Source of the DNA: a virus
Lineage: Duplodnaviria > Heunggongvirae > Uroviricota > Caudoviricetes
Length of the DNA: 64,000 bases
Direction: 5' to 3' (one strand)
Virus record (IMG/VR): IMGVR_UViG_2579778941_000001
Part shown: one piece after another, positions 1 to 64,000 of the stretch
How the letters are laid out: each line of letters starts with the position of its first letter
How positions within the stretch are numbered: position 1 is the first letter of the stretch
Position numbers and translations under genes: made by a program
The notes under the pieces: model-generated
Databases searched by the model: none
What the model saw: the letters and a program-made list of their open reading frames with translations, nothing else
Told to the model about the DNA's origin: nothing

Positions 1-334
1 CCGCCGCAACCAGTTGTTTCTGAACTTCAGCTTTTCGTTCCATTTGCCTGTCAGCATATTTGGCTTGTTCTGATTCATTTTTCACTTCCTGGCTGTGAAA
101 ATGTTGCTCTGCTTTGTTCATCGTCTCAATGGTCTGGTTAAGATCCATTATTGACTTATCACGTTCCTTAACAGCCTGATCAAGACTGCCAATTTTCTCC
201 ATGGCTTGCTTTAGCTGATGACGTTCCCATGCAAACCCAGCACCAACAAGTGCGCAAATCAGAACAAGAACACCAGTAGCAGCAAGTTTCTCCTTCAAAG
301 ACAAAGCTGTTTTTAACGTAGAAAAGAATGACAT
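1..334 (-). CDS. Partial CDS (N-terminal part; continues past window start): signal-anchor/TM helix followed by charged helical region; hypothetical membrane protein
   Basis: Not in ORF track because it runs off the window. ATG at 334-332 on minus strand with GGAGGA RBS upstream; translation MSFFSTLKTALSLKEKLAATGVLVLICALVGAGFAW... has a hydrophobic span then a Lys/Glu/Gln-rich segment. Confidence 0.4.
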   Translation of the reverse strand, partial: MSFFSTLKTALSLKEKLAATGVLVLICALVGAGFAWERHQLKQAMEKIGSLDQAVKERDKSIMDLNQTIETMNKAEQHFHSQEVKNESEQAKYADRQMERKAEVQKQLVAA

Positions 335-373
335 GTCTTCCTCCTGAAGAAAAATTATCAATGAAGTCCTTTG

Positions 374-1162
374 TTACTGTGCCGCTTTGTTTAATTCATC
401 AAGAACAGAATCAGGAACCAAAGCGGCAACTGCGCTGGCTGTGCTGACCTTATTTGCTGATGCTTCCGCAAGCGCGGTACCGATAGCATGGTTATAAGCA
501 GTTATGGCTACGTTGGCGCTTTCATTCGCTCGTTCATACTGCTGTTGTAACGCAGTTGTGGGCGCTGTTGTCTGGTTGAAAACAACCCCAAACTGTTCAG
601 TTGCTACTTTCAGAGATTCAATTTGCTCTTCTGTTAGTGCTGGTGGGGGAGTGGCAGTGCCGCCGCCTGAACCAGAGCCTGACGAGCTTCCTGAGCCAGT
701 GTTAAGGGTCTGGTTAATCTCCCCCATAGCAGCGACTAAACTTGATGTATTAAGCGCGTTTACAGCGTCCTCAAGCGATTTAGTAATAGTCACATCACCA
801 ATGGCAATAGAGATCGGCAGTTCTGATACTTCTCGCTCATTAGCACGACAGTAAACATCCCAACCAATATCGAGTTGAAGGAGCATTGACAGATCAGCAT
901 AACCAGCCAACAGGTCCGCGTGCTTAGTTGCCAGTTCTCCAATGTTCGTTAAGCCGGTTGTGGTTGTTCTGATCGTTGAAACATAGCTGGTAATAGTGTC
1001 GGGATAGACAATTGTATCCAGAATTAATCCGGTCAATTCTTCTGCAAGCAGTTTTGCTGTGTTAGCACTGTTTCGTGCCGATGTTATGGCACCAGGTGTT
1101 TTCATCCCACCGGCGGCGGCCAATTTTTTATATGCGGATAACTGGTAGTCTTTTTCCAGCAT
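374..1162 (-). CDS. Hypothetical phage protein with Gly/Ser-rich linker (probable start MLEKDYQ at 1162, not the upstream M of the ORF track)
   Basis: Long ORF; AGGAGA RBS before the internal ATG at 1162; GSGSSSGSGSGGG linker separates two domains. No family recognised. Confidence 0.4.
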   Translation of the reverse strand: MLEKDYQLSAYKKLAAAGGMKTPGAITSARNSANTAKLLAEELTGLILDTIVYPDTITSYVSTIRTTTTGLTNIGELATKHADLLAGYADLSMLLQLDIGWDVYCRANEREVSELPISIAIGDVTITKSLEDAVNALNTSSLVAAMGEINQTLNTGSGSSSGSGSGGGTATPPPALTEEQIESLKVATEQFGVVFNQTTAPTTALQQQYERANESANVAITAYNHAIGTALAEASANKVSTASAVAALVPDSVLDELNKAAQ

Positions 1163-1170
1163 GATATCTC

Positions 1171-1455
1171 CTAACTTACCTGAACCAGGCCGTCTCCGGA
1201 CGCTACGGTAGATCCGCATGAAACAGGGTCACCAACGCATACGATCCCTTTACCATTGACGGTAAACCATGCCCTGGTTGATATAGCTTGCCCACCGTGC
1301 GTACTGTTTCCATCGGTATGCTGTGCATATTGCTTACCATCAACTAACACTTCGACTCCGTTGACTTTAAGTAGTGGTTCACTCTCTACAGGAGGCCTGG
1401 ATGGGAATCCTCCGTGCCCCGAACAAATGCTGTCTTTTGTTGCAATACTTGCCAC
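1171..1455 (-). CDS. Small Gly/Cys/His-containing protein, possibly PAAR-like spike-tip protein
   Basis: 94-aa ORF; pattern CSGHGG...HGG...GDPVSCG loosely resembles PAAR-type metal-binding folds; weak assignment. Confidence 0.3.
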   Translation of the reverse strand: MASIATKDSICSGHGGFPSRPPVESEPLLKVNGVEVLVDGKQYAQHTDGNSTHGGQAISTRAWFTVNGKGIVCVGDPVSCGSTVASGDGLVQVS

Positions 1456-1535
1456 GTCATCACCAATTATTTGCTCTGGTTTTCGTTATTTTAACTTAGG
1501 TTACTTGTGGTCTATATGGTGTTAACTATTGCATG

Positions 1536-1552
1536 ATTGCTCTAATAAATAT
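1536..1552 (+). promoter_or_regulatory. C1 repressor operator-like site (ATTGCTCTAATAAATAT) upstream of the uhr-hrdC-dmt gene block
   Basis: 16/17 match to the P1 C1 operator consensus ATTGCTCTAATAAATTT as I recall it. Confidence 0.6.
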
Positions 1553-1908
1553 TGTTTTTTATGTCGTGTTTTCGGTACCATTCAGCCATCGCCCTTCAAT
1601 GGGTATTTGTTTGGAGTCGTCAGATGCAGATGGAGCTAATAAGCCGCAAAGAGTTCGATAGCCGTGTAACCAGCGGTGAACTCGACAACTTGCAGGCTAT
1701 CAAGGTGAAAGAAGGCTTTTGCCTCATTGGGAATCAGAGCGGAACAAATCGCGTTTTTATGCTTCGCCGTACGGATTTGAAGCCATTTGTCTGGAAGAAC
1801 GAAATTGGTCCCAGCTCATACGCTCAAACTAGGGGGTGTCTCAACCTGGCCTTTTTCTACAAAAACGAGCTTTCTGTGGTTGATATTCAAGGGTTACAAC
1901 ATGTTTAA
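1552..1908 (+). CDS. Hypothetical protein upstream of the rdgC homologue (uhr-like position)
   Basis: ORF immediately preceding and overlapping hrdC start; start codon uncertain (ATG 1552 or 1623). Confidence 0.3.
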
Positions 1909-2806
1909 GCACTGGAAAAACATTACTATTTATAAACTTTCTCGTGAAGCGGATCTGACCGACTTAGAAGATAAAAAGAAAATGATCCTTTTCACGCCAT
2001 GCGGTAGTCAGGATATGGCCAAGTTCGGTTTTGTATCTCCATTTGGTGATAATTCCGAAGTTATCGCTATGCATGGAAATGGTTTTATCCTTGTTGAAGC
2101 AAAGCGCGAAACAAAAATCCTTCCCCCGCCGGTTATCCAGCGAGCTATTCAAGAAAAAATTGAAAAACTCGAGCAAGAACAAGCGCGTAAACTGAAGAAA
2201 ACAGAGAAGGACTCCCTGAAAGACGAAGTTCTGCATTCTCTTCTGCCACGGGCTTTTTCAAAGTTTTCTGTTATCCAGGCGATCTACGACGGTTCAACTA
2301 AACGTATCTATATCAATGCCAGCGCGCGGCAGGCAGAGGATATGCTCGCGCTTATGCGTAAATCTCTGGGTTCTCTTCCTGTTGTTCCCCTAAGTGTTGA
2401 AAATCCCATTGAATTAACGCTGACCGACTGGGTACGTGATGGTAGTGCTCCACAGGGATTTCAAATGGGGGATGCGGCAGAACTTAAGGCAGTGCTTGAG
2501 GATGGCGGTATTGCCCGAGTGAAAAAGCAGGATTTGGGAAGCGATGAAATTTCCACACACCTGGAAGCTGGCAAGCTCGTTACTAAGTTGGCACTCGACT
2601 GGCAGAACCGCATTAAATTTACACTGGACCATAACTTCAGCCTTACCAGCGTCAAATTTGCGGATGAATTGCTTGAGCAGAACTCTGATATTGATAGTGA
2701 AGATGTTGCGCAGCGACTGGACGCAGATTTCTTCCTGTTGACCAGTGAAATTTCGTGCCTGGTTGATGCTCTGGTAAATGCCCTTGGTGGAGAGGCTAAG
2801 CAGTGA
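1901..2806 (+). CDS. hrdC: RdgC-family recombination-associated protein (P1 HrdC-like)
   Basis: N-terminus [13 protein letters not shown]...[19 protein letters not shown] matches the RdgC family N-terminal signature; about 301 aa like RdgC; start is an internal ATG of track ORF 1787..2806. Confidence 0.85.
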
Positions 2807-4821
2807 AAGAGCTGTGCTATGGATCTGTTTGCAGTGGAATTGAAGCCGCGAGTATTGCCTGGGAACCGTTGGGTATGCGTCCGGCGTGGTTTGCTGAAAT
2901 CGAGCCTTTTCCATCTGCCGTTCTTGCGCACCGCTGGCCCCATGTCGCCAACCTTGGCGATATGACAAAACTTGCCAAAAAAGTCCTGGCTGGGGAAATC
3001 GAATCCCCTGATGTGCTCGTCGGGGGTACGCCTTGTCAGGCATTCAGTATCGCGGGCTTACGTGGTGGGCTTGATGATGAACGCGGCGCGCTAACTTTGA
3101 AGTATGTGGAGCTTGCAAATGCAATTGACGACAAACGGTCTGAGTCCTTCCTCAAACCGACAGTTATCGTCTGGGAAAATGTCCCAGGAGTCCTGTCATC
3201 GGCAGATAACGCCTTCGGATGTTTCCTTGCCGGATTGGCTGGAGAAGATGCGCCATTTGAACCAGGTGATCGACCTGAATCAGGAAAAAGTAACGCGTTC
3301 TGGCGGTGGGATGGCAAAACCGGTTGCCATGCTCCAAAGTGGCCGCAGTGTGGTTGTATTTATGGACCGCAGCGAAAGGTGGCCTGGAGAATCCTTGATG
3401 CCCAATACTTCGGAGTGGCACAACGACGCCGACGCGTGTTTGTTGTCGCAAGTGCTCGAACAGACCTCGATCCCGCAACGGTACTTTTTGAGTTCGAAGG
3501 CGTGCGCCGGAATATTGCGCCGAGCAGAGGCGAGGGGAAGGAAACTACCAGATATACTTCAAACATCGCTATCAGATCTTGCGATGATACAAACATAGTT
3601 GCCATGGCACATGGGCAAGGAGGGGCTGAGATAAAAACCGATAATTCGGCACCAACTTTGACATGTAACCATGAAGCACCAATTGTATTGCTCGTCGACG
3701 GTAGAATGCGCCGTCTTATCCCTGTCGAATGTGAAAGGCTGCAAGGTTTTCCTGATGGACATACATTGATCCCTACGGAAAAGCGTAAAAAAGTTTCTTC
3801 AGATGAACTGGCATACCTTCGCAAAAACTATCCTGATTTGAGCGAAGAAGAGGCCGCGATGCTTGCAGCTGACGGACCGCGTTACAAAGCGATCGGCAAT
3901 AGTATGGCGATACCAGTAATGCGCTGGATTGGCGATCGGATTGCCAAGGCTGCATGTCGGCAGAAGGAAGGGAGTGAAACAAAAGAGCGAAAAGTTAAAC
4001 CAGCGGCAGAATTCGAACGGTCCATATTCAAATGGGCTGGTGGAAAATTTGGTGTTCTGGAACAAATCTTTCGCTATTTGCCAGAAGGGAAGCGCCTGAT
4101 TGAGCCTTTCGTTGGTGGCGGAGCTGTCTTCATGAATGCCGGATACCAGGAAAATCTGCTAAATGATGTGAATGCTGACCTGATTAACTTTTACAAGACT
4201 CTGCAACGCGAGGCGCATTCACTTATCACTCTGGCACATCGTTTCTTCCAGGACTACAACACGCAGGAAGGATACCTGGCAGTACGGAATGCGTTTAACA
4301 AACAAGTCTATGATGATTTACATCGCGCAGCGGCGTTTTTGTTCCTGAACCGACATTGTTTTAACGGATTGACGCGTTACAACCAAGCCGGTGAGTTCAA
4401 TGTCGGTTATGGGAAGTATAAAACTCCGTATTTCCCATTGCAGGAGATGGAAGCCTTCCTTGGTGCGGAAGGGCGTTCTGAGTTTGTATGTGGTGATTTT
4501 GCTGCGGTGATTGAAGCTGCCGGAGAAGGAGATGTCATCTTTTGCGATCCGCCGTATGAACCGCTCCCAAATACAGAGGGATTCACGAACTATTCCGGTC
4601 ATGACTTTAAGTTTGAAGAGCAAAAACGCCTGGCGTCTCTGTTGACGGATGCTCATCGCCGAGGTGCAAAGGTTCTCATTACTAACAGTGGCGCGCCAAA
4701 CATCAGAGAACTTTATCAGGACAGTGGCTTCAGAGTGGAACCTCTTTTTGCCAGACGTTCTGTGTCTTGTAAGGGGGACACTCGAGGTGTTGCTCATGAC
4801 GTTATAGCAATATTGCTCTAA
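2803..4821 (+). CDS. dmt: Bifunctional DNA methyltransferase: N-terminal C5-cytosine MTase domain fused to C-terminal Dam-like N6-adenine MTase domain
   Basis: C5 motifs [12 protein letters not shown] (PCQ), ENVPG (ENV), QRRRRVF; C-terminal [10 protein letters not shown]...[10 protein letters not shown]...FCDPPYEP is a clear Dam/D12-class signature. GTG start overlapping hrdC stop. Confidence 0.9.
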
Positions 4822-4828
4822 TAAATTT
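4812..4828 (+). promoter_or_regulatory. C1 operator (ATTGCTCTAATAAATTT, exact consensus) overlapping dmt stop codon
   Basis: Exact 17-bp match to the consensus. Confidence 0.65.
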
Positions 4829-5005
4829 ATTAGTGTAATATCGCCTCAATGAATCGTGATTTATAGAGCGATTTAGCTGTTAGCCGCGACAGGCGCGGCG
4901 GCAAGTATGGCGGGGTAGTGACTCCTTCCCCCTCATGACGCCGAGTTGCCAGGTTGACCATACGCCTAAGTGGCAACACCGAAGTGCGTTACGAGCTTCC
5001 AGTTT

Positions 5006-5031
5006 GCCCATCTTCGGGTGGGCGTTTTTTT
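5006..5031 (+). terminator. Rho-independent terminator downstream of dmt
   Basis: GCCCA-loop-TGGGC hairpin followed by T8 run. Confidence 0.55.
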
Positions 5032-5496
5032 CAGGGTTTTCGTCATGGTTAGCGACTTTGCGGCGGTTTAGAAACTGACCATTAAAGTAAATGCAAACGA
5101 TGATCTGATGATGGTAGCGGCCTAAGAAGCCAGACGCCACGGGGTATGAGTCGTCCCCCGTCAAAAAATCGACCGCAGAGTGTCCCCGTCTGTGTATTAG
5201 GGAACGGGGAGGCACAACAGGTAAGGGCGCTGGTGTGATTAACCAGATGAACGAGAAGGGGCCATCTGTTGGTCAGCGTCCTTTCCTGTTGCGTCTTCTT
5301 TTCAGCGTAACAGCGGTGCTTAACAGCACTTTGGGTACAGTTCCACGAATTTACGGGTATATCCCGTCATGCTGAAAGCGCTAATCACGCTGGAAGCCAG
5401 GGTTATGCATCCCCTGTTACCGAATTGCAGCCAGGGCGCGGTGCGCCGAAAAGCATACGGAGGTGGAAGCCCTCGCCGGAGACGTACCCGGCAAGT

Positions 5497-5572
5497 GATG
5501 GTGTAGCTCAGCGGTTAGAGCGGTTGACTGTTAATCAACGGGTCGATGGTTCAAATCCATCCACCATCGCCA
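5497..5572 (+). tRNA. tRNA-Asn (anticodon GTT)
   Basis: Hand-folded cloverleaf: acceptor GATGGTG/CACCATC, D-arm GCTC/GAGC, anticodon stem GTTGA/TCAAC with loop CTGTTAA, T-arm GATGG-TTCAAAT-CCATC, encoded CCA; 76 nt. Confidence 0.88.
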
Positions 5573-5574
5573 AT

Positions 5575-5650
5575 GCCGGTTTAGCTCAGTTGGTAGAGCG
5601 CCTGCCTTGTAAGCAGGATGTCAGCGGTTCGAGTCCGTTAATCGGCACCA
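5575..5650 (+). tRNA. tRNA-Thr (anticodon TGT)
   Basis: Hand-folded: acceptor GCCGGTT/AATCGGC, anticodon stem CCTGC/GCAGG with loop CTTGTAA, T-loop TTCGAGT, encoded CCA; 76 nt, 2 nt after tRNA-Asn. Confidence 0.88.
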
Positions 5651-5651
5651 G

Positions 5652-6450
5652 CACAACAGGTAAGGGTATTTTGCGACGTCGGAGATCGCCGAGCTTGGCA
5701 GAGGGTTCGAATCCCTACGAAGTACCCTTACCGTTGTGATGAATGCGCAGGCTGATGCGCGAAAGACATTGCAGCTATTGCGGAAAAGAGCTGTTCGGCG
5801 GGGCAATTAAACGCCCGTGAGAGTCTGAAATAACCGCAAGCCGGAGATCAGCACCGGTCATCACAACACAACAGGTAAGGGCATTCTCCCTTATGGGGCT
5901 TGGCTTAAATGCATCGAGTGCTCTTACCGTTGTGATGAAGTGCAGCTCTTTGAAGCAACCAGAAGATAAGCATCTGGCTTCACAACATAAACCGCAGGAA
6001 CGACCAATAAACGGTAGTCCGTATGGAGAACACCCCGTTGAGGAAGAGGCCTGGCCGGAACCGTAACCGGCACTACAACGTTGAGAACACTGGCGTAACG
6101 GGGTCATATCCCAATCTACGAATAAATGTTGCGTTGCAGCGTGACAACCAGTGTTCTCAACATTGTGGTGAATGCACAGGCTGATGTGCCGCAACTACAG
6201 TAGTGCGCGCTTTGCGGGGCTTGCTACAACCCTGTGTCGGAGTTCAGCACCGACCATCACAGTTTGATTCTCTGGCATGAGCATAACGCTGAAATAAGTC
6301 CAGCTTGGTGCGGCCCGATCACCCGCCGTTAGCTCCACGAAACGGAGCACGTAACAGGTAAGAGCATTCTCCTGTAACGGGTTCATATCCCAATCTACAG
6401 GTCCACCAAGAATGCTCTTTCCGTTGCGGTGAATGCGGCTAAGCGCACGC
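5652..6450. repeat. Array of four related long-stem hairpin elements (units about 5652-5760, 5859-5950, 6073-6190, 6348-6450), each followed by a conserved GTTGTGATGAATGC-like tail
   Basis: Each unit has a 14-22 bp stem (e.g. CTACAACGTTGAGAACACTGG / CCAGTGTTCTCAACATTGTGG) around a 25-55 nt loop; loops of units A, C, D contain T-arm-like hairpins (AGGGTTCGAATCCCT; GGGGTCATATCCC; GGGTTCATATCCC). No convincing ORF. Confidence 0.6.
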
Positions 6451-6578
6451 GGGGAAATGGTTATATCAGTCCATTCATTTCTCCTTGTTTCCCCGTCCAC
6501 GGTGGATAACCAGCCAAAGGACACCGGGAGGCACCCGGCACCGCAGCTTTTTTATTCGTTAAATAATGGAGTGAGAGG

Positions 6579-6815
6579 ATGCAGAACAATCCGAACAAAT
6601 GTCGAACGCTATGGGTGCGGTTATATATTTATGCCGTCCTCTGTTTGATTGTGTCACTGGTTCTGTATGTTTGGCTTTTGCCAAATATGATCTCATCTAA
6701 CAGCACAATACTTGTATTGTTGGGAGTCCTTCTCGCGCTCATTTACCCGGCTTTCGCAGTAGTCTTTTTTCGTGAAAAAACCAGGAAATTAATTAATGAA
6801 AAAAACGTTGATTAG
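6579..6815 (+). CDS. Small two-TM membrane protein, probable partner of the downstream SPFH lipoprotein
   Basis: 78 aa, two hydrophobic helices; 3' end overlaps start of 6796..7623. Confidence 0.45.
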   Translation: MQNNPNKCRTLWVRLYIYAVLCLIVSLVLYVWLLPNMISSNSTILVLLGVLLALIYPAFAVVFFREKTRKLINEKNVD

Positions 6816-7623
6816 TGCAGCGATTATTTTGGGTTCTTTATGTCTGACCGGATGCGATCGGGTAGAGCCAGGTAACGTAGGGATCAAAGTAAATAAGCTG
6901 GGGGATGATAAAGGTATCGGTGAAGTAGTTGGCGTTGGTCGCTACTGGACAGGCTTGAATACTGAAGTTTATATCTTCCCGACCTTTAAGCAAATGAAGA
7001 CATACGATGAGCCGTTCAGCTTCCAGATGAGCGACGGAACAACCATTGGTTACCACATCGGCGTAGCCTACAAGGTTGATCCAGCAAAAGTCACAACGGT
7101 ATTTCAGACCTATCGCAAAGGTGTAGATGATATTACTGATACCGATCTACGCCAGAAGGTTGCAGATGCTCTGAACCGGTTAGCCAGCAAAATGACCACC
7201 GACAAATTTATCGACGGTGGCAAATCTGAATTGCTTGATGCAGCCCTTAAAGACATTCAGGAAGAAATGACGCCAATCGGCATTCAGGTGATGAGCCTCT
7301 CTTATGTAGGTAAGCCAGAATACCCGCCAACAGTTATTGACAGTATTAACGCCAAAGTCACGGCAAACCAAAAAACCCTGCAACGCGAGCAAGAGGTCAA
7401 ACAACGTGAAGCAGAGGCCAACATGCTGCGCGCGGAAGCTGCCGGACAGGCTGATGCTATTCGCACAAAAGCCCAGGCCGAAGCTGATGCCATTCGTTTA
7501 CGTGGTGAAGCTCTGCGCCAGAACCCCGGTGTTATGGAGTTGGAAGCGATCAACAAATGGAACGGTACATTACCGCAGTATATGACCAGTAATACCGCTG
7601 TTCCGTTTGTTCCGGTGAAATAA
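6796..7623 (+). CDS. SPFH/band-7 (prohibitin-like) domain lipoprotein (plp-like position in P1)
   Basis: Signal peptide with lipobox LTGC; SPFH-like core followed by Ala/Glu/Arg-rich coiled coil (QREQEVKQREAEANMLRAEAAGQADAIRTKAQAEADAIRLRGEALRQ). Confidence 0.75.
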   Translation: MKKTLISAAIILGSLCLTGCDRVEPGNVGIKVNKLGDDKGIGEVVGVGRYWTGLNTEVYIFPTFKQMKTYDEPFSFQMSDGTTIGYHIGVAYKVDPAKVTTVFQTYRKGVDDITDTDLRQKVADALNRLASKMTTDKFIDGGKSELLDAALKDIQEEMTPIGIQVMSLSYVGKPEYPPTVIDSINAKVTANQKTLQREQEVKQREAEANMLRAEAAGQADAIRTKAQAEADAIRLRGEALRQNPGVMELEAINKWNGTLPQYMTSNTAVPFVPVK

Positions 7624-7650
7624 AAGCGTAAGCAAAATTGGCAGTAATCC

Positions 7651-7726
7651 GGCCCTTTAGCTCAGTGGTTAGAGCTGGCGACTCATAATCGCACGGTCAC
7701 CGGTTCAAGTCCGGTAGGGGCCACCA
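7651..7726 (+). tRNA. tRNA with CAT anticodon, closest to E. coli tRNA-Ile2 (ileX-like, lysidine-type) rather than tRNA-Met
   Basis: GGCCCTTTAGCTCAGTGGTTAGAGC...CTCATAA...GGTTCAAGTCC...AGGGGCCACCA; near-identical in acceptor, D and T arms to E. coli ileX as I recall it; 76 nt. Confidence 0.8.
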
Positions 7727-8012
7727 TATTTGGTTGTAACACGGCGTCTGGCACATGCGTCGTTAGCGGTCTGGTGACGTTAAAAGGGGGGAACCTTGCC
7801 CCTAGCTCAGGCAACGAACCAGGTAGCCGGAATGTGCAAGCCACCGTTTGTTGTTTCTCGGGTAAAGGGATTCACCATCCTGGCGATTCGGTGTGACAGC
7901 CGGGAAGAGTCCGGCGCATTAATCCTGATTTTCTGGTGATGACTCATATCGTTAGGAGTGATTTGAGTATGCCGATTATATCTGACATTCAGCACGCCTG
8001 GGTGGAGTGCTA

Positions 8013-9377
8013 ATGTCTGCATCCCCTCTTGAATCCATGCCAAATTCCCTTAGTGCAGAACAAGCTGTACTTGGTGGCTTAATGCTTGATAACTGCCGCT
8101 GGGATGAAGTTGCAGATCGTATAGTTGCTGATGATTTTTATACCAGTGCTCATCGTGAAATTTTCAGTGAGATGGAGAGGTTATTAAGTCATGGCAAACC
8201 GATTGATTTGATAACACTTGCTGAAGCACTTGAACAGAACGGTAAATTAGAACGCGCCGGTGGTTTTGCGTACCTTGCGGAGATGTCAAAGAACACGCCC
8301 AGCGCGGCAAATATTTGTGCTTATGCGGATATCGTTCGTGAACGCGCGGTTGTTCGTGAAATGATTTCCGTCGCAAATGAAATAGCCGAAGCTGGATATG
8401 CGCAGGATGGCAGGGGCAGCAATGAATTGCTGGATATGGCCGAGCGCCGCGTTTTTGAAATAGCTGAAAAACGACAAAAGAGCGGTAGTGGTCCAAAAGA
8501 TATCGCCAGCATTCTCGATGCAACGGTATCTCGCATAGAAGAGTTGTTTCAGCGACCACATGATGGTGTAACGGGGCTTGATACGGGATTTACCGATCTC
8601 AATAAGAAGACGGCAGGGCTTCAGCCGTCCGATCTCATCATTGTCGCCGCCCGCCCATCTATGGGGAAGACCACGTTTGCGATGAATCTCGTCGAAAATG
8701 CCGCAGTTCGTAACGATAAGCCCGTATTGGTTTTTAGCCTTGAGATGCCGAGCCACCAGCTGATGATGCGCTCACTGGCTTCTCTTGCACGCGTTGATCA
8801 GACTCGTATTCGGACAGGGCAACTTAACGACGAGGATTGGGCGCGGGTTTCTGGCGCAATGGGTATTCTGTTGGACAAGCAGAATATTTTTATTGATGAC
8901 TCAAGCGCCCTGACACCTACAGAGCTTCGTTCCCGCGCTCGTCGTGTTTATAAAGAAAATGGTGGTTTGAGCATGATTATGATCGACTACCTGCAACTTA
9001 TGCGCGTCCCCGAGCTGCAAGATAACCGAACGCTGGAAATTGCCGAGATTTCTCGCTCACTGAAGGCGTTGGCGAAGGAATTACAAGTACCGGTGGTGGC
9101 ATTGTCACAACTTAATCGATCGCTTGAACAGCGTGCGGACAAACGACCGGTAAATTCAGATTTACGTGAATCAGGAGCAATTGAGCAGGACGCAGACCTG
9201 ATCATGTTTCTGTATCGCGACGAAGTTTATCACCCGGATAGCGAAATGAAGGGCATTGCCGAGGTAATTATCGGAAAGCAACGAAATGGCCCAATTGGCA
9301 CGGTGAGATTGGCTTTTAACGGCCAATACTCACGGTTTGATAACTATGCTGGTGCTGACTGGCAAGAGGATTATTAA
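8013..9377 (+). CDS. ban: Replicative DNA helicase, DnaB family (P1 Ban)
   Basis: DnaB N-terminal domain (AEQAVLGGLMLD), Walker A region (ARPSMGKTTFAMN), DnaB C-terminal motifs (DLRESGAIEQDADLIMFLYRDEVY). Start ATG 8013 (GTG 8007 alternative). Confidence 0.9.
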   Translation: MSASPLESMPNSLSAEQAVLGGLMLDNCRWDEVADRIVADDFYTSAHREIFSEMERLLSHGKPIDLITLAEALEQNGKLERAGGFAYLAEMSKNTPSAANICAYADIVRERAVVREMISVANEIAEAGYAQDGRGSNELLDMAERRVFEIAEKRQKSGSGPKDIASILDATVSRIEELFQRPHDGVTGLDTGFTDLNKKTAGLQPSDLIIVAARPSMGKTTFAMNLVENAAVRNDKPVLVFSLEMPSHQLMMRSLASLARVDQTRIRTGQLNDEDWARVSGAMGILLDKQNIFIDDSSALTPTELRSRARRVYKENGGLSMIMIDYLQLMRVPELQDNRTLEIAEISRSLKALAKELQVPVVALSQLNRSLEQRADKRPVNSDLRESGAIEQDADLIMFLYRDEVYHPDSEMKGIAEVIIGKQRNGPIGTVRLAFNGQYSRFDNYAGADWQEDY

Positions 9378-22677: not shown

Positions 22678-23222
22678 CAATTGACTATCAGGCACTGCGA
22701 GATGCGGCAGTTGCAGTAGAAACAGAACCTATGCATCAAAATTTTGTGGCGTTTCGTATGGCGTTCACGCCATCGGTGGCACTGGCACTACTGGATGAAA
22801 TTAAGCGGCTGGAAGACACAAATATTGATGCTATGTGCCGTATTGCAGAGCTTGAGACTAATCTCGCGGCGCTGGTGGCAGAGAACGCCGGACTGAAACA
22901 CGCAATGGCCGTAACTCTTGAGCATGTGTCGGTCACGGATGCAGGGCAGGCTGGTGTTGATGCAATGATTATCAACGATGCCCTACACCACAGCGAAACT
23001 CCAGCTACCGATGCTTTCCTGTCTGAAGTGCGGGCGCAGGGGGTGGATGCTGCTATAGAAGCTGCAAAAAATCTGGTGGCCCAAGAATATGAGTATAAGG
23101 ATTTCAAAGCGGCGCAGAGTGATTGCTGTATGCACCCTGGTTCAGACCTGGTAGGGAAGGTTGAAATGACTGAGTGGTTAGTTGACTTTGCTGCCCAGCT
23201 TCGCAAAGGAGGCAACCAGTGA
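22665..23222 (+). CDS. Ea22/Ead-like protein (paralogue 1)
   Basis: IDYQALRDAAVA...VALALLDEIKRLED shared with next gene. Confidence 0.45.
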   Translation: MARMTIDYQALRDAAVAVETEPMHQNFVAFRMAFTPSVALALLDEIKRLEDTNIDAMCRIAELETNLAALVAENAGLKHAMAVTLEHVSVTDAGQAGVDAMIINDALHHSETPATDAFLSEVRAQGVDAAIEAAKNLVAQEYEYKDFKAAQSDCCMHPGSDLVGKVEMTEWLVDFAAQLRKGGNQ

Positions 23223-23971
23223 GCGAAATTAATTACCAGGCACTGCGTGAGGCGGCGGAACGTGCAATTCCAGCAATGGAACGCCTGTTAATGTTGCCAG
23301 CTGATGATGATTTGTTAAGTGAACAGGAACTTAAAGATTACGGTGTGGATATTGATGCGCTCAACGCCTTCAAATTTCTGACCGGACCAGAAACCGTGCT
23401 GGCGCTGCTGGATGAACGGGAAAGAAACCAGCAATACATAAAACGCCGCGATCAGGAGAACGAGGAAATTGCGCTAACGGTAGGGAAGCTGAGAGTTGAG
23501 CTTGAGGAAGTAAAACAACACGCTGAAGAATTATCCGAAACCAAGGCTGTTCGTAACCAATGGCGGCCAGATATTTGCCCAATAACCGGACGTGCATTTT
23601 TCATGTGGATTGAGCATCCAACATTGGGAAATGTGCCGACATATGGTGGCCCATTAGATAGTTACACCATTCCAACAAAGGACGGTGACGGTGAGTTTTC
23701 ATGTGAGCGTTACGATCATGATTTTGGCGGTTGGGTAGAAAGCGAATGTCTTGGGTTATATCTGATTGATGATAGAGAACAATGCAGGGTCTACGAACTG
23801 GAGGAACGCGTTAAGGAACTGGATGCTCGGGAAATATCGCTCCCGGAACGTAGCAGCATGCTTCATCGAACAGATTTTCACGATGATTACCAAACGGTAA
23901 TGGCATACAAAGTTTCTGAGGTCATCGCTGCAATCCGCGCCGCTGGCATCCGTATCAACGGAGGTGAGTAG
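23219..23971 (+). CDS. Ea22/Ead-like protein (paralogue 2)
   Basis: INYQALREAAE...VLALLDERERN. Confidence 0.45.
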   Translation: MSEINYQALREAAERAIPAMERLLMLPADDDLLSEQELKDYGVDIDALNAFKFLTGPETVLALLDERERNQQYIKRRDQENEEIALTVGKLRVELEEVKQHAEELSETKAVRNQWRPDICPITGRAFFMWIEHPTLGNVPTYGGPLDSYTIPTKDGDGEFSCERYDHDFGGWVESECLGLYLIDDREQCRVYELEERVKELDAREISLPERSSMLHRTDFHDDYQTVMAYKVSEVIAAIRAAGIRINGGE

Positions 23972-24143
23972 TGCGTGTGGTATGTATCAGCTTGTTACCG
24001 TACCCGACTCGTTTTTGGGCTTCTGCGCTAATTGCAAAGCCACATGTCCTGATGGCTGACAACATCATCCCGGCACCAAAGCGCCGCCATACCGGTATTG
24101 CAGCGGCACGACGAGCAGCAAAGAGACGCAGGAGAGCAAAGCG

Positions 24144-24320
24144 ATGAAAAACCGTAAGGCAAAACGACTTTTTTTACAGCGGCCTGTGCGTGTGGTGGAG
24201 CTGGTTATTAGCAACCATAAGATAGCGGTACTCCATCCATTTGGTCAGGTGGCTTTTGCCGCAAAGCGTAAGCCTACTGCGTCACAGAACAGGCGGAAGA
24301 AAGGGTACGCAGTAAGATGA
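24144..24320 (+). CDS. Small basic protein MKNRKAKRLF... (58 aa), tandem paralogue
   Basis: Below track threshold; shares N-terminus MKNRKAK with ORF 24317..24505 and a 21-bp DNA repeat. Confidence 0.3.
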   Translation: MKNRKAKRLFLQRPVRVVELVISNHKIAVLHPFGQVAFAAKRKPTASQNRRKKGYAVR

Positions 24321-24505
24321 AAAACCGTAAAGCAAAGATTCTGTTAGTTCGTAGAAACGCTCCTGGCGTCTGGCAGTGGGTGAGACTCAGCAACCGACGG
24401 ATGGGGTTGATGAAATATTACGGGATGATGGATTGTGGTTTTTGCAAAAAGCCCAGCGCGGCGCAAAACCGCTGGAAAAACCATTTGCGCACTAAAGGAG
24501 AGTGA
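24317..24505 (+). CDS. Small basic protein MKNRKAKILL... (62 aa), tandem paralogue
   Basis: Same N-terminus as 24144 ORF. Confidence 0.3.
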   Translation: MKNRKAKILLVRRNAPGVWQWVRLSNRRMGLMKYYGMMDCGFCKKPSAAQNRWKNHLRTKGE

Positions 24506-24506
24506 T

Positions 24507-25022
24507 ATGGCGTTAACACACCGCGAACTCTGTCAAATTGCGTACAAGTTCCTTAAGCGCAACGGGTTCAAGGTTTGTTTTCATGACCGCTTTATAGCTG
24601 TAACCAGTACCGGAGAACAGCCAGATGCTATGGGGTTCAGAAATTCAGCATCATGCCTGATAGAGGCGAAGTGTTCTCGTGCTGACTTGTTGGCAGATAG
24701 AAAAAAGCGTTTCCGTAAAAATCCCTCACTTGGCATGGGCGACTGGCGATTCTTTATTAGTGAGCCGGGAATTATTTCAATTGAGGATTTACCACCTGGC
24801 TGGGGATTACTTCACGTTGTTAACGGAAGAGTACGGAAAGTACATGGGTGGCCCAAGGGTAATTGCTGTTGGGGTAATCCTGACGATAAGCCATTTACTG
24901 GAAATAAGCAGGTTGAATGCGATTACATGTTATCTGCATTAAGGCGCATGGAGTTGAGAGGGCACCTTAATGAAATATATGACGGTGTAATTGTTAATAA
25001 GAAAGAAGGAAACGCGGCATGA
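24507..25022 (+). CDS. Hypothetical protein, possible PD-(D/E)xK-like fold
   Basis: AAAGGAGAG RBS before ATG 24507; PDAMGF...IEAK spacing. Confidence 0.4.
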   Translation: MALTHRELCQIAYKFLKRNGFKVCFHDRFIAVTSTGEQPDAMGFRNSASCLIEAKCSRADLLADRKKRFRKNPSLGMGDWRFFISEPGIISIEDLPPGWGLLHVVNGRVRKVHGWPKGNCCWGNPDDKPFTGNKQVECDYMLSALRRMELRGHLNEIYDGVIVNKKEGNAA

Positions 25023-25882
25023 TCACTATTACCAAAGAGCGACTGCTGACAATCAAGCAGTGGCGCGAAACATACGGACCTGATAGCAACGTTGTACTGC
25101 CAGCAGAAGAAGCGGAAGAACTGGCACGAATTGCACTGGCATCGCTGGAAGCAGAGCCAGTTGCTTATATTTTCAAACATCCGGCCGGGAAATTATTCTG
25201 GGCTTTAACGGATGAAAGCAATAAAGAGCAACCGGACGTTATTCCTGTTTATGCTGACTCACCTGCGCCGGTTGTGCCGGATGAAATAGACGTAAACGAT
25301 GTACCAAGGGCGGTGACATATTTCAAGACACACAGAGATTGTTACGCAGATGGCTGGAACGCCTGCCGCGCCGCCATGCTTCAGTCCGGAAACTTTCGGG
25401 AAAACAAGAATTCGTCAACCAATAATTTTCGGGAAATCGCGGAAACGTCAACCAACTATCCGGTAATTCCTAGTGAGGTGTTGTCCGCAATCCGGGAGGT
25501 TGCCAAGATTCGTGCCGATTTCGATGATTTTGACGGTGACAGGCGAGGTATCGGTGATTGTCTGGATGAGGTCGAGCAAGAGCTAATCGTTACCATTAAC
25601 AAATATGCCAGTCAGTTGGCAGCAGAACCTATAGCGCCTAATGACGTTCGAGAGCAGACAGCCATTCCGCAAGTTCCGGTAACTCAGGATGGTTGGATAA
25701 GCTGTAGTGAGCAAATGCCCGCTCAAGATGATTGGATTTTAATTTATTCAAAGCACGGTGAGTATATGGCAGGACAGGTGCAAGGGGAATACGTGGAGTT
25801 GAGCGACGGCACTTTATCCTGGTTAGGGAACGCCTTGTTCTGGATGCCTCTACCAGAACCGCCGAAGGAGGTGAATCAATGA
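25019..25882 (+). CDS. DUF551-like C-terminal domain protein
   Basis: C-terminus GWISCSEQMP...DWILIY...FWMPLPEPP typical of enterobacterial prophage DUF551. Confidence 0.45.
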   Translation: MITITKERLLTIKQWRETYGPDSNVVLPAEEAEELARIALASLEAEPVAYIFKHPAGKLFWALTDESNKEQPDVIPVYADSPAPVVPDEIDVNDVPRAVTYFKTHRDCYADGWNACRAAMLQSGNFRENKNSSTNNFREIAETSTNYPVIPSEVLSAIREVAKIRADFDDFDGDRRGIGDCLDEVEQELIVTINKYASQLAAEPIAPNDVREQTAIPQVPVTQDGWISCSEQMPAQDDWILIYSKHGEYMAGQVQGEYVELSDGTLSWLGNALFWMPLPEPPKEVNQ

Positions 25883-25946
25883 GCTGGCCTGAAGCATTCA
25901 CCACGGTAGGAATTGTGATGGCGGCAGCACTGGGTTTGTATTCAAT

Positions 25947-26198
25947 TTGTCGCTGGTGGTAACGATGGGGAAAATAACTTTTGTAGTCGAATTTGAGGAT
26001 GGTAAAGAGCCACCTGTTAGCGCCAATCTTGATGTTGCTGGTGGCAGGCTTGTTTCGGTTCTATTTGGTGACTACCGAGATGATTTCTTCCAACCAGAAG
26101 AAGTTGATGTGGTGCGAGAGGCATTAAACGAGTTAAGTGTTGATAACGATGATGCTCATGCGGAAATCATCCAAAAAATGGAACTGCTAACTCACTAA
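25947..26198 (+). CDS. Small acidic hypothetical protein
   Basis: 83-aa ORF. Confidence 0.3.
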   Translation: MSLVVTMGKITFVVEFEDGKEPPVSANLDVAGGRLVSVLFGDYRDDFFQPEEVDVVREALNELSVDNDDAHAEIIQKMELLTH

Positions 26199-26676
26199 AT
26201 TATCAATTATGGTGCTATCACCTACGACACCGAGAGAAAATTTATAATGTCAAAAGTAAATGTTTTGATTTTTTCAGTAATTGTAGGTTTTGGTTTTTCT
26301 GCTGGAGTGCATATTTATATTACGTGGGAAAAAATCATCAACTACGTATGGAGTTGTTTTATTAAGTGAGGTAAGTATGTGGAGAGGTAATAGTCATGGC
26401 AAAAGCCAGATGATACTTACCGAATATCAGTTTGACCATAAAACCAATAAATCACGTTCAGTATATTTGCTTCGGCACAATAGCCGCGTAAGGAATACCG
26501 TGCTGGAGCAAAATCTGACTGTTGAAATGGATAATTACGGGGGCTTCAAGCCAACAATTTCGCTTGATGATTTTCCTCGTGGTTTAAGCGAAAGAGAAGC
26601 AATGCTGAAATTAGCAGAATGGCTACAAAGATTAAGCATTGCTATTGAAGATAACTGGTCTGAACCTTAAATTTAT

Positions 26677-27051
26677 ATGATGACACTAAAACATTTTCTT
26701 GACCGCCCATTATGGGCGGCAGCCGCAGGCTATGACTTTAATTATATGGATTGCATGTCTTATACCGCCAATGCATACGACCATTCCTTCAGTCTGCTGC
26801 TTAATTCTTTAAGAATATTGCCGCAAACAGAAGTTGGAGAGCTTCATTTATGGCTATTGGGCTTTATCGCGGCTGGAGTTGGTATTGCTGTATGGCCTTT
26901 TATTTTCTGGCTGGTGGCTGTTGTAGTGTGGTTTAAGTGCAAGACGTACCGGAGAAAGTATTTCTTAGGTGATGGAATGACTGATATTGCCAAAATGAAC
27001 ATTGAAAAATGGATTAAGGAATGTGAAAAGAAATGGCGCAAAAAGAAATGA
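26677..27051 (+). CDS. Small membrane protein
   Basis: Two hydrophobic helices (LWLLGFIAAGVGIAVWPFIFWLVAVVVWF). Confidence 0.4.
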   Translation: MMTLKHFLDRPLWAAAAGYDFNYMDCMSYTANAYDHSFSLLLNSLRILPQTEVGELHLWLLGFIAAGVGIAVWPFIFWLVAVVVWFKCKTYRRKYFLGDGMTDIAKMNIEKWIKECEKKWRKKK

Positions 27052-27971
27052 CCAGAATCACTGAAGAGCGTATATCAGAGATTATTTCCCGTATCGAAAT
27101 GTATGGTCACGGTGCTGGATATACGGCAGATGAAGTATTGGCACTTGCCCAAATGGCTTTGGCGGCTTGCAAAGATGATAAAAAAATGAAGTTTATCGAC
27201 TTGTTAGTGAAGGAGCTGCCTAAGTGCGGCGGGTGGCCTGATGGAATGAGTTATTGTTACCTACCCAGTGTCAATTTAATGGCACCATGCGCGACTTTTG
27301 CTTTTGGCTCAGACCACAAAAAAGACACTTTCTTTGGGCGCAATTTTTGTTGTGAGATTGAGCTTCCAATTGGTGACCTTGATAGCGATGAATACCAGTC
27401 AGTTGTCACTCGCGAACAATACGAATCAGCTCTCATAGCGTCGCAGAAAGTCGAGTTCAATGGTGATGAACTTGAAAGTAAGACTTACAGGTTGGATTTT
27501 GGGCAATGGCTGGAACAGCAACGCGGGAAAATCGATGTGGACTGTGGTTGTGTGTCCACTGAAACATTCATGCACTGGCTGCGGGTAGCTTACGAGGCTG
27601 GCAACTATCCGGATATTCCGGATAGTTCGGTGCCAGCACCAGGAAAGGGCGTCACCGGTGAACGTATCCGAATTAAGCCGCATGTTTATCGCGAACTGGT
27701 TAACCGTCTCCACGATACAGCGATCAAGTGTGCTGGCACCCAGCAATTACGAGAAAGAATAAGCCGTGTTTTGGGCGACGTTATTACACCAGATCATCAT
27801 AAACAAGCCGAGAAAAGTGGCCTGGAAAGGTGTCGCCTTGAGGCGGCATTAAACATTAAGCCGGGGCATACGCTTGGCATTATTGATGCACTATTGGTTC
27901 ATAAGATGGCCAGGGCTTTATTGCCGCTGGTGGCTGAAAAGCATGAGGTGGACCATGCCAACGAAAGCTGA
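27033..27971 (+). CDS. Hypothetical protein
   Basis: 312-aa ORF in plus-strand operon. Confidence 0.4.
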   Translation: MAQKEMTRITEERISEIISRIEMYGHGAGYTADEVLALAQMALAACKDDKKMKFIDLLVKELPKCGGWPDGMSYCYLPSVNLMAPCATFAFGSDHKKDTFFGRNFCCEIELPIGDLDSDEYQSVVTREQYESALIASQKVEFNGDELESKTYRLDFGQWLEQQRGKIDVDCGCVSTETFMHWLRVAYEAGNYPDIPDSSVPAPGKGVTGERIRIKPHVYRELVNRLHDTAIKCAGTQQLRERISRVLGDVITPDHHKQAEKSGLERCRLEAALNIKPGHTLGIIDALLVHKMARALLPLVAEKHEVDHANES

Positions 27972-28606
27972 ATTACAGGTGCGCGTAGATGAGCTTGAAA
28001 AAGAGAACGCGAGCCTCAAAAAAATGCTGTCGCGGGCGGAAAGGGAATTATCAGGCAAATTATTGCCAGAAGAACTGCCACCAGCAGATATACCTGATCG
28101 AGTGTCCTGGTGGATGAAGTATTTCCGTGCACCGTGGGAGGCGTTTTGGTGCTACGACCATCGCAGATGGTGTGATGAACTTGATAGCAATTTTCCCTAC
28201 TTTGCGGAAGGGAACACCTGCCCTCAATGCAGGGGATAGCATTTGACGAAATCGATCACCCTATCCTGAACTTCAGAAAGAAGGTCTTTTTCACGCGCCA
28301 GGACGTCAGGATATTGACGTTCTGGCCTTACCAGATGCCGGAGCTTCCCATTAAGCAGAATGGCCTCAGAAAACACTTTTACGCTGTGCTTTATCCCCTC
28401 TGTTTCACTTTTCAGCGTCAAAATAAAGCGCAATTGCTTATTAGCCTGATTCGGATTCAATACACGAATTTGCAGTTCGTCTATGCTGTTCCGCAATGGG
28501 ATTGATGCTACCACACTGGTGCAGTCTCTGATTGTCTGAATTGAACGGCTAACATTGAGAACGTTATTGTGCATGTGCCTGATCCACTAACTCCTGGAGG
28601 TTTCTT

Positions 28607-28858
28607 GTGTCAGATCGAAATATAGCAGCTAAAAGCCAGGAAGAGCGAGACAAGGTGAACGTAGACCTTGCCGCCAGCGGCGTTGCTTACAAAGAACGGC
28701 TGAATATACCTGTGATTGCAGAGCAGGTGGCTCGTGAGCAACCGGAAAACCTGCGCGCCTATTTCATGGAACGGCTACGGCACTACCGGCAGTTAAGCCT
28801 CCAGTTGCCAAAAGGGAGCGATCCGGTGTATCAGAACGAGGATGCACCAAAAAAATAA
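28607..28858 (+). CDS. hot: DNA polymerase III theta-subunit homologue
   Basis: [36 protein letters not shown] aligns closely with E. coli HolE; GTG start with GGAGG RBS. Confidence 0.85.
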
Positions 28859-28981
28859 CGGCAAGATGGGGGAGAAATGTGATTAGCCCCCAGCGTGGCG
28901 CGCCTACAAACCCCGCTTTCACAAACTATGCCTTTTCAATGTATACTGTATGAATAAACAGTATCATTGAGGTAAAACGCT

Positions 28982-29371
28982 ATGGGCTTCCCTTCTCCTG
29001 CGGCGGATTATGTTGAAAGCCGAATTTCTCTTGATCAGCAGATAATTAGACATCCTTCAGCGACCTACTTCATGCGGGCAGCTGATAGCCATCACCGTGA
29101 GGGAATATTGCAGGGTGCTTTGCTGGTGGTTGATTCCTCGCTTACTCCGGTTGATGGTTCTCTGCTTGTGTGCGCTATGGAGGGTGAATATCGCATAAAG
29201 AGATACAGGAAGTATCCGCGCCAGCACCTGGAGGACTTAAGCACCGGGAAGAAAGAGGCGTTACCAGTAGATGACGATGGATACACGGGCAGTAATGCTG
29301 TTTTTGGTGTGATCACTCATGTCATCAATGATGCCCGAAGTGGGGAATTTGATGATTGTCCGGTTATTTAA
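28982..29371 (+). CDS. humD: UmuD-like (S24 LexA-family) protein
   Basis: UmuD'-like C-terminal fold; position before phd-doc as in P1. Confidence 0.75.
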   Translation: MGFPSPAADYVESRISLDQQIIRHPSATYFMRAADSHHREGILQGALLVVDSSLTPVDGSLLVCAMEGEYRIKRYRKYPRQHLEDLSTGKKEALPVDDDGYTGSNAVFGVITHVINDARSGEFDDCPVI

Positions 29372-29443
29372 GCTGCAAAGTGCTGGTGCTTTATGCCTGT
29401 GAAGTTTATAATTGTGTACACATAACGAGTACACGAGGTGTTT

Positions 29444-29665
29444 ATGCAATCCATTAACTTCCGTACCGCGCGTGGCAACCTTTCTGAAGTGCTCAACAAT
29501 GTTGAAGCCGGGGAAGAGGTTGAAATCACCCGCAGAGGCCGTGAGCCAGCAGTAATTGTCAGCAAGGCTACTTTCGAAGCCTACAAAAAAGCGGCGCTGG
29601 ATGCTGAATTTGCATCCCTGTTTGACACCCTGGACTCCACCAACAAGGAACTGGTTAACCGATAA
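29444..29665 (+). CDS. phd: Phd antitoxin
   Basis: [41 protein letters not shown] matches P1 Phd as I recall; 73 aa; track ORF starts 2 codons upstream. Confidence 0.9.
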
Positions 29666-30045
29666 TGAGACATATATCACCGGAAGAACTTGTTGCGCTT
29701 CATGATGCGAATATAAGCCGCTACGGCGGCCTGCCGGGAATGTCTGATCCGGGTAGGGCAGAGGCCATTATCGGGAGAGTTCAGGCCAGAGTTGCCTACG
29801 AAGAGATCACCGACCTTTTCGAAGTCTCCGCCACCTACCTGGTGGCTACAGCGAGAGGGCATATATTCAATGATGCCAATAAGCGTACCGCGCTAAACAG
29901 TGCGCTGCTATTTCTACGCCGTAACGGGGTGCAGGTATTTGATTCACCTGAACTGGCAGACCTTACCGTAGGCGCTGCGACTGGCGAGATATCTGTATCT
30001 TCTGTCGCCGACACGTTACGTAGATTGTATGGTTCTGCGGAGTAG
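29665..30045 (+). CDS. doc: Doc toxin (Fic-fold kinase)
   Basis: Fic/Doc motif [10 protein letters not shown]; 126 aa; overlaps phd stop. Confidence 0.9.
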
Positions 30046-30049
30046 ATTA

Positions 30050-30229
30050 ATGGCACGTAAATACAACAAGTTGTCCCGTGAAGCGTTAAAGATGCTTCTT
30101 GATGGCGTGAGCCGCCGCAAGGTAAAGCAATACCTGGTTGGTAAGCAAATTGGAGTCAGGACCGCTATTGCTGTGTTATGCCGTCAGGAAATGGTTGTGC
30201 TTAAACAGAGAATGCCGGGCAGCAGATAA
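30050..30229 (+). CDS. Small basic protein downstream of doc (pdcA-like position)
   Basis: MARKYNKLSREALKMLLDGVSRRKVKQYL. Confidence 0.3.
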   Translation: MARKYNKLSREALKMLLDGVSRRKVKQYLVGKQIGVRTAIAVLCRQEMVVLKQRMPGSR

Positions 30230-30256
30230 AGCCCAATCAGTGATTAAAGGTGTGAT

Positions 30257-31300
30257 GTGAAAGCCATAATTACTCCCTTTGTACAGAAAGAGCTTGGCCT
30301 CGCCACGTTCAAAGTGGATCAGGAGGTCAGAAAGCTGGTGGAGGCTGGCCGTAAATTTATTATGGAGCCGGTGCCGCGTGAGTTAATCGAGCACATGGAA
30401 GACGGCCTCGTTGTTACCGAGCAAACCATGGCAACAAATGAGGCGTTGCAGCCGTTTTTTAACAGCGATGAACTGTTTCGCCGTATTGGTGGAATTGACT
30501 CGCTGGTGGCGTGGTTGCGTAGGAAAGAGGGTCAATGCCAGGCCGCAGATCGTAGTTGGTGTGACAACCATATTGTCCACGCTGAACGAGACAATAGCGC
30601 GGTGTTGTTGTGCTGGCATCACGATAACCATTACCGGATGCGTGGTTTTAATGAGCTGAAAGAAACGCTGCACAATAATCGCGTTAACTGGATACTGGAT
30701 GTCGCCCGTCAGGAAATGGGCCTTTCAAATAGCCATGATTTAAGTATTCAGGAGCTGTGCTGGTGGGCTTTCATGCGCAACATGATGCACCTGATGCCGG
30801 AAGAAGTCTGCCGCATATCAATAAATAAGATGAAGGCTACTCCGCAGGATAGCGGACCTCTGAAAGAGGCGGATATTCGCCCGTATGACGATCGCGCTAC
30901 AGCATATGTTCAGATGATGGAAGAACGCGCCGCGCCGATGCGTGCAAAAGTATGCCCTGTGGATGTTGACTCCGACCCAGGTATGGCGCATTTCAAAATA
31001 CCAAAACTTCAATCGCTAAAATTGCCCGAGTACATGGACTTTGTGGCTTCCCGTCCATGCTGTGGCTGTGGAGCTGCGGGAGCTGGCGCTCACATTACGC
31101 CTTATATCGTTCGTCATAGTCGATTATGCGCGCATGACATTTATGCTATTCCTCTGTGCCAGTCATGCCAGCGTGATATTGAGCGTGACCGCGATAATTG
31201 GGAGAAGACGCACGGTAGGCTGGCGATGCATCAACGATTGTTCTTTGATTACGCGCTTGGAGTCGGCGCTATCACAAGTCATTCGTCGAGCGTTAGATAA
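30257..31300 (+). CDS. Cys-rich protein downstream of doc (pdcB-like position)
   Basis: C-terminal [12 protein letters not shown]...CAHD...CQSCQRD cluster. Confidence 0.45.
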
Positions 31301-31301
31301 A

Positions 31302-31331
31302 ATTGCTCTAATGTATTGCTATTTCTTTAAT
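31302..31331 (+). promoter_or_regulatory. Tandem/overlapping C1 operators upstream of lpa
   Basis: ATTGCTCTAATGTATTGCTATTTC. Confidence 0.55.
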
Positions 31332-31388
31332 CGAGGGTATTATATTCGACGTTGATTAGTTGACATGGGCTAATCAGTAGGTGACAGG

Positions 31389-31841
31389 ATGTTACTTAAC
31401 TGGCAGGGACGCCACTTCATGGAAATAAATCACTCACGAATAACATCGTACGAGATTGCGGATTACATGATCCGCACTAAATCTCTTCTATCAGCGAAAG
31501 AACTCGCAGCAATTCTTGAAAAGGAATACCCGCATCTGGATGTCGATAAGCGCGATGTTTATCTGCGCTTAAAGGCTATCGCTGTGTCTAAGTATTCGTC
31601 TGTTTTGATTGATGACAGTACACGCCCACGTAGATTTCAGATCCACTCTCTGAATCCTGAATTCTTTCGCCGCAGCCGCGCTCCGCGCCGGTTTGATGAA
31701 AAACTCCAGAACGAACTCTATATGACGCAGGACGAAAAGGAACGCCGGGAGCACCAGCCTTGGGTGATGGCGCGTCAACTTTTCAATAAGGTGGTCCGTC
31801 AGCACCGTCATTACGGTAATGCCACATCCGCACGTATCTGA
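31389..31841 (+). CDS. lpa: Late promoter activator (assigned by position immediately upstream of pacA and C1-controlled promoter)
   Basis: Synteny with P1 lpa-pacA-pacB; operator upstream; no motif check possible. Confidence 0.5.
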   Translation: MLLNWQGRHFMEINHSRITSYEIADYMIRTKSLLSAKELAAILEKEYPHLDVDKRDVYLRLKAIAVSKYSSVLIDDSTRPRRFQIHSLNPEFFRRSRAPRRFDEKLQNELYMTQDEKERREHQPWVMARQLFNKVVRQHRHYGNATSARI

Positions 31842-31867
31842 TTGATTGCTTGCCCGTTCCGGGCCTT

Positions 31868-31890
31868 TTGACATGTGACTTTCGTTACCC
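31868..31890 (+). promoter_or_regulatory. Late-promoter-like element upstream of pacA (TTGACATGTGACTTTCGTTACCC)
   Basis: Shares ACA-GTGACT---GTTA pattern with the prt and structural-operon elements. Confidence 0.45.
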
Positions 31891-31927
31891 TCGCGTCAAA
31901 AAGAGTTTTATACGAAAGGAAGCATAA

Positions 31928-33121
31928 GTGACCTGGGACGATCACAAGAAGAATTTTGCTCGCCTGGCGCGAGATGGTGGTTACACCATCGCACAGTATG
32001 CCGCCGAGTTTAATCTTAACCCTAATACCGCACGTCGTTATCTCCGTGCCTTCAAAGAAGACACCAGGACAGCGGACAGCCGCAAGCCAAATAAGCCAGT
32101 CAGGAAGCCTCTAAAAAGCATGATCATTGATCACGCTAATGATCAACGTGCATGTGATCACATTGTGGCTGAAATGGCTGAAAAACAAAGAGTTAATGCT
32201 GTTGTCAGTGCCGCAGTCGAGAACGCTAAGCGCCAAAATAAGCGCATAAATGATCGTTCTGATGATCATGACGTGATCACCCGCGCCCACCGTACCTTAC
32301 GTGATCGCCTGGAACGCGACACCCTGGATGATGATGGTGAACGCTTTGAATTCGAAGCTGGCGATTACCTGATAGATAACGTTGAAGCGCGGAAGGCCGC
32401 GCGCGCTATGTTGCGTCGGTCCGGGGCCGATGTTCTGGAAACCACTCTTCTGGAAAAGTCTCTTTCTCATCTCCTTATGCTGGAGAACGCCAGGGATACG
32501 TGTATTCGCCTGGTGCAGGAAATGCGCGATCAGCAAAAAGACGATGATGAAGGTACTCCGCCTGAATACCGTATCGCGAGCATGCTAAACAGCTGTTCCG
32601 CGCAGATAAGCAGCCTGATCAACACCATTTACAGCATCCGGAATAACTATCGAAAAGAAAGCCGGGAGGCGGAAAAGCACGCTTTATCTATGGGGCAAGC
32701 TGGCATTGTTAAGCTGGCATACGAACGAAAGCGTGAAAATAACTGGTCAGTGCTGGAAGCGGCTGAATTCATCGAGGCGCATGGAGGAAAAGTGCCTCCC
32801 CTGATGCTGGAGCAAATCAAAGCCGATCTGCGTGCTCCTAAGACCAATACCGATGATGAGGAAAACCAAACAGCATCTGGCGCTCCATCACTTGAAGATC
32901 TGGATAAAATCGCGCGAGAACGGGCCGCCAGCCGCCGCGCTGATGCCGCATTGTGGATTGAGCATCGTAGAGAAGAAATTGCCGATATCGTCGATACAGG
33001 TGGTTATGGTGATGTCGATGCGGAAGGCATATCAAACGAAGCATGGCTTGAACAGGATCTGGACGAAGACGAGGAGGAAGACGAAGAAGTTACCCGCAAA
33101 CTGTACGGGGATGATGATTAA
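31928..33121 (+). CDS. pacA: Terminase small subunit / pac-recognition protein
   Basis: 397 aa; contains the pac hexamer cluster inside its 5' part; acidic C-terminus; GTG start. Confidence 0.8.
32121..32279. other. pac packaging site: 4 + 3 TGATCA/G hexamers (32121-32160 and 32251-32279) flanking the cleavage region
   Basis: TGATCATTGATCACGCTAATGATCAACGTGCATGTGATCA ... TGATCGTTCTGATGATCATGACGTGATCA; each hexamer carries a Dam GATC site. Confidence 0.8.
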
Positions 33122-34605
33122 TGGCCAGAAGTTGCGTAACGGACCCACGTTGGCGCGAGCTGGTGGCGCTATATCGTTATGACTGGATTGCGGCCGCTGA
33201 TGTGTTGTTTGGGAAGACACCAACCTGGCAGCAGGATGAGATCATTGAGTCCACGCAGCAGGACGGCAGTTGGACAAGTGTGACCTCCGGCCATGGTACT
33301 GGTAAATCGGATATGACGAGTATCATTGCAATACTCTTCATCATGTTTTTCCCCGGCGCTCGCGTCATTCTGGTCGCTAACAAAAGACAGCAAGTCCTTG
33401 ATGGTATTTTCAAATACATAAAGAGCAATTGGGCTACTGCTGTTAGCAGATTCCCGTGGTTGTCGAAGTATTTCATTCTTACAGAAACGTCTTTTTTTGA
33501 GGTGACTGGCAAGGGTGTTTGGACAATATTGATAAAGTCCTGTCGCCCCGGGAATGAGGAGGCGTTGGCTGGTGAACACGCCGATCATCTCTTGTATATC
33601 ATCGACGAAGCGTCGGGTGTGAGTGATAAAGCATTCAGTGTGATAACAGGTGCGCTGACCGGTAAGGATAACCGTATTCTGCTTCTTTCCCAGCCTACGC
33701 GACCTTCAGGCTATTTCTACGATTCACACCACAGACTAGCTATTCGCCCGGGAAATCCTGATGGATTGTTTACTGCGATAATACTGAATAGTGAAGAATC
33801 TCCGCTTGTAGATGCAAAATTTATACGAGCAAAACTTGCGGAGTATGGCGGTCGTGATAACCCCATGTACATGATCAAAGTACGTGGTGAATTTCCCAAA
33901 TCTCAAGATGGCTTTCTTCTTGGTCGTGATGAGGTTGAGCGGGCGACGCGGCGAAAGGTCAAGATTGCCAAAGGATGGGGCTGGGTTGCATGTGTTGACG
34001 TTGCTGGTGGCACAGGACGAGATAAGTCCGTTATTAATATCATGATGGTGTCCGGCCAGCGAAATAAACGCCGTGTAATCAACTATCGTATGCTGGAATA
34101 CACAGACGTTACAGAAACGCAGTTAGCCGCCAAGATTTTCGCAGAATGTAACCCAGAACGGTTCCCGAACATAACCATAGCTATTGATGGCGATGGCTTG
34201 GGGAAATCGACGGCTGATCTAATGTACGAACGCTATGGCATTACCGTCCAGCGTATCCGCTGGGGTAAAAAGATGCACAGCCGTGAAGATAAAAGCCTTT
34301 ATTTCGATATGCGCGCTTTCGCGAATATTCAGGCGGCAGAAGCTGTAAAATCAGGGCGTATGAGGCTTGATAAGGGGGCTGCGACTATAGAGGAAGCATC
34401 AAAGATACCGGTAGGGATAAATTCCGCAGGTCAATGGAAGGTGATGTCAAAGGAAGATATGAAGAAAAAACTCAACCTGCACTCACCGGACCATTGGGAT
34501 ACATATTGTTTCGCTATGTTGGCGAACTATGTTCCCCAGGATGAAGTGCTTAGCGTCGAAGACGAAGCGCAGGTTGATGAAGCTCTGGCATGGCTTAATG
34601 AATAA
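33121..34605 (+). CDS. pacB: Terminase large subunit (ATPase + nuclease)
   Basis: Walker [10 protein letters not shown], Walker [12 protein letters not shown], terminase fold. Confidence 0.85.
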
Positions 34606-34629
34606 CTCATTAACCATGCCGGATAGAAA

Positions 34630-35481
34630 CTATTGCGCGCTTTCGGGGTTGTCGTTTACTGGCTGCCCCTTCTTAGTTTTACGGCTGCGCGTAACTGATG
34701 CGGCTGATTTGACCTTTTTCTCTTCGCGAGTGATGGCAATTTGTTTTTTTACATTTTCAATATCTGCCAGGCGATATATTTTTGCCTGCGGCCAGCGGTC
34801 GCAGATGATCGGTTCTATAGAGTCATAAAGGCTAAATTTTGCTTTCTCGAATTCACCGTTGATGATGATTCCATCACGGAGAGTTTCATCGCAGATAAAC
34901 ACACCACACAGCGGCACATGGTAACTAACTGATTTACCATCATTGTAGTTAGGGCTACTGGAAATGTAATGGACGCGCAGCATTGTTTCGCTAAAGCCGT
35001 GTACACGCATACGGAATTTTTCATCCTCCGGGTACTGCTTCATTAGCTCTTTTGTTGCTTCCAGGTTCTCTATGTATTTCGCACTGTGCTCATTGATCCC
35101 CGCGCTTTTCTGGATGCGAATGTCCTTATCAATCAGATGAATAATGCGGCCAGCGGTCATGTTGACGCTGTTCACAGCTTCTGTCTGATAAGTTGTAACC
35201 TTACGCACACCGCGAAGGATGTTAGGCACTGGATATAAAATAGTCTTTGGGATATTGAGGTCTGGGTACTGTTCCAGTTCTCGCGCCATTAAAGTCCATT
35301 TATCAATTTCAGCCTGAATGCTGTCCGTTTCTTTGAACGGCAGAACGACAACCGGGCGTACAGGACGACCGTCGCTGGCGGCATCAACGTGTTGGGCGCG
35401 TGCAACAGCTTTTTTTAGAAAGAGATCCCTGAAGCTGACGAACTCCTGGTACAGTTGTTCGCCGTAGACATAATTTATCAT
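34630..35481 (-). CDS. c1: C1 repressor of lysogeny
   Basis: 283 aa starting MINYVYGEQLYQEF (P1 C1 N-terminus as I recall); GGAGGAGG RBS; track ORF extends 28 codons upstream. Confidence 0.85.
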   Translation of the reverse strand: MINYVYGEQLYQEFVSFRDLFLKKAVARAQHVDAASDGRPVRPVVVLPFKETDSIQAEIDKWTLMARELEQYPDLNIPKTILYPVPNILRGVRKVTTYQTEAVNSVNMTAGRIIHLIDKDIRIQKSAGINEHSAKYIENLEATKELMKQYPEDEKFRMRVHGFSETMLRVHYISSSPNYNDGKSVSYHVPLCGVFICDETLRDGIIINGEFEKAKFSLYDSIEPIICDRWPQAKIYRLADIENVKKQIAITREEKKVKSAASVTRSRKTKKGQPVNDNPESAQ

Positions 35482-35565
35482 TGATCCTCCTCCAGAATTG
35501 ACATGGCCAACAACTCCCAGTGTAATCCGCTGTGAGTTGTTGGCCACCATTATAGAAGGATCCAA

Positions 35566-35590
35566 CGAAAATAATAGATTTATTAGTGCA
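35566..35590 (-). promoter_or_regulatory. C1 operator-like site between coi and c1
   Basis: AGATTTATTAGTGCAT. Confidence 0.4.
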
Positions 35591-35591
35591 T

Positions 35592-35801
35592 TTATTGTGA
35601 GTCTGGCTGGTTAGTGGCCATGAGATATTCGATTGTGTCAGTGAGATCATCCAGGTCGTCTTGGGTGATGCGGTACTCCTGATTGGATATCTTTGAGTAG
35701 TGTTCAGCAATGGCGCGGGCAGCGTCGGTTTCGGCAGGGTCTACAGATAAAGCGTTAGAGCAATGTCTAACGTCGTCGATGGTTGGTGGAATGAAAGCCA
35801 T
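35592..35801 (-). CDS. coi: C1 inactivator
   Basis: 69-aa ORF immediately upstream of c1 in the same orientation, with operators on both sides. Confidence 0.65.
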   Translation of the reverse strand: MAFIPPTIDDVRHCSNALSVDPAETDAARAIAEHYSKISNQEYRITQDDLDDLTDTIEYLMATNQPDSQ

Positions 35802-36040
35802 AATTATGCCTCACTGTATTGACAACACAGAGCCTGAAGCTCTGACCTACTGTTTCACCCATGATCCATGCTGGGGTAATCTAACAACATTGCGCTGTGT
35901 GTAAGATGAGCAATGCATAGCTGTAATGCCGTTGTATAAGGTTTCCCTGTTTGCTCATTTCCTTCTGAGCCGCTCTACAACGCTGAAGACACATTAAATA
36001 GTGAATCCAAAGTCGTATTACGAAACGGCGGCAAAACTAT

Positions 36041-36139
36041 AATTTATTAGAGCAATTGTCAAACAACAATGAAAAACAATCCAGTTTTTGGCTGGTGGAG
36101 TGGGATTTTTCTCTCAAAATTTATTGCTCTAATAATTCT
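36041..36139. promoter_or_regulatory. Pair of C1 operators (36041-36056 inverted; 36123-36139 direct) upstream of coi-c1 (Op99-like region)
   Basis: AATTTATTAGAGCAAT and ATTGCTCTAATAATTCT. Confidence 0.6.
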
Positions 36140-36182
36140 TGATTTTTATGCGCAGCTGGACGTAAACTCCTCTTCGGACCTA

Positions 36183-36216
36183 ATAACTTCGTATAGCATA
36201 CATTATACGAAGTTAT
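36183..36216 (+). other. loxP site-specific recombination site
   Basis: Exact ATAACTTCGTATAGCATACATTATACGAAGTTAT. Confidence 0.98.
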
Positions 36217-36235
36217 CTTAAGGGTTATTGAACAT

Positions 36236-36308
36236 GATCAATTTACCTGTAAATCCATACAGTTCAATACCTTATCAGGTCAAATAGTGATCACTTGATC
36301 ATTTGATC
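36236..36308. promoter_or_regulatory. Cluster of Dam GATC sites in the cre upstream region (4 sites, 3 within 20 bp)
   Basis: GATC at 36236, 36289, 36297, 36305. Confidence 0.5.
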
Positions 36309-36405
36309 AAGGTTGCGCTACGTAAAATCTGCGAATTGTTGGCAGTGTTTGTGCTCCAGATTTCGCGTAGCGCACTTAGCACCACCAATCAATCAGAGGT
36401 GAAAA

Positions 36406-36627
36406 ATGGGATATTCAGCTGCTAAAGTGTCCACTCATCTTGAGCTTGAGAAAAACCGTGGTTACTGGCGGGCAAAATGGTTTGATCGTGATAGTTGCCA
36501 ACTGTCATTATCGCGCGGTGAAGAGAAAATAGAACGCACGCGCGGTCGCTGGCGTTTCTATGACGAGAACCATAAACAGGTAAAGGCAGAGCCGATCCTG
36601 TACACTTTACTTAAAACCATTATCTGA
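36406..36627 (+). CDS. Small hypothetical ORF upstream of cre
   Basis: 73-aa ORF ending 8 bp before cre. Confidence 0.3.
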   Translation: MGYSAAKVSTHLELEKNRGYWRAKWFDRDSCQLSLSRGEEKIERTRGRWRFYDENHKQVKAEPILYTLLKTII

Positions 36628-36634
36628 GTGTTAA

Positions 36635-37666
36635 ATGTCCAATTTACTGACCGTACACCAAAATTTGCCTGCATTACCGGTCGATGCAACGAGTGATGAG
36701 GTTCGCAAGAACCTGATGGACATGTTCAGGGATCGCCAGGCGTTTTCTGAGCATACCTGGAAAATGCTTCTGTCCGTTTGCCGGTCGTGGGCGGCATGGT
36801 GCAAGTTGAATAACCGGAAATGGTTTCCCGCAGAACCTGAAGATGTTCGCGATTATCTTCTATATCTTCAGGCGCGCGGTCTGGCAGTAAAAACTATCCA
36901 GCAACATTTGGGCCAGCTAAACATGCTTCATCGTCGGTCCGGGCTGTCACGACCAAGTGACAGTAATGCTGTTTCACTGGTCATGCGGCGGATTCGAAAA
37001 GAAAACGTTGATGCCGGTGAACGTGCAAAACAGGCATTGGCGTTCGAACGCACTGATTTCGACCAGGTTCGTTCACTCATGGAAAATAGCGATCGCTGCC
37101 AGGATATACGGAATCTGGCATTTCTGGGGATTGCTTATAACACCCTGTTACGTATAGCCGAAATTGCCAGGATCAGGGTTAAAGATATCTCACGTACTGA
37201 CGGTGGGAGAATGTTAATCCATATTGGCAGAACGAAAACACTGGTTAGCACCGCAGGTGTAGAGAAGGCACTTAGCCTGGGGGTAACTAAACTGGTCGAG
37301 CGATGGATTTCTGTCTCTGGTGTGGCTGATGATCCGAATAACTACCTGTTTTGCCGTGTCAGAAAAAATGGTGTTGCCGCGCCATCTGCCACCAGCCAGC
37401 TATCAACTCGCGCTCTGGAAGGGATTTTTGAAGCAACTCATCGATTGATTTACGGCGCTAAGGATGACTCTGGGCAGAGATACCTGGCCTGGTCTGGACA
37501 CAGTGCCCGTGTCGGAGCCGCGCGAGATATGGCCCGCGCCGGAGTTTCAATACCGGAGATCATGCAAGCTGGTGGCTGGACCAACGTAAATATTGTCATG
37601 AACTACATTCGTAACCTGGATAGTGAAACGGGGGCAATGGTGCGCCTGCTGGAAGATGGCGATTAG
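36635..37666 (+). CDS. cre: Cre tyrosine recombinase
   Basis: 343 aa, MSNLLTVHQNLPALPVDATSDEVRKNLMDMFRDRQAFSEHTWKMLLSVCRSWAAWCKLNN... matches Cre. Confidence 0.97.
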   Translation: MSNLLTVHQNLPALPVDATSDEVRKNLMDMFRDRQAFSEHTWKMLLSVCRSWAAWCKLNNRKWFPAEPEDVRDYLLYLQARGLAVKTIQQHLGQLNMLHRRSGLSRPSDSNAVSLVMRRIRKENVDAGERAKQALAFERTDFDQVRSLMENSDRCQDIRNLAFLGIAYNTLLRIAEIARIRVKDISRTDGGRMLIHIGRTKTLVSTAGVEKALSLGVTKLVERWISVSGVADDPNNYLFCRVRKNGVAAPSATSQLSTRALEGIFEATHRLIYGAKDDSGQRYLAWSGHSARVGAARDMARAGVSIPEIMQAGGWTNVNIVMNYIRNLDSETGAMVRLLEDGD

Positions 37667-37683
37667 CCGTTCATTTGCGCCAG

Positions 37684-37700
37684 ATTGCTCTAATTATTTG
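37684..37700 (+). promoter_or_regulatory. C1 operator (ATTGCTCTAATTATTTG)
   Basis: Consensus match downstream of cre. Confidence 0.55.
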
Positions 37701-37716
37701 ATATTTATGGTGACAC

Positions 37717-38028
37717 ATGCGGAAGGATTTCAAAATAGACGGAAAATATGTGGTGCTGTCTGTAAGCTCTCAAATTCAGTCACCATCTGTCATTGTCACC
37801 GTAAAGTTGAGCGATAGGATGCCTGATATCGACTCGATATCTGTTGCGTTCCCCGTTAAAAGCATGCGGAGTGCTGAACATTTTGTGATGAATGCAACGG
37901 AGGAGGAAGCGCGGCGCGGGCTTACTAGAGTGATGGTGGAATTTGGCGAACTCCTGGGTAAGGTAAACAATGCCCTTTCAATCAGTTCAGCAAGATCCAA
38001 AGCGTTAACAGCTTCCATGATGAAATAA
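37717..38028 (+). CDS. Small protein downstream of cre (cra-like position)
   Basis: 103-aa ORF. Confidence 0.4.
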   Translation: MRKDFKIDGKYVVLSVSSQIQSPSVIVTVKLSDRMPDIDSISVAFPVKSMRSAEHFVMNATEEEARRGLTRVMVEFGELLGKVNNALSISSARSKALTASMMK

Positions 38029-38032
38029 AAAA

Positions 38033-38051
38033 AGCCTGGCAAGGAGCCAGG
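38033..38051. terminator. Hairpin GCCTGGC-aagga-GCCAGGC preceded by A-run (reads as terminator for leftward transcription)
   Basis: 7-bp stem; A7 on plus strand upstream = T-run for minus-strand transcripts. Confidence 0.4.
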
Positions 38052-38159
38052 CTGCACAAAAGAGCGGGTTTGTATTCCGCATCCAATCAATCAAGAAGGA
38101 GTATAGCACACAGGTACTGAAGTGAAAAAATGTGATTCGCGATTAACAAAATATCTACC

Positions 38160-38188
38160 ATTGCTCTAATTGATTGCTATAATTAAGC
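38160..38188 (+). promoter_or_regulatory. Two overlapping C1 operators upstream of ref (Op2-like)
   Basis: ATTGCTCTAATTGATTGCTATAATTAAGCC. Confidence 0.6.
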
Positions 38189-38275
38189 CGCAGTTTTTGT
38201 CAACTACGAAGACGTTGCCATTACTTAACTCCTTGACATCATTGGCGGCCATTAGGCCGCCTTTTTTTTTGCCAT

Positions 38276-38836
38276 ATGAAAACAATCGAACAAAAACTTG
38301 AACAGCGCCGCGAGTGGCAGAAGGCAGCCAGAGAACGAGCGATCGCTCGGCAACGGGAAAAGTTGGCTGACCCCGCCTGGCGAGAATCGCAATATCAGAA
38401 AATGCGGGATTCTATCGACCGCCGTATCGCTAAACAGAAAGAGCGCCCACCAGCCAGCAAAACGCGGAAAAGTGCGGTAAAAATAAAATCTCGTGGCTTG
38501 AAGGGACGAACACCGACGGCGGAGGAACGGCGCATAGCCAATGCTCTTGGCGCTCTCCCCTGCATTGCCTGCTATATGCATGGAGTAATATCTGAAGAGG
38601 TGTCTCTGCACCATATCTCCGGTCGTACCGCGCCGGGTTGTCACAAAAAGCAGTTGCCACTTTGTAGATGGCACCACCAGCATGCAGCACCGGCTGAAGT
38701 AAGAGAAAAATACCCCTGGCTGGTCCCTGTTCATGCCGATGGTGTGGTTGGAGGCAAGAAAGAATTCACCTTGCTGAACAAGTCAGAGATGGAGTTGCTG
38801 GCTGACGCCTATGAGATGGCAAACATCATGCACTAA
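38276..38836 (+). CDS. ref: Ref recombination-enhancement HNH endonuclease
   Basis: 186 aa; basic N-terminus; HNH-like core CYMHGVISEEVSLHHISGRTAPGCHKKQLPLCRWHHQ. Confidence 0.8.
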   Translation: MKTIEQKLEQRREWQKAARERAIARQREKLADPAWRESQYQKMRDSIDRRIAKQKERPPASKTRKSAVKIKSRGLKGRTPTAEERRIANALGALPCIACYMHGVISEEVSLHHISGRTAPGCHKKQLPLCRWHHQHAAPAEVREKYPWLVPVHADGVVGGKKEFTLLNKSEMELLADAYEMANIMH

Positions 38837-38997
38837 TAAATATATTATTTTTAATCTGAAATAATTGACAACTGACAAGTGACTTCAGTCAGAATCATCA
38901 CATGCCCGGTACGGATGGATCCCTTTTCAAATATTCCATGGACGGCACAGTCTGAGTACCGGGCGCTACCTTCAGTTGTATTGCTAAGCCGCCGCTG

Positions 38998-39666
38998 GTG
39001 GCTTTTCTTTTTTGTAGGGGCGCTATGGATAAGAAAATATGCGTTGTTTCGATGAGCGTCGGTAAACCGGCGTCAATGACTGCTGCATGGATCAACAACG
39101 AGCTGATAATGGCTGAGCGGACCAGCTACCCTGAACGCCGCCGCGATATGGAACTCCAGCTGCTGCGCGAATTGCGAGAAAAAGAGGAAAAGGGTTTTAT
39201 CGTGCTGGTGGAAGAGGAAAACAGCTTTATTACTGGTCGAGTTGGCCAGCGTGTAAGGTTGCGCGATCCCTTCATGAACGGCAGGCCGGTACTAATTGAG
39301 GCCATGCAGATTTATAAGGAGCTGGAACGCCAGAAAGCAATCAAGTTACCGCGCAAGGAATCCGGCAAATACATCCTCCACCAAAGCATCTTCGATTCCG
39401 AACACGATAAAAAAGGCGATGAATTTTTCAACATCAACTGGAGCGAAATAACGACAGAGCATGTTCTGACGTTACTCTGTTGCTTTGCGACGGAATACAA
39501 CAACGTTGCCAGCGCAGACTACATCAGGGCAATGGCTGGAGAAGTTGAGGCACGCCAGGAACCATCGTTACTAAGCCCTCTGATTAACATAATTCGCGGA
39601 ACCCAAACGCTGGCACAAAAACAGGTGCCTAAGGGAGTATTAACAGGAAAAGGAAATTATCTATAA
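38998..39666 (+). CDS. Hypothetical protein (mat-like position; start may be ATG 39025)
   Basis: 222-aa ORF of core-like base composition between ref and the AT-rich island. Confidence 0.4.
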   Translation: MAFLFCRGAMDKKICVVSMSVGKPASMTAAWINNELIMAERTSYPERRRDMELQLLRELREKEEKGFIVLVEEENSFITGRVGQRVRLRDPFMNGRPVLIEAMQIYKELERQKAIKLPRKESGKYILHQSIFDSEHDKKGDEFFNINWSEITTEHVLTLLCCFATEYNNVASADYIRAMAGEVEARQEPSLLSPLINIIRGTQTLAQKQVPKGVLTGKGNYL

Positions 39667-39722
39667 ACGTCAATGCATTAGGGTATACTTCTCCGTAGAA
39701 CTATAAGTAAATGGAGTAAGTA

Positions 39723-41027
39723 ATGAGCGAGTATATAGAAATTGCCTATGCAGCAGCTACACATAGGCTGTGCTTTCTTACAGGCACTGGATTTTCAAAG
39801 GCTGTTTCTGATGATAAAGCCCCAAGTTGGCAATCTTTATTGGAGCAACTGTGCGGTTTATTGAAGGATGGTGACTCACTCAAAGAGGAATTATTTCCTG
39901 ATGGAAAAGCAAAAGACCTTAGCCTTGAAGAGGCTGCTCAGGTTATTGCACTAAAATTTATACTTTCGGGGAAAAATATTTACCAGGAGATTGAGAAAAT
40001 CATAGCCTCAATCGAACTTGATCCATCAATTGAATATATTCAAGACTTTTTCAAAGAAAACACATTTAAAGTAATTACGACAAATTATGACAAGTTAGCA
40101 GAAAAACTGGCTGGAGAGAATCGAACGTGTACAATCACCCCCGGCCTGCCAATTCCAAAATATAATTGTGAGGTTAAAGTCTACCATGTTCACGGCTCTA
40201 TAGACTCCCCATCAGATATGGTTGTTACTAGCGAGGATTATTTCAGATTTATAAATGGTAATTCTTACTTTTCAAATAAACTAAGCACAGTTCTACATGA
40301 AAACACTATTGTTATTCTTGGCTATTCTCTAAGTGACGCGAACCTCAAGGCGATTATAAATGAATATAAGGTATTTTCACGGGACAACGTAATGTCCTCC
40401 AATATTTTCCTTATTTCCCGAGGAAAACTATTGCAACCTATTAAAGATTACTATTTTTCCTGCTTTGGGATTAGGGTTATAGATAAAACAGAGGTGTCTG
40501 ATTTCTTTAGAAAACTTAACAAGAAAATTCCAGAAGCAAAAAAAATAAAAGACAAATTGAGGCACTCAATCAAATCGGTAATAAAAAACGGAAGAGAGTA
40601 TAAAATAGAGTTCTTGAAGTTAGAGGATTCTTTTTATCATATCATTTCCTCCATTTCATCATCTGGATATAGCTGGAATGATGAAAAGGTATTAAATGTT
40701 TTTTGTGATATAATAGATAAAAAAATAGATCTTACTAAAGAGTCTGGCGCATGGGAGCAGTATGAACACCTGGCAAAATGGCTTATTTATTTCGGTAGTT
40801 TATTTGAAGTAAAAGGAACCAACTTTGAGAAAAAATACATACATGCGGTTGAACACTCAATGACTTATATGAATAAACCTTACGAAACAGGCTACTCATG
40901 GCGAGCATATCTAGCCTGGAAAACAAAATGGCCTTCACTGACAGCATCTAACCGCTCTCTTATTAAGAGTAAGATGGAAGAAATCCCGCTACAACAGATT
41001 CACGATATTATATCTAAGTTTATATAG
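39723..41027 (+). CDS. SIR2-like NAD-utilising domain protein (defence-type SIR2 motifs) with about 200-aa uncharacterised helical C-terminal domain; candidate single-gene antiphage effector
   Basis: Motifs FLTGTGFS (Rossmann GxG), ITTNYD (catalytic Asn about residue 121), VYHVHGS (catalytic His about 157), ILGYSLSD; GGAG RBS 6 nt upstream; gene is strikingly AT-rich versus flanks (by eye). Confidence 0.85.
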   Translation: MSEYIEIAYAAATHRLCFLTGTGFSKAVSDDKAPSWQSLLEQLCGLLKDGDSLKEELFPDGKAKDLSLEEAAQVIALKFILSGKNIYQEIEKIIASIELDPSIEYIQDFFKENTFKVITTNYDKLAEKLAGENRTCTITPGLPIPKYNCEVKVYHVHGSIDSPSDMVVTSEDYFRFINGNSYFSNKLSTVLHENTIVILGYSLSDANLKAIINEYKVFSRDNVMSSNIFLISRGKLLQPIKDYYFSCFGIRVIDKTEVSDFFRKLNKKIPEAKKIKDKLRHSIKSVIKNGREYKIEFLKLEDSFYHIISSISSSGYSWNDEKVLNVFCDIIDKKIDLTKESGAWEQYEHLAKWLIYFGSLFEVKGTNFEKKYIHAVEHSMTYMNKPYETGYSWRAYLAWKTKWPSLTASNRSLIKSKMEEIPLQQIHDIISKFI

Positions 41028-41035
41028 TATATTTA

Positions 41036-41064
41036 TCTCCGGCCTAATCTCCCTAGGCCGGAGA
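41036..41064. terminator. Bidirectional terminator hairpin (TCTCCGGCC-loop-GGCCGGAGA) between SIR2 gene and lxc
   Basis: 9-bp perfect stem, 11-nt loop. Confidence 0.55.
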
Positions 41065-41068
41065 GTTC

Positions 41069-41317
41069 TTAATCAGCATTCAGGAGCAATGCGTTATCTA
41101 TGATGATCTGCTCCCATTCCTCGAATGCCCGATCGCGGACGCCCTGGGGAACGCTGTTAGTTTTGAAATCGACGACCGTCCGCCATTTTCCGTCCGGACG
41201 GTACATGCGCAGAGCTTTACTTCCCCCTTCCCTGCGCACCTCAACGTTATGCTTGTCAGCAAACTCTTGTAATGCTCGTAGCGTCCCATGCTTTACTGTG
41301 TAGTATCGCTTTTTCAA
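41069..41317 (-). CDS. lxc: Small protein downstream of ulx (Lxc-like position)
   Basis: 82-aa ORF; position ulx-lxc as in P1. Confidence 0.4.
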   Translation of the reverse strand: MKKRYYTVKHGTLRALQEFADKHNVEVRREGGSKALRMYRPDGKWRTVVDFKTNSVPQGVRDRAFEEWEQIIIDNALLLNAD

Positions 41318-41754
41318 GTTTTCTCTCCAGCCTGTGCTAAGGCTTCAACTTCCAAATCGTAAGACTCAAACTCATAGTCCTGGTCGTCAACCTCTTCAGG
41401 CACTGGCAGTAAATGCCAGGCTGAGTATATCTGACCATTATCAAAACGCTCCTGGCTGTAGAGCGTCGCGGCTATGAGTGTCAGCGCCGGGCGGTCATAA
41501 CGGTAAATTTTGCGAACGTCACGGTCAACGAGACGACCGAAATTACCATAACCGCGCTCCAGTAATAATTTTTTAATTTCCGGCCAGTATGGGCCATAGC
41601 TGCGGTACAGGCGGGGATTTTTCAGTAATCGCCCGCGTAGCCCTGACAGGAAGAAATCAACGTATTCGTCTTCTGTCTTTCCTAACAATGCCGTACGCAG
41701 TACCGCCTCAAGATATGTTTTATTCGGTTTTATTGTATCAGATAGTGTGGCCAT
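41314..41754 (-). CDS. ulx: Ulx (upstream-of-lxc) protein, Dar-system associated
   Basis: 146-aa ORF immediately downstream of darB in same orientation. Confidence 0.5.
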   Translation of the reverse strand: MATLSDTIKPNKTYLEAVLRTALLGKTEDEYVDFFLSGLRGRLLKNPRLYRSYGPYWPEIKKLLLERGYGNFGRLVDRDVRKIYRYDRPALTLIAATLYSQERFDNGQIYSAWHLLPVPEEVDDQDYEFESYDLEVEALAQAGEKT

Positions 41755-41787
41755 ATTATGCGACGCCCGGCGAACCGGGCGCTCCTG

Positions 41788-44700
41788 TTATGCGTATTGT
41801 TGGATGACGGCCAGAACGTCCGCCACGTTGTGTTTTGTCTCGATAATCCACCAGTTACCCGGGAAATCGCTGTTCTTCGCCTTCGCTGGCAGCCAGCGAG
41901 CGCCGAATTTCGCCTTGATTGCGTCTTTCGCACGGAAAAGAACGCCTTTCATGCCTGAGGCTTCCTGAAGCCCAAATACCTCGCCAGCAGCGAATTTTGG
42001 TGCGTACATCATCTTCAGGTCGGCGGTGGATACGCGATAATTCAGACCAAGAGACTGAGCTATGCTGGTGGCATCACCCTGTATTGATGATAACTCTTCT
42101 TGTTTCTCGTTTCTGGCGGCAATTTCTTCCTCCGTGATGTTGCCAAGGGCCAGGTTTATCCGATCAGCGTCGGCCTGTTTCTCTTCATCGGTGCGTCCGG
42201 CAAGAACCGTGTTAACTCTCTGCAATATCTCCACATGATTCTTGCGCATGCTGAGCAATTCCGGCGTAACCTCGTTAAGATCCACCAGCCCAAGGATGGC
42301 AAGGTCGGAAAACATTGATACCAGGTTGTAGGTCATGCGATAGCTGAGTTGACCATAGGCTGATGGCAACTTCACCGCATCCATTTGATAGGCATCCATA
42401 AATTTAGAGCCGTCGTTTACGACATCCGCAATTGCCGGTGTGATTTTTCCTGTGGTGGCGGCCTCCCTGATTGCTGTTACCCACGATTGAGTCAGCGCGG
42501 CGACTGCATGATTCAGATTGGCTTTCCGTTCTGCTGCAATGCGCGCACTTGCTGCGTCCATTGCCTGCTTGATCTCGTCTTTATTGCTGTAAATGCCAAT
42601 GGTGCCAAACTGTGCTGTGGTGATCTCATAATCTGACGCCCGGAACTCATTGGTACCGAAAATGGCATTGGTGACTTCAAGTTCAGAATCCCCGTTACGA
42701 GTAGACCCCTGGCTTGTTTTTTCCGGCATTCTGGCGATCGCATCCGCTATTTTCTCCTGAATTGCTTCAGGGGATAGCGTATCTCCGTATGACGCGATTA
42801 CATCGCCATAATTGGAGCCAAACAATTCAACCAGGAATGTTTCTGCCGAACGGATCTGGCGGTTATTCCCTTCCGACATCATACCAAGCACCCATTTTGC
42901 AATTGACGACTTCAGCGCGCCGTCACGGCGATCCGGGTAAACCGCATGCTTCAGTGGGTCCGTATAGGTGCCAACAAAATCAATGCTATAGCCTGACTCT
43001 GTAGTCTGAACGCCGTATGAGTCAGTGATTTTGATCATGCCGCGCTGCTGGAAACGGTAGAAATCGTCACAGGAAATGATGTCGTTAATCCCGGCGATGG
43101 AGACGCCACCACTGATTTTCTGCATAACAGCATCTTCATCGGGAGTTACATCCACCTGTTTATCCAGCGTCTTCACATCCCAGTTACCCGATTTGGTGCC
43201 TTTGAAGGTAAAGATGATCTCCACGTCTGCGCGCTGGCTGTCGAAGTCCAGCGACTTAATGCGAACGATATCACCGGCACAATCGTAGTATTGGCCTACA
43301 CGCCATGAGCGATCGCCGATAACAAGGAACTCACTCGCATGGTTAACCAGGTCAGGATCTACATCCAGAATGCCTTTATTTATTGCATCCTCCACCAGCG
43401 GGCGCAGGCGTTTGATATCCGTCGCGGCCTTCTGAGTACGGTTCAATAATTTCTCATAGCGGGAGATGGCTTGAGAGATATTAGCCTTGCGCTGAATGGC
43501 GCTTTTCAACGACGCGCGATACTGTGCTAACAACATACGGTCTGTGTGATGGACACTCCCCCAGCGGGCCTTCCAGTCTGCGTTATCCGCTGCCTTGGCC
43601 ATTGCCGCCTGTTTGAATTTAGCTACCTCGGCGGTGGTCTTTTCAAGTTCCGCTTTGCTTCGCTCTAATTCAGCGGTAAGTACCTCCACATCCTCGCCAG
43701 CTGCGTGCTGCGCCTTGATGTAGTTCTGAAGGTCGATAGTAGCCTGTTCTTTCTGGCGAGCGCGTTGCGCGGCTTTCGCCTTATCCATTTGAACCTGCAT
43801 CATTGCCAGACGTTCGCCATCATCCTTAGCGGTATACATCTGCATTTCGATCATATCGTTGGCGTCGGCGTTCTCCATTTCAGACTTATCTGAGCGGAGG
43901 ATATCGGAGATCCAGCCTGCTTTACGCTTCAGCGTCTTCAGTCGGTATTCATCGAAAGAACCCTTGCCGCAGTAGTAGTGAACGCGAACGCTTGCACGGT
44001 TGGAACCAACTCGGGCACCGCGACCGTTACGCTGTGCGATACTGGCTGGTGTCCATGGCAACGTCAGATGATGGATGTCAGTCGTTCCTCGATGCAGGTT
44101 GATACCCACCTCTGCCTTTTTGTTGCAGATGATGATCGGAGTCCGGCCCTCCTGGAAGTCGGCAGCAATCTTTTCCAGCCCACCCAGCGACATTTCATTT
44201 TGCTGCGCGATATAGGCGTCATACAGAGCCATTTGCTCGTTGTATTTCGCTATCTGTGCATCTGTTGGTTCATCCGGTAGCTCTTTCGGTGGTTTAACCG
44301 CTTTCAGTTTCTTACCGGTTTTACCTGCCTCGGCAACCGTCTGAGCATTCAGGATCCCCACCTTTGAAGGTTCAAGGTTAAGAGCATTGCAGATAATGCG
44401 CTTGAGCTTCTGGTGTTGCGTTTTTTCATCGGTGAAGATGATTTGCTTACCTTCCGGGAAAAACTCCTTCAGCGTGGCAATCAGCTTCGCGTATTTGGGC
44501 GTAACGGGGTGAGTTACGGTCTGTTCGTCAATGCCAAACTTGGCCAGGCGCTTATTCACTTCCGGCTCAAATGCTTCCGGTACCTGCAACTGAATAAACT
44601 CGCCCTTATCTATCAGGGAGTATTGCGATTGCTGCGTGATCGAATCATCACTGTCGTCGTCTTCGCTGGTGGCTTGTTTAGGCAAACTGTCCGCCAGCTG

Positions 44701-47700
44701 CTGCACCGCATCGGCGTACTCCGGCAGGAAACGATAGGTGATCCTGCGATAGTACAGGTCCATGTCAGTACATACGCGGTCCATATCCCTGATTATTGAG
44801 AAGATCGGACGGGCTTTCTCGTGCTCAATCACGCCGTCTTCATTGACCGAGGTCGTTACGCCATTGTTGGCTTTGGCTGCCGCTTCCGCCTGCTGACGCA
44901 ATTCTTCATACGCCGCCAGTTGTTCTTCCGTAAGTGGTGCATCCTGCTGGTGTTCGTCCAGTTCCGGGATCTCCACGGTATCCTTAACGTCTTCCGCCGT
45001 TTTAAGCGTTGTCCAGCGATGGAATATGCCGCGCAGCGCATCAAGGTTTTCAAAGCCCACCAGCGCCATTTTTTCTTCAACTTCACCGCTGATTTTCTGT
45101 ACCGTTTCCAGCCTGGTCTTGCCGAAGAATTTTACGAAGTCATCAGGACTGTAGATCCCCATCTTCTGCCAGTATTCCTTCGGCAGAACATGAGAAAGCA
45201 TGTTGTATGCATCGATCGGGGTGTTAACGACTGGCGTTGCAGTCAGGAGAACCGGTCCGCGCCCACCATTCTTTTTCATCAGGTACGCGTTTTTAATTGC
45301 CATATCCCGCGCCGATTGCGCCACCGCGCTGGTGGGCAGATAGGCCAGTTGTGACGCTTCGCGACCATTTTTATAGCTATTGCGGTAGTTGTGACCTTCG
45401 TCAGCGATCACACTATCGAAGCCCATATCCTCAAAGTACGGATACTTCTCTGCTTTTTCGGTGCCGGTATCTGAATACTCCGACAATACCCGGCGACGCG
45501 CGGCCTCTTTGCGGTGGGAGTCGGAGTCCATTGCGCTGGCTACGCGCCCGGCGGCAACGAAGTCATAAAGCATATCCTGTGCATGCTCATCTACGGTGTC
45601 ATCACGTAGCGGAATGCGGGCGTATTGTTCTTTGGTAAACACGACTGCACGGTAATTTGAGTGCGGGATCGCGTTCATCCGCGCCGTGATAGTGGCTTCA
45701 TCTGCCAGCTTAAGAGCATCGCGCATAACTGGAGTGCCATCAGTACCAAGAACAGGTTTACCGTTCTCATCGAGCACCGGCACCTGGCGAATCTGATCGC
45801 CATCCATCAGCACATCAAGACCGACGAACAGGTAGTTACTGAATGCCTCTTCACTCAGGAATTCTTTTGCTTCGTAATACCAGTTTTCCAGCACTGATTT
45901 AGGCACTACATACGCAGTACGGGTGGAGCGACCGTTCTCATAGTTGAACGCCTCAAGCGCCAGCGCGGTCGTGGTTTTACCCAGCCCGGTGCCGAAGCCC
46001 AGGATGCCGCGCCCATCTTCGGACAGTCGGCGCACCTCGCTATTCTGGTAATCAAATGGCTGGCGCTTACCGCTTAATCCCTTCAACCCAAGCGGATCGC
46101 CAGAGTGTTCATACGGGATATTGCTATTGAACACATCGTTGTATTTGGCAACCAGCTCATCGTAGCGATCGTGCGTCTTGATCCACTTATTGAACTGGTC
46201 CTCAAGCAGTGCCATCTGCTCGCGGTAGCCGTTCGCCGTCGCGCTATCTTTGCCACCGATACGCGCACCATTGAGATACTTTTCCAGCTGTGCCGGGAAC
46301 CCGGTCGCGTTTTCACCTGATTTACGGTCCCACTCGTAGCGGATCTCTCCTGTTTCTTTATCCTTGCGCTGGACGACACCGTATCGGTGCCCGACGAACA
46401 GACCATCACCACCGTGATAGGTGTCAGAAACCATTTCGTCGCCTTCCAGCTGCACTGACTGCACATAGCGAAGATCCGGATAGCCGTTTTCCTGCAAAAA
46501 TTCCAGAATGACGGAACGGTCGAACCAACGGCTATTGAGCTTAAAGCGGATATTCTCTGCTGGCGTCTTGATGCGCTTCTCTTCGATCGCTGCCAGCTGA
46601 TTAAGGACGTTGTTCTTTACTGGACCGTCGGGGAGTGTGGCAAGGAATTCCTGTTTTGGTGCCACTATCTCGTTAATGTCGCCGCTGGTGGCGCGGGCGA
46701 ACGGAACAATCCCGCCATACGGTGAAACCGCAATGCCAGGGGTGCTGGCCAATAAATTAAGCAACTCGTCATCACTGGCTGGCAGTTCGCCGGTAAACGC
46801 AAGGCGGAAATCATCGAGCTGGATTGGATCGCGAGTGAGATCACTGTAGAGATAACGCAGGGTGTCCTGATAGCTGGTGGAGTCATAACTGGCGCTGGAA
46901 TCATGCGTAACCAGTTTTCCTGTCAGCTCGTCAGAAATAGTGCCATCCAGCTTAATTGCACCACGGAAAGCAAACCAGGCGCGCGCACCGCTCCCCGATA
47001 ATTTCGCTATCGGACCGCGACCGGGGTTACCAAAACGGTCAATCTCTGCCTGCAAACGGGATACCAGAGAAAGGCGCTGCTGTTCGATTTGTTCAGCACT
47101 ATGCCCGGCGGCCTTCATGTCCTGATATTCAATTAACATCCGGCCAATCATCGCCCCGCGATACAAGCGTTCACGGTATTTTTCAGGCTGGCTGTTAATC
47201 CAGTCCACCAGCTGCACCATATCGTCGCTGATTGATGTGGTGTACTTATCGCGGACATTTGCCATCTGGGTAAATGTCATACCGAGACGGCCTTCTGTTG
47301 TAGTCAGGTTACGCTGAAGAGCCTCCCAGCTGTCCGCGCCATAACTGGCAACATCAATCTTCAGCTCCTTCCCTGCATCAGCTTCAATCCAGCGACCACC
47401 AACATATTTTTGCCATACGCCATTAATCAGGCGCATTTCCCCTTCATCAACAACGTCTGCGGTCAGTGACGGTTCAGCCATATTGAGCAAAGACCAGTCG
47501 ATACGACTTTCGAAACGATGAATCAGCTTCGCTTTAAGAGCCTGGTTATCAATCTGCCCGTCGGCACGAACCTCAATACGCCCCTGGAATCCCTTCTCCT
47601 GAGTGCCATGAACAAACCGGCGGCCGTCCTTTTCAAACCACTTGCCAGAAATAAACGTTGGCCAAAGCACATTTGCCGATTCAAGAGTGCCTTCATCCAC

Positions 47701-48555
47701 CAGGGGGATTTTCTCAGCCATCTCCGCCGGATGTTTGCGCATCAGCACCACGTCAACGACCGTACTGGTCCCGTTTGCGTCAAAAGTACCGGTAGGCAAG
47801 CGGTGGGCACCAAGAAATTCAGCTTTCCGTGATAGGCGCAGGCGTAACCGCTTCATGTTTGAACCTGAAACAATGGACGGCGGCACAATCACGCACATGA
47901 ATCCGCCTGGCTTTATCTTGTCCAGCATGCGGAGCATGAAGTAAGAACCCATGTCCGTTTCTTCTGCGTAAGGCTTATCGATGTTGCGTGTGTTATCACG
48001 ACCACCGAACGGAACGTTACCCACAACATGGTCGAATGAATCGTTAGGCGTGCTTACAGCCAGCTGTTCGAACGGGGAAATCTGTACGCTGTCTTCCGGG
48101 TGTAACAGCTGGTTTATACGACCGGAAACACTGCTGATCTCAGTCGCAGTCATCACCGTACCAACCGGTTTTGTCTCATTAAAAACGCCGGTGCCCGCCG
48201 ATGGTTCCAGAGTGTTACCTACGTCCGCGCCGTAGAGCTTCATGATCTCCCAGACACCTTCAGCGATCGGCTTTGGTGTGTAATATTCGGAGACGGACCC
48301 GCCAATGCCGCCTTCACCGGTGTACCCAGCCAGGATCTGGCGCTGTTCATCTGTCAGTGTCGCGCCGTCCACCAGCGAATTAAGCAAATCTATCGCCTTC
48401 TGATTCGCCTCCCGGCGCAGTCGGTCATAGCTTTTGCCTTCCACCTTTTCCACGCCGTATTTAATCGGCGCTCGGTGAGATGTTATTGCCCTAATGTATT
48501 TCAATATTTCGCTGACACTTGAACAGCGAAACACCCCCATAGATAGCTTGTTCAT
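41788..48555 (-). CDS. darB: DarB antirestriction protein: N-terminal N6-adenine MTase-like domain fused to SF2/SNF2-type helicase
   Basis: 2255 aa (same length as P1 DarB as I recall); MTase motifs EPSAGTGVF and GNVPFGG; helicase Walker A GFGTGLGKTT, DEGH box VIADEGHNY, motif VI QRNGRGARVG. Confidence 0.9.
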   Translation of the reverse strand: MNKLSMGVFRCSSVSEILKYIRAITSHRAPIKYGVEKVEGKSYDRLRREANQKAIDLLNSLVDGATLTDEQRQILAGYTGEGGIGGSVSEYYTPKPIAEGVWEIMKLYGADVGNTLEPSAGTGVFNETKPVGTVMTATEISSVSGRINQLLHPEDSVQISPFEQLAVSTPNDSFDHVVGNVPFGGRDNTRNIDKPYAEETDMGSYFMLRMLDKIKPGGFMCVIVPPSIVSGSNMKRLRLRLSRKAEFLGAHRLPTGTFDANGTSTVVDVVLMRKHPAEMAEKIPLVDEGTLESANVLWPTFISGKWFEKDGRRFVHGTQEKGFQGRIEVRADGQIDNQALKAKLIHRFESRIDWSLLNMAEPSLTADVVDEGEMRLINGVWQKYVGGRWIEADAGKELKIDVASYGADSWEALQRNLTTTEGRLGMTFTQMANVRDKYTTSISDDMVQLVDWINSQPEKYRERLYRGAMIGRMLIEYQDMKAAGHSAEQIEQQRLSLVSRLQAEIDRFGNPGRGPIAKLSGSGARAWFAFRGAIKLDGTISDELTGKLVTHDSSASYDSTSYQDTLRYLYSDLTRDPIQLDDFRLAFTGELPASDDELLNLLASTPGIAVSPYGGIVPFARATSGDINEIVAPKQEFLATLPDGPVKNNVLNQLAAIEEKRIKTPAENIRFKLNSRWFDRSVILEFLQENGYPDLRYVQSVQLEGDEMVSDTYHGGDGLFVGHRYGVVQRKDKETGEIRYEWDRKSGENATGFPAQLEKYLNGARIGGKDSATANGYREQMALLEDQFNKWIKTHDRYDELVAKYNDVFNSNIPYEHSGDPLGLKGLSGKRQPFDYQNSEVRRLSEDGRGILGFGTGLGKTTTALALEAFNYENGRSTRTAYVVPKSVLENWYYEAKEFLSEEAFSNYLFVGLDVLMDGDQIRQVPVLDENGKPVLGTDGTPVMRDALKLADEATITARMNAIPHSNYRAVVFTKEQYARIPLRDDTVDEHAQDMLYDFVAAGRVASAMDSDSHRKEAARRRVLSEYSDTGTEKAEKYPYFEDMGFDSVIADEGHNYRNSYKNGREASQLAYLPTSAVAQSARDMAIKNAYLMKKNGGRGPVLLTATPVVNTPIDAYNMLSHVLPKEYWQKMGIYSPDDFVKFFGKTRLETVQKISGEVEEKMALVGFENLDALRGIFHRWTTLKTAEDVKDTVEIPELDEHQQDAPLTEEQLAAYEELRQQAEAAAKANNGVTTSVNEDGVIEHEKARPIFSIIRDMDRVCTDMDLYYRRITYRFLPEYADAVQQLADSLPKQATSEDDDSDDSITQQSQYSLIDKGEFIQLQVPEAFEPEVNKRLAKFGIDEQTVTHPVTPKYAKLIATLKEFFPEGKQIIFTDEKTQHQKLKRIICNALNLEPSKVGILNAQTVAEAGKTGKKLKAVKPPKELPDEPTDAQIAKYNEQMALYDAYIAQQNEMSLGGLEKIAADFQEGRTPIIICNKKAEVGINLHRGTTDIHHLTLPWTPASIAQRNGRGARVGSNRASVRVHYYCGKGSFDEYRLKTLKRKAGWISDILRSDKSEMENADANDMIEMQMYTAKDDGERLAMMQVQMDKAKAAQRARQKEQATIDLQNYIKAQHAAGEDVEVLTAELERSKAELEKTTAEVAKFKQAAMAKAADNADWKARWGSVHHTDRMLLAQYRASLKSAIQRKANISQAISRYEKLLNRTQKAATDIKRLRPLVEDAINKGILDVDPDLVNHASEFLVIGDRSWRVGQYYDCAGDIVRIKSLDFDSQRADVEIIFTFKGTKSGNWDVKTLDKQVDVTPDEDAVMQKISGGVSIAGINDIISCDDFYRFQQRGMIKITDSYGVQTTESGYSIDFVGTYTDPLKHAVYPDRRDGALKSSIAKWVLGMMSEGNNRQIRSAETFLVELFGSNYGDVIASYGDTLSPEAIQEKIADAIARMPEKTSQGSTRNGDSELEVTNAIFGTNEFRASDYEITTAQFGTIGIYSNKDEIKQAMDAASARIAAERKANLNHAVAALTQSWVTAIREAATTGKITPAIADVVNDGSKFMDAYQMDAVKLPSAYGQLSYRMTYNLVSMFSDLAILGLVDLNEVTPELLSMRKNHVEILQRVNTVLAGRTDEEKQADADRINLALGNITEEEIAARNEKQEELSSIQGDATSIAQSLGLNYRVSTADLKMMYAPKFAAGEVFGLQEASGMKGVLFRAKDAIKAKFGARWLPAKAKNSDFPGNWWIIETKHNVADVLAVIQQYA

Positions 48556-48566
48556 TGGTAATCCTT

Positions 48567-48587
48567 AACAAGTGACTAGTGTTAAAT
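48567..48587 (+). promoter_or_regulatory. Late-promoter-like element upstream of prt (AACAAGTGACTAGTGTTAAAT)
   Basis: Motif shared with 15201-15224 (minus), 31868-31890 and 52302-52310 (minus). Confidence 0.5.
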
Positions 48588-48621
48588 TCCGTTCAAACAC
48601 GATGTGAATTATTCTAATTAA

Positions 48622-51352
<2,731 letters not shown>

Positions 51353-51396
51353 CCACCAAAAATAACCCCGGCGGCTGCCGGGGTTCTCGTTAACTA

Positions 51397-51651
51397 TTAT
51401 CGACTTCGCCTGCGTGCCATATATTTGCGCACCGCGCGGCGTGGACAATCTGAAGCGGTTTCTTTCTGCTGCATCAATCTTGCAGCCATGCTCATAAATG
51501 TCAGGCACAGCCGAAGCCCGGCATACAATAGCGGTTCCAGTGGCCACGTCTCATTGAGCACATATACCGCCATGAAAATCGAGTCAAAAACTATCGCCGC
51601 CAGCGATAACTTCATTGTCGAAAGTCGGCGGAGCTGCCGGAGTTTATTCAT
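51397..51651 (-). CDS. Small membrane protein downstream of lyz (lydD/lydE-like position)
   Basis: 84 aa with hydrophobic helices; overlaps lyz stop. Confidence 0.35.
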   Translation of the reverse strand: MNKLRQLRRLSTMKLSLAAIVFDSIFMAVYVLNETWPLEPLLYAGLRLCLTFMSMAARLMQQKETASDCPRRAVRKYMARRRSR

Positions 51652-52201
51652 TGACCAGTCCCGTCAGGCAAAGCTGGCGTTCTTTTTCACGGCGAATCTT
51701 TAAACCTCGCAGGGGCACGCCGTTACTGTTCACGAAATCAGGGAGATGGTTACACATATTCACCCATTCCCCTTTCTGCGCCCACTTGTGGATGGACGTT
51801 TCTACTCGCATGCCTCGCGCTTTGCTGTAGTAGGTCCGTAAGCTATTGCATCCCATATTGAATGCCGCGCTTGTCATTGCACTGAAGGCATTATCGGGCA
51901 TGTCTTTGCCCCGGAAGTGCTGATTAATACAGCGTTCAGCGATCAGGATATTCTTTTCCCAATCAGCGGCGATTTGCTGGTCTGTTTTTCGCACACCCGG
52001 CGTTACCCCGTGTGTATTACCGATCCCGTCAGTCCATACCCCTGCCGGGCACATGTATGGATCACGTCGGCAACCTTCAGCGTTACCAATCAGCTCAAGC
52101 CCCGCCTGGTTGGTTCGCACATTGCCATTACCCATCACGATGGTAATCATCACCGCGATAGCGCAAATTGCACCGCCTCCTGCGGCTGTTTTTCCCTTCA
52201 T
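51644..52201 (-). CDS. lyz: SAR endolysin (T4-lysozyme-like, GH24) with N-terminal signal-arrest-release helix
   Basis: 185 aa starting MKGKTAAGGGAICAIAVMITIV (Gly/Ala-rich SAR helix), then GLELIGNAEGCRRDPYMCPAGVWTDGIGNT; track ORF extends 33 codons upstream. Confidence 0.85.
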   Translation of the reverse strand: MKGKTAAGGGAICAIAVMITIVMGNGNVRTNQAGLELIGNAEGCRRDPYMCPAGVWTDGIGNTHGVTPGVRKTDQQIAADWEKNILIAERCINQHFRGKDMPDNAFSAMTSAAFNMGCNSLRTYYSKARGMRVETSIHKWAQKGEWVNMCNHLPDFVNSNGVPLRGLKIRREKERQLCLTGLVNE

Positions 52202-52301
52202 AAAGACCTCATAAGCGAATTTTTTACGCTCCAGGACAAACACCCATTCACAGCCAATACCGACTGACTCGATCCCTTTAGAAGGCACAGGATAATGCAA
52301 A

Positions 52302-52351
52302 TCACTTGTTAGCTACGTTTCAAAGATATACATTATTGCTCTAATTATTTT
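52302..52351. promoter_or_regulatory. Divergent control region: late-promoter-like AACAAGTGA (minus, 52302-52310) for lyz and C1 operator ATTGCTCTAATTATTTT (52335-52351) before ssb
   Basis: Both motifs seen directly. Confidence 0.5.
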
Positions 52352-52370
52352 ATTTTATTAGGTAAGAAAA

Positions 52371-52859
52371 GTGGCACAACGCGGTGTAAACAAAGTCATC
52401 CTGATTGGTACCCTGGGGCAAGACCCGGAGATCAGGTATATACCAAATGGCGGCGCGGTCGGAAGACTCAGCATCGCAACGAATGAATCATGGCGCGACA
52501 AGCAAACGGGCCAACAGAAAGAGCAAACAGAATGGCATAAAGTCGTTTTGTTCGGAAAACTTGCTGAAATTGCGAGTGAGTATTTAAGAAAAGGTTCTCA
52601 GGTCTACATCGAAGGGAAACTTAAAACCCGTAAGTGGACAGATGACGCCGGTGTAGAACGTTACACGACGGAAATTATCGTCAGCCAGGGCGGCACCATG
52701 CAAATGATCGGCGCTCGCCGTGACGATTCACAGTCCTCAAATGGCTGGGGGCAATCAAACCAACCTCAAAACCACCAGCAATACAGTGGTGGCGGTAAAC
52801 CTCAGAGCAACGCCAATAACGAACCTCCAATGGACTTTGACGACGATATTCCGTTTTGA
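52371..52859 (+). CDS. ssb: Single-stranded DNA-binding protein
   Basis: Near-colinear with E. coli SSB: [20 protein letters not shown]...[13 protein letters not shown]...C-terminal DDDIPF tail. Confidence 0.92.
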
Positions 52860-53056
52860 ATGTGTAAAAAACGACTGAAAGAAAAGCGGTGGTCCAGACG
52901 CCGACAAAAGCACGAACTCGCAAACAAACGCCAAAGTTGGCAATGGCACGCGCTTTTCACGAAAAGAACACCCCGAGATATTGCGTTCGCTGGTGGGAAA
53001 ACATTCCTGACCCACCTGAAGGCGCAATACATCAGGTTTTAAGCAGAGGAAAGACT

Positions 53057-53734
53057 ATGAATAACATGACAACGAAAGAGCTTTTGACGGCACTTCCAAA
53101 ATACAAAAGCCATAAAACAGTTCGCGCCTCAAAAATCAAAGATATCGAAATTATCGCCCTAATGGATGTGGTCCTTTTTTGCAACATCGAAGTCGTTGAG
53201 CCAGAAGGGGTAAAAGTCCATGTTGATAAAATATTTTTGCAAAAACACCGACCAGAAATTGGCGGATATCTGGTCGCTTATGAGGACGGATCTCTGTCCT
53301 ATTCACCAGAAAAAACATTTGAAGAAGGCTTTAGTCGGACTAACGACTTCTTCGAAAATGGGGTATCGCTCAGCATTGAAGGTCACAATGGGGTGACATT
53401 CATTACAGCCAGGGACGTAACTATTTCTGCTGGCGGTATCGCTACTCTACAAGAAGAAATCGACCTTGAAGCAGCCGACTTTTCTGACGCGCTGATGTGG
53501 CTGAAGGATGGCAAGAAAGTTGCCCGACGCGGGTGGAACGGCGAAAACCAATTCTGCTGGCTGGTTCCTGAAGGACAGTACCCGGCACGAATGGAAGCCA
53601 TTAAGGGATATTTCCCCGGCGACCTCGTTCCGTATGGTGCTTATTTCGCCTTAAAAAATGCACAAGGTGTAGTTGTTCCGTGGGTGCCTTCTGTAGGCGA
53701 CTTACTGGCATGTGACTGGTTTGTAGTGGAGTGA
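53057..53734 (+). CDS. Two-domain protein; C-terminal about 85 aa resembles DUF2829 (Tad2-like) small phage proteins
   Basis: GAGGAAAG RBS before ATG 53057; C-terminus FSDALMWLKDGKKVARRGWNGENQFCWL...VGDLLACDWFVVE fits my recollection of the DUF2829 pattern (F-x-EAL...K-x-GKK-V-x-R-x-GWNG ... DW-x-VxE). Confidence 0.45.
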   Translation: MNNMTTKELLTALPKYKSHKTVRASKIKDIEIIALMDVVLFCNIEVVEPEGVKVHVDKIFLQKHRPEIGGYLVAYEDGSLSYSPEKTFEEGFSRTNDFFENGVSLSIEGHNGVTFITARDVTISAGGIATLQEEIDLEAADFSDALMWLKDGKKVARRGWNGENQFCWLVPEGQYPARMEAIKGYFPGDLVPYGAYFALKNAQGVVVPWVPSVGDLLACDWFVVE

Positions 53735-53740
53735 TTTAAC

Positions 53741-54523
53741 GTGGAAAATACTAAAGCAATTCAATACCGCCTGCGTAATGGTCAGAGTGTCGAAGTGACC
53801 ATCAATAATGATGGTGTGCCTGGCGAAAAGGTTTCGATCTCTGATCTGGCTATCGAAAAAACCATCATGTGCCACCTTGGCTTTACTGAAGAAGTGAGCA
53901 AAAAGCATGGTGTAGCAATCTGGAGCGCAATGGATACTGGTATGCACAGATTCATTACTGCTCGTACCCCAGGGATGACCATGATGGACCTCATGCAGAT
54001 TGCGCCGCTGTTTGAATGTGAGCCTTTAGATGTATTCAGCAATCCAGCTATCTGCCAGCAGCTATATGGTGAGATGAAACTCGCGGTTACCCCCATTGTG
54101 CTGCATGAAGGATCGCTTGCTGGCGTGTGGAAAGTGGAGCGTATTTCAAGCTACATGCCTTTCCATGTCAACGGCGTAATCACTGGTGAAAATCAACCTG
54201 TTTCCGTTATAAAGTCAGACCTCAAGCGCGCAATTCTTGAAGCAAGTTGTCGAGTTGTCGGCCTGGGCAAACAGTCTTATGTTTCCTTCCCGGCTGGCCC
54301 TGAAGGCCCGGCAGAAATTCTGATTATGGATGCCGATCTGCTATGGCAAATACAGTTTCTGATTGGCAAAAGCATCATCCGCGCTGAAGAACTCGATCAG
54401 TACATTACCTGCACGATGACGGATGAAGTCAAAAGTGTGGCTATAGCCAATGCCCGGAACCTATGTCGTGCTGCATTAACAGAACTGCAAGAAAACACCA
54501 CGGAAGAGGTGGAAAGTGATTAA
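53741..54523 (+). CDS. Hypothetical protein
   Basis: 260-aa ORF (GTG start) between the DUF2829-like gene and the terminase paralogue. Confidence 0.4.
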   Translation: MENTKAIQYRLRNGQSVEVTINNDGVPGEKVSISDLAIEKTIMCHLGFTEEVSKKHGVAIWSAMDTGMHRFITARTPGMTMMDLMQIAPLFECEPLDVFSNPAICQQLYGEMKLAVTPIVLHEGSLAGVWKVERISSYMPFHVNGVITGENQPVSVIKSDLKRAILEASCRVVGLGKQSYVSFPAGPEGPAEILIMDADLLWQIQFLIGKSIIRAEELDQYITCTMTDEVKSVAIANARNLCRAALTELQENTTEEVESD

Positions 54524-55610
54524 TCGTAAACAGAATGAATCTGCCTGGTTAGCACTGATAGAACGGTATAAAGACAATTGGGAACTGGCAGCAAAAGAGT
54601 TGCTTGATATTGAGTTAACACCTCATCAAGCAAAAATTATTAACGCGATAAAGAACACCGGAGCCAAAGTCACTGCCACCACACCACATGGTATTGGGGA
54701 AACCTCTATTGTGGCAGTGATTAGCATCCTGCAAACAATACTGTATTCGTGTTCCCGTACAGTGGTTGTTTCTCCTGCGATTAACGATAGTCGAAAAACA
54801 ATAATTGACTATATGTTCCGTTATTGGGAGCGAGTTACCCAAAAACACCCTTTTCTTGGCAATTATTTCAGAATACACCCTGACAAAGGGTTGGTGCATA
54901 TCAGTGAAACATGGGGATGCGTCTATATAACCTATTGTCTGAATAACGAAGAGTCTCTGGCTGGTTTTACTGGACCGCACGATCTTTTCATCGTTATTAA
55001 CTCGGCGGAAATCAGCGATCGCGCTCATGCAGTGATAACTGGCAATTTAACCAATTATGACTCGCGCCTGCTGTTGCTGTCGAAACCATCGGAACGCGAG
55101 AAAGGGTACTTTTATGATTCGCATCACCGGTTGGCCCATAGTAAAAACAATCCTGCTGGTTTTTTCACGGCGATAACTCTAAACACAGAGGATTCACCTC
55201 TCGTTTCTGAAGCATATCTTGAATTCAAAGCCAAAGAGTTTGGTGGGCGCAATAGCGATGAATATCGCCGATTGATCTTGGGGAAATTCCCCGGGATTCG
55301 GGAGTTGATGGAAAAGTCATCTGTTCCCCGTAATATGCACTTCACAATGACTGACGGTAGTAAATGGGTAGTGCCTACGATCGTGATCGCCAAACACCAT
55401 GCGAAACATCACGCTCAAAAACACAACTCCAGCACATTAGACTGGCTGAAGGCCTATACAATACCGTTATTCTCGGCAAACCATAACGCTATAACTGAAT
55501 GGGCTAAACAAATCCCCTGGCAGGATGTGGCTGAAGAGGCATTTGTCGAAAAACCACCAAGAGATTTGCACGAGCACTGTTGGCTGACATCAGAAAAAAG
55601 CTTCTCGTGA
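54516..55610 (+). CDS. Terminase-large-subunit (PacB) ATPase-domain paralogue with degenerate Walker A/B motifs and no nuclease domain
   Basis: Colinear similarity to PacB of this window ([12 protein letters not shown] vs [12 protein letters not shown]; LLLLSKPSERE vs [11 protein letters not shown]) but Walker A is PHGIGETS (no Lys) and Walker B is LFIVINSAEIS. Confidence 0.65.
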   Translation: MINRKQNESAWLALIERYKDNWELAAKELLDIELTPHQAKIINAIKNTGAKVTATTPHGIGETSIVAVISILQTILYSCSRTVVVSPAINDSRKTIIDYMFRYWERVTQKHPFLGNYFRIHPDKGLVHISETWGCVYITYCLNNEESLAGFTGPHDLFIVINSAEISDRAHAVITGNLTNYDSRLLLLSKPSEREKGYFYDSHHRLAHSKNNPAGFFTAITLNTEDSPLVSEAYLEFKAKEFGGRNSDEYRRLILGKFPGIRELMEKSSVPRNMHFTMTDGSKWVVPTIVIAKHHAKHHAQKHNSSTLDWLKAYTIPLFSANHNAITEWAKQIPWQDVAEEAFVEKPPRDLHEHCWLTSEKSFS

Positions 55611-55641
55611 GGTAAAAATCCCGCCGATTGGCGGGATTTCT

Positions 55642-55950
55642 TCAATATACGATCTGGTCTACATGATCACCAAAATCATCGTCGTCGTCCTCATCGCCAC
55701 CATCTACTGCTGGCCAATCAACAAACCAGCCAGCGTAAAGATGCAGCGTTCGGAGAACATCACTTGCGGGAGCATCAAGGGTGTTAACGAATCCCATATA
55801 GCTATTGGGATTTGCCCCAGCTATGGCTTCAGCGATCATGTCCTCGGTAATGTCACCGGAGATAATGCTTAAACGCCCGGAAACTTCTTCATTATCATCA
55901 AATTCGATAATGGCATCTCCACCTAATGGCGCTGCGATTTTAATCTGCAT
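55642..55950 (-). CDS. Small acidic protein, last gene of dar operon
   Basis: 102 aa with DGGDEDDDDDFGD tail. Confidence 0.35.
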   Translation of the reverse strand: MQIKIAAPLGGDAIIEFDDNEEVSGRLSIISGDITEDMIAEAIAGANPNSYMGFVNTLDAPASDVLRTLHLYAGWFVDWPAVDGGDEDDDDDFGDHVDQIVY

Positions 55951-58927
55951 TATTTAGCTCCTTTGCCACACCTAATAACAGTTCCAGCAATCCGTCACCA
56001 TTCATCAGTGATGCGGCAGCGGCCTCTTTGTCATGATACAACTGAAGAGCCATAGAGAATACTTCCGTTGCTGACGTTTTGGAAATAGTCGGTGATTTCT
56101 GCCGAATTTTCCCGGTGTTACTTACTGAGGCTGGCGGGTATACCTTCGCCATATAAATATTACTCAATCGAGATCTGAAGCACCATTCAGGCTTGCCACG
56201 CCCACCGATATTGACGAAAGATGGCTTATCCCCTTCAACATTGGCCTTCAGGAATGACCGGGCTTTCTCTAACAAACCAGGGTTACTGTACTCAAGATGA
56301 TGACCCAGCTCGTGCCACAGTGCACTTGCATTTTCATCGTTCAAATTGACAGCAACAACACCATTTAGATTTGCATATGCCCTTCCCTGGTGGTGAACTA
56401 CCTTTGATAAGGTCGATATTTTCCCGCCAGTCAGGCGATAAATATCAGCAAGTTCCTTGCGCAGGTCTATCCCACCATTCTGTCCAGCGCGGGCTTCTTC
56501 CACTTCTTCTGTGATAAAAGAGTCGGCCCACTCAAGAGCTTTTTCTTCAGATACGGATGAGTTTGCGATCGCACTGTTCATGGCAGATAACACTTTCTCG
56601 TGGACCGAACCCATACTTCGCTGATTCATTTGCCAGCGTGTCTGCGGGTTATATGAGAATCGCTTAAGTAGTTGGTCAAGCTGCTCAAGTTCTTCTTCAC
56701 TGACATACTTTTTAGCCTCACCAATAATGCCAGGGAGAATATTGCCGTTAGGATTAAACGCTCGCGAAAGGAAGAGTTTCAGCGCCCCCATGCCCTCCGA
56801 TGCTTCAATATCACCAATAACCCGGTTAACAATGGCCGCACTCTTCGGATTAGCATCTGCCAACGCTCTGGCTACGATTTGCAGGGACGATACGACCTCA
56901 CGCTGCATATCAGTCCTGATCTCATCAATAAACTCTGGCGTTATGCCGTGCTCTTTAAGGATATCCCGGCCTTCCGCCGTTACCCCATCGATATCACCGA
57001 CATGTTTATTAACACGACTTTGCAATGCCTTAAATGCCTTCAGAATTCCACGGGCATCATCCGCTTTACTAACGGCCTTCCTGAATGCTGGCAAGAAGTC
57101 TGAGTTAACCTCATTTTGTTGATCGGCCCACTGAATGGAGGCTTCTTTCATCTCGTCCAGAGTCAGATCACCCAACGCGGTATGGTCTGTGAATATGAGC
57201 GACAACCTCTGAACCATTTCTGCCAATGGTGATGCCGAATGCGCCGCGCTAAGGAATGCTTTCACCCTGGTTGGGCGAATGGAAAACCAGTCAATAGCTG
57301 GTGGCATATCTCCGTTTTTTATCGCCTGCGCTATCTCGTCAAAGCCATCGCGCCCAAGGGAGGATGCGTGATTTAACAAGCCGCGAAGTAACGAATTGCT
57401 GATACCGAATAATCGGCACCATTTTTTCACGTCGGCAACAGGCATTCGAACAAAATGCGCAAGCACTTGTACAAGCTGTTCATCCTGGGGATCTGTGCGG
57501 GAAAGCAGCCTGATCAGATGAATAATGTCTTTGATGCCGGATGCCCGATGTAATAGCAAACTGGTATACGGAGCAACACCGTTGTAACTACCGCCGGAAA
57601 CGGACTCGAAAAGACCGCCGGATATCCCTTGCATGCCTTCGTTTTCCAGTTCCTGAGACACCTGGCGAAGGATATCCTGTAACGACACATCGCCGCCGCC
57701 AAACATATCCCCCAGCGCCTGGCCCTGGTGCTGTAACTCATCATTGATACGTTGAGCCATCAACTTAAAGGCGGTGGCCATACGCTTCGCGCTACGGTTA
57801 TTCGCGACGATGAACAACGCGAGTGCTTTCACTTCCGGGGCCGTTTCGCTGAACATATCCCCCTGAGCAATAACATCGGTAATATGCTGGCCTGACTCCT
57901 TCGATTGCCTTACCAGGTCTACCGCATCTTTCAATGCCGCCAGCGCCTTTTTATCGAGGCAATCCGCTGTCTCAATGCCATCAACAATAGTTGTCACAGC
58001 CTGCTTGTGCGCTTCTCCTGATAAAGCCTGCATCTGGACAAAATCATTGGCTGCCGCATTAAGCGCCGTCAGAACATTACGCATATCCGGATCAGGTTCT
58101 TCTGCAACCATCCTTACCAGGCGCGCATCCTTATATGCCTTGGCAAAGATCGCGTTTTGTATACGGTCTACAAGTTGCCGTGTTGGTCGCCCATCTTCAG
58201 TTACAAGGCCAGCCGCCTGTGTGGCACCAACTTGCGTCATAAATCCGCGAATAAACGCGTCATTACTGCGGCTAAGCAGATCTCCGCTTTCTGACGGGTT
58301 AAAAAGCGCCATCATCGCCGGTGTTATGCTGTCGGCATCAACAAAAGCTTTTTCACTGGCTGCCATTTCCTGAAGATCAGAAATATTTGAGTCCTTGGCA
58401 AACTGAACGCGGTCAACCTTAGTTAACCGGCGGCGCACCAGTACCGGAGCCGTCATTGATTCAACCTTTTCAGGAGGTATGCCGAATTCGGTCGCATGTT
58501 CAATCAGGTACTCACGATACCGATCCGCATTGCCGTCCTGATAGGCTTTGATGATCCCCATGGTCCGTCCATTACCTGACTCAACGGCATTGTCCTCACC
58601 AATTATCGGCGCACCATGGCTGGATAAACCGGAATCAGTAAGCTGAGCTGGCCGCAAATCTTTGGATATCTGGTTAACCTGAAGAAGGCTGGATGCGCGG
58701 GTCCGGTCGCGCGGCTGAAGTTCCTGGGGATAGTCAGGATTAATTTTCCCATCCAGAGTATTGGATACCAAAAGAGCTGAGGCATCGACGATATCAAACG
58801 CTGTTTTTACCTCGTCTCCCTTCGCTGTCACCACATACGAAACCCGCCCATAATCGGGCAGGTTCTTTAGCAGCTCGATCAGCGTTTCTATGCTGGTGGC
58901 CATTACCACCTGATCGCTTAAGCTCAT
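55940..58927 (-). CDS. ddrB: DdrB-like large virion-associated Dar protein
   Basis: 995-aa ORF downstream of darA-ddrA; assignment by P1 operon order hdf-darA-ddrA-ddrB. Confidence 0.55.
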   Translation of the reverse strand: MSLSDQVVMATSIETLIELLKNLPDYGRVSYVVTAKGDEVKTAFDIVDASALLVSNTLDGKINPDYPQELQPRDRTRASSLLQVNQISKDLRPAQLTDSGLSSHGAPIIGEDNAVESGNGRTMGIIKAYQDGNADRYREYLIEHATEFGIPPEKVESMTAPVLVRRRLTKVDRVQFAKDSNISDLQEMAASEKAFVDADSITPAMMALFNPSESGDLLSRSNDAFIRGFMTQVGATQAAGLVTEDGRPTRQLVDRIQNAIFAKAYKDARLVRMVAEEPDPDMRNVLTALNAAANDFVQMQALSGEAHKQAVTTIVDGIETADCLDKKALAALKDAVDLVRQSKESGQHITDVIAQGDMFSETAPEVKALALFIVANNRSAKRMATAFKLMAQRINDELQHQGQALGDMFGGGDVSLQDILRQVSQELENEGMQGISGGLFESVSGGSYNGVAPYTSLLLHRASGIKDIIHLIRLLSRTDPQDEQLVQVLAHFVRMPVADVKKWCRLFGISNSLLRGLLNHASSLGRDGFDEIAQAIKNGDMPPAIDWFSIRPTRVKAFLSAAHSASPLAEMVQRLSLIFTDHTALGDLTLDEMKEASIQWADQQNEVNSDFLPAFRKAVSKADDARGILKAFKALQSRVNKHVGDIDGVTAEGRDILKEHGITPEFIDEIRTDMQREVVSSLQIVARALADANPKSAAIVNRVIGDIEASEGMGALKLFLSRAFNPNGNILPGIIGEAKKYVSEEELEQLDQLLKRFSYNPQTRWQMNQRSMGSVHEKVLSAMNSAIANSSVSEEKALEWADSFITEEVEEARAGQNGGIDLRKELADIYRLTGGKISTLSKVVHHQGRAYANLNGVVAVNLNDENASALWHELGHHLEYSNPGLLEKARSFLKANVEGDKPSFVNIGGRGKPEWCFRSRLSNIYMAKVYPPASVSNTGKIRQKSPTISKTSATEVFSMALQLYHDKEAAAASLMNGDGLLELLLGVAKELNNAD

Positions 58928-58939
58928 CCCTGTTACGCC

Positions 58940-59305
58940 TTATGCTGCCTCTTTAATGTTGGCGGCTATCCATGCCGCCGTGTGCTGTTTAACCTGGTCC
59001 AGGTCGATGTATGTGCCAACATATTGACTCAAATCCTGCAAGGTACCGATAAATGCATCGGTGCTCTGATCGACGAATTTATCAGCCAGGAAATCAGCAA
59101 CCAGTTTTGGCACACCATCATGTACCGAAGGTTGTTTTTCCTCGCCACTACTGCCGCCGGACACACCGTACCCCATCTGTTGCATGATCTGGTCAATTTC
59201 ATCGCTGATATCCAGCAACTCCATGCCACTCGCGGTAGCCGCTTTGGACATCAGAGCATCCAACTTATCGCTGAGATCCATTAACTCAATAGCTGATAGT
59301 GTCAT
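58940..59305 (-). CDS. ddrA: DdrA-like protein
   Basis: 121-aa ORF between darA and ddrB. Confidence 0.5.
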   Translation of the reverse strand: MTLSAIELMDLSDKLDALMSKAATASGMELLDISDEIDQIMQQMGYGVSGGSSGEEKQPSVHDGVPKLVADFLADKFVDQSTDAFIGTLQDLSQYVGTYIDLDQVKQHTAAWIAANIKEAA

Positions 59306-61221
59306 ACCGCTACCCCCGCTTTCTGGATTGCTACCAGCAGATCAGCCAGGTGGCGAGCAGCGCCATTAACCAGCTCTTCGTTTTCCTCAAAACGCCCGGC
59401 AGCCTGAAGGGCTGCAATCGCTTCCCGGACATTACCCCGGGCGTTACGGATCTCCGCCATGTCAGTGCTTTGTATATCCATCACGTTATTGAGATATTCA
59501 ATGGCTTTATTAGCCTCTGCATCTGCTTCGCTAACCGTTTCATCAGGCTGTGCCGGGGCCGGTTCTGGCTGAGTAATCTCACCGACTTCGGCCTGCAATG
59601 CATTGATCATGCTCTGCACCATTTTCTCGGTGCCAGCGCCCCCAGGAAACGCAATATTGGGGAAAGTTTTTTGAAACTGAGTTTTCAGCATTACGCGGAA
59701 CTCGTCTGGTGAGCTGGTGGCCAGCTCCAGAGCTTTTTGTGCATATTTGCCAAACGGACCATTAGTAAGTGTCTTCGCCAGGAAGTCGAAAGAATCCTCG
59801 CGAGGCAATAACTTCAGGTCGTACTCACTCATTTGCTGATCAGAAAGCGGGGTATCGTAAGTAGCAATGCCGTAGCGTGCATATTCATAATACGGGTCAC
59901 CTTCATCAGGGCGCGGCAGAATTGCTTTGTTACCTTCAGGTATTGCGCCAGGGGCCGCCGGACGCATTTGCAGGGCATATCGATATGCACCTACAGAGAC
60001 TTCTGGTTCAGGCGAAGAGCTACCGGTATCCTCCGCTGGTTCAGGTTCGACGTTTTCCGGTTTATGTTCTTCTGGTTGGACCAGGTATTCCGATACATTA
60101 CCCGCTTTATAGGCTTTAAACAGCTTGCCGATCGCATCTGCCATGTCCACACCCTGTATGGATTTAGCCTTGATCATGTATACGCTGCCATCCGGATCGG
60201 TTAACTGGATATACCCTTCGCCGCCCCCAATGAATTGCTTCATTGATGCACCATTACTGAGCGTCACTTCCCCGTCCATATGCATACGATTTTTGATACT
60301 GGCAAGGCGATCCGTCAGCGCGCGAGAGTGCCCACCAGTCATCCCCGCTGGAGCAATGGTATCGCGCCCACCAGTGCGATTGAGCTGATCAATCTCCGTC
60401 TGCAAACGCTCATTCTCTTCATAAAGAGAATCCGCTTCCGATGCAACAGCGTTAATTTTCTGCTCCAGATCTGCCTTCTGCCCTTCTACCGCTGCCACCT
60501 GATCCGCGAGGTCGCTCATGGCATCCTCTTTCTGGTCACTGTCAGCCTGTAGTTGGGTTATTTCATCAACAAGGGCTTTTTTCTTCTTCTGCGCACGCTG
60601 GAATTTTGCCGAGTTTTTCTCTGCAAGGTTGGCAAGTTTCATGGTGACCTGCGCCAGCGTCATATCACGTCCACTCATCGGAGCAACGGTGTGAGTAACG
60701 TCTTTTTTATTCAGTAAGAACTGGAAAGCAACCAGCGTATCGCTATTGGTGATCCGGTTTTCCGCTGTCGGGCTATGAAACAGAATGCTGATAGTCTGAC
60801 CATCACTGAGCGGAATAATGGCTGGCAAGACCGGCAGCCCGTTAACGTTACGTGCCCGGCCAATTTCAGCGCCGCCGATCGCGCGCGCGCCGCTCTGGGC
60901 CACATCCCCCGTTTTATCACTCCCCGCAGAGATTCCGGTACCATTCAGCTTCTGGTTCAATGCCCGGACAAATGCCTGCATGGTCCGGTGTAACTGCAAA
61001 CGAGTAGAACTAATCGCCTCCAGTAAATCCGTAGCACACCAGTGGATCGGCGTGTCATAGAAGAACGTAGCCTCGATTTCCTCCAGGGTGTTGGATTCCG
61101 TCATCAGATAGCGGTCCTCACCGGCCATTAATGCGCGATATTCATCATCAGTCACTGGCGGGGGAAGCACGTCAAGCCCAGGCTTGATCGTCACCCCTTT
61201 ATTGATATTGAACTGTTCCAT
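59302..61221 (-). CDS. darA: DarA antirestriction / head morphogenesis protein
   Basis: 639 aa; internal coiled coil; shares a homologous segment (KNSAKFQ region) with the upstream 203-aa Hdf-like protein. Confidence 0.6.
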   Translation of the reverse strand: MEQFNINKGVTIKPGLDVLPPPVTDDEYRALMAGEDRYLMTESNTLEEIEATFFYDTPIHWCATDLLEAISSTRLQLHRTMQAFVRALNQKLNGTGISAGSDKTGDVAQSGARAIGGAEIGRARNVNGLPVLPAIIPLSDGQTISILFHSPTAENRITNSDTLVAFQFLLNKKDVTHTVAPMSGRDMTLAQVTMKLANLAEKNSAKFQRAQKKKKALVDEITQLQADSDQKEDAMSDLADQVAAVEGQKADLEQKINAVASEADSLYEENERLQTEIDQLNRTGGRDTIAPAGMTGGHSRALTDRLASIKNRMHMDGEVTLSNGASMKQFIGGGEGYIQLTDPDGSVYMIKAKSIQGVDMADAIGKLFKAYKAGNVSEYLVQPEEHKPENVEPEPAEDTGSSSPEPEVSVGAYRYALQMRPAAPGAIPEGNKAILPRPDEGDPYYEYARYGIATYDTPLSDQQMSEYDLKLLPREDSFDFLAKTLTNGPFGKYAQKALELATSSPDEFRVMLKTQFQKTFPNIAFPGGAGTEKMVQSMINALQAEVGEITQPEPAPAQPDETVSEADAEANKAIEYLNNVMDIQSTDMAEIRNARGNVREAIAALQAAGRFEENEELVNGAARHLADLLVAIQKAGVAV

Positions 61222-61222
61222 G

Positions 61223-61834
61223 TTAATTTCCTGCTTTCAGTTGCTTAAGACGGCGTTTGAGTTCGCCATTTCGGGCCTTTTCGTTATTGAGTCGGCCTGT
61301 CTCCTTATCCAGCTTCGCCCGCAAATCAGTGATCTGCTGTTGATTGAAAGACACCGAGTTCTGCGCTGATTTATAAGCGGCAACCACCTGAGCATTCCGC
61401 TGTTTTGCCTCTTGCAGGCGCTGAAAGTTGGATTTTACTGCCGGTTTCTTGTCTACCGGATTGGCAACACGTTTCGCTTTGGCGATCAGTGATTTCTGGA
61501 ATTTTGCGGAGTTTTTGCGGGCCGCTTGCCCCATGACGGTACCAAGCGTCTTGATATCCGGCGATTGAGCGTTAGGAATAGCTTTTCCATTCAGCCTCAC
61601 AGACGATATATCGCCAGTATCGTTTACCTGTATGGCAAGAATTTGTCCGTCGTTAAGAACCAGCTTTGCGGTTTTAACTTTAACGCCATCTTTCGTTGTT
61701 GCGCGGTTGCTGGAGTCAACCTCAATTACCGTAACACCGGTTTTATTGATCGCCGCGATAAGGGATTTCAGCCCCTTTTCATTAACCTGGTCAAAATCGA
61801 CCGTTGCATACTTATTTTTCGTCATCTGACACAT
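61223..61834 (-). CDS. hdf: Hdf (DarA-homologous) protein
   Basis: 203 aa; AARKNSAKFQKSLIAKAKR resembles the DarA segment LAEKNSAKFQRAQKKKK. Confidence 0.5.
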   Translation of the reverse strand: MCQMTKNKYATVDFDQVNEKGLKSLIAAINKTGVTVIEVDSSNRATTKDGVKVKTAKLVLNDGQILAIQVNDTGDISSVRLNGKAIPNAQSPDIKTLGTVMGQAARKNSAKFQKSLIAKAKRVANPVDKKPAVKSNFQRLQEAKQRNAQVVAAYKSAQNSVSFNQQQITDLRAKLDKETGRLNNEKARNGELKRRLKQLKAGN

Positions 61835-62255
61835 CCTGTGCGAGATTTATTACGTAACTTCTGCGGATTTGCTGAGTAACAGGGAAAATCCGATACAACG
61901 GGTTAATGAACGAGTCGCCATGCGTAACCATGACGTTGAAATGCCACAGTCGCTCTCCTTTACCCATATATTCAGTGGGTATGTACAACCATTCACTGTT
62001 TTCGCCCTGTTCAGCCGACGTCAAACAACGTTGTTCGCCTTCAATCACTGTCGTCGGCTTCTGAACATCGCGGATCCAATATCTGACCGTTGCGCCGCGC
62101 AAAAACGGGAATTTAGACCGGTATTTGAACGGCACCCGGATGAAACCCGGTTTAATTTCCACATCACCAAGTTCTAAATGCGTGATGTCCTTGCGTTTTA
62201 GCAAATAGCGATCGGCTAAGGCTAACGCAAGAACGCATACACCCCAGCCAATCAT
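61812..62255 (-). CDS. lydB: LydB-like antiholin/lysis regulator
   Basis: 147-aa ORF following the holin-like gene at head of the dar operon. Confidence 0.4.
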   Translation of the reverse strand: MIGWGVCVLALALADRYLLKRKDITHLELGDVEIKPGFIRVPFKYRSKFPFLRGATVRYWIRDVQKPTTVIEGEQRCLTSAEQGENSEWLYIPTEYMGKGERLWHFNVMVTHGDSFINPLYRIFPVTQQIRRSYVINLAQDVSDDEK

Positions 62256-62581
62256 TTCCCGCCTCCCTTTTTCACCAAACTTGTAAGAACATTCAGAATG
62301 CTATCGATATTCACTCGTTTCATCCCTGAAATCACCTCATGACCGTTATTGCTGGCTATCGTTACCATTAAGTACGTAATGGATAACTCCCAGCCCTCGT
62401 GTTGCCCCAATAGGTACGCCACCGCGCCAGCTGTCACTGCAACAAAGATCTCCGTAACCAATCCCAACAAATTGCCAGACTGGCGACCGTCTCGGACATC
62501 CATCAGGAACGTGCCTATCCCACCAATTACTGAAAGCAGGAGCGCAATAGCAACTGGAGCTAATTCCTGTGTGTCAAGCAC
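62252..62581 (-). CDS. lydA: LydA-like holin (three predicted TM helices)
   Basis: 109 aa; hydrophobic helices VAIALLLSVIGGIGTFLM, LLGLVTEIFVAVTAGAVAYLL, LSITYLMVTIAS. Confidence 0.45.
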   Translation of the reverse strand: MLDTQELAPVAIALLLSVIGGIGTFLMDVRDGRQSGNLLGLVTEIFVAVTAGAVAYLLGQHEGWELSITYLMVTIASNNGHEVISGMKRVNIDSILNVLTSLVKKGGGK

Positions 62582-62655
62582 AAGTTCCCTCCTACGTTGT
62601 CAGGAGGTAATGGTATGCAAAGTAACTTCTCAACCGGTTATGTTGCATAAGAGAC

Positions 62656-62919
62656 TTACCTATTCAACCGACTTTTGGAACCTTCAATAATAAGCCTGCT
62701 ATTGGCGCTGAAAATAAGAACCATGCAGCTCTGAAGGCTTTCATTCATATCCTTATATTCCGCGAGATACATGCCAATAAAGCCAGCAAGTACGGCGGAA
62801 ATACATTCGGCCAGCAATTTCTTGCATGAAGACTCGTAACGGTTTTCACATAGCCCACTCAAATACGAATACACCCCACCAAGAAGGGATAACATCACGA
62901 TATGTACATAAAATGTCAT
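62656..62919 (-). CDS. Small membrane protein upstream of lydA
   Basis: 87 aa, 2-3 hydrophobic helices. Confidence 0.35.
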   Translation of the reverse strand: MTFYVHIVMLSLLGGVYSYLSGLCENRYESSCKKLLAECISAVLAGFIGMYLAEYKDMNESLQSCMVLIFSANSRLIIEGSKSRLNR

Positions 62920-63354
62920 TTTTTACCTATACAACAGTAAGTTGAACAACATCTGAGAACGGTATGCACTTTGTGATTTCCACACACACTGGTTTTGTTA
63001 ATTAAAACCTGTAGCTTGCAATAAATAACGATAGTGGGCAGAAAATATGCTAATAGGCTATGTACGCATATAGACAAATGAACAAAACACAGCTATGCAG
63101 TGAAAAGCACTTGAAAGCGCAGGATGTGAGCTAATTTTTGCGAATAAGGCGAGCAGCAAAAAGGCTGGGCACCCTGGGTTAAAAAAGGTTCTGCGTATGC
63201 TTTCCAGAGGTGATACCCTAGTCTCGGGCTAGGGACAACATTTCGAGGACAGTTTTCATTAGCGGTCAGCAGGCGCTAGATACATCGAATTGATGTGCCG
63301 CGCGATAAATGTACCTATTCTATCAAGATAAATTACACCGACGCGGCATTAGAA

Positions 63355-63927
63355 TTACAGCTCAGATTGAGTTTGGCGCTTCTCTACAGGATGATAACGA
63401 TAAATCGTCGATACACCGATATCGTAAATAATTGCCAACTGTTTCCTGCTGTAGCCATTTTCGATCAACCTCGCTATTTGCTCATGTTGTTCTTTTGTCA
63501 ACTTCGGGCGACGTCCGCCAACTCTTCCTTGTGCTCGCGCAGCAGCCAGTCCTGCCAGCGTGCGCTCAACTATCAGTTCACGCTCCATTTCTGCCAGTGC
63601 ACCCATCATATGAAAAAAGAACCTTCCCATCGGAGTGCTGGTATCGATTGAATCCGTCAGACTGCGAAAATTGACACCTTTTGCGCGTAGCTCTTCTGTG
63701 AGAGCAATGAGGTGTTTCATTCTTCTACCCAACCGATCCAGCTTCCAGACCACCAATGTATCCCCTCTTTTAAGGCACTTTAAAGCGCGTTTCAGGCCTG
63801 GTCGTTCCGACTTGGTTCCGCTCATTTTGTCCTCAAAAATCTGTTCACATCCTGCGCACATTAATGCATTGCGTTGCAAATCTGTGTTTTGGTCATTTGT
63901 TGACACACGTATGTAGCCAATCAGCAT
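63355..63927 (-). CDS. cin: Cin serine recombinase (DNA invertase of Hin/Gin/Cin family)
   Basis: MLIGYIRVSTNDQNTDLQRNAL... resolvase catalytic domain plus C-terminal HTH (GYSRKQLAIIYDIGVSTIYRY). Confidence 0.9.
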   Translation of the reverse strand: MLIGYIRVSTNDQNTDLQRNALMCAGCEQIFEDKMSGTKSERPGLKRALKCLKRGDTLVVWKLDRLGRRMKHLIALTEELRAKGVNFRSLTDSIDTSTPMGRFFFHMMGALAEMERELIVERTLAGLAAARAQGRVGGRRPKLTKEQHEQIARLIENGYSRKQLAIIYDIGVSTIYRYHPVEKRQTQSEL

Positions 63928-64000
63928 TAAAAATACTCCCTTTTGAGTGGTTAAAGTACTGAGATAATGTGGGGAGGATTTGAGAGATAAACGTTGGTTT

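Follow-up and report, generated by a model that had tools for sequence, protein, structure and literature searches.

DNA methyltransferases that join a C5-cytosine and an N6-adenine half have been recorded in phages P7 and P1. P7 Dam (AAQ07538, AF503408 / NC_050152) is a 672-aa protein that its record calls a hypothetical bifunctional methyltransferase for N6-adenine and "perhaps" for C5 cytosine, and P1 Dmt (AAQ14041, AF234172 / NC_005856), formerly called P1 Dam, is a 754-aa protein whose C5-cytosine activity is likewise annotated only as "perhaps". P1-family dmt is under C1 control and is switched on during the lytic cycle (PMC4713147); it is dispensable when the host is dam+ (PMC10695390), and pac cleavage needs Dam or Dmt methylation (PMC12707154, PMC11437467, PMC7253447). 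GATC methylation of pac goes back to Sternberg & Coulby 1990, as cited in PMC12707154 and PMC7253447; both the GATC activity and the pac requirement were measured on P1. The two halves also have described relatives of their own: E. coli Dam (PDB 2g1p, 4rtj and others), a D12-class enzyme of the alpha group, and the monospecific C5 methyltransferases of the M.HhaI / M.HaeIII type. The Bacillus phage multispecific C5 methyltransferases (SPR, phi3T, rho11s, H2) have a cassette architecture (PMC8936443, PMC12707154) that recurs in relatives of the gene described here, the likeness being one of architecture.

Identity of the gene and architecture of its product

We analyzed a 64,000-nucleotide stretch of DNA (IMG/VR virus record IMGVR_UViG_2579778941_000001), hereafter the window, which is a P1-like (Punavirus, IncY) phage-plasmid. 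Its gene at 2803..4821 is the already described dmt (P7 "dam"), ordinary for P1-like phages: a textbook P1/P7 gene, known from about 1990 onwards to serve pac cleavage through its Dam function. An earlier note on this DNA did not name it as the long-known dmt. The gene and its parts are:

2803..4821, plus strand: dmt in its P7-type allele, encoding 672 aa in which a C5-cytosine and a Dam-family N6-adenine DNA methyltransferase are fused
2803..3957, plus strand: C5-cytosine half, aa 1-385, from Pfam and NCBIfam matches and motif-wise alignment to M.HhaI
3436..3708, plus strand: TRD, the variable region within the C5 half (aa 212-302), where dmt is polymorphic; one recognisable cassette (28 aa)
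3955..4014, plus strand: charged linker joining the two halves (about aa 385-404), lying between aa 381, where the M.HhaI-like alignment stops, and aa 405, where that to E. coli Dam begins
4015..4812, plus strand: D12-class N6-adenine methyltransferase half of the Dam family, aa 405-670, from Pfam, NCBIfam and the E. coli Dam alignment

In the ORF list the gene is one uninterrupted frame of 672 codons with a GTG start, which confirmed the single polypeptide proposed earlier. The domain search also bore out the proposed succession of a C5 half and a Dam-family half (PF00145/TIGR00675, then PF02086/TIGR00571), in the same order as in P1 and P7. The product would be a single protein of 672 aa (75 kDa), in which the charged linker connects two catalytic domains, each AdoMet-dependent and independent of the other.

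Identical copies (100%) of the window dmt were found in one plasmid, E. coli NZ_MK410117.1 (WP_000660970.1), and among NCBI proteins. The P7 gene is slightly further away, with 96.8% nucleotide identity over all 2019 nt, fully colinear, and 97% amino-acid identity (AAQ07538). It has the same length, short variable region, operon and operators, and differs from the window by scattered substitutions only. P1 dmt has the same gene position and the same N- and C-terminal sequences, and matches the window gene except in the variable block: the first 720 nt are 99.7% identical, the Dam half about 98%, and nucleotide identity outside the block is 97%. In P1, the block between motifs VIII and IX has 173 aa of different sequence and three cassettes, against 91 aa in the window.

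The best 120 protein-homologue matches comprised near-identical P1-family clusters only. Fusions of the same C5 family to a D12 Dam also occur outside the P1 family (clusters P0122, P0124 and P0126-P0130, 56-69% identical), and other members of the C5 family are fused to adenine methyltransferases of different families, with a PF05869 Dam partner in cluster P0136 and MT-A70 in P0155. Records that keep the C5+D12 fusion number 461 for plasmids and 17 for phages, and several of these distant clusters keep it too, which argues that both halves are under selection. As for an artefact of assembly or sequencing joining two adjacent genes, one record could be read that way: vB_EcoM-673R5 is annotated with three CDSs across the gene (2263 nt vs 2265). 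However, the frame is continuous in P1, P7, SJ46, RCS47, hundreds of plasmids and the distant fused homologues. The split record is an exception explained by frameshifts. We rejected an artefactual fusion, whose probability we regard as negligible.

In about a quarter of the dmt copies on plasmids, a LAGLIDADG intein sits immediately ahead of the catalytic cysteine (Cys78 in the window protein). This Hint/LAGLIDADG element was found in OP279344, RCS47 and 133 plasmid records, and is absent from the window dmt, whose empty site is at 3025-3045.

Taken as a whole, we consider it highly probable that the window gene is a P1-family dmt of the short, P7-type, intein-less kind, repressed by C1, with a Dam half serving pac and a C5 half likely to have one m5C target. 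Within this reading, the identity, architecture, motifs, operon with its operators, and presence of GATC targets were obtained here, and statements on P1 and P7 annotation were taken from the GenBank records.

Operators, promoter and the uhr-hrdC-dmt operon

The 17-mer consensus of the C1 operator occurs 16 times in the window, where 0.27 occurrences are expected. The elements around dmt are:

1536..1552, plus strand: Odmt (former Op68), C1 operator of uhr-hrdC-dmt; consensus with one mismatch; P1 Odmt and P7 Op(dam), as annotated, have the same sequence
1552..1581, plus strand: Pdmt, sigma-70 promoter, -35 TTGTTT, -10 TACCAT, placed here because the sequence equals that of the annotated P1 promoter
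1624..1908, plus strand: uhr, first gene of the operon; an ORF whose position corresponds to P1 uhr and P7 upf64.0
1901..2806, plus strand: hrdC, RdgC-family (PF04381 RdgC, E 5.6e-98)
4812..4839, unstranded: Oban a/b (former Op72ab), bivalent C1 operator overlapping the dmt stop; 0 and 2 mismatches, from the P1/P7 annotations

The stretch from the operator to the start of uhr is identical to P1, in whose record Pdmt is annotated; a simple sigma-70 consensus scan missed this promoter. The stop of hrdC overlaps the start of dmt in the tetranucleotide GTGA at 2803-2806, read directly from the sequence, and translation of dmt is probably coupled to that of hrdC because its GTG lies within this overlap. 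dmt is the last cistron of uhr-hrdC-dmt, an operon that C1 at 1536-1552 would keep silent in the lysogen; once C1 repression is lifted, the three genes would be transcribed from Pdmt.

The gene had been described as flanked by C1 operators. Operators do lie on both sides, yet only the distal upstream one, Odmt, controls dmt: it stands 1.25 kb from the gene, ahead of the whole operon and not adjoining dmt itself. The pair at the 3' end is Oban, made of a perfect match at 4812-4828 on the plus strand and a partner at 4823-4839 on the minus strand, and in the P1 and P7 records its role is to control ban, the operon that follows, and not dmt. The order of the neighbourhood is common to P1, P7 and the window: upfB/upfC homologues, Odmt, uhr, hrdC, dmt, Oban, tRNA-Asn and tRNA-Thr. 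An Rfam scan of positions 1-12000 returned three tRNAs only, with no DicF-family match; the P1 record annotates a dicF-like region downstream of Oban.

The Dam-family half and its GATC targets

The C-terminal half contains KWAGGK (aa 410-415), the AdoMet-binding EPFVGGGAV (434-442) and the catalytic DPPY (582-585). Aligned to E. coli Dam, these stand in the alpha-class order, with FxGxG first and DPPY later. The PF02086 D12-class profile matched aa 411-644 (E 1.2e-57, 196 bits, cut-off 22; Pfam) and TIGR00571 dam passed its curated cut-off (253.9 bits vs 114.85; NCBIfam), whereas the E. coli Dam equivalog NF008152 was not reached (248.6 bits vs 441). This half is a member of the Dam family and not an orthologue of the host Dam. 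Residues 405-670 align end to end with residues 4-267 of E. coli Dam 2g1p_A (a 278-residue chain; E 1e-58), and FKWAGGK and DPPY are conserved with respect to the crystal-structure chains. Horton et al. in 2006 reportedly found that E. coli Dam contacts GATC through K9, Y119, N120, L122, R124, P134, R137 and Y138. In the alignment the equivalents of K9, N120, L122, R124 and Y138 are kept in the window protein, and Y119F, P134G and R137K are changed; these three replacements and the unreached equivalog cut-off speak against the main reading. Besides falling below the equivalog cut-off, the window domain differs from the host enzyme in being fused behind a C5 methyltransferase, phage-encoded and C1-repressed.

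About 5 of 268 residues differ between the P1 and window Dam halves and, by analogy with P1, the C-terminal domain would methylate adenine in GATC on replicating phage DNA. Candidate targets in the window are:

32121..32279, plus strand: pac site inside pacA, with 4 + 3 TGATC(A/G) hexamers; known physiological target of GATC methylation, its role taken from the literature
36236..36308, plus strand: four GATC sites between loxP (36183-36216) and cre (36635-37666), read from the sequence, with Cre recognised by PF00589

The pac site is the sole place in the window with at least five GATC in 170 bp, and the earlier proposal that GATC methylation feeds into pac agrees with both these hexamers and the literature (PMC12707154, PMC7253447). 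Full methylation of the hexamers would permit pacase cleavage and hence the start of packaging, and the Dam half would free the phage from the host Dam. It may also act on GATC-sensitive promoters, for example upstream of cre. Sternberg et al. in 1986 reportedly described the region upstream of cre as regulating cre by Dam methylation; the link to cre that had been proposed for this DNA agrees with that account, and the four GATC sites lie in this region.

We also considered whether, besides the fusion, a late promoter within the gene and an internal in-frame start (Met353, 368 or 373) yield an extra protein with the Dam half alone late in infection, which would give the two activities a partly separate timing. 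The P7 record predicts such a promoter, LPdam2, within the gene, and the same 19 bases are found in the window:

3791..3809, plus strand: LPdam2-identical sequence inside the C5 half, predicted late promoter, -22 AAGTTTCTT, -10 TGAACT, a prediction of the P7 record

In-frame ATGs lie between the predicted promoter and the Dam domain, and the Phrog_56 profile, beginning at its position 1, aligns with aa 353-670. Against this, LPdam2 is a prediction that has no annotation in the P1 record, and no transcript or protein evidence for a shorter product was found. We regard a separate Dam-only product as unlikely.

The C5-cytosine half and its variable region

The PF00145 profile matched the N-terminal half in two stretches (E 2.4e-35, 122.9 bits, cut-off 22; Pfam) and TIGR00675 dcm passed its curated cut-off (112.9 bits vs 100.65; NCBIfam). 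Aligned to M.HhaI, this half has motif IV as TPCQ at 76-79 (PCQ 77-79), VI as ENV at 125-127, VIII as QRRRR at 207-211, IX at 303-318 and X as GNS at 365-367, in the canonical order of M.HhaI / M.HaeIII-type enzymes. It also shares with them a TL dipeptide about 17 residues before motif IX and a variable region of similar size. Unlike them, it has a variant motif I, about 40 extra residues inserted between motifs VI and VIII, and the C-terminal Dam fusion. Motif I reads CSGIEA (aa 10-15, with C10) instead of FxGxG, and only the central glycine is kept.

Natural dmt alleles differ almost only by cassettes between motifs VIII and IX. At 91 aa, the window TRD is the shortest variable region among 92 family representatives, and is close to the size of a single-specificity TRD (about 100 residues in M.HhaI, judged from where motifs VIII and IX align). 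TRD DNA of the window type was found in 184 of 498 dmt-holding PLSDB plasmids. The relatives have variable regions of 150-420 aa, in which short conserved cassettes stand in varying combinations and orders; two to four of the cassettes defined here were counted in regions of 161-419 aa. The longer alleles include those of SJ46 (807 aa) and pEC190329_2 (862 aa). Unlike the Bacillus phage multispecific enzymes, the window allele has a single cassette and not several in tandem between motifs VIII and IX.

Across the family, the C5 variable region is a mosaic of shuffled short cassettes. BLAST within each single variable region revealed no internal repeats; no cassette is a recent copy of its neighbours. 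Our literature searches returned no description of a Dmt cassette mosaic or intein, and a 77-genome comparison of P1-like plasmids does not mention dmt (PMC9603915). Tentatively, and from sequence comparison, we propose that the Dmt C5 half belongs to a large non-Bacillus phage C5 family in which the TRD may be built of combinatorial specificity cassettes of about 30-50 aa, swapped by recombination between phage-plasmids and functionally like the Bacillus phage multispecific enzymes. Alternatively, the cassettes could be structural variants of one large TRD.

In the literature searched, there was no experimental demonstration of m5C by Dmt and no reported m5C target, and it could be argued that the C5 half is catalytically dead or repurposed as a DNA-binding or tethering module, leaving a protein that functions only as a Dam. 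The variant motif I and the shortness of the variable region would fit such a loss, as would the PGAP name of the window protein, which mentions the Dam family alone. However, the catalytic PCQ, ENV, QxRxR and motifs IX and X are intact, and invariant across six alleles that differ elsewhere; TIGR00675 passed its cut-off, and the TRD is about as large as the monospecific M.HhaI region. An active prophage C5 methyltransferase, M.BatI, has a comparable cysteine-containing motif I, CxGxxG (PMC8936443). That cassettes are shuffled within the TRD and nowhere else is understandable chiefly if specificity is of consequence. In addition, inteins typically sit in functional sites, and that of the relatives lies directly before the catalytic cysteine. 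Together, these observations make a dead C5 half improbable. We infer m5C activity and an anti-restriction role for dmt: as read from the sequence, the C5 half would most likely place m5C on one short target, and this mark would shield progeny DNA from restriction enzymes of that single specificity. The m5C target of P1 Dmt, if any, is expected to differ from that of the window because the block between motifs VIII and IX differs.

The earlier note had gone further, claiming that dual methylation would give broad protection from host restriction, and in that form the claim is unsupported: GATC methylation blocks only enzymes sensitive to methylation of the site, and the allele has the smallest TRD of the family sample. 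A fusion whose main job is broad anti-restriction through double methylation of phage DNA would be in line with phage orphan methyltransferases often being self-protective (review PMC12707154), and members of the C5 family with several shuffled cassettes would widen protection. But the window allele has one cassette only, the enzymes blocked by GATC methylation are very few, and dam+ hosts already supply this mark. m5C also makes DNA a substrate for nucleases that require modification, McrBC of E. coli being one. Moreover, the documented phenotype of P1 dmt is packaging and not restriction, and the known anti-restriction functions of P1 are the Dar proteins (PMC12707154). We find broad anti-restriction very unlikely as the main job of the fusion, and retain the reading in which the Dam half serves pac and the C5 half probably modifies one sequence.

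For the window itself the gene matters little, being the already known dmt. If the cassette reading is true, the window holds the minimal, one-cassette allele, whereas P1, SJ46 and pEC190329_2, with three to five cassettes, would methylate correspondingly more motifs, and the homing intein directly before the catalytic cysteine would spread independently of the cassettes. P1-like phage-plasmids are common carriers of resistance genes in Enterobacteriaceae, and assigning a motif to each cassette would help to predict their restriction-evasion spectrum and to read m5C signals in nanopore data of carrier strains.

A C5-Dam fusion of the P7 type

The dmt gene at 2803-4821 (+) is one uninterrupted ORF, 672 codons long and starting with GTG. 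Pfam recognises in its product a C-5 cytosine methylase (PF00145) in two stretches of the N-terminal part (E 2.4e-35) and a D12-class N6-adenine methylase (PF02086) at aa 411-644 (E 1.2e-57). Both halves score above curated NCBI thresholds (TIGR00675 dcm, 112.9 vs 100.65 bits; TIGR00571 dam, 253.9 vs 114.85 bits). A search against solved structures matched nearly the entire E. coli Dam to aa 405-670 (E 1e-58), and KWAGGK, the FxGxG-type AdoMet loop EPFVGGGAV and the catalytic DPPY all lie within this alignment. When the N-terminal 400 aa were aligned to M.HhaI, TPCQ (76-79) fell on motif IV, ENV (125-127) on motif VI, QRRRR (207-211) on motif VIII, a 16-residue stretch (aa 303-318) on motif IX and GNS (365-367) on motif X; motif I is the variant C10-S-G-I-E-A. 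The earlier note had described a single polypeptide with a C5 half preceding a Dam half, and these profile matches, far beyond chance, together with the motif alignments, bear that description out, domain order included.

The window is a P1-like (Punavirus) phage-plasmid, and its gene is not new. The dmt/dam genes of 18 P1-family phage records are 95-99% identical to it, and 498 PLSDB plasmids, nearly all non-mobilizable and from Escherichia or Salmonella, contain a copy. The exact protein is present in NCBI: IncY plasmid NZ_MK410117.1 has a 100% identical gene, whose product WP_000660970.1 is named "Dam family site-specific DNA-(adenine-N6)-methyltransferase". Phage P7 Dam has the same length (672 aa), 97% identity and full colinearity; in P1 Dmt (754 aa) the sole difference from the window protein is that the stretch separating C5 motifs VIII and IX has been replaced. 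The P7 record already annotates its protein as hypothetical and bifunctional, methylating N6-adenine and perhaps C5 cytosine, and the P1 record does so in like terms, so the finding is a rediscovery of the P7-type dmt. The window gene is itself recombinant: its first 720 nt (2803-3522) are 99.7% identical to P1 and its last 1110 nt (3712-4821) 96.1%, the identity differing between the two flanks of the variable block, and the entire gene is 96.8% identical to P7.

The C5 enzyme's fusion with an adenine methyltransferase is a recurrent design rather than a peculiarity of the window. A search of 1.84 billion cluster representatives turned up more C5+D12 fusions, with no more than 56-69% identity to the window protein (P0122, P0124 and P0126-P0130; 749-1148 aa), and the same C5 family was joined to partners from two other adenine-methyltransferase families, a PF05869 Dam (P0136) and MT-A70 (P0155).

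Operators and transcription

Features around the gene, in window coordinates
1536-1552: Odmt (Op68), C1 operator identical to P1 Odmt
1624-1908: uhr, upstream of dmt
1901-2806: hrdC, upstream of dmt, RdgC family (Pfam, E 5.6e-98)
4812-4828: Oban (Op72ab), perfect operator match, with an inverted partner at 4823-4839; they overlap the dmt stop codon

The dmt start overlaps the hrdC stop in GTGA (2803-2806), and GGAGAGG lies 7 nt 5' of the GTG, an arrangement suggesting that dmt translation is coupled to hrdC. P1 and the window are identical from Odmt to the start of uhr, including the annotated Pdmt promoter. Allowing up to 3 mismatches, the 17-bp C1 operator consensus was found 16 times in the whole window (0.27 expected); matches also cluster at 18.9, 21.0, 31.3-38.2, 48.5 and 52.3 kb. 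C1 operators do stand on both sides of dmt, as had been proposed, but this flanking is true only literally: both the P1 and P7 records assign the 3' pair (4812-4839) to the downstream ban operon, and dmt itself is regulated only from the distal upstream operator. The gene is among the C1-controlled genes induced in lytic growth (qPCR, PMC4713147).

LPdam2, a late promoter within the gene, is a prediction of the P7 record and is absent from the P1 annotation. The same 19 bases occur at window 3791-3809, within the C5 half and 5' of in-frame Met353, Met368 and Met373, so that a separate, Dam-only late product is possible but unsupported.

Beyond Oban, a strong terminator-like hairpin with a T run (5002-5024) falls in a stretch annotated as dicF-like in P1; no Rfam match to DicF reached the gathering threshold around it. 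Three tRNA genes follow.

5497-5572: tRNA-Asn (GTT)
5575-5650: tRNA-Thr (TGT)
7651-7726: tRNA with CAT anticodon, Ile2 in the P1 annotation vs Met in ARAGORN

Probable activities of the two halves

For the P1 protein, both Dam activity and its role have been established in published work: cleavage at pac requires adenine methylation, which either the host's Dam or the phage's Dmt provides (Sternberg & Coulby 1990, as cited in PMC12707154, PMC11437467 and PMC7253447). The pac site, inside pacA, is the only dense GATC cluster of the window (7 sites in 170 bp), in agreement with the proposed link between GATC methylation and pac. The window also holds loxP and a four-GATC cluster upstream of cre.

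32121-32160: pac, four TGATCA hexamers
32251-32279: pac, three TGATC(A/G)
36183-36216: loxP
36236-36308: four GATC sites between loxP and cre
36635-37666: cre (PF00589)

Sternberg and colleagues reportedly observed in 1986 that the cre promoters respond to Dam methylation. In the alignment the Dam half keeps the E. coli Dam residues K9, N120, L122, R124 and Y138 but has F for Y119, G for P134 and K for R137; the protein scores below the cut-off of the E. coli Dam equivalog. In its Dam half the window allele is ~98% identical to P1, and on this ground it would target GATC.

On a dam+ host dmt is dispensable (CRISPRi screen, PMC10695390). Consistent with this, the P1 laboratory record AF234173 has an incomplete dmt, and that of vB_EcoM-673R5 (L007 201-2463) is split into three CDSs; at 2263 nt vs 2265 in P1 it carries frameshifts, real or sequencing errors. 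The window copy is intact and has neither defect.

For the C5 half, our literature search found no report of experimental work. An active enzyme is the likelier reading, because its catalytic motifs are intact and do not vary between dmt alleles, hundreds of elements have kept the fusion, and M.BatI, with a comparable Cys-containing motif I, is an active prophage C5 methyltransferase (PMC8936443). The earlier note, right at its core, overstated anti-restriction: we found no support for "broad" protection, the recognition region of the window protein being the smallest in its family. GATC methylation blocks few enzymes, and m5C can attract modification-dependent nucleases, e.g. McrBC.

Intein and cassette mosaic

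Alleles of dmt encode 672 (window, P7), 754 (P1), 807 (SJ46), 862 (pEC190329_2), 1013 or 1095 aa. The two longest carry a 341-aa insertion within motif IV (GGTP | CFTAGH...VVHN | CQAFS) matching Hint_2, LAGLIDADG_3 and intein-splicing in Pfam. Pro77 precedes it, and the catalytic Cys78 follows it as the +1 residue.

L004 532-1554: intein DNA in the dmt of OP279344
L003 532-1554: intein DNA in the dmt of RCS47
Window 3031-3036: empty site, the window dmt having no intein

Of the 498 plasmid records with dmt, 133 contain the intein DNA, with 99% identity or more in 128. The host gene falls mostly in the 95-99% band. The intein has the lower G+C (0.43 vs 0.50), and intein alleles show synonymous changes, relative to the window, in the three codons that precede the insertion. 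A diverged intein occupies the same position in P0129, a 56%-identical fusion.

Intein excluded, all length differences among alleles lie between motifs VIII and IX, a region of 91 aa in the window, 173 in P1, 226 in SJ46 and 281 in pEC190329_2.

Window 3436-3708: variable region, one cassette

SJ46 contains the window's block (25 residues) plus others, and pEC190329_2 joins a P1 block with SJ46 blocks. Both motifs could be placed in 92 family representatives; the region between them spans 91-419 aa there (median 249), and the window's is the shortest. Of the 150 best representatives, 101 contain one or more of seven blocks defined from the four P1-family alleles (E <= 1e-5), and 48 of these have 2-4 of them together, variously combined and in either order. 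The window's 28-aa core recurs at 75-100% identity (E <= 1e-3) in 28 representatives otherwise no more than ~70% identical; of the 498 plasmid copies, 184 have the window-type block. The variable region is a mosaic of short conserved cassettes, found in differing combinations and orders across the family. The same architecture has been described in multispecific C5 methyltransferases of Bacillus phages (PMC12707154, PMC8936443), and each cassette here may confer a separate target. This cassette mosaic and the intein are the sole parts of the gene that might repay experiments.

Follow-up and report, generated by a model that had tools for sequence, protein, structure and literature searches.

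The long hairpins (LH) encoded in a P1-like phage (Punavirus), in what appears by homology to P1 to be the untranslated leader of the C1-repressed ban (helicase) operon, belong to a conserved, strand-specific family of structured RNA hairpins that lies on the plus strand and is represented by no Rfam family. The family is not a peculiarity of P1 but is spread across Enterobacterales prophages. The stems of these hairpins are probably a variant of the known phage RNase III processing hairpins, and the unexpected part is the tip, which in several members resembles the anticodon arm of the initiator tRNA.

The stretch of DNA that was analysed (the window) is 64,000 nucleotides long, and its segment 4822-6578 shares 98.6-98.8% identity with phages vB_EcoM-813R1 and RCS47; for P1 the figure is 97.7%, across 89% of that segment. 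In the P1 annotation, dmt is followed by a C1-controlled operator with the P1ban/P2ban promoters, a 'dicF-like region', trnA (Asn) and trnT (Thr), and then by the minus-strand hypothetical ORFs plp and upl, with trnI and ban farther downstream. By this order, the 800 bp to which the earlier note had drawn attention belong to the untranslated ban leader and lie on its sense strand. The entire array would be transcribed from the P1ban/P2ban promoter, over which an inverted repeat (I2) extends at 4807-4844; a search for promoter-like sites inside the array found none. The features are listed below; R1 is a covariance model built from 13 lambdoid-prophage hairpins only, with no window sequence, z compares the fold with dinucleotide shuffles, and D and I denote direct and inverted repeats.

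4812..4841, plus strand: C1 operator (Op72/Oban) and P1ban/P2ban promoter, assigned by near base-for-base alignment with the annotated P1 site
4872..5037, plus strand: dicF-like precursor segment, annotated 'dicF-like region' in P1, ending in an intrinsic terminator
5211..5302, plus strand: LH-0, upstream of the tRNAs; R1 18.7 bits, E 0.0054; repeat family D4
5353..5367, plus strand: small hairpin ACGGGTATATCCCGT, read from the sequence, a stemless degenerate copy of the tip motif of LH-C and LH-D
5497-5572, plus strand: tRNA-Asn(GTT), ARAGORN; Rfam tRNA model 74.5 bits
5575-5650, plus strand: tRNA-Thr(TGT), ARAGORN; Rfam tRNA model 72.9 bits
5650..5747, plus strand: LH-A, stem of about 20 bp; inverted repeat I5; R1 16.9 bits, E 0.018; z -4.9
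5733..5869, plus strand: S1, GUUGUGAUGAAUGCGCAGGCUGAUGCGCG ... CCGG-loop-CCGG-UCAUCACAAC; repeat families D1, D2
5865..5943 (extended stem 5858-5938), plus strand: LH-B; R1 16.2 bits, E 0.029; z -5.7
5929..5986, plus strand: S2, a short version of S1; D1, D2
6071..6177, plus strand: LH-C, 23-bp stem; inverted repeat I1; R1 31.2 bits, E 1e-6; z -6.6
6163..6262, plus strand: S3; D1 (82% to S1), D2
6348..6437, plus strand: LH-D, stem of about 19 bp; inverted repeat I4; R1 36.5 bits, E 2.7e-8; z -5.5
6425..6556, plus strand: S4, STnc100/PasD-like, with a closing helix and then a U run at 6548-6553; fold z -2.8

The earlier note had described four tandem long-stem units spaced about 200-275 bp apart. 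Repeats and hairpins are indeed found where it placed them, with none of 200 shuffles as stable as the native sequence for units A-D (z -4.9 to -6.6), and the repeat finder, which delineated direct-repeat families D1-D5 in the array, gives a matching unit spacing of 196-279 bp; the hairpins number five, however, the additional one being LH-0 upstream of the tRNAs. LH-0 folds at -48.8 kcal/mol (z -5.4) and has the outer stem sequence CACAACAGGTAAGGGC... in common with other units, with a different interior. Inverted repeats I1, I4 and I5 have arms of 13-23 nt with 91-93% complementarity. Among P1-like relatives, the copy number of the hairpins varies by unit-sized deletions and hybrids: LH-B is missing from phage P1 itself in the unit map across relatives, and in some relatives tRNA-Thr is followed directly by unit C or D. 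The very slots between S modules that hold hairpins here are taken in other P1-like phages by real tRNA genes (Ser, Tyr, Arg).

The hairpins alternate with the S modules, which are weakly related to the prophage sRNA STnc100/PasD. What had been taken for a conserved tail of the hairpins, GTTGTGRTGAATGC..., is the start of these separate, interleaved modules, each of which consists of GUUGUGRUGAAUGC, a small hairpin, a variable body, CCGG-loop-CCGG and a UCAUCACAAC end (families D1 and D2); on folding, the ends of an S module can pair mutually or lengthen the adjoining hairpins. Unrelated lambdoid phages, like the Klebsiella siphovirus IME207, carry S1 at 98% identity, and there too long hairpins flank it, with different stem sequences. 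S2 alone is not more stable than its shuffles (z -0.7). For S4, the match (6425-6545) to the Rfam STnc100 model (RF02076) covers model positions 31-147 of 206 with 37.8 bits (E 6e-6), short of the gathering threshold of 47, and none of S1-S3 is hit; by the Rfam criterion, S1-S4 are modules related to STnc100 rather than members of that family. STnc100 is itself related to the Hfq-bound PasD sRNAs of lambdoid prophages (bioRxiv 10.64898/2026.05.13.724894), and it shares with S1-S4 a GGUGAAU start, the CCGG-loop-CCGG hairpin, the closing helix and a location in lambdoid operon leaders; the likeness concerns the neighbours of the long hairpins, not the hairpins themselves. S4 is likely the end of the non-coding array.

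Upstream of the hairpins, the dicF-like segment aligns with the 5' two-thirds of the 190-nt DicF precursor of prophage Qin, and the Rfam DicF model does not match it; a terminator scan places the intrinsic terminator at 5002-5030.

The interiors of the units differ conspicuously. LH-A forms a three-way junction with a D-arm-like hairpin, GCGA-CGUCGGAGA-UCGC, followed by a T-arm-like one, AGGG-UUCGAAU-CCCU. T-arm-like loops had been attributed to units A, C and D; this holds for A (GGGTTCGAATCCC), the only unit that fits a T arm, but C and D instead present an anticodon-arm-like GGG-NTCATAT-CCC. In LH-C, arm P2 is a hairpin resembling the initiator anticodon arm (6098-6116, ACGGGGTCATATCCCAATC) and P3 is a second hairpin, whose loop reads UUGCAG; TTGCAG shows no enrichment in the window. 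LH-D, the stem of which contains one U.U mismatch and one bulge, has the corresponding P2 at 6377-6395 (ACGGGTTCATATCCCAATC) and lacks P3, with only the 7-nt strand UCCACCA in its place. The same AGTTCCACGAA context precedes both LH-D and the small hairpin at 5353-5367 (family D12, 5339-5349 versus 6331-6341). In both P2 arms, three G-C pairs close a 7-nt loop, N-U-C-A-U-A-N, within the longer motif ACGGG-NUCAUAN-CCCAAUC, which units 0, A and B do not carry. Across the family, GGG/CCC, U33, C34-A35-U36 and A37 are invariant, and only positions 32 and 38 vary. GGG/CCC, U33, CAU and A37 are the hallmarks of the anticodon arm of the initiator tRNA (tRNA-fMet). The majority tip of the lambdoid hairpins, CGGGCUCAUAACCC, is identical at 14 of 14 nt to the anticodon arm of the E. 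coli initiator tRNA (metY), and CGGGCTCATAACCC is the same in metY and in the lambdoid hairpin tips.

Despite these tRNA-like parts, the units are not tRNAs. No canonical cloverleaf had been seen in them, and ARAGORN and the Rfam tRNA model agree, detecting only Asn, Thr and Met(CAT); the suggestion that the units are tRNA pseudogenes fails in the same searches, with no unit reported by ARAGORN and none matched by the Rfam tRNA model even at E up to 10. The sole match to YrlA/Y RNA (RF02553), at 25.6 bits against a gathering score of 69, falls over the two real tRNAs and not over the units. YrlA has a long end-pairing stem with a tRNA-like domain of T and D arms, a layout similar to that of LH-A, but it has no anticodon-arm mimic, unlike LH-C and LH-D, and no Ro/Rsr-binding stem motif was identified in the units; to our knowledge, E. 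coli is without Rsr. A likeness to integron attC sites was considered and dropped: the attC core is GTTRRRY, which the array (GTTGTGA) does not match, and there is no integrase context.

Although it was built without any window sequence, model R1 finds all five window units, on the plus strand, each outscoring its mirror match, and no comparable plus-strand-biased match occurs elsewhere in the 64 kb; the matches of units 0, A and B (16-19 bits) come mostly from the stem. The architecture of the family consists of an outer stem, P1, of 20-26 bp, a three-way junction, P2 with the invariant motif, and a variable hairpin, P3. The outer stem was seen as 49 distinct helices, mostly of 19-26 bp. A motif search finds ACGGG-NTCATAN-CCCAATC twice in the window, in C and D only, against an expectation of 0, and the motif occurs in more than 120 viral contigs, where it forms the tip of a long hairpin in the early-left operon leader of SfV/ST64B/mEp460/Stx2c-type prophages. 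In one-genome-per-species data, full-length R1 matches were recovered from about 20 Enterobacterales species, one assembly labelled Chryseobacterium and one Acidobacteriaceae MAG. The bare 17-nt motif gives 73 matches in 596 Gb of genomes where about 70 are expected by chance, and matches outside Enterobacterales were therefore treated as noise unless R1 also matched; those that did are L163, the Acidobacteriaceae MAG hairpin (full, 36.8 bits), and L198 (in part), with no others. The tip is not confined to one scaffold or position: in a Raoultella prophage (L170), the anticodon motif sits on a different scaffold between Q and a holin gene, in a late-operon leader that also holds S-like modules and terminators, and at one lambdoid locus a sister hairpin with two perfect T-arm copies precedes, in this order, an S-like module, a terminator and an anticodon-type hairpin. 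The element is absent from CPS-53 of K-12. The earlier note did not recognise the repeats as an annotated element, in keeping with which the phage records inspected contain no RNA annotation for them, and no Rfam family covers the hairpins at any locus scanned, which took in the leaders of the window, mEp460 and L170 as well as 11 viral and 14 genome loci.

That the folded molecule is RNA, and which strand it is read from, follows from the pattern of substitutions. For the covariation analysis, we used an alignment of lambdoid hairpins only, with a hand-written structure, and a fixed-register analysis of the helix flanking the motif; a mixed MAFFT alignment of P1-like and lambdoid hairpins mis-registers the outer stem, and RNAalifold recovers the inner arm alone from it. 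In the lambdoid alignment, 95.5% of the cells are paired, compared with at most 51% when the partners are slid, and eight pairs have changed on both sides. In the gap-free helix flanking the invariant motif, 85.5% are paired against at most 48% when slid, and all seven flanking pairs show both-sided changes, although such covariation counts, clear as their direction is, overstate the number of independent events because the related sequences are phylogenetically non-independent. When G.T and A.C are scored symmetrically, G.U appears 126 times and A.C 16 times, and this large excess identifies the plus-strand RNA as the molecule that folds. The covariation, the G.U bias and the lack of conservation of the ORFs bear out the proposal that these are structured non-coding RNAs.

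What might such hairpins do? RNase III sites are known in the early mRNA of phage T7, in the lambda N leader and in the E. coli metY-nusA-infB leader; at metY, the hairpin directly follows the tRNA and releases it. Those sites are, like LH, long imperfect hairpins between functional units of a transcript, but they have simple loops and no sequence kinship with LH, which form three-way junctions with tRNA-like arms. RNase III acts on duplexes that span roughly two turns of helix (at least 20 bp), the window stems measure about 19-23 bp, and the stems of 20-26 bp seen in the family are the right size for this enzyme, for which reason the hairpins were taken as RNase III punctuation signals. The closest parallel comes from the dicBF operon of Qin, where a homologous long hairpin (L203 1672-1766; R1 15.9 bits, a weak match, E 0.0016) immediately precedes the DicF precursor; between dicF and dicB comes an STnc100-like module (34.1 bits). 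Both systems thus join a long hairpin in a repressor-controlled prophage operon to a DicF-type precursor and an STnc100-like module; they differ in that Qin has one decayed copy lacking the initiator-anticodon motif, whereas the window has five copies among tRNAs and S modules, two of them with the motif intact. An RNase III processing site upstream of DicF in Qin was reportedly described by Faubladier (1990). The 190-nt DicF of Qin is RNase III-dependent, and its 5' end is the cut 'between positions 813 and 814' (Ragunathan et al., bioRxiv 10.1101/2023.04.14.536235). If the stated length of 190 nt, rather than the primer-extension figure, is measured from the 3' end annotated for DicF, the 5' end falls at about L203 1746-1750, within the 3' strand of the LH stem (1739-1758).

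The notion that the hairpins are processing signals for the tRNA transcript, raised in the earlier note among other options, is the best-supported function because the Qin homologue coincides with this published RNase III site. By this analogy, the LH hairpins would be RNase III punctuation marks in a polycistronic tRNA/sRNA leader that release the tRNAs and the S RNAs, some of them with tips that mimic parts of a tRNA, a proposal to which we assign roughly even chances of being correct. The C1-repressed ban promoter would give rise to one long untranslated transcript comprising, in order, the DicF-like RNA, LH-0, tRNA-Asn, tRNA-Thr, LH-A, S1, LH-B, S2, LH-C, S3, LH-D and S4, followed by protein genes, tRNA-Ile2 and ban. 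The host RNase III, which is specific for double strands, would cut the LH stems, as it does in the Qin homologue according to published work, and these cuts would punctuate the precursor, releasing the tRNAs and the STnc100-like S RNAs and detaching the non-coding leader from the downstream mRNA. The tips, with a three-way junction the content of which varies from copy to copy, would presumably be released as small mimics of parts of a tRNA. We count against RNase III processing the terminator at 5002-5030, which is located upstream of the array, the weakness of the Qin match, and the scores of units 0, A and B, which reach only 16-19 bits and derive mainly from the stem.

Processing by RNase III accounts for the stems, for their position and for their interchange with tRNAs, but not for the invariant tip: the enzyme needs the stem alone, so that a 19-nt tip that stays invariant amid fully diverged stems is left unexplained. 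Most likely, the tip has a function of its own as a small mimic of part of a tRNA once it is released. Anticodon-arm mimics occur in other mRNA leaders, among them the thrS operator, where a copy of an anticodon arm binds the gene's own synthetase and controls translation of the adjacent gene. Like that operator, LH-C and LH-D are hairpins that copy the anticodon arm of a specific tRNA; they differ in being multi-copy, in copying the initiator tRNA and in not lying beside a start codon in P1.

A bolder proposal makes mimicry of tRNA parts the main function, with the stem as a scaffold and the tips as decoys or sponges that act in trans on factors recognising tRNA-fMet, LH-A presenting the T/D elbow and LH-C and LH-D the initiator anticodon arm. 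Candidate partners include a VapC-type nuclease, the 30S P site with IF3, and MetRS. This explanation is compatible with release by RNase III and is not exclusive of the preferred one; as the main function, we consider it unlikely, though several observations speak for it. The 19-nt motif is invariant in hairpins whose stems share little sequence, its conserved positions are exactly GGG/CCC, U33, C34-A35-U36 and A37, with the 14-nt identity to metY, it recurs on the different scaffold of the Raoultella late-operon leader and in the Acidobacteriaceae hairpin, and one lambdoid hairpin carries two perfect T-arm copies. Moreover, the carriers include the Shigella and Salmonella phages SfV, SfII, SfIV and ST64B, and VapC of these two hosts cuts the anticodon loop of tRNA-fMet between A38 and C39 (PMC4105405). 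Against mimicry as the main function, the helix under the three G-C pairs is AC...AAUC rather than the UC...GAAG of tRNA-fMet, three of the five window units are without the motif, and positions 32 (U/G) and 38 in units C and D differ from tRNA-fMet, U38 meaning that the A38 next to the VapC cut is lost; the literature, searched for initiator-tRNA mimics and for an RNA of the P1 ban leader, yielded no paper on either. The fullest version of this idea holds that P1-like, lambdoid and other temperate phages of Enterobacterales encode an undescribed family of small RNAs, excised by RNase III from early- and late-operon leaders, whose tip mimics the initiator anticodon arm (or, in sister copies, the tRNA elbow) and which act in trans on translation initiation or as VapC decoys that protect tRNA-fMet; it is speculative, and we would not expect it to hold. 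Some family members have a second loop, UCCUAAC, that is anti-Shine-Dalgarno-like, and if this small-RNA scenario is true, the junction would display both RNA elements that the 30S subunit uses for start-site recognition.

A different role for the RNA, one that we regard as improbable, would be in cis, as an antitermination signal comparable to the put RNAs of HK022 that lets polymerase read through terminators to ban or to lambdoid early and late genes. The setting is suggestive: the hairpins always occur in leaders of operons that contain terminators and are controlled by a repressor or an antiterminator (P1 ban, lambdoid PL-type, Q-holin), and the lambdoid phages inspected have no N-like gene directly downstream. 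The put RNAs are likewise structured RNAs in the early-operon leaders of N-less lambdoid phages, but they are of about 70 nt, with two stems, and LH differ from them in size, sequence and position, with no likeness to putL or putR in sequence or architecture (PMC9378689). In a blastn-short comparison, all matches to the HK022 immunity region are 7-10-mers of the sort that arise by chance, and identity with put RNA was rejected. Furthermore, the lambdoid hairpin comes immediately after a terminator rather than before it, and an RNA that binds polymerase would not be expected to come in multiple copies, to vary at its tip or to trade places with tRNA genes. An N-type nut site was rejected as well; what follows the lambdoid hairpin is a YfdP-like or RdgC-like gene whose product has no arginine-rich N terminus.

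Still less probable is that the units are modular or selfish elements at the DNA level (MITE-like, or recombination linkers) that spread between phages and have no function as RNA. Their copy number does vary by unit-sized deletions and hybrids among P1-like phages, S1 is 98% identical across P1-like, lambdoid and IME207-type phages, and the flanks, GTTGTGATGA...TCATCACAAC, resemble terminal inverted repeats. However, the asymmetry of G.U over A.C, the plus-strand model scores that always exceed those of the mirror, the constant orientation with the operon, the compensatory changes and the invariant loop motif point to selection on RNA.

The least credible alternative, which we consider highly improbable, is that Plp and Upl are real proteins encoded here on the minus strand and that the repeats are incidental: ORFs of 139 and 109 aa exist, in part qualifying the earlier description of the region as devoid of credible ORFs, they are annotated as plp and upl in P1 and RCS47, and PHROG families exist for the Upl ORF, but these families only gather the same annotated ORFs, neither ORF has a Pfam match or a recognisable domain, the translations are Cys-rich and of low plausibility, relatives, which differ by 1-nt indels and by deletions of whole units, have anything from 44 to 180 aa of stop-free minus strand over the conserved unit, so that neither length nor frame is conserved, and in P1 the plp ORF overlaps the tRNA-Thr gene trnT. 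Coding by plp and upl is thus not supported, and neither ORF is a credible gene.

If the non-coding interpretation is correct, the approximately 1.7 kb labelled as two hypothetical proteins in P1 would be a polycistronic factory of non-coding RNA, producing tRNAs, sRNA-like modules and processing hairpins, and the plp and upl annotations should be withdrawn. The P1 ban leader and the DicF/STnc100/PasD regions of lambdoid prophages would then represent one shared set of modules. The invariant motif at the hairpin tips, found in genomes from about 20 Enterobacterales species and in many viral contigs but not in Rfam, would offer a concrete and readily testable candidate for an RNA with which a phage acts on translation initiation or resists host nucleases that attack tRNAs.

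The four tandem long hairpins (A to D) described in the earlier note belong to a larger set of elements in the ban-operon leader, and the following features of the window, including a fifth hairpin of the same family, bear on the array and its surroundings.

5211-5302, upstream of tRNA-Asn: fifth long hairpin, LH-0
5339-5367: AGTTCCACGAA, then the small hairpin ACGGGTATATCCCGT
5775-6524, minus strand: plp and upl ORFs of the reference P1 annotation (NC_005856)
6579-7623: small membrane protein and SPFH/Band-7 lipoprotein (Pfam Band_7, E 1e-30)
7651-7726: tRNA called Met(CAT) by ARAGORN

LH-0 has the outer stem CACAACAGGTAAGGGC in common with A and B, and its interior is unrelated; the short segment that follows at 5339-5367 looks, from its sequence, like a stemless, decayed copy of the LH-D context and tip (6331-6395). 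The plp and upl ORFs lie antisense to the array, are not conserved and are probably annotation artefacts. Elsewhere in the window, a palindromic sequence at 35497-35553 gives weak matches to the hairpin model, a covariance model built from lambdoid-prophage hairpins only, with 14.3 bits on both strands alike, and is probably an inverted repeat unrelated to the family.

The flanks of the array present another facet of this leader. Upstream, the dicF-like segment at 4872-5037 is a homologue of the first (5') two-thirds of the 190-nt DicF precursor of Qin, and the terminator hairpin at its end is different; the Rfam DicF model does not match this segment, the terminator of which is positioned upstream of the tRNAs and hairpins and may limit their transcription. 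On the 3' side, the membrane protein and the Band-7 lipoprotein are found where P1 carries tciA-tciB-tciC, and the equivalent of the tRNA at 7651-7726 is annotated in P1 as tRNA-Ile2 (trnI). The anticodon loop of this tRNA, CUCAUAA, is identical to that of the lambdoid hairpin tips, and its stem is without the three G-C pairs.

Among P1-like phages, the tRNA set of the ban leader differs (either Arg or Asn, plus Thr, with Tyr and Ser(TGA) present in some only), and tRNA genes take the place of hairpin units in the same slots (4364-5549 in the P1-like locus L115, and other such loci). Two more distant loci contain related elements.

L170 2440-3150, Raoultella prophage: Q-holin leader of 700 nt
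L163 2544-2629, Acidobacteriaceae MAG: full-length hairpin-model match, 36.8 bits

The L170 leader has the same module set as the P1 ban leader: it combines a module like the STnc100-like S elements with terminators and CCGG...CCGGCAC hairpins, and its anticodon-arm hairpin is built on another scaffold. In L163, far outside Enterobacterales, the tip motif is identical and the stem is unrelated and GC-rich; the neighboring ORFs have no Pfam matches except for one glucosaminidase.

Other loops recur in and next to the hairpins. A second conserved hairpin, with a covarying stem and the loop (U/G)(U/G)GCAG (2795-2816 in the lambdoid locus L003, and many others), follows the lambdoid hairpins on the 3' side, after GGAGAAAC(U/C)AAC; this hairpin might be a protein-binding site. 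In unit C (6128-6145) and in several relatives, P3, the variable arm of the three-way junction, ends in that same loop. In about one-sixth of the distinct hairpins (1655-1672 in L018, L025, L047, and others), the P3 loop carries UCCUAAC(C), which resembles the phage 21 boxB loop. The UCCUAAC(C) loop is anti-Shine-Dalgarno-like, and it co-occurs with the CAU anticodon loop within one junction.

What the first reader, a model, noticed from the sequence alone, without database searches (positions are those of the whole stretch)
6579..7623. SPFH/band-7 lipoprotein with small membrane partner between phage tRNA genes
A lipobox-containing SPFH-domain protein with a long Ala/Glu/Arg coiled coil, translationally coupled to a 78-aa two-TM protein, is embedded between tRNA-Thr and tRNA-Ile. 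SPFH/NfeD-type modules organise membrane microdomains or proteases and are not an obvious phage function.
Basis: partly seen in the sequence, partly recalled or inferred. Interest (0 to 1): 0.4.

Follow-up and report, generated by a model that had tools for sequence, protein, structure and literature searches.

The report
Phage SPFH lipoprotein with membrane partner
A P1-like phage-plasmid carries, in place of P1's tellurite/colicin-resistance genes, a common but functionally unstudied phage gene pair: a membrane-scaffold (SPFH) lipoprotein and a tiny two-helix membrane protein that always travels with it.

Summary
ORF 6796-7623 is an SPFH/Band_7 protein (Pfam E=1e-30; the model matches HflK/C, prohibitin, erlin and stomatin) with lipobox LTGC and Asp at +2. 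ORF 6579-6815 is a 78-aa two-TM protein that overlaps it by 20 nt.

The window is a P1-like phage-plasmid. The pair is a 1,088-bp cassette (6554-7641) that replaces P1 tciABC in the C1-repressed ban operon, just upstream of trnI. About as many PLSDB plasmids carry it (188) as carry tciABC (191).

- The partner is not NfeD.
- P1 plp/upl are different ORFs, on the other strand.
- SPFH lipoproteins are common in phages (phrog_200; 795 of 50,697 phage records).

The new point is that the small protein (phrog_1130) is a conserved, obligate partner. It lies upstream of the SPFH gene across P1-like, P2-like, lambdoid, N4-like and other phages. In at least 13 of 150 cluster representatives it is fused to the SPFH protein, and the lipobox Cys is kept.

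Most likely the pair forms a periplasm-facing SPFH assembly on the inner membrane during early lytic growth. The biological role is unknown: membrane protection, exclusion and FtsH modulation are all open. Interest is modest.

The parts
6579..6815 (+). Small partner gene: a 78-aa two-TM hairpin protein. N and C termini are predicted cytoplasmic, and the periplasmic turn carries the conserved motif P-x-[LM]-[IV]-S-[SA]-x-[DS]-T...G (here LLPNMISSNSTILVLLG).
   Evidence: ORF and Shine-Dalgarno. phrog_1130 'membrane protein' E=6e-16. Homologues 33-46% identical lie upstream of the SPFH gene in P88, Erwinia phage S6 and an Stx2 phage. HMM hits in 79/80 close loci and 39/67 diverged loci; motif.
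6796..7623 (+). SPFH/Band_7 lipoprotein, 275 aa: signal peptide with lipobox (Cys20, Asp+2), SPFH domain, a helix of about 65 residues, and a conserved C-terminal KWNGxLP...PF motif.
   Evidence: Pfam E=9.7e-31. phrog_200 E=2e-113. AF2 models with pLDDT 75 and 84. Foldseek top hits HflK, HflC, prohibitin, erlin and stomatin, probability 1.0. Family conservation.
6796..6815 (+). 20-nt overlap of the two genes, containing an A7 tract. Deleting one A fuses the two ORFs in frame, and this is the natural variant P0001 (347 aa).
6554..7641 (+). The exchangeable cassette. Homology to reference P1 stops at 6553 and resumes at 7642; P1 has tciA-tciB-tciC here.
   Evidence: blastn against NC_005856. P1 annotation. 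RCS47 annotation. 188 PLSDB plasmids hold at least 80% of a 1.6-kb query spanning this cassette (window 6300-7900), against 191 that hold the tciABC cassette.
4813..4841 (+). C1 repressor operator Oban (ATTGCTCTAATAAATTTATTAGTGTAAT), overlapping the Pban promoters. This is the presumed promoter of the operon that contains the module.
   Evidence: Identical to the annotated P1 operator. That the transcript reaches 6579 is inferred from the P1 operon annotation, not shown.
5497..5650 (+). tRNA-Asn (5497-5572) and tRNA-Thr (5575-5650), upstream members of the operon.
7651..7726 (+). tRNA with anticodon CAT (P1 trnI, tRNA-Ile2), 27 nt after the SPFH stop codon.
8013..9377 (+). ban (DnaB-like helicase), the next protein gene of the operon. 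It shows that the module is embedded among early/replication genes.
6425..6553 (+). Structured RNA-like module followed by a U-run, immediately left of the cassette boundary. Sub-threshold Rfam STnc100 hit.

Best explanation
This is a two-gene phage accessory module that most likely builds an SPFH scaffold on the periplasmic face of the inner membrane.

The 275-aa protein is exported and lipidated at Cys20. Asp at +2 is the Lol-avoidance signal of Enterobacteriaceae, so the protein should stay in the inner membrane. Its SPFH domain, its helix of about 65 residues and its conserved C-terminal motif would let it oligomerise into a ring or dome, like HflK/C, prohibitin, stomatin or QmcA.

The 78-aa protein is its obligate partner. 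It is a TM hairpin (N-in, C-in) whose conserved periplasmic turn would contact the membrane-proximal part of the SPFH protein. It would supply the transmembrane element that the lipid-anchored scaffold lacks.

The two genes overlap and sit in the C1-repressed ban operon, so the pair should be made when the prophage is derepressed or on infection, not in the quiescent lysogen.

Biological role (inferred, weakest step): an inner-membrane shield or organiser during early lytic growth. It would keep the energised membrane intact, or block damage or entry from the periplasmic side. In this it would be functionally analogous to the TerB-type tciABC cassette that it replaces.

Shown: domain, fold, lipobox, gene linkage, fusions, cassette swap, operator.
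Inferred: lipidation, inner-membrane retention, oligomer, physical contact, timing of expression, role.
For: - Fold and family: Band_7 E=1e-30. AF2 models have pLDDT 75 and 84. The best Foldseek matches are the cage-forming SPFH proteins HflK/C, prohibitin, erlin, stomatin, flotillin and QmcA. By sequence, the closest solved chains are HflK, PHB2 and HflC.
- Anchor and topology: lipobox LTGC followed by Asp+2. Asp or Glu follows Cys in nearly all enterobacterial homologues. Natural fusions read TM1-TM2-TM3(lipobox)-SPFH, which puts the SPFH domain outside the cytoplasm. Cys is invariant in 15 of 15 fusions.
- Partner: homologous small genes lie directly upstream, with a 4-20 nt overlap, in P2-like P88, N4-like S6, Stx2 phages, Pseudomonas phage 5400, a Burkholderia prophage and metagenomic large phages. 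An HMM finds the partner upstream in 79/80 close and 39/67 diverged loci, and never downstream. A small ORF with at least two TM segments lies upstream in 55/69 diverged loci, against 6/69 downstream. At least 13 of 150 50%-identity cluster representatives are fusions.
- Expression context: the C1 operator is intact. No sigma-70-like promoter was found between 4300 and 8200. In other phages the pair also sits in early operons: the P88 cox-to-A interval, the lambdoid interval between repressor and int, the N4-like early region, and a Rhodopseudomonas prophage.
- Slot: this is P1 variable region 7, where 'nearly one-half' of P1-like elements lack tciABC (PMC9603915).
Against: - No experiment on this family bears on its function, and no paper I found gives one.
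- Lipidation, membrane location and oligomer state are predictions.
- The +3 residue is Arg, and I do not know how strongly Asp-Arg retains a lipoprotein in the inner membrane.
- Across the wider family the +2 residue is mostly Ser or Thr. Some close relatives have Tyr in place of Cys.
- A prophage SPFH protein of Pasteurella was found in outer-membrane vesicles and was expressed in the lysogen (PMC9872710). Its homology to this subfamily was not tested.
- 'Same slot' does not prove the same function as tciABC.
- The tciABC, ban, plp and upl genes are all dispensable for P1 plaque formation (PMC10695390), so any phenotype may be conditional.
- The promoter scan is crude, so an internal promoter active in lysogens is not excluded.
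Confidence: 0.5

Rival explanations
1. FtsH hijack. The phage SPFH assembly mimics or competes with host HflK/C. It would cage or release the inner-membrane protease FtsH and so change the turnover of phage or host proteins during development, as lambda CIII does by another route.
For: HflK and HflC are the closest solved relatives by sequence and by fold, and the weak NCBIfam hits are to hflC and hflK. The predicted topology (periplasmic SPFH domain on the inner membrane) is the same. In lambdoid phages the pair sits in the early-left region, which in lambda holds cIII (the cIII point is from my own knowledge). Authors of phage genome papers have proposed the HflK/C analogy (PMC8540360).
Against: Identity to HflK/C is only about 17-18%, and the equivalog cut-offs are missed by a wide margin (23-25 bits against 134-159). 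There is one SPFH gene, not an HflK/HflC pair. The family is also common in strictly virulent phages and in Gram-positive and archaeal viruses, where CII-type decisions do not apply. No FtsH-contact residues could be tested.
Confidence: 0.18
2. Superinfection exclusion. The pair alters the periplasmic face of the inner membrane so that DNA of later-arriving phages cannot cross. This would be like T4 Imm (a small two-TM protein) together with the periplasmic Sp, or like small inner-membrane exclusion proteins of temperate phages.
For: The architecture (a small inner-membrane hairpin plus a periplasmic protein) and the early expression fit. The pair occurs in both virulent and temperate phages. 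The mature SPFH part is 94-98% identical between unrelated phage types, while the partner is only 33-45% identical. That pattern would fit a variable specificity subunit. The alternative cassette at this slot is TerB-like, and ter operons are linked to phage inhibition (PMC9603915).
Against: There is no PADLOC hit for the SPFH protein, and only an insignificant one (E=0.023) for the partner. In P1-like, P2-like and lambdoid phages the pair lies in repressed early operons rather than in prophage-expressed positions, which is unusual for exclusion genes of temperate phages. P1 already has sim. The T4 analogy comes from memory, not from a test.
Confidence: 0.17
3. Lysis control. The two-TM protein is a holin- or pinholin-like membrane protein, and the SPFH lipoprotein organises or restrains it to set lysis timing.
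For: The size and topology of the partner resemble class II holins. In Staphylococcus Kayvirus the SPFH gene mbpS and the small membrane gene mbpV lie between lysK and tgl, and the authors note that MbpV resembles holins (PMC7150955).
Against: The holin profile hit is not significant (phrog_565, E=0.099). In P1-like, P2-like, lambdoid and N4-like phages the pair is far from the lysis genes and lies in early operons. MbpV is not detectably homologous to the partner.
Confidence: 0.08
4. Lysogenic-conversion surface factor. The lipoprotein is expressed from the prophage and reaches the outer membrane or vesicles, where it affects the envelope properties or virulence of the host bacterium.
For: A prophage-borne SPFH (HflK/C-like) protein of Pasteurella multocida was expressed in the lysogen, was found in outer-membrane vesicles, activated TLR1/2, and affected capsule, adhesion and virulence (PMC9872710).
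Against: Asp at +2 argues for inner-membrane retention in E. coli. The fused relatives are necessarily inner-membrane proteins. The gene sits behind a C1-repressed promoter, with no promoter-like site of its own. Homology of the Pasteurella protein to this subfamily was not tested.
Confidence: 0.07

Closest known systems
HflK/HflC (E. coli FtsH modulators; PDB 7VHP, 7WI3, 9CZ2)
   Same: SPFH fold, long wall helix and conserved C-terminal cap motif. The predicted orientation is the same, with the SPFH domain in the periplasm on the inner membrane. These are the best sequence and fold matches among solved structures.
   Different: There is a single gene rather than a K/C pair. The anchor is lipid (a lipobox) rather than an N-terminal TM helix. 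Identity is about 17-18% and the equivalog cut-offs are not met. There is a separate two-TM partner. No link to FtsH has been shown.
SPFH-NfeD operons (QmcA-YbbJ, PDB 8Z5G; YuaF-FloT; PH1511-PH1510)
   Same: An SPFH gene is tightly coupled to a small membrane-protein gene in one operon, and the partner probably sits with the scaffold. QmcA is among the fold matches.
   Different: The partner has no NfeD/OB-fold domain and no protease domain. It is only a 67-78-aa hairpin with its own conserved motif. QmcA faces the cytoplasm (from my own knowledge).
P1 TciA-TciB-TciC (TerB-like cassette; P1 variable region 7)
   Same: It occupies exactly the same slot between the structured-RNA region and trnI in the ban operon. 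It also consists of a larger protein plus very small membrane proteins. The two alleles are about equally frequent.
   Different: There is no sequence or fold relation: TerB domain versus SPFH. The function of tciABC is itself only inferred by homology, and the genes are non-essential (PMC10695390).
Kayvirus MbpS/MbpV (Staphylococcus phages K, G1, MSA6)
   Same: MbpS is a distant homologue (about 26% identity). A small membrane-protein gene (mbpV) abuts it upstream.
   Different: MbpV has one TM segment and is not detectably related to the partner. The host is Gram-positive, and the genes neighbour the lysis module.
Pasteurella multocida PM0222 (prophage SPFH protein, virulence factor)
   Same: It is a prophage-encoded HflK/C-like SPFH protein, and the only such protein I found with experimental data (PMC9872710).
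   Different: It is reported in outer-membrane vesicles and is expressed in the lysogen. Its sequence relation to this subfamily was not tested here.

Membership tests
SPFH / Band 7 superfamily (PF01145) | SPFH domain detectable by profile | tested here: met
   Pfam Band_7 E=9.7e-31, 107.6 bits (cut-off 23.6), nearly full-length profile match 2-176/176.
SPFH / Band 7 superfamily (PF01145) | SPFH alpha/beta fold followed by a long coiled-coil helix | tested here: met
   AF2 models. Foldseek against the PDB: 67 hits at E<=1e-3, and the top 50 listed are all SPFH-family proteins (major vault protein included), with probability 1.0. One helix spans residues 178-242.
SPFH / Band 7 superfamily (PF01145) | Membrane-attached homo- or hetero-oligomeric ring or cage | not testable with these tools
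   Only monomer models are available. This needs native PAGE or cryo-EM.
HflK/HflC FtsH modulators | Scores above the equivalog cut-offs (TIGR01933, TIGR01932) | tested here: not met
   23.3 and 24.7 bits, against cut-offs of 159.4 and 134.4.
HflK/HflC FtsH modulators | Two paralogous SPFH genes in tandem that form a hetero-oligomer | tested here: not met
   There is one SPFH gene. The neighbour is a 78-aa hairpin protein.
HflK/HflC FtsH modulators | Binds and regulates FtsH | not testable with these tools
   No interaction prediction was possible, and identity of about 17% is too low to map contact residues.
SPFH-NfeD operon | Partner carries the NfeD C-terminal OB-fold domain (PF01957), with or without a ClpP-class protease domain | tested here: not met
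   No NfeD hit at E<=1. All Pfam hits of the partner are sub-threshold matches to TM segments.
Bacterial lipoprotein | N-terminal signal peptide with lipobox [LVI][ASTVI][GAS]C | tested here: met
   MKK / TLISAAIILGSLC / LTGC20. Cys is at least 90% conserved. No LipoP or SignalP run was possible, and acylation itself is not testable here.
Bacterial lipoprotein | Inner-membrane retention signal (Asp at +2 in Enterobacteriaceae) | tested here: met
   Asp21, conserved in most enterobacterial homologues. The rule itself is established knowledge. The effect of Arg at +3 is uncertain.
PHROG phrog_200 (lipoprotein) with phrog_1130 (membrane protein) | Profile match | tested here: met
   E=2.3e-113 and E=6.4e-16.
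P1 Plp / Upl | Orthology with P1 plp (YP_006538) and upl (YP_006539) | tested here: not met
   P1 plp and upl map to the minus strand of window 5775-6390. RCS47 annotates both them and, separately, the SPFH gene.
Known anti-phage defence systems (PADLOC-DB 2.0) | Match to a defence-system protein model | tested here: not met
   There were 0 hits for the SPFH protein, and one insignificant hit (E=0.023, PDC-M18B) for the partner.
Holins | Match to a holin family, and location in a lysis cassette | tested here: not met
   phrog_565 E=0.099. The neighbours are tRNAs and ban, not lysis genes.

The most novel reading that the evidence does not exclude
The two-TM protein plus periplasm-facing SPFH lipoprotein would be a previously unrecognised, very widespread two-component phage membrane system. 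It would be made early in infection and would form a cage on the outer face of the inner membrane. That cage would shield the infected cell against entry or damage from the periplasm: superinfecting phage DNA, pore-forming colicins, or membrane-depolarising abortive-infection effectors. The fast-evolving small partner would set the specificity. The system would be functionally interchangeable with the TerB-type tciABC cassette at the same P1 locus.
Probability: 0.22. Interest if true: 0.6.

Novelty: new member of a known kind. Interest (0 to 1): 0.35.

Why it matters
SPFH proteins are universal membrane scaffolds whose bacterial roles are still poorly understood. A phage-borne branch is present in about 1.6% of sequenced phage genomes and in about 8% of complete E. 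coli genomes, yet it has no assigned function.

Three results make it a compact, testable system: the SPFH gene always comes with one specific two-TM partner, which is often not annotated; the two are sometimes fused with the lipobox cysteine retained; and the pair alternates with a TerB cassette at one P1 locus. Only two genes are involved, natural allele swaps exist, and P1 genetics are available. This could be used to ask what SPFH assemblies do at the periplasmic face of the inner membrane and why phages need them.

For annotation, three corrections follow: the label 'serine protease' on this gene is wrong, the small gene should be called, and this pair is what fills the 'missing tciABC' in about half of P1-like plasmids.

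Tried and rejected
- NfeD partner: no Pfam hit.
- Known defence system: PADLOC negative.
- HflK/HflC equivalog: far below cut-off.
- 'Serine protease', as annotated in RCS47 and in Stx phages: only a Band_7 domain is present. The label is probably inherited from the old COG name 'membrane protease subunit'.
- P1 plp/upl identity: wrong strand and wrong place.
- Own sigma-70 promoter for the pair: none found by the consensus scan. This is weak negative evidence.
- The search for related loci with a 51-sequence diverse alignment failed because no stretch was conserved enough. With a closer alignment it returned only relatives of at least 78% identity. I therefore sampled diversity with three distant single queries and with annotated phage records.
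- The P1 genome paper (PMC523184) is not held.
- Two literature searches were wasted: one because SPFH was not made a required term, and one because 'tciA' matched The Cancer Imaging Archive.
- The AF2 model of the natural fusion P0001 gave confident helices for the hairpin (pLDDT 82-87). However, no tool reports inter-residue contacts, so packing of the hairpin against the SPFH domain could not be read.
- For the side observation (structured modules at 5650-6553): they are not HK022 put by sequence, are not AgvB/AsxR-type anti-sRNAs, and have no Rfam match in lambdoid copies.
Full report
**What the window is.** The region 5400-8100 is 99.9% identical to Escherichia phage vB_EcoM-813R1 and 99% identical to RCS47. 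It is collinear with phage P1 except for two segments. It is therefore a P1-like phage-plasmid.

The P1 record gives the local gene order: dmt, the C1-controlled ban promoters and operator, a dicF-like region, trnA (Asn), trnT (Thr), plp and upl on the opposite strand, tciA-tciB-tciC, trnI, ban, dbn. The C1 operator sequence is intact in the window at 4813-4841.

**The observation.**
- ORF 6579-6815 encodes 78 aa. A GGAG lies 7 nt before its ATG.
- ORF 6796-7623 encodes 275 aa.
- The two ORFs overlap by 20 nt.

The large protein matches Pfam Band_7 over its whole domain (E=9.7e-31). Its N-terminus reads MKK-TLISAAIILGSLC-LTGC20-DR, which is a consensus lipobox followed by Asp at +2. Residues 190-243 are 69% Ala/Glu/Arg/Gln/Lys.

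AlphaFold2 gives an SPFH alpha/beta domain, a single 65-residue helix and a short terminal helix. Mean pLDDT is 75 with close homologues and 84 with a more diverse alignment. Foldseek against the PDB returns HflK, HflC, prohibitin, erlin, stomatin, flotillin, QmcA and the major vault protein, all at probability 1.0. A profile search of PDB sequences finds HflK, prohibitin-2 and HflC only weakly, at E about 1e-3.

The small protein has two hydrophobic segments (17-33 and 46-62), with basic residues at both ends. By the positive-inside rule, this gives a hairpin with N and C termini in the cytoplasm and a short periplasmic turn.

The flanking tRNAs are real. However, tRNA-Thr lies 928 nt upstream, not next to the pair.

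1. The partner is not NfeD. It has no OB-fold or protease domain, and its Pfam hits are all sub-threshold matches to TM segments.
2. The 'P1 upl-plp region' is not the counterpart. Those ORFs are on the minus strand at about 5775-6390, and RCS47 annotates them alongside the SPFH gene. A blastn against P1 shows that homology stops at 6553 and resumes at 7642. The 1,088-bp cassette therefore precisely replaces tciA-tciB-tciC, ending 9 nt before trnI.
3. The gene family is not rare in phages.
   - The large protein is phrog_200 'lipoprotein' (E=2e-113) and the small one is phrog_1130 'membrane protein' (E=6e-16).
   - tblastn finds relatives in 795 of 50,697 phage records. These include Staphylococcus Kayvirus, Pseudomonas, Erwinia, Klebsiella, crAss-like, Lak, Caulobacter and Bacillus phages, and haloarchaeal viruses.
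   - A full HMMER scan of 1.84 billion cluster representatives gives 222 clusters at E<=1e-30 and 2,875 at E<=1e-3.
   - Sources name the protein 'SPFH domain-containing protein', 'regulator of protease activity HflC', 'lipoprotein' or 'putative serine protease'. The last name is unfounded, because only Band_7 is present.

**How common the cassette is.** In PLSDB, 591 plasmids match a 1.6-kb query spanning the cassette and its flanks (window 6300-7900), and 188 of them hold at least 80% of that query. 191 plasmids hold at least 80% of the P1 tciABC cassette itself.

Among 5,426 complete E. coli genomes, 192 carry the full cassette. 460 carry a homologue of at least 80% nucleotide identity, including 310 chromosomal places.

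A survey of P1-like phage-plasmids listed tciABC as 'variable region 7' and noted that nearly half of the elements had 'lost' it. That paper never mentions SPFH (PMC9603915). The present cassette is evidently what occupies the slot in those elements.

In a CRISPRi screen of P1, the genes tciA/B/C, plp, upl, trnT, trnI and ban were all non-essential for plaque formation (PMC10695390).

**The small protein is an obligate, conserved partner.** This is the main thing I can add.

A homologous small gene lies directly upstream of the SPFH gene in several unrelated phages:
- P2-like phage P88 (gp11/gp12, 4-nt overlap).
- The N4-like Erwinia phage S6 (gp044/gp045).
- Stx2 phages, where it is an unannotated 62-aa ORF with an ATGA overlap.

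These small proteins are 33-46% identical to the window's protein. A partner is also detected in:
- E. coli phage 4MG, one gene further upstream.
- Pseudomonas phage 5400.
- A Burkholderia prophage.
- A large metagenomic phage.

I then scanned the upstream and downstream neighbours of the SPFH gene in all loci fetched for it.
- An HMM of the small protein hits an upstream ORF in 79 of 80 close loci and in 39 of 67 diverged loci (SPFH identity 39-79% to the distant queries). It never hits a downstream ORF.
- A small ORF with at least two TM segments lies just upstream in 55 of 69 diverged loci. It lies just downstream in 6 of 69.
- The conserved signature is P-x-[LM]-[IV]-S-[SA]-x-[DS]-T...G, at the periplasmic turn.

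At least 13 of the 150 best 50%-identity cluster representatives are natural fusions. They have the hairpin domain, then a third hydrophobic segment that still ends in a lipobox-like Cys, then the SPFH domain. That Cys is invariant in 15 of 15 aligned fusions, and in all 40 sequences of a mixed alignment of fused and unfused proteins. One representative (P0132) has the hairpin domain at the C-terminus instead.

The fusions fix the topology. Two TM segments return the chain to the cytoplasm, and the third takes it out, so the SPFH domain is extracytoplasmic. That agrees with the lipoprotein prediction for the unfused form. The invariant Cys suggests that lipidation, and perhaps LspA cleavage at an internal site, still matters in the fusions. 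This last point is inference.

**Mosaicism.** The mature SPFH protein of the window is 98% identical to that of P88 and 94.5% identical to that of an Stx2 phage. Over the same comparisons the signal peptides are only 32-42% identical, and the partners only 45% and 33%. At the nucleotide level, similarity to those phages begins about 6849, a few bases before the Cys codon.

So either there is a recombination joint at the lipobox, or the membrane-embedded parts evolve far faster than the scaffold. The pattern fits a conserved scaffold with a variable partner, but it proves nothing about function.

**Expression context.** The pair lies behind the C1-repressed ban promoters, between tRNA genes and the ban helicase. 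The consensus scan finds no sigma-70-like promoter anywhere in 4300-8200. This is weak evidence, because the same scan also fails to flag the annotated Pban.

In other phages the pair is also in early regions:
- Between cox and the replication gene A in P88.
- Between the repressor region and xis-int in an Stx2 phage and in a Rhodopseudomonas prophage.
- In the early region of an N4-like phage.
- Among nucleotide-metabolism genes of a large phage.

I infer that the pair is expressed in lytic growth rather than in the lysogen. This is not shown.

**Mechanism.**

The part I hold with fair confidence (about 0.75) is structural. The pair would form a lipid-anchored, periplasm-facing SPFH oligomer on the inner membrane, together with a TM-hairpin partner.

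The biological role is open. My preferred reading is a protective or organising function for the inner membrane during early lytic growth, analogous to the TerB-type cassette that alternates with it. Ter operons are associated with resistance to tellurite, to pore-forming colicins and to phages (as cited in PMC9603915). Bacterial SPFH proteins are repeatedly linked to membrane stress (for example PMC8581546 and PMC10434171, seen).

The rivals are modulation of FtsH, superinfection exclusion, lysis control, and a lysogenic-conversion surface factor. The last follows the one experimentally studied prophage SPFH protein, Pasteurella PM0222, which was found in outer-membrane vesicles (PMC9872710). 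No paper I could find assigns a function to phage SPFH proteins. Authors call the role 'still not clear' (PMC8540360).

**Comparison with known systems.** It is a member of the SPFH superfamily by profile and by fold. It is not an HflK or HflC equivalog, not an SPFH-NfeD pair, not a known defence system, and not P1 Plp/Upl. It works most like HflK/C in topology and like QmcA-YbbJ in having a small membrane partner. It differs from both in its anchor and in its partner.

**Novelty and interest.** The genes themselves are already in public records and in PHROGs, so this is an ordinary, recurrent phage accessory module and not a strange object. As far as my searches show, three things are not in the literature:
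- The tight two-gene unit with a specific partner family.
- The fusions with a retained lipobox cysteine.
- The identification of this pair as the alternative allele of P1 variable region 7.

That gives modest interest (0.35). The module is a tractable way into an unsolved question, namely what phage SPFH proteins do, but it is not a surprise to a specialist.

**Seen in passing.** The 900 nt between tRNA-Thr and the cassette are annotated in P1 as plp and upl on the minus strand. On the operon's sense strand they form an array of very stable hairpins (z-scores -2.95 to -5.85), alternating with a conserved module.

The module has:
- A 9-bp closing stem.
- Two short hairpins whose loops are complementary (GCUGA / UCAGC).
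- A variable insert of 10-170 nt.

Its exact 28-nt 5' motif occurs in at least 120 IMG/VR contigs. In lambdoid phages a single copy lies downstream of the cI-like repressor gene, or between Q-like antiterminator genes and holin genes.

On a trimmed alignment, 94.6% of cells pair, against 27-52% for slid controls. Six pairs change on both sides, a value that 0 of 500 shuffles reach. The 5' half was fixed by the search pattern, so this test is biased.

Rfam has no match, except for a sub-threshold STnc100 hit to the degenerate fourth copy at 6425-6545. The U-run that follows that copy, beginning at 6549, runs up to the left boundary of the SPFH cassette (6553/6554). RefSeq re-annotations of two related phages do not call plp or upl. 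These ORFs may therefore be artefacts laid over a structured-RNA array. I did not resolve what the module does.

Noticed in passing
window 5650-6553 (+ strand); also L165 1501-1637, L166 1501-1649, L167-L286: The stretch annotated in P1 as plp/upl (minus strand) is, on the operon's sense strand, an array of long stable hairpins alternating with a conserved structured module. The module reads 5' GUUGUGGUGAAUGCGCAGGCUGAUGCGC ... variable insert of 10-170 nt ... AAGCCGGAGAUCAGCACCGGCCACCACAAC 3'. It has a closing stem and two hairpins with complementary loops. The exact 5' motif occurs in at least 120 IMG/VR contigs. It lies downstream of cI-like repressor genes or between Q antiterminator and holin genes. 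Rfam has no family for it. The pairing is supported: 94.6% of cells pair against 27-52% in slid controls, and 6 pairs show compensatory changes. Its function is unknown, and plp/upl may not be real genes.
   Followed up: partly
window 6425-6553: The fourth, degenerate copy of that module gives a sub-threshold Rfam STnc100 hit (37.8 bits against a gathering score of 47). It is followed by a U-run that begins at 6549 and runs up to the left boundary of the SPFH/tciABC cassette swap (6553/6554). The exchangeable cassette is therefore bracketed by RNA genes: this module on the left and trnI on the right.
   Followed up: partly
window 6796-6815 (A7 tract at 6799-6805): Deleting one A in the A7 tract of the overlap fuses the two ORFs in frame. 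A public protein cluster (P0001, 347 aa, 8 member sequences, from a 94-kb contig) is exactly this fusion. It could be slipped-strand variation, a sequencing error, or a natural switch between the two-protein and the fused forms.
   Followed up: partly
window 6796-6855 compared with L003, L004, L005: There is a sharp mosaic joint at the lipobox. The mature SPFH protein is 98% identical to that of P88 and 94.5% identical to that of an Stx2 phage, but the signal peptides are 32-42% identical and the upstream partners only 45% and 33%.
   Followed up: partly
proteins P0124, P0128, P0129, P0148, P0152 and others (alignment A6): In natural fusions of the hairpin and the SPFH protein, the lipobox cysteine is invariant (15 of 15), although it now lies about 70-110 residues inside the protein. 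This hints at lipidation and LspA cleavage at an internal signal sequence.
   Followed up: no
proteins P0113, P0118 (alignment A1): A well-populated E. coli subgroup (one cluster was seen on 175 contigs) has Tyr in place of the lipobox Cys (IIGY-DRVEPG). These members cannot be lipoproteins and would keep the signal segment as a TM anchor.
   Followed up: no
window 5744-5916: A 173-bp segment absent from reference P1 adds one more hairpin/module unit to the array. It also changes the length and C-terminus of the supposed plp ORF (139 aa here against 125 aa in P1), which is further reason to doubt that plp is coding.
   Followed up: partly
window about 4936-5037 (hairpin plus T-run at 5002-5031): The dicF-like region annotated in P1 is conserved here. 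It ends in a strong terminator-like hairpin inside the ban operon leader, upstream of the tRNAs. Transcription must read through it to reach the tRNAs, the SPFH pair and ban.
   Followed up: no
window 6579-6815; RefSeq P1-like plasmids, RCS47, Stx2 phage LC567830: The 78-aa partner gene is not annotated in RCS47, in the RefSeq P1-like plasmids sampled, or (its 62-aa homologue) in Stx2 phage records. The SPFH gene is often mislabelled 'serine protease'.
   Followed up: yes

Follow-up and report, generated by a model that had tools for sequence, protein, structure and literature searches.

Two loci orthologous to the phage P1 Dar antirestriction system in a P1-like phage-plasmid

The darB-ulx locus

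The gene darB (41788-48555, minus strand) encodes a protein of 2255 aa that combines an N6-adenine-MTase-like region with an SF2/SNF2 helicase and is 98.85% identical in amino acid sequence to DarB of phage P1. It lies in a window (the whole stretch of DNA analysed, ~64 kb) that, on sequence grounds, is from a P1-like (Punavirus) phage-plasmid; about two-thirds of the element falls within the window and about one-third outside it. The adjoining gene, ulx (41314-41754, minus strand), encodes a 146-aa Dar component that is 98.6% identical to P1 Ulx and matches the PHROG family "Ulx-like anti-restriction" with 222 bits. The GC-rich hairpin spacer that runs from the darB stop to the ulx start (41755-41787, minus strand) has the same sequence as in P1, as do the three lxc promoters (P1-3lxc) nested in ulx. 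On its other side, darB is separated from the divergent gene prt by an intergenic region of 75 bp, again wholly identical to P1. This short region holds both PdarB, the predicted sigma-70 promoter of darB (48611-48641, minus strand), and LPpro (48570-48588, plus strand), each with no mismatches to its P1 counterpart.

The domain organization of DarB is well defined. Pfam matches, all exceeding the curated cut-offs, place N6_Mtase/Eco57I at residues 145-290, SNF2-rel_dom/ResIII at 833-911 and Helicase_C at 1455-1517, and the PHROG family "DarB-like antirestriction" matches the MTase region. Motifs of both activities can be read from the sequence: EPSAGTGVF as the AdoMet loop (residues ~117-125) and NVPF at 180 as a motif IV variant, followed by the helicase motifs GLGKT (857), DEGH (1052), TATP (1105) and QRNGRGAR (1508). 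No close solved structure was found for DarB, its PDB sequence matches being only weak ones to type I M subunits, including EcoKI HsdM (E ~1e-4).

DarB differs from its P1 counterpart by 26 substitutions, and the codon differences comprise 87 synonymous and 26 non-synonymous changes. The substitutions cluster at residues 287-392 and 1901-2062, with H287D and S289G at the boundary of the MTase match. These clustered changes may alter the set of type I enzymes that DarB counters. The capsid-targeting signal of DarB consists of its first 30 residues (PMC9024508); because the first substitution occurs at residue 287, this signal is identical to that of P1.

The hdf-darA-ddrA-ddrB late unit

The second locus, also on the minus strand, begins with LPdar (62610-62628), an Lpa-dependent late promoter identical to the annotated P1 site at 19 of 19 positions. 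The unit opens with lydA (62252-62581; 100% protein identity to P1) and lydB (61812-62255; 98.6%), and is closed by hxr (55642-55950; 98.0%), an Xre-like ORF overlapping the 3′ end of ddrB, in the order given by the P1 annotation. Between them, hdf (61223-61834) encodes a 203-aa protein that is 98.5% identical to P1 Hdf, carries a DarA_N domain (Pfam, 76.9 bits) and is classed as Hdf-like by PHROG. The next gene, darA (59302-61221), encodes an internal head protein of 639 aa with DarA_N and DarA_C domains and 98.4% identity to P1 DarA. It scores 1095.7 bits against the NCBIfam equivalog NF052326, "antirestriction phage head protein DarA" (cut-off 350), and 1385.8 bits against the PDB entries 9ukm/9vz0, "Defense against restriction protein A". 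The 121-aa Dar component encoded by ddrA (58940-59305) has five substitutions (95.9% identity to P1) and is DdrA-like by PHROG. Finally, ddrB (55940-58927) encodes 995 aa with an N-terminal ParB-like domain (Pfam ddrB-ParB, 135.1 bits) and 99.0% identity to P1 DdrB. Nested within it on the opposite strand is iddB (57975-58373, plus strand), whose product is 100% identical to that of P1.

Helper genes of the system are found elsewhere in the window. The prohead protease gene pro (50333-51352, plus strand; 99.4% identity to P1 Pro) and lpa (31389-31841, plus strand; 99.3% identity to P1 Lpa), whose product is the late promoter activator needed for LPdar, are as well conserved as prt and iddB, the four products being 99-100% identical to those of P1.

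The interval between the darB-ulx and hdf-darA-ddrA-ddrB loci contains an ORF (53057-53734) homologous to Tad2 (anti-Thoeris). Two further ORFs of 260 and 364 aa, located between ssb and hxr, gave no Pfam or PADLOC match.

Orthology with the Dar system of phage P1

Hdf, DarA, DdrA, DdrB, Ulx and DarB constitute the virion-packaged Dar system (PMC9024508, PMC12810830). Its two-locus layout is present here, with darB-ulx-lxc opposite prt, and lydA-lydB-hdf-darA-ddrA-ddrB-hxr under LPdar. Megablast against P1 gives 98.3% identity for the darB-ulx locus and 98.6% for the second locus, and a chance match is excluded since each locus is covered to 100% at E = 0. All annotated P1 promoters that were checked around the two loci, including LPdar and PdarB, are base-for-base identical. 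Taken together, the identity, the intact motifs and promoters, and the conservation of Lpa and Pro identify the genes as the six-protein Dar system of P1, and both loci almost certainly form its orthologue in a P1-like phage-plasmid, where they are expected to function as in phage P1.

An earlier note on this DNA had placed the six genes from the open reading frames; all six were found where it put them, on the minus strand. Its description of a 2255-aa protein with N6-MTase-like and SF2 helicase motifs agrees with both the Pfam domains and the sequence motifs, and the kinship it proposed with P1 DarB, DarA, DdrA, DdrB, Hdf and Ulx is borne out by alignment (95.9-99.0% identity at equal lengths). 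Lack of homology to the P1 Dar proteins, which the note had named as its refutation, is decisively contradicted by the same alignment. It was right about the genes and order of an "hdf-darA-ddrA-ddrB operon" and too narrow in its extent: these four genes form the middle of the lydA-lydB-hdf-darA-ddrA-ddrB-hxr unit under LPdar.

Beyond the Dar loci, whole-window comparison revealed a gene order collinear with P1 throughout. The first such comparison used as reference OP279344, a laboratory derivative of P1 from which res/mod has been deleted. Relative to this reference, a 7.9-kb "insertion" was called at 21298-29220. This figure is unreliable, because the segment contains hot/humD-like genes and 54-57% of it is shared by P7, RCS47 and SJ46; it was rejected, and the segment is retained only as a mosaic region.

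Assembly and function of the Dar proteins

By orthology with P1, the Dar proteins of this element would be packaged, ejected and active against restriction, and the steps below apply the P1 literature (PMC9024508, PMC12810830) on that basis. During late lytic growth, Lpa would switch on LPdar, leading to transcription of lydA-lydB-hdf-darA-ddrA-ddrB, while darB-ulx would be expressed from a separate promoter region of its own, facing prt. Hdf and DarA form pairs on the inside of the capsid, and the loading of all other Dar proteins needs Hdf (PMC12810830). Such pairs would attach to the inner face of the procapsid at the penton-hexon junctions, with 55 pairs per head. The Pro protease, which cleaves the DarA N-terminus and is a trans-acting requirement of the Dar system (PMC12810830), would then trim DarA. 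Hdf and DarA would scaffold the stepwise loading of DdrA, DdrB and Ulx; in P1, DdrB aids the addition of DarB to the capsid and Ulx aids its incorporation. The P1 head receives DarB after all other Dar components, and here the 250-kDa protein would likewise enter last, in ~40 copies, via its N-terminal 30-residue targeting signal.

Upon infection, the Dar proteins would exit the head together with the DNA and guard any packaged DNA against restriction by type I enzymes. EcoK/EcoB would be countered by DarB, Ulx and DdrB, and EcoA-type enzymes by DarA and DdrA; the virion table for P1 names DdrA as antagonizing EcoA restriction (PMC9024508). DarB putatively acts on the entering DNA through its MTase and helicase.

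Cryo-EM revealed 55 DarA-Hdf pairs bonded to both capsid and DNA, and in that study the pairs are proposed to contribute to assembly and stability (PMC12810830). It is conceivable that hdf and darA are selected primarily for capsid morphogenesis, in setting the size of the head and keeping it stable, and that their antirestriction function is secondary. Such a role is compatible with the Dar role and does not exclude it, and as the primary explanation it seems unlikely.

Degeneration of P1-like phage-plasmids to plain plasmids or integrated prophages is documented (PMC10879196), and the third of the element outside the window bears on whether this one still forms a phage. Nevertheless, the six Dar ORFs, lydA/B, prt, pro, lpa and the promoters are all intact, the pattern of substitutions in the Dar genes indicates purifying selection, and the collinearity with P1 extends across the genes for packaging, tail and lysis in the window. 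It is thus very improbable that this is a defective P1-derived plasmid whose Dar genes are inert leftovers, with no apparatus assembled. Least tenable is the reading of DarB as the MTase-helicase of a resident defence system of the DISARM DrmD, BREX PglX or Dpd kind instead of an injected antirestriction protein: PADLOC and NCBIfam return weak, domain-level matches to DrmD, ZorD, DpdE, PglX and type I/II MTases, and its only PDB sequence matches are the type I M subunits noted above, but these assignments were rejected at scores far under the family thresholds (DrmD 44.9 bits vs 610; DpdE 31.4 vs 500), the partner genes of DISARM, BREX and Dpd are absent next to darB, and orthology to P1 DarB, itself experimentally characterized and detected in virions, effectively refutes it.

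Orthology with the P1 Dar system therefore remains the preferred reading of both loci. Its practical value lies in the recognition of the window as a P1-like phage-plasmid and in correct names for genes that are auto-annotated as "hypothetical protein" or "N-6 DNA methylase" in the nearest plasmid.

The SIR2 gene in the mat-lxc interval

Next to the darB-ulx locus, and outside the Dar system, the window carries a cargo gene (39723-41027, plus strand) for a 434-aa protein with a SIR2_2 domain (Pfam, 83.8 bits; cut-off 24.5). The gene sits in the mat-lxc interval, the position occupied by EcoP1I res/mod in P1. Its cassette of 1.4 kb (~39667-41068) has a GC content of 35.7% vs 48-52% in the flanks. 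Elsewhere, the same interval holds type III R-M in P1 and P7 and a hypothetical gene with an HTH gene in Ro157c2YLVW, and is empty in RCS47; the mat-lxc interval beside Dar is evidently a cargo-swap site. The earlier note had remarked that a SIR2 protein, in place of EcoP1I, is the resident defence gene beside Dar. This stands at the sequence level. Its designation as a defence gene goes further, the scores against ThsA, Dsr1, Dsr2 and PDC-S25 being domain-level only. The configuration itself is not unusual: at least 65 deposited plasmids have a SIR2 gene annotated between mat and lxc, and the arrangement occurs in 65 of 5426 complete E. coli genomes.

Residues Asn121 and His157 of the SIR2 protein align with the catalytic residues of ThsA/DSR2 and are invariant in 30 homologues. 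With a SIR2_2 domain and both catalytic residues, the protein has the predicted features of a generic SIR2-domain NADase effector. The AlphaFold model (pLDDT 83) has an all-helical C-terminal half. In a Foldseek search with this model, all 50 of the matches listed are defence sirtuins (DSR2, ThsA or KomC), and among them the SIR2 domain fold is closest to DSR2. The family is widespread and uniform in length. In E. coli it is found as cargo at prophage ends, and in Pseudomonas next to Gabija-like genes.

Assignment to a named system was tried and rejected. Thoeris ThsA fuses its SIR2 domain to a SLOG (gcADPR-sensing) domain and is encoded beside a TIR-domain ThsB; here, ThsA profiles match only residues 118-222, and the gene is flanked by mat and lxc, no TIR gene being present. 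For DSR1 and DSR2, a protein should have ~1000-1200 aa and exceed the threshold of the NCBIfam equivalog, and the scores here are 30.6 bits for Dsr2 and 21.2 for Dsr1 vs a cut-off of 1400. Since only the SIR2 domain matches, the protein is no member of ThsA, DSR1, DSR2 or PDC-S25.

Literature searches gave no match for the protein accession (WP_000006034) and, with P1-like, SIR2 and phage-plasmid as subjects, no paper describing the SIR2 gene; a DefenseFinder-based survey of P1 phage-plasmids leaves SIR2 unmentioned. The role of the gene is presumably defensive. The chances are roughly even that this stand-alone, 434-aa "mini-DSR2-like" sirtuin serves P1-like prophages as a one-gene abortive-infection defence that depletes NAD+. 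As cargo of a documented swap site, the SIR2 gene is a reasonable candidate for defence assays.

Comparison with known systems

DSR2, ThsA and KomC are the top matches of the SIR2 protein in both sequence and structure. It shares with them the SIR2 fold and both catalytic residues (Asn and His), and like them has a GxG loop in the N-terminal part and a C-terminal extension made up of helices. It differs from DSR2 in size (~1000 aa vs 434 aa) and from KomC in that no KomA/B partners are present, and it is not Thoeris, because it has neither a SLOG domain nor a ThsB/TIR partner.

For the Dar genes, the comparison is one of close and distant relatives of a known system. Dar-Ddr was found in every P1/D6 phage-plasmid examined by a 2025 survey (bioRxiv 10.1101/2025.09.12.675607), and the system has been studied in P1 by genetics, virion proteomics and, in 2026, cryo-EM. 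The Dar genes described here are thus an already known and ordinary finding; the two loci have little discovery value, and nothing novel remains for Dar itself. DarB-like modules occur in the "polyvalent proteins" of phages and conjugative elements (PMC5512222), and DarB-like genes of Cronobacter phage JK004 and phage D6 are each 79% identical, the latter over a short stretch only. All of these share the same antirestriction module of MTase plus helicase. They are distant homologues, whereas darB of the window is a near-identical P1 orthologue and no new variant. Far closer are the Dar loci of P7, SJ46, RCS47, vB_EcoM-Ro157c2YLVW and the plasmid pMB9698_1 (NZ_CP103469), which are 97.7-99.9% identical in DNA along their entire length. 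The plasmid pMB9698_1 also has the same order mat-SIR2-lxc-ulx-darB, but is without the Tad2-like insertion.

Compared with P1 itself (NC_005856), the six Dar genes have the same lengths, order, strand and overlaps, their proteins align without gaps, the promoters are identical and the flanking genes lxc, prt, pro, lydA/B and hxr are the same. The differences amount to 56 scattered amino acid substitutions in total over the six proteins, an inter-locus interval that is without IS1/isaB and has the Tad2-like gene and the 364-aa ORF, and the mat-lxc slot, which holds the SIR2 gene here and EcoP1I res/mod in P1.

Dar genes and their identity to phage P1

Six minus-strand open reading frames encode the proteins of the Dar (defence against restriction) system at two loci. 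The first holds ulx (41314-41754; 146 aa) and darB (41788-48555; 2255 aa), the second ddrB (55940-58927; 995 aa, with a ddrB-ParB domain in Pfam), ddrA (58940-59305; 121 aa), darA (59302-61221; 639 aa, DarA_N and DarA_C) and hdf (61223-61834; 203 aa, DarA_N). The earlier note had placed all six, and its coordinates match the six-frame ORF list exactly. It had also claimed methyltransferase-like and SF2 helicase motifs for the 2255-aa protein, and both are present by Pfam and by motif reading. DarB carries N6_Mtase/Eco57I (residues 145-290), SNF2-related/ResIII (833-911) and Helicase_C (1455-1517) domains, each above its curated threshold. Its sequence, read directly, contains the AdoMet loop EPSAGTGVF (about residues 117-125), the motif IV variant NVPF at residue 180 and the helicase motifs GLGKT (857), DEGH (1052), TATP (1105) and QRNGRGAR (1508). 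Together, the reading frames, domains and motifs establish the observation as real and exclude chance.

Megablast against deposited phage genomes matched 100% of both Dar loci, with 98.3% and 98.6% identity to phage P1 (NC_005856) and 97.7-99.3% to P7, SJ46, RCS47, vB_EcoM-Ro157c2YLVW and others. The P1 annotation was retrieved and the window proteins were aligned singly with their counterparts. Homology to the P1 Dar proteins, on which the earlier interpretation hinged, is evident for all six at 95.9-99.0% identity: DdrA 95.9% (5 substitutions), DarA 98.4% (10), Hdf 98.5% (3), Ulx 98.6% (2), DarB 98.85% (26) and DdrB 99.0% (10). Each is equal in length to its P1 homolog, with 0 gaps and 0 internal stops, and identity is 98-100% for the flanking Lxc, Prt, Hxr, LydB and LydA. 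DarA passes the NCBI equivalog "antirestriction phage head protein DarA" (1095.7 bits, cut-off 350) and matches the solved P1 DarA chain (PDB 9ukm/9vz0), while PHROGs families include Ulx-like, DdrA-like and Hdf-like anti-restriction proteins.

Codon differences between the darB alleles are mostly synonymous (87 versus 26 non-synonymous), as would be expected under purifying selection. Nucleotide differences are unevenly spread, peaking at 42388-42987 and 47488-48087, and the amino-acid changes cluster (eight at residues 287-392, four within nine residues at 1901-1909). Such a pattern suggests that darB alleles of P1-like elements have recombined. Since the first substitution falls at residue 287, the N-terminal 30-residue capsid-targeting signal (PMC9024508) is unchanged.

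Regulatory sites and helper genes

Each of the annotated P1 regulatory sites that were checked has 0 mismatches in the window. The late promoter LPdar (62610-62628), upstream of lydA, is identical to the P1 site, as are PdarB (48611-48641) and LPpro (48570-48588), which lie between the divergent genes darB and prt. The same holds for the three lxc promoters within ulx, the C1 operator, the mat late promoter and a GC-rich hairpin in the darB-ulx spacer. The late activator gene lpa (31389-31841) and the prohead protease gene pro (50333-51352) show 99.3% and 99.4% identity to P1, and the nested ORF iddB 100%. The second locus had been described as an hdf-darA-ddrA-ddrB operon; the genes do occur in that order, but they are more exactly the middle of a larger late unit, lydA-lydB-hdf-darA-ddrA-ddrB-hxr. 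Judged by sequence, each part known to be required for Dar is present, intact and nearly identical to P1. A view of the Dar genes as a decayed relic is disfavored by the intactness of all reading frames and promoters and by collinearity with P1 across the window, although it keeps a small probability because the window leaves about one third of the element uncovered.

Mode of action

The P1 head takes up the six Dar proteins stepwise, with all others requiring Hdf and DarA, and DarB (~250 kDa, ~40 copies) is the last to enter (PMC9024508, PMC12810830). Cryo-EM of P1 located 55 DarA-Hdf pairs on the inner capsid wall, at penton-hexon junctions and touching DNA; these pairs are missing in emptied heads, which fits co-ejection, and Pro removes approximately the first 70 residues of DarA (PMC12810830). 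Once ejected, the proteins shield incoming DNA against type I restriction: DarB, Ulx and DdrB counter EcoK/EcoB, and DarA and DdrA counter EcoA-type enzymes (PMC9024508, PMC12810830). By orthology, the proteins encoded in the window would be loaded stepwise, with Hdf and DarA required first and DarB entering last. DarA would likewise be trimmed by Pro, and co-ejection with the DNA would then protect it from type I restriction. The sequence relatives of DarB in the PDB are only type I M subunits, including EcoKI HsdM (E ~1e-4). DarB also matches DrmD, ZorD, DpdE and PglX profiles (PADLOC, NCBIfam), but its assignment to any of these types is rejected, as the matches are domain-level and far below threshold (44.9 bits versus 610 for DrmD) and none of the partner genes of those systems is present.

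A SIR2 gene in the mat-lxc interval

In P1 and P7 the mat-lxc interval is occupied by res and mod, the genes of a type III R-M system, whereas it is empty in RCS47 and carries a hypothetical gene and an HTH gene in vB_EcoM-Ro157c2YLVW. In the window, a cassette of ~1.4 kb (~39667-41068) sits exactly between the mat and lxc stops. P1-like elements swap cargo at this interval. GC content is 35.7% in the cassette and 48-52% on either side of it, and the cassette terminates in a hairpin, TCTCCGGCC...GGCCGGAGA, between the SIR2 gene and lxc, which converge there. Its sole ORF (39723-41027, plus strand) encodes 434 aa with a SIR2_2 domain (83.8 bits). Asn121 (ITTNYD) and His157 (HVHG) correspond in alignments to the ThsA and DSR2 catalytic residues and are invariant in 30 homologs. 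An AlphaFold model of good overall confidence, in both local and global scores, places the SIR2 domain before an all-helical C-terminal half, and all 50 Foldseek matches listed from the PDB are the defence sirtuins DSR2, ThsA and KomC. The protein is a mini-DSR2-like stand-alone sirtuin. Membership in Thoeris is ruled out (no SLOG domain, no TIR partner), as is DSR1/DSR2 (21-31 bits against a cut-off of 1400; 434 aa versus ~1000 aa).

Homologs are uniformly ~434 aa, share 55-61% identity and occur in Gamma- and Betaproteobacteria. Three genomic contexts were sampled. The homolog is the final prophage gene, adjoining the integrase, in E. coli chromosomes and adjoins a Gabija-like pair in Pseudomonas putida; no conserved partner was evident in Pseudoalteromonas. 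The earlier note had named SIR2 the resident defence gene beside Dar. Its position in the P1 res/mod slot stands; for the role itself, the SIR2 domain, catalytic residues, structural neighbors and genomic contexts let us infer, with good support, a defence gene. At least 65 plasmid records contain the mat-SIR2-lxc junction with 99.8-100% identity, as do 65 of 5426 complete E. coli genomes, and the gene is labelled "SIR2 family protein" in them. The arrangement is already deposited, so it is not new. Type III R-M, dGTPase, PrrC and CapRel are the defences that a DefenseFinder-based 2025 survey gives for P1-like phage-plasmids, with SIR2 unmentioned (bioRxiv 10.1101/2025.09.12.675607).

Other differences from P1

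A 684-bp segment not in P1 (53061-53744) lies between ssb and isaA, hence between the two Dar loci. Its Tad2-like ORF (53057-53734, plus strand; 225 aa), preceded by the ribosome-binding site GAGGAAAG, scores 79.6 bits against Pfam Tad2-like. The C-terminal 89 residues match solved Tad2 anti-Thoeris sponges (9eib, 8v3e) over their full length (E = 6e-20), following an uncharacterised N-terminal extension of ~136 aa. The gene is common, occurring in 139 P1-like plasmid records and in phages Ro157c2YLVW, SJ46 and D6, but canonical P1 lacks it, as does pMB9698_1, in other respects the closest plasmid. In the 2025 survey, 56% of P1-like elements carried Tad2 (bioRxiv 10.1101/2025.09.12.675607).

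Dmt (2803-4821, plus strand) is 672 aa in the window versus 1013 aa in P1 record OP279344, where 341 extra codons with Hint and LAGLIDADG domains lie inside the C5-methylase part; the window allele is uninterrupted, and the P1 insertion looks like an intein. Where P1 has tciA-C, the window has a region without a P1 match (6546-7641), flanked by the genes for tRNA-Thr and tRNA-Met and coding for a 275-aa SPFH/Band 7 protein (6796-7623, plus strand). Directly upstream of hxr and ddrB, a 364-aa ORF (54516-55610, plus strand) replaces IS1/isaB; it belongs to PHROG 5902 (unknown function), is weakly similar to a terminase-large-subunit family and has no Pfam or PADLOC matches. Upstream of hot/humD/phd-doc, a mosaic block (21298-29220) holds ead/Ea22-like, DUF4752, DUF551 and small hypothetical genes; how its length compares with canonical P1 is uncertain, as the reference used, OP279344, lacks part of the region. 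The block shares just 40-57% with other phages of the P1 type, and some stretches show 97-98% identity to Stx-converting lambdoid phages, suggesting P1-like/lambdoid exchange. The tail-fibre invertase (63355-63927, minus strand), a resolvase-family recombinase with ~68% DNA identity to P1 cin, is reversed in orientation. Several short tail-fibre cassette ORFs come after the invertase in pMB9698_1, suggesting a different host-range module, shufflon-like in character.

Distribution and comparison with known systems

darB was found in 806 plasmid records (441 near-complete), and the lxc/ulx region in 699 of 5426 complete E. coli genomes. None of the P1 and D6 phage-plasmids surveyed lacked Dar-Ddr (bioRxiv 10.1101/2025.09.12.675607). 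The nearest record, pMB9698_1 (NZ_CP103469; IncY, from an E. coli blood isolate), shares the gene order of the window and has darB at 99.9% identity. Its automatic annotation labels Ulx, DdrA, DdrB, Hdf, Lxc and Prt "hypothetical protein" and DarB "N-6 DNA methylase". Generic labels of this kind hide Dar in most P1-like plasmids on deposit until a comparison with P1 is made. The earlier observation is confirmed and its interpretation as P1 Dar supported: the lineage is a commonly sequenced one of P1-like phage-plasmids, and its Dar genes are the textbook P1 system, hence already known.

Follow-up and report, generated by a model that had tools for sequence, protein, structure and literature searches.

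A gene of a P1-like phage-plasmid was found to encode a 225-residue protein in which a Tad2-family domain follows an N-terminal OB fold related to that of the phage L decoration protein Dec. The product, referred to here as the OB-Tad2 protein, is probably an early-expressed anti-defence sponge of the phage-plasmid with an extra N-terminal module, a reading to which we give a probability of about 0.7. The placement of the gene in the Tad2 family is correct and well supported, and the Tad2 label is already known from databases and one survey. The combination of a Dec-like OB fold with Tad2 has also been seen earlier by others; the new part is the association of the OB fold with sponge families.

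The gene lies in a 64,000-nt stretch of DNA, which was analysed as a whole (the window), and the features discussed below are collected in Table 1. The reading frame proposed in the initial annotation is real: it comprises 225 codons from an ATG start to a TGA stop, is preceded by a GAGG ribosome-binding site (53046-53049, 8-11 nt before the ATG), and is annotated by NCBI as an identical CDS in near-identical plasmids (WP_001376650.1, 'DUF2829 domain-containing protein'). The 90%-identity cluster of the protein holds 453 member sequences. A match to PHROG 872 spans the entire protein, and searches of PADLOC and NCBIfam returned no match.

Table 1. Coordinates in the window of the OB-Tad2 gene, its parts and the neighbouring features discussed in the text
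Feature	Position	Strand	Remarks
SIR2 gene, 434-aa protein	39723-41027		PF13289 (SIR2_2), E=1.6e-23
C1-repressor operator (Ossb/Op21-like, ATTGCTCTAATTATTTT)	52335..52351	+	Overlaps ssb promoters; likely operon control point
ssb	52371..52859	+	Upstream gene of presumed operon
ssb-to-gene spacer, 197 nt	52860..53056	+	P1 version nearly identical
OB-Tad2 CDS	53057..53734	+	225 aa: Dec-like OB domain, linker, Tad2 domain
OB-fold domain, aa 13-97	53093..53347	+	Related to OB domain of phage L Dec
Strand-rich Gly/Ser/Thr linker, aa 98-135	53348..53461	+	Four short predicted strands, pLDDT ~50-56
Tad2-like domain, aa 137-225	53465..53731	+	Pfam, PDB sequence and Foldseek matches
W160-N161-G162 loop	53534..53542	+	Aligns with SPO1 W25/N26 and HgmTad2 W21/N22/G23
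Variable insertion between W-N-G and W-x-P-S motifs, 46 aa	53543..53680	+	ModTad2 type
W209-V-P-S212-V-G214-D215	53681..53701	+	Aligns with SPO1 W73/S76/T78/D79; W, S and D conserved
isaA homologue, 260 aa	53741..54523	+	Downstream partner; same order in phage D6 and a D6-like contig

The Tad2 domain and its nearest relatives

The C-terminal 89 residues form a genuine Tad2-family domain, sharing fold and core ligand-pocket residues with the family. A DUF2829 (Tad2-like) domain had been suspected here in the initial annotation, in a stretch corresponding to residues 142-225, and a profile search and a structure prediction had been suggested as checks; both agreed with the suspicion. In the profile search, PF11195 (Tad2-like, formerly DUF2829) matched residues 141-224 over profile positions 2-73 of 73, with an E-value of 1.6e-22 and a score of 80.2 bits against a cut-off of 25 bits. 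Among PDB sequences, the best matches were to ModTad2 (9eib and 8v3e, E about 6e-21 to 6e-20); chains of HgmTad2/AcrIIA7 (about 1e-11 to 1e-9), SPO1 Tad2 (1e-9 to 7e-9) and SptTad2 (3e-9) were also matched.

For the full-length protein, a single-chain AF2 model was built from 45 sequences (mean pLDDT 76, pTM 0.45). The Tad2 core, at pLDDT 75-92, showed the N-terminal helix, antiparallel sheet and insertion with short helices of the Tad2 fold, the insertion being modelled at low confidence (10-residue pLDDT means of 61 and 42 over residues 171-190, with 178-190 below 50). Helix alpha1, which forms the tetramer interface, begins directly after the linker. When the model was searched with Foldseek, 24 Tad2 chains ranked first, including ModTad2 at 46% identity and probability 1.0. 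The fold superposed on the solved Tad2 structures 9eib, 8v3e, 8smf and 8kbj with a probability of 1.0 and target TM-scores of 0.61-0.88.

Based on the alignment, the gcADPR contacts W25, N26, W73, S76 and D79 of SPO1 Tad2 correspond to W160, N161, W209, S212 and D215 and are conserved. W25/N26 of SPO1 Tad2 and W21/N22/G23 of HgmTad2, which align with the W-N-G loop, contact the diphosphate and ribose of the ligand. HgmTad2 W87, S90 and D93 align with W209, S212 and D215, and its T92 is replaced by G214. Three pocket residues of SPO1 Tad2 that coordinate adenine and water were not conserved, namely T78, D67 and H71, which are replaced by G214, Q203 and V207, respectively.

W160, W209 and D215 were invariant in 45 full-length homologues at 38-96% identity. 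The motif pattern was fitted by 108 of 120 homologues, with a hypervariable segment of 31-54 aa between the motifs; in those that fitted, the conserved Trp was followed by N-G (75), K-G (22) or N-A (11). The 46-aa insertion type was the commonest among the homologues and resembles that of ModTad2. It is this inter-motif segment that builds the cyclic-dinucleotide pocket of HgmTad2 and SptTad2, and the cUMP site of MoTad2 lies at the same protomer interface.

ModTad2, or MoTad2, from a Myroides odoratus prophage (8V3E, 9EIB) was the closest protein in both sequence and structure, at 46% identity over 87-89 residues. It shares with the OB-Tad2 protein the W-N-G and W-x-P-S-x-x-D motifs and an insertion of similar length and sequence type, but is a free-standing protein of 89 aa, whereas the OB-Tad2 protein has 136 more N-terminal residues. 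SPO1 Tad2 (gp34.65; 8SME/8SMF/8SMG) has the same fold at 33-36% identity across the SPO1 chains (Foldseek), with a shorter and different insertion.

The ligands of the Tad2 family vary by member and include 3'cADPR, His-ADPR, N7-cADPR, cUMP/cCMP and cyclic dinucleotides. SPO1 Tad2 sequesters gcADPR, Tad2_71 has N7-cADPR and 3'cADPR as ligands, and ModTad2 sequesters His-ADPR (type II Thoeris) and cUMP/cCMP (Pycsar); a given Tad2 homologue need not inhibit all Thoeris types. For the OB-Tad2 protein, the likeliest ligands would be His-ADPR, with or without cUMP/cCMP, since ModTad2 is the nearest characterised relative. This is a best guess despite the solid family membership, because Tad2 members differ in ligand and specificity cannot be read from the sequence; of the two proteins, ModTad2 is the one for which binding of His-ADPR and cUMP/cCMP has been demonstrated.

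Genomic setting, expression and distribution

The DNA around the gene was 95-99.9% identical to Punavirus phages (P1, SJ46 and vB_EcoM-Ro157c2YLVW). Equally close to the window were non-mobilizable plasmids of about 90-100 kb from E. coli, Salmonella and Shigella, the best match being typed IncY. Since Punavirus phages and IncY-type plasmids were matched alike, the window was identified as a P1-like phage-plasmid, and the gene is therefore carried by a phage or mobile element, as is characteristic of the Tad2 family. The local gene order was darB (−), prt, pro, lydD and lyz (−), ssb, the OB-Tad2 gene, the isaA homologue, a 364-aa ORF, and hxr and ddrB (−). The idea that isaB of P1 is what remains of the 3' end of this 364-aa gene was discarded, as the two had no BLASTP similarity.

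A single base distinguishes the C1 operator from its annotated counterpart in P1; P7 has the same annotated feature. Between ssb and the OB-Tad2 gene, no terminator-like sites were found on the + strand, and neither was the P1 late-promoter box AACAAGTGA, exact or with one mismatch; the same search recovered exact boxes at the expected positions of LPpro (48567, +) and LPlyz (52302, −). The promoter scan was insensitive, the ssb promoters annotated in P1 having gone unreported. The spacer is open in frame with the OB-Tad2 gene from a GTG at 52889. From this layout we infer that the gene is co-transcribed with ssb from C1-repressed promoters. Its transcription would then be shut off in the plasmid prophage and start early after infection or induction.

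The OB-Tad2 gene is a dispensable accessory gene that occupies a variable slot. Reference P1 lacks it cleanly, the same ribosome-binding site and ATG running directly into the isaA body, and in P7 its position is occupied by nmpC. RCS47 annotates the gene as 'part 1' beside an inverted repeat, which indicates insertion. In phage D6 and a D6-like contig, a Tad2 gene and the isaA homologue sit together at another site, downstream of cre and directly after a dUTPase gene. The D6 protein (orf114) carries the same Tad2 allele; an in-frame loss removed its OB core but spared residues 1-20, the linker and Tad2. In D6 the dUTPase is encoded separately, upstream, whereas it forms the N-terminus of the dUTPase-Tad2 protein P0056 of D6-like elements. 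Across homologues the alleles are mosaic, and in some of them dUTPase or other segments replace the N-terminus.

By tblastn, the Tad2 allele was present at at least 95% identity in about 197 plasmids, almost all of them non-mobilizable. A 2025 preprint using DefenseFinder reported Tad2 in 56% of P1-group and 93% of D6-group phage-plasmids, so a Tad2 homologue in these elements is already on record.

The N-terminal OB fold and its partner domains

The remainder of the protein had been described in the initial annotation as a single N-terminal domain of roughly 140 aa. It does exist, and an alignment of 45 full-length homologues showed it to be conserved, but it consists of two pieces, an OB fold and a linker. 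The OB fold (residues 13-97) had a pLDDT of 84-96 in the full-length AF2 model, and residues 1-100 modelled alone again gave an OB fold (pLDDT 88.6, pTM 0.79). Its conserved motifs are YKSHK and GGYLVAYEDGSLSYSP..F.EGF. In fold searches, the sole solved relative was phage L Dec (PDB 6E3C). The domain thus has the Dec-like OB fold of Dec-type decoration proteins, but the late head-module setting of such proteins was not found, the gene having a C1 operator and no late box and being absent from P1. Dec itself, a late structural protein without a Tad2 domain, binds capsids at quasi-threefold sites and is encoded in a cluster of head genes; unlike dec, the OB-Tad2 gene stands in an early, repressor-controlled context.

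The linker was strand-like, helical/shorter or absent, depending on the allele. Homology of residues 98-135 to the trimeric beta-helix spike of Dec (Dec residues 92-134) was considered; BLASTP gave no significant similarity, and the resemblance retained is one of composition and position. Two sponges were rejected as candidates for what the OB domain is, namely Lockin, described as a hexameric cog that is curved and rich in beta structure, and TadIV-1, a two-helix dimer, both of which were absent from the fold-search matches. Lockin has reportedly gone undetected in sequenced model-phage genomes.

A profile of the OB domain gave 4,874 matches at E<=1e-3 among 1.84 billion representatives searched, a number that overstates the size of the family because the two giant top matches that were checked (P0126 and P0129) are spurious, being Ig/cadherin-repeat adhesins matched through a short motif only. 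Partner domains were scanned in 139 top matches of the 4,874, with seven giant multi-stretch proteins set aside, and this sample is biased since the profile was built from Tad2 fusions. In the Pfam scan of the 139 relatives, no family was found for the OB domain itself. The strong partners were PF21825 (16 relatives), PF11195 (Tad2, 15), PF13876 (3) and PF24729 (the Acb2/Tad1 hairpin, 2). As PF21825 is Sequestin and PF13876 is Acb4, all four are immune-signal sponges. Three more partner families were represented by one weak match each (E about 1e-4 to 8e-4). Individual Acb4 and Acb2/Tad1 fusions were not found in two sets of ten candidates; the tally over the 139 stands. Triple fusions of the form OB-Tad2-Sequestin were seen in P0132, P0145 and P0153, and a direct OB-Sequestin fusion in P0136. 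This association with sponge families, seen in the strong Pfam partners of the 139 sampled relatives, appears to be a lead worth pursuing.

Fusions of this general kind have precedents. The expectation that Tad2-family members are always free-standing does not hold, as functional Acb4-Tad2 and Tad2-Sequestin fusions have been published. In the two-sponge fusions (Acb4-Tad2 of Pasteurella phage Pm86, Tad2-Sequestin and Sequestin-Acb4), Tad2 and a second small phage domain share one polypeptide, and the Acb4-Tad2 fusion acts against Thoeris as well as CBASS. Close relatives of the OB-Tad2 protein bear a C-terminal Sequestin. The partner in the OB-Tad2 protein differs in being a Dec-like OB fold, which is no known sponge and has no Pfam family.

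Sequestin was discovered through Pfam families of unknown function fused to Tad2 or Acb4, and the partner pattern of the OB fold is the same signal. Lacking a Pfam entry, the OB domain could not surface in a fusion search of that type. From their 84-protein sponge screen, Hadary et al. left out homologues with a PF21825 or 6E3C-like (Dec) domain; since the class was explicitly filtered, the Dec-like OB fold with Tad2 had already been seen. A 2026 paper names six known sponge families (Tad1, Tad2, Acb2, Acb4, Sequestin and Lockin) and TadIV-1 as a seventh, and its descriptions of these seven contain no OB fold. A search of the literature found no paper linking the Dec-like OB fold to sponges.

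We propose tentatively, and at less than even odds, that the Dec-like OB domain is the founding member of a so far unrecognised family, either of phage sponges for immune signals or of modules dedicated to partnering sponges, which would have been missed because it is absent from Pfam and was filtered out of the sponge screen. If this were true, the P1-like protein would be a sponge of two specificities, the short stand-alone relatives would be anti-defence proteins, and Dec would be a structural offshoot of an OB sponge family. More broadly, the OB domain could add a new sponge family or show how sponges assemble or localise.

Proposed function, alternative readings and the SIR2 gene

By analogy with the solved Tad2 proteins, the Tad2 domain would form a homotetramer, and its inter-subunit pockets may trap ADP-ribose-derived signals from bacterial TIR enzymes and possibly cyclic pyrimidines. 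With these signals trapped, the Thoeris effector would never be switched on, and in hosts with Thoeris or Pycsar the phage-plasmid would be protected when it infects or is induced. E. coli strains are the sources of described type IV Thoeris and Pycsar systems. Judged against the published two-sponge fusions, the OB module most probably serves as a second ligand-binding or assembly module, with a capsid tether being less likely.

In its strongest form, the ligand-binding role would mean that the OB domain itself binds signals, so that one polypeptide neutralises two signal classes. This is possible but doubtful. The restriction of the strong Pfam partners to sponge families, the triple and direct Sequestin fusions and the discovery of Sequestin by the same fusion logic all argue for it, although the sample of 139 was biased by the Tad2-fusion-built profile and the other C-terminal partners are mostly unrelated singletons, more as expected of a general adaptor domain. 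About 62 of the 139 relatives are stand-alone proteins, mostly of 75-175 aa, and the conserved residues H19, K20, Y71, Y75, D77, S81, S83 and E89 are polar, basic or aromatic and would suit a binding site; the sole characterised relative, Dec, however, binds capsids. OB genes were also found in early/accessory regions: that of Klebsiella phage SopranoGao lies two genes downstream of a regulator, and that of E. coli phage Bas106 comes after a Rha-like regulator. In addition, a fusion of OB to a putative MazG is known from a viral structure library. On the other hand, phage D6 keeps Tad2 after the in-frame loss of the OB core, and the literature offered no paper joining the OB fold to sponges. 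In Pseudomonas phage Dolphis, the OB gene lies amid small hypothetical genes.

That same D6 protein, with Tad2 but no OB core, is consistent with the OB domain serving only for oligomerisation, solubility or stability, which would make the protein functionally a plain Tad2. The replacement of the N-terminus by dUTPase or other segments in other alleles, the variability of the linker and the pTM of 0.45, which suggests no fixed packing between the domains, agree with such a role. We nevertheless consider it unlikely, as about 20 OB positions were at least 90% conserved when the 139 relatives were aligned, many of them polar, which exceeds the usual need of a passive scaffold; in our ranking it stands just below the signal-binding role and above a capsid tether. 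Were the OB domain only a scaffold, the finding would shrink to another annotated Tad2 homologue.

Dec being the sole solved homologue, the OB domain could also be pictured as a foot on the capsid lattice and the linker as a trimeric strand-rich stalk, which would display Tad2 on phage heads or concentrate it there. The arrangement of 35-45 Gly/Ser/Thr-rich strand residues behind an OB fold resembles that of Dec as a whole, some records name relatives 'capsid decoration protein', and Ralstonia phage GP4 has an OB gene of the stand-alone type next to a CsrA-like gene, in the interval between portal and major head genes. This arrangement is improbable for the OB-Tad2 protein. Its gene lies behind ssb and the C1 operator and has no late-promoter box, whereas the neighbouring late genes have one, and P1 virions do not require the protein because P1 lacks the gene. 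Deletion of the OB core in D6, the lack of significant similarity between the linker and the Dec spike, and the cytoplasmic nature of the partner sponges also count against a tether, and a sponge has no obvious use outside the cell. An anti-CRISPR role, suggested by the first report of a DUF2829 protein as AcrIIA7, an inhibitor of type II-A CRISPR-Cas9, and by the matches to AcrIIA7/HgmTad2 chains at E of about 1e-9 to 1e-11, is very improbable, as AcrIIA7 itself binds gcADPR and cGG, its binding to Cas9 was never shown in the literature, the family has been reinterpreted as sponges and, to our knowledge, type II CRISPR-Cas is absent from the E. coli hosts of P1-like elements.

Because laboratory reference P1 naturally lacks the gene, anti-Thoeris or anti-Pycsar function, as expected of the favoured reading of an anti-defence sponge, could readily be tested by a clean knock-in. 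P1 serves as a workhorse phage, and phage-plasmids of the P1-like kind occur commonly in clinical E. coli, Shigella and Salmonella.

The initial annotation had further pointed to a SIR2 effector on the same element. Such a gene is present, but nothing was found that ties it to the OB-Tad2 gene, from which it is about 12 kb away in a separate variable slot, the cre-proximal one between a mat homologue and darB. Profiles of ThsA, DSR2 and PDC-S25 matched only the SIR2 part of the 434-aa protein. In searches of Pfam, PADLOC, NCBIfam and PDB sequences, no SLOG domain was found in the protein and no TIR/ThsB nearby. The combination of a ThsA-type effector (SIR2 with SLOG) and an adjacent TIR ThsB was therefore not seen, and an on-board Thoeris system was dropped from consideration. 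The 222-aa ORF upstream of the SIR2 gene is labelled 'maturation control protein' in records of near-identical plasmids. The SIR2 segment was complete in 64 plasmids, compared to the approximately 197 that carry the Tad2 allele.

The Tad2-gene site and its downstream neighbour

When the window was aligned with reference P1 (52995-53760 against 4590-4760), the Tad2 gene was found to be cleanly absent from P1, where the same ribosome-binding site and ATG led directly into isaA. Because these signals run straight into isaA, the annotated start of P1 IsaA, a GTG located 30 nt after ssb, is probably too far upstream. The spacer between ssb and the Tad2 gene was near-identical in P1. In the window it was open in the Tad2-gene frame from a GTG at 52889, and the extension encoded would be basic and of low complexity.

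The ORF following the isaA homologue weakly resembled the ATPase of the terminase large subunit (phrog_2, E=2.8e-9). In reference P1 this site is occupied by IS1 followed by isaB, and no similarity was found between P1 isaB and the ORF.

Features and their coordinates
Feature	Record	Coordinates	Strand	Remarks
mat homologue	window	38998-39666		borders SIR2_2 slot opposite darB
SIR2_2 protein gene	window	39723-41027	+	434 aa; mat homologue on one side, darB on the other
ssb-to-Tad2-gene spacer	window	52860-53056		197 nt
Tad2 insertion	window	53534-53680		coordinates include the W-N-G loop; insertion 31-54 aa across homologues
364-aa ORF	window	54516-55610	+	overlaps end of isaA homologue
orf114	phage D6	2594-3034		OB core deleted
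gp05	Ralstonia phage GP4	2486-2761		stand-alone OB relative, 91 aa
Tad2 gene	phage RCS47 (FO818745.1)	15495-15950		annotated 'part 1'

Relatives of the Dec-like OB domain

Among the 139 relatives of protein residues 1-100, the part that carries the OB domain, all four strongly matched Pfam partners were sponge families, namely Sequestin, Tad2, Acb4 and the Acb2/Tad1 hairpin. A tandem pair of OB domains was present in nine of these proteins. The gene for GP4 gp05 is situated between those for the portal and the major head protein and adjoins a CsrA-like regulator gene; this was the sole OB-gene context observed that fits a structural (decoration) role.

The two giant top-scoring matches to the OB profile that were checked (P0126 and P0129) were rejected as spurious. 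Both are Ig/cadherin-repeat adhesins that matched, many times over, only profile positions ~59-85, and family-size counts from that search are therefore inflated.

Variation and distribution of the Tad2 gene

Three features suggest that the ligand specificity of the 120 Tad2-gene homologues has diversified: the variable length of the Tad2 insertion, a Lys in 22 of 108 clusters where the W-N-G loop otherwise has its phosphate-contacting Asn, and the mosaic shuffling of N-terminal and insertion alleles. In phage D6, orf114 retained residues 1-20, the linker and the Tad2 domain after an in-frame deletion of the OB core, and a separate dUTPase gene was located directly upstream; in other elements a dUTPase is fused to Tad2 in one protein (P0056). 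In RCS47, the 'part 1' label together with an adjoining inverted repeat indicates that the Tad2 gene was interrupted by an insertion.

The SIR2_2 gene

For the SIR2_2 protein, matches to the ThsA, DSR2 and PDC-S25 profiles were restricted to the SIR2 part, with residues ~250-434 left unassigned, and neither a TIR nor a SLOG domain was found. The protein is a probable candidate for a single-gene NADase defence. The complete SIR2_2 segment was present in 64 plasmids.

Follow-up and report, generated by a model that had tools for sequence, protein, structure and literature searches.

Large terminases are, to our knowledge, the proteins that are most broadly sensed by bacterial NLR-like immunity. 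Among the sensors, EcAvs2 requires no more than the ATPase domain of the terminase for its activation and makes contact with the ATP that is bound in the active site of this domain, and Upx also senses the terminase ATPase core (PMC13601566). EcAvs2 is triggered, in addition, by vs.8 of phage T4, an ATPase-only terminase paralogue in which the Walker motifs are intact (PMC13601566). Two further activators of Avs2, namely, Ksap1 and Ksap2 from Dhillonvirus and Stephanstirmvirinae phages, are suspected by their authors to be anti-defence factors (PMC11564622, PMC13601566), and the more general suggestion has been made that terminase-like proteins that are not terminases may act in this capacity (PMC13601566). 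The large terminase that is most directly relevant here is PacB of phage P1, the gene of which is essential (PMC10695390).

Here we describe a paralogue of PacB that is encoded alongside it in a P1-like phage-plasmid (Punavirus), consists mostly of the ATPase domain and has lost the catalytic residues of that domain. The DNA analysed (hereinafter, the window) is a viral sequence of 64,000 nucleotides in which the region of interest shows 97-99.7% identity to P1-like phages, and a wider stretch that includes the cassette discussed below matches E. coli plasmid NZ_LR890538.1 with 100% identity.

Setting of the gene and loss of the catalytic motifs

The open reading frame for a 364-aa product that was singled out in the initial annotation of the window is indeed present on the + strand (Table 1). 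The gene is located between ssb and the convergent hxr, and this interval is a variable hot-spot known as RD-2 (PMC6906374) that, in P1 itself, consists of isaA-IS1-isaB. The dar/ddr antirestriction operon adjoins the operon that contains the paralogue. A GAGG Shine-Dalgarno sequence lies 6 nt 5' of the GTG start codon, and the start overlaps the stop codon of isaA by 8 nt; the annotation of a second lineage (L087) shows this overlap as well. The IsaA protein of the window is 94% identical to residues 60-320 of P1 IsaA, the gene is annotated isaA in SJ46, and its homologues adjoin or lie near the dead paralogue in three lineages. The gene that precedes isaA encodes a Tad2-like protein, carries the DUF2829 annotation in plasmids and probably starts at the ATG at 53054. 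PADLOC, which contains models of defence systems only and would not recognise an anti-defence protein, returned nothing for the three cassette proteins. Two possible relationships within this region were considered and rejected: IsaA has no similarity to PacA and thus is not a PacA-like small terminase, and P1 IsaB is unrelated on comparison to the paralogue and thus is not its fragment. The C-terminal domain of the protein, the coupling to isaA, the Tad2-like neighbour and the membership of a wider family are points that go beyond the initial annotation.

Table 1. Features of the locus and the co-resident pacB gene (positions in the window)
Feature	Coordinates	Strand	Description
pacB	33121..34605	+	494 aa; intact GHGTGKS and IIDEAS, nuclease domain; functional large terminase
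C1 repressor operator (Ossb)	52335..52351	+	just 5' of ssb; 2 mismatches to the operator consensus
ssb	52371..52859	+	first gene of the operon
DUF2829/Tad2-like domain protein	52889..53734 (ORF as listed)	+	Pfam PF11195, E 2.5e-22
isaA	53741..54523	+	260 aa, PHROG 2326; constant upstream partner of the paralogue gene
Translational coupling region	54506..54523	+	GAGG Shine-Dalgarno, GTG at 54516, isaA stop TAA at 54521-54523
Dead terminase paralogue gene	54516..55610	+	GTG start, 364 aa; PHROG 5902
ATPase-fold domain, terminase-type	54516..55301	+	residues 1-262; includes N-terminal helices 2-29
Degenerate Walker A	54681..54707	+	residues 56-64, TPHGIGETS; Lys replaced with Glu62; G59 and G61 kept
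Degenerate Walker B	54984..55010	+	residues 157-165, LFIVINSAE; Asp-Glu replaced with Ile161-Asn162
Degenerate coupling (C) motif	55077..55091	+	LSKPS, aligned with PacB LSQPT
C-terminal domain	55323..55565	+	~residues 270-350; beta hairpin and three helices in the AF2 model
hxr	55642..55950	-	convergent; bounds the cassette

BLASTP comparison of the protein with the PacB encoded in the window yields a single colinear alignment of 269 positions (residues 11-272 against PacB 11-274) with 35% identity, 57% positives and an E-value of 6e-52. The colinear match to the PacB ATPase domain that had been claimed for this protein is thus borne out, and the similarity is not restricted to a short, low-complexity segment. 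Re-inspection of the Walker motifs led to the same outcome: neither of them is intact, with the lysine of Walker A replaced with glutamate (in TTPHGIGETS) and the acidic pair of Walker B lost when LFIVINSAE is compared with PacB LLYIIDEAS, just as the initial annotation had it. The pair of Walker B strings given there was off by one residue, which is immaterial. The C motif is degenerate as well; its Q and T and the arginine that follows are conserved in the live terminases and are not conserved across the clade of dead paralogues. The claimed absence of the nuclease domain also held up, in that the protein ends ~100 residues past the ATPase domain and its tail is unlike a PacB-type nuclease. 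Compared to the features that define a TerL/PacB protein, the paralogue displays the terminase-type ASCE ATPase fold and lacks the other four, namely, the Walker A G-K-S/T, the Walker B Asp-Glu, the C motif S-Q-P-T with its Arg, and the RNase H-like nuclease. From its sequence, then, the protein does not appear to be a functional terminase, yet it is a clear homologue of one.

Profile searches place the protein, over its full length, in phrog_5902 (E 2e-185), with phrog_2, terminase large subunit, as a further match (E 2.8e-9). PHROG 5902 carries no functional annotation, and there is no Pfam or NCBIfam family for this protein or for the other members of its family. In GenBank, the gene is labelled 'hypothetical protein' or, misleadingly, 'terminase large subunit'. 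Sequence searches of the PDB with the protein, the family profile, the profile of the C-terminal domain, IsaA and the IsaA profile gave nothing meaningful, and a BFVD fold search retrieved ordinary terminases only. Structure prediction, which had been proposed as a check on the paralogy, produced a confident model of the ATPase fold: the AlphaFold2 model built from an alignment of 123 sequences has a pLDDT of 88.8 overall and above 90 for residues 1-262. When AlphaFold2 was run on the single sequence, the pLDDT was only 33.

The C-terminal domain (approximately residues 270-350) is modelled with a pLDDT of 67-82 and has no match in Pfam or the PDB. The possibility that it is a remnant of the nuclease was rejected, given that comparison of residues 263-364 with PacB-type nuclease domains using hhalign gave a probability of 0.1%. 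The same domain is found on its own in P0128 and in the product of gene 35 of Cronobacter phage JK004 (a gene located directly after that for the DnaB helicase), and it forms the C-terminal part of ORF36 (511 aa) of Xanthomonas phage CP2, which is flanked by genes for DUF2303, Erf, exonuclease, endonuclease and SSB; for these reasons, it is an independent module that tends to occur in replication and recombination modules. In the paralogue, the domain matches positions 407-489 of the 511-position profile of PHROG 17928, and we take CP2 ORF36 to belong to that PHROG on account of its length and the matching C-terminal position. Most members of the dead family have no such domain.

The family of dead paralogues, its phylogeny and spread

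With HMMER, 1.84 billion cluster representatives were searched exhaustively, which yielded 742 hits; of the best 150, the 141 that are at least 200 aa in length were aligned. Word-index protein searches returned three proteins with the full protein as the query, nine with the family profile and three with the C-terminal domain. Among the aligned homologues, 119 of the 141 keep both the G-K and the D/E-E signatures, most of these proteins being ~450-600 aa in length. Both motifs have been lost in a group of short proteins of 244-444 aa, including the paralogue described here; the proteins of this group end right after the terminal 'LGEFP' of the ATPase domain. The position of the Walker A lysine is occupied in this dead family by E, R, H, T, M, I or C, a variety that points to lost constraint on this site and not to the acquisition of a new specific residue. 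The positions that are no longer conserved are precisely those of Walker A, of Walker B with the catalytic Glu, of the 'GALT' and 'NR' segments and of the Q, T and R of the coupling motif. The dead clade has retained the Q motif, the P-loop glycines, 'LAG', 'GYFYDSHH' and 'GxFP', as well as the N-terminal helices (W11, L14, Y18, W22, AA, FG), which are more conserved there than in the live terminases.

In neighbor-joining trees, 11 dead representatives, each from a separate cluster at 50% identity or less, formed one clade beside the PacB-like terminases, with a bootstrap support of 98/100, or 88/100 once the motif columns had been removed; the clade was recovered by neighbor-joining only, a method that long-branch attraction could affect. 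A further dead protein, P0042, represents an independent loss in a different clade of terminases. The short version of the paralogue found in Citrobacter also matches phrog_5902 (E 8e-73), and the related PHROGs are 20197 and 17928. Sequence, phylogeny and structure prediction agree in supporting the conclusion that the protein is a catalytically dead paralogue of the terminase large subunit devoid of the nuclease. A targeted literature search with partial coverage found no published description of a family of dead terminase paralogues; within that coverage, the family is undescribed, and it is fast-evolving.

The most diverged pair of close orthologues, which differ by 59 substitutions, gives a pairwise dN/dS of 0.22-0.27. 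A tblastn search of PLSDB identified 768 plasmids with a PacB-type match, of which 120 carry an intact copy of the paralogue of at least 80% identity and 162 a copy that covers at least 80% of the query, so that the gene is present in roughly a fifth of the plasmids with PacB. The carriers of a copy of at least 80% identity, at least 120 in number, are phage-plasmids of E. coli, Salmonella and related bacteria. Because dN/dS is ~0.25 and intact copies are present in at least 120 plasmids, the gene is regarded as functional and not as a decaying copy. The initial annotation had called the paralogue conserved, which stands insofar as purifying selection acts on it and the family to which it belongs is deep, and does not stand insofar as the gene is accessory, resides in the RD-2 hot-spot and is absent from P1 itself and from SJ46.

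The composition of RD-2 varies accordingly, with four layouts including that of P1 given above: the order is ssb/Tad2-like/isaA/dead paralogue/hxr in the window, ssb/isaA/dead paralogue/hxr in two other loci (L086 and L001), and ssb/Tad2-like/isaA/hxr in SJ46. The Tad2-like gene and the paralogue thus occur independently, SJ46 having the Tad2-like gene with isaA only and other plasmids having isaA and the paralogue without the Tad2-like gene. The same cassette of Tad2-like gene, isaA and dead paralogue is found in a second lineage of E. coli phage-plasmids, in which PacB is 56% identical and the dead product, again of 364 aa, is 53% identical to that of the window; there, the cassette follows cre, a PHROG 6669 gene and dut, and is not beside ssb. 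In a third lineage, represented by a Citrobacter freundii plasmid and IMG/VR contigs, a 263-aa version that consists of the ATPase domain only lies immediately behind ref, which it overlaps by 4 nt, and in front of mat, the isaA homologue being located 2.7 kb upstream. Leclercia plasmids encode a stand-alone version of 237 aa. In two of the lineages, the PacB proteins are 74% identical and the dead paralogues only 38%, and each dead paralogue is about equidistant (30-40% identity) from all PacB types. Wherever the context was examined (the window, L011/L087, L082/L019, L089 from Citrobacter and L088 from Leclercia), a real PacB is co-resident. For five other representatives (P0006, P0007, P0009, P0010 and P0014), collections of viruses, genomes, metagenomes, plasmids and phages were searched for the surrounding genes, and nothing or only true terminases were retrieved.

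Expression context and possible functions

The window contains 16 operator-like C1 sites compared to 0.27 expected, and the one upstream of ssb corresponds to the annotated P1 operator Ossb/Op21. No terminator-like or promoter-like site was detected on the + strand between 52200 and 56000, and a crude P1 late-promoter pattern matched only LPlyz, on the opposite strand. Given that a C1 operator lies 5' of ssb, that no + strand terminator or promoter intervenes and that the start of the paralogue gene is coupled to isaA, this gene is likely to be the last cistron of a C1-repressed early operon, ssb/Tad2-like/isaA/paralogue. Such an assignment would hold only for the P1 lineage: no C1 operator of this kind was found in loci L011 or L082, where the repressors are diverged, so that the prediction does not extend to other lineages. 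The pacA and pacB genes, in contrast to the predicted early operon, are late genes. Early expression would favour a decoy or a regulator over an exclusion factor expressed in the lysogen.

In our estimation, the probability that the protein is a non-catalytic, accessory mimic of the PacB ATPase domain is approximately 80%. As a pseudo-enzyme, it would be an ancient, diverged copy of a PacB-type ATPase domain: the fold, the N-terminal helices and the lid have been retained, the residues involved in nucleotide binding and hydrolysis have been lost along with the nuclease domain, and, in the subfamily considered here, a small unrelated C-terminal domain has been gained. Because the catalytic residues and the nuclease are gone, such a protein would be expected neither to package nor to cut DNA and to act by binding. 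Expression probably begins early in induction or infection, ahead of that of the late PacA and PacB. The mechanism that we favour among those considered is that the protein occupies host terminase sensors of the Avs1-3 or Upx type without the bound ATP that these sensors contact; abortive-infection immunity would then be blunted, and the protein would be an anti-defence decoy.

This last step is far more tentative than the first. That the protein is a non-activating terminase mimic that blunts terminase-sensing immunity (Avs, Upx) is a possibility that we would hold at clearly less than even odds, by analogy with the described sensors and their triggers, and still more tentative is the specific proposal that the early dead mimic of P1-like phage-plasmids antagonises NLR-like immunity (Avs1-3, Upx), with the loss of the ATP site turning a trigger, comparable to T4 vs.8, into a blocker. 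The gene does bear the signature of one involved in conflict, namely, the location in the RD-2 hot-spot, the patchy distribution, the fast evolution, a Tad2-like gene in the same operon (with isaA between them) and dar/ddr next door. Against a decoy, a mimic that binds the sensor might trigger it instead of blocking it, and the loss of ATP binding, if it occurred, could equally abolish binding to the sensor; the Tad2-like gene and the paralogue occur separately; and the other neighbours, that is, ssb, ref in the Citrobacter lineage, and DnaB or Erf, exonuclease and SSB beside the C-terminal domain, point to DNA metabolism. Two other roles, in packaging and in replication or recombination, are nearly as plausible as that of a decoy.

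The protein might, then, modulate packaging by the phage itself, either as an inactive subunit that binds PacA, PacB or the portal or by sequestering one of these partners; we consider this doubtful, and equally so the corollary, namely, that it adjusts when pac cleavage and headful packaging occur or how processive they are. The close relationship to the PacB-type terminases, the presence of a genuine PacB in each of the genomic contexts and the conservation of the N-terminal helices, more pronounced in the dead clade than in the live terminases, all fit such a role, considering that the N-terminal region of other terminases binds the small subunit. However, P1, SJ46 and most of the plasmids with PacB package normally without this accessory protein, its gene appears to belong to an early C1-controlled operon as opposed to the late pacA and pacB, and the dead paralogues, being equidistant from all PacB types, do not track the PacB with which they reside. 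The residence in the ssb operon, the ATPase-only version that directly follows ref, which encodes a RecA-dependent nuclease, and precedes mat, and the occurrence of the C-terminal domain after DnaB in JK004 and near Erf, exonuclease, endonuclease and SSB in CP2 are all compatible with an accessory role in DNA replication or recombination, whereby a RecA-like ATPase fold would have been recycled as a scaffold associated with DNA or with SSB/RecA. This reading is likewise somewhat improbable, and so, to the same degree, is its extension, under which the C-terminal domain would dock the protein to replisome or recombination proteins: most of the family lacks that domain, no DNA-binding motif was identified in the protein, and the neighbourhood evidence comes from few loci and, because P1 has few early operons, might reflect incidental co-location.

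Less probable than either is a weapon against competing phages or satellites, the packaging of which would be blocked by a dominant-negative subunit or a trap for the small subunit. An accessory, fast-evolving gene confined to hot-spots is what such a function would predict, and a dead subunit without a nuclease would be the classic design for poisoning a ring motor; yet, given the C1 operator, the gene is probably silent in lysogens, where exclusion is needed, and the distance of the protein from its own PacB is no greater than that from foreign PacB proteins, which means that self-poisoning would not be avoided. As for a functionless, decaying remnant of a duplicated terminase gene, a few observations could be read this way, namely, the loss of all catalytic motifs and of the nuclease domain, a one-base length difference in a 2.2-kb alignment, with a shortened CDS, in phage vB_EcoM-813R1, and a match to the C-terminal domain that stops at residue 65. 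This alternative is effectively refuted and highly improbable, considering the purifying selection, a reading frame that is preserved between lineages at identities of 53%, 38% and 34%, the confident structural model and a monophyletic family with conserved residues of its own.

Comparison with PacB and with terminase-like Avs2 activators

The paralogue shares with PacB of phage P1 the homologous N-terminal ATPase domain and its fold, the N-terminal helices, the Q motif and the GYFYDSHH lid motif, and differs from it in being devoid of the Walker A Lys, the Walker B Asp-Glu, the Thr and Arg of the coupling motif and the RNase H-like nuclease domain. The PacB gene is essential and late whereas that of the paralogue is accessory and, apparently, part of an early operon. 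Ksap1 and Ksap2 resemble the paralogue in being lineage-restricted accessory proteins that are similar to the terminase ATPase core (PMC11564622, PMC13601566), but, compared by description, they share only secondary-structure similarity with terminases whereas the paralogue is a clear sequence homologue.

Stand-alone paralogues of the terminase ATPase, such as T4 vs.8, have been noticed only recently, and the present analysis adds to them a family that is monophyletic, under selection and fast-evolving and that retains none of the catalytic residues. In kind, these proteins are terminase ATPase paralogues and viral pseudo-enzymes. Their existence poses the testable questions of whether inactive copies of a detected phage protein are deployed by the phage against the sensors of the host and whether pseudo-terminases have a regulatory role in packaging or replication; should the decoy reading be correct, this would be a case of a virus mimicking its own detected protein. 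On the practical side, the label 'terminase large subunit' endows some GenBank genomes with two apparent terminases.

The nearest described analogue of the paralogue is T4 vs.8, itself a paralogue of T4 gp17 and, likewise, a phage-encoded stand-alone terminase ATPase domain without a nuclease (PMC13601566). The two differ in that, compared by description, vs.8 keeps both Walker A and Walker B and activates EcAvs2 whereas the family described here has lost both motifs, and in that vs.8 is a T4-type protein whereas this family is of the PacB type and, in the subfamily of the paralogue, carries the extra C-terminal domain.

Terminase-type proteins without Walker motifs

In two GenBank records of P1-like phages, MH422554.1 and MH445380.1, the dead paralogue, that is, the copy of the PacB ATPase domain without the catalytic motifs, is labelled 'terminase large subunit', so that these phages seem to hold two large terminases. 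In phage vB_EcoM-813R1 (ON470617.2), the annotation of the paralogue is 24 nt shorter and the match to the C-terminal domain ends early; the 2.2-kb alignment with this phage differs in length by one base, which is consistent with a frameshift that would change the C-terminal tail of the protein.

Judging from its sequence contexts, the C-terminal domain of the paralogue (~95 aa) is a mobile module. In ORF36 of Xanthomonas phage CP2, which neighbours Erf, exonuclease and SSB genes, this domain is joined to a weak DUF1351-like region, and in Cronobacter phage JK004 it comprises a lone protein, the product of gene 35, which follows a DnaB gene. Among the representative proteins searched, P0010 (444 aa) belongs to the dead clade and carries a different C-terminal extension of ~180 aa. 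Another dead, ATPase-only protein, P0042 (268 aa), falls inside a different live terminase clade, suggesting that this design arose independently a second time.

The Tad2-like and isaA genes of the ssb operon

The Tad2-like protein of the ssb operon, a candidate anti-Thoeris sponge by its domain content, contains an N-terminal domain (PHROG 872 / 11049) in addition to the Tad2-like one, and the true start codon of its gene is probably an ATG at 53054, inside the listed 281-aa ORF. The annotated P1 IsaA (320 aa) appears to be over-extended; its residues 1-65 match the leader of the Tad2-like ORF of the window, which suggests that the Tad2-like gene was lost from P1 by deletion. IsaA diverges fast, with 25-48% identity from lineage to lineage, and homology of IsaA to any protein of known function was not detectable.

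C1 operators and the RD-1 hot-spot

Matches to the 17-bp operator of the C1 repressor are strongly enriched in the window (16 versus 0.27 expected) and, as predicted sites, mark the C1 regulon of the P1-like element.

Coordinates of the features discussed
Feature	Sequence	Position	Strand	Details
C1 operator matches (examples of the 16)	window	4812-4828, 21011-21027, 36040-36056, 52335-52351		
C1 operator-like site	window	38160-38176		
ref (RecA-dependent nuclease)	window	38276-38836	+	PF16786
mat (likely)	window	38998-39666	+	
SIR2-like domain protein	window	39723-41027	+	434 aa; PF13289, E 1.6e-23
Tad2-like / DUF2829	window	52889-53734	+	C-terminal PF11195, E 2.5e-22
isaA	window	53741-54523	+	260 aa; 94% identity to P1 IsaA
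isaA, P1	L085	1070-2032		
Dead paralogue, MH422554.1	L001	4523-5617		
Dead paralogue, vB_EcoM-813R1	L002	4517-5587		
CP2 ORF36 (includes the C-terminal domain)	L090	2774-4309		
C-terminal domain, JK004 gene 35	L091	4001-4297		

An operator-like site lies upstream of the ref/mat pair. In a Citrobacter lineage, this pair is interrupted by the dead terminase paralogue, which sits precisely between ref and the likely mat. The SIR2-like gene in RD-1, the other hot-spot, may be, by its predicted domain, a defence or NAD-targeting gene. It is flanked by mat on one side and darB on the other, a position that, in P1, is occupied by res/mod.
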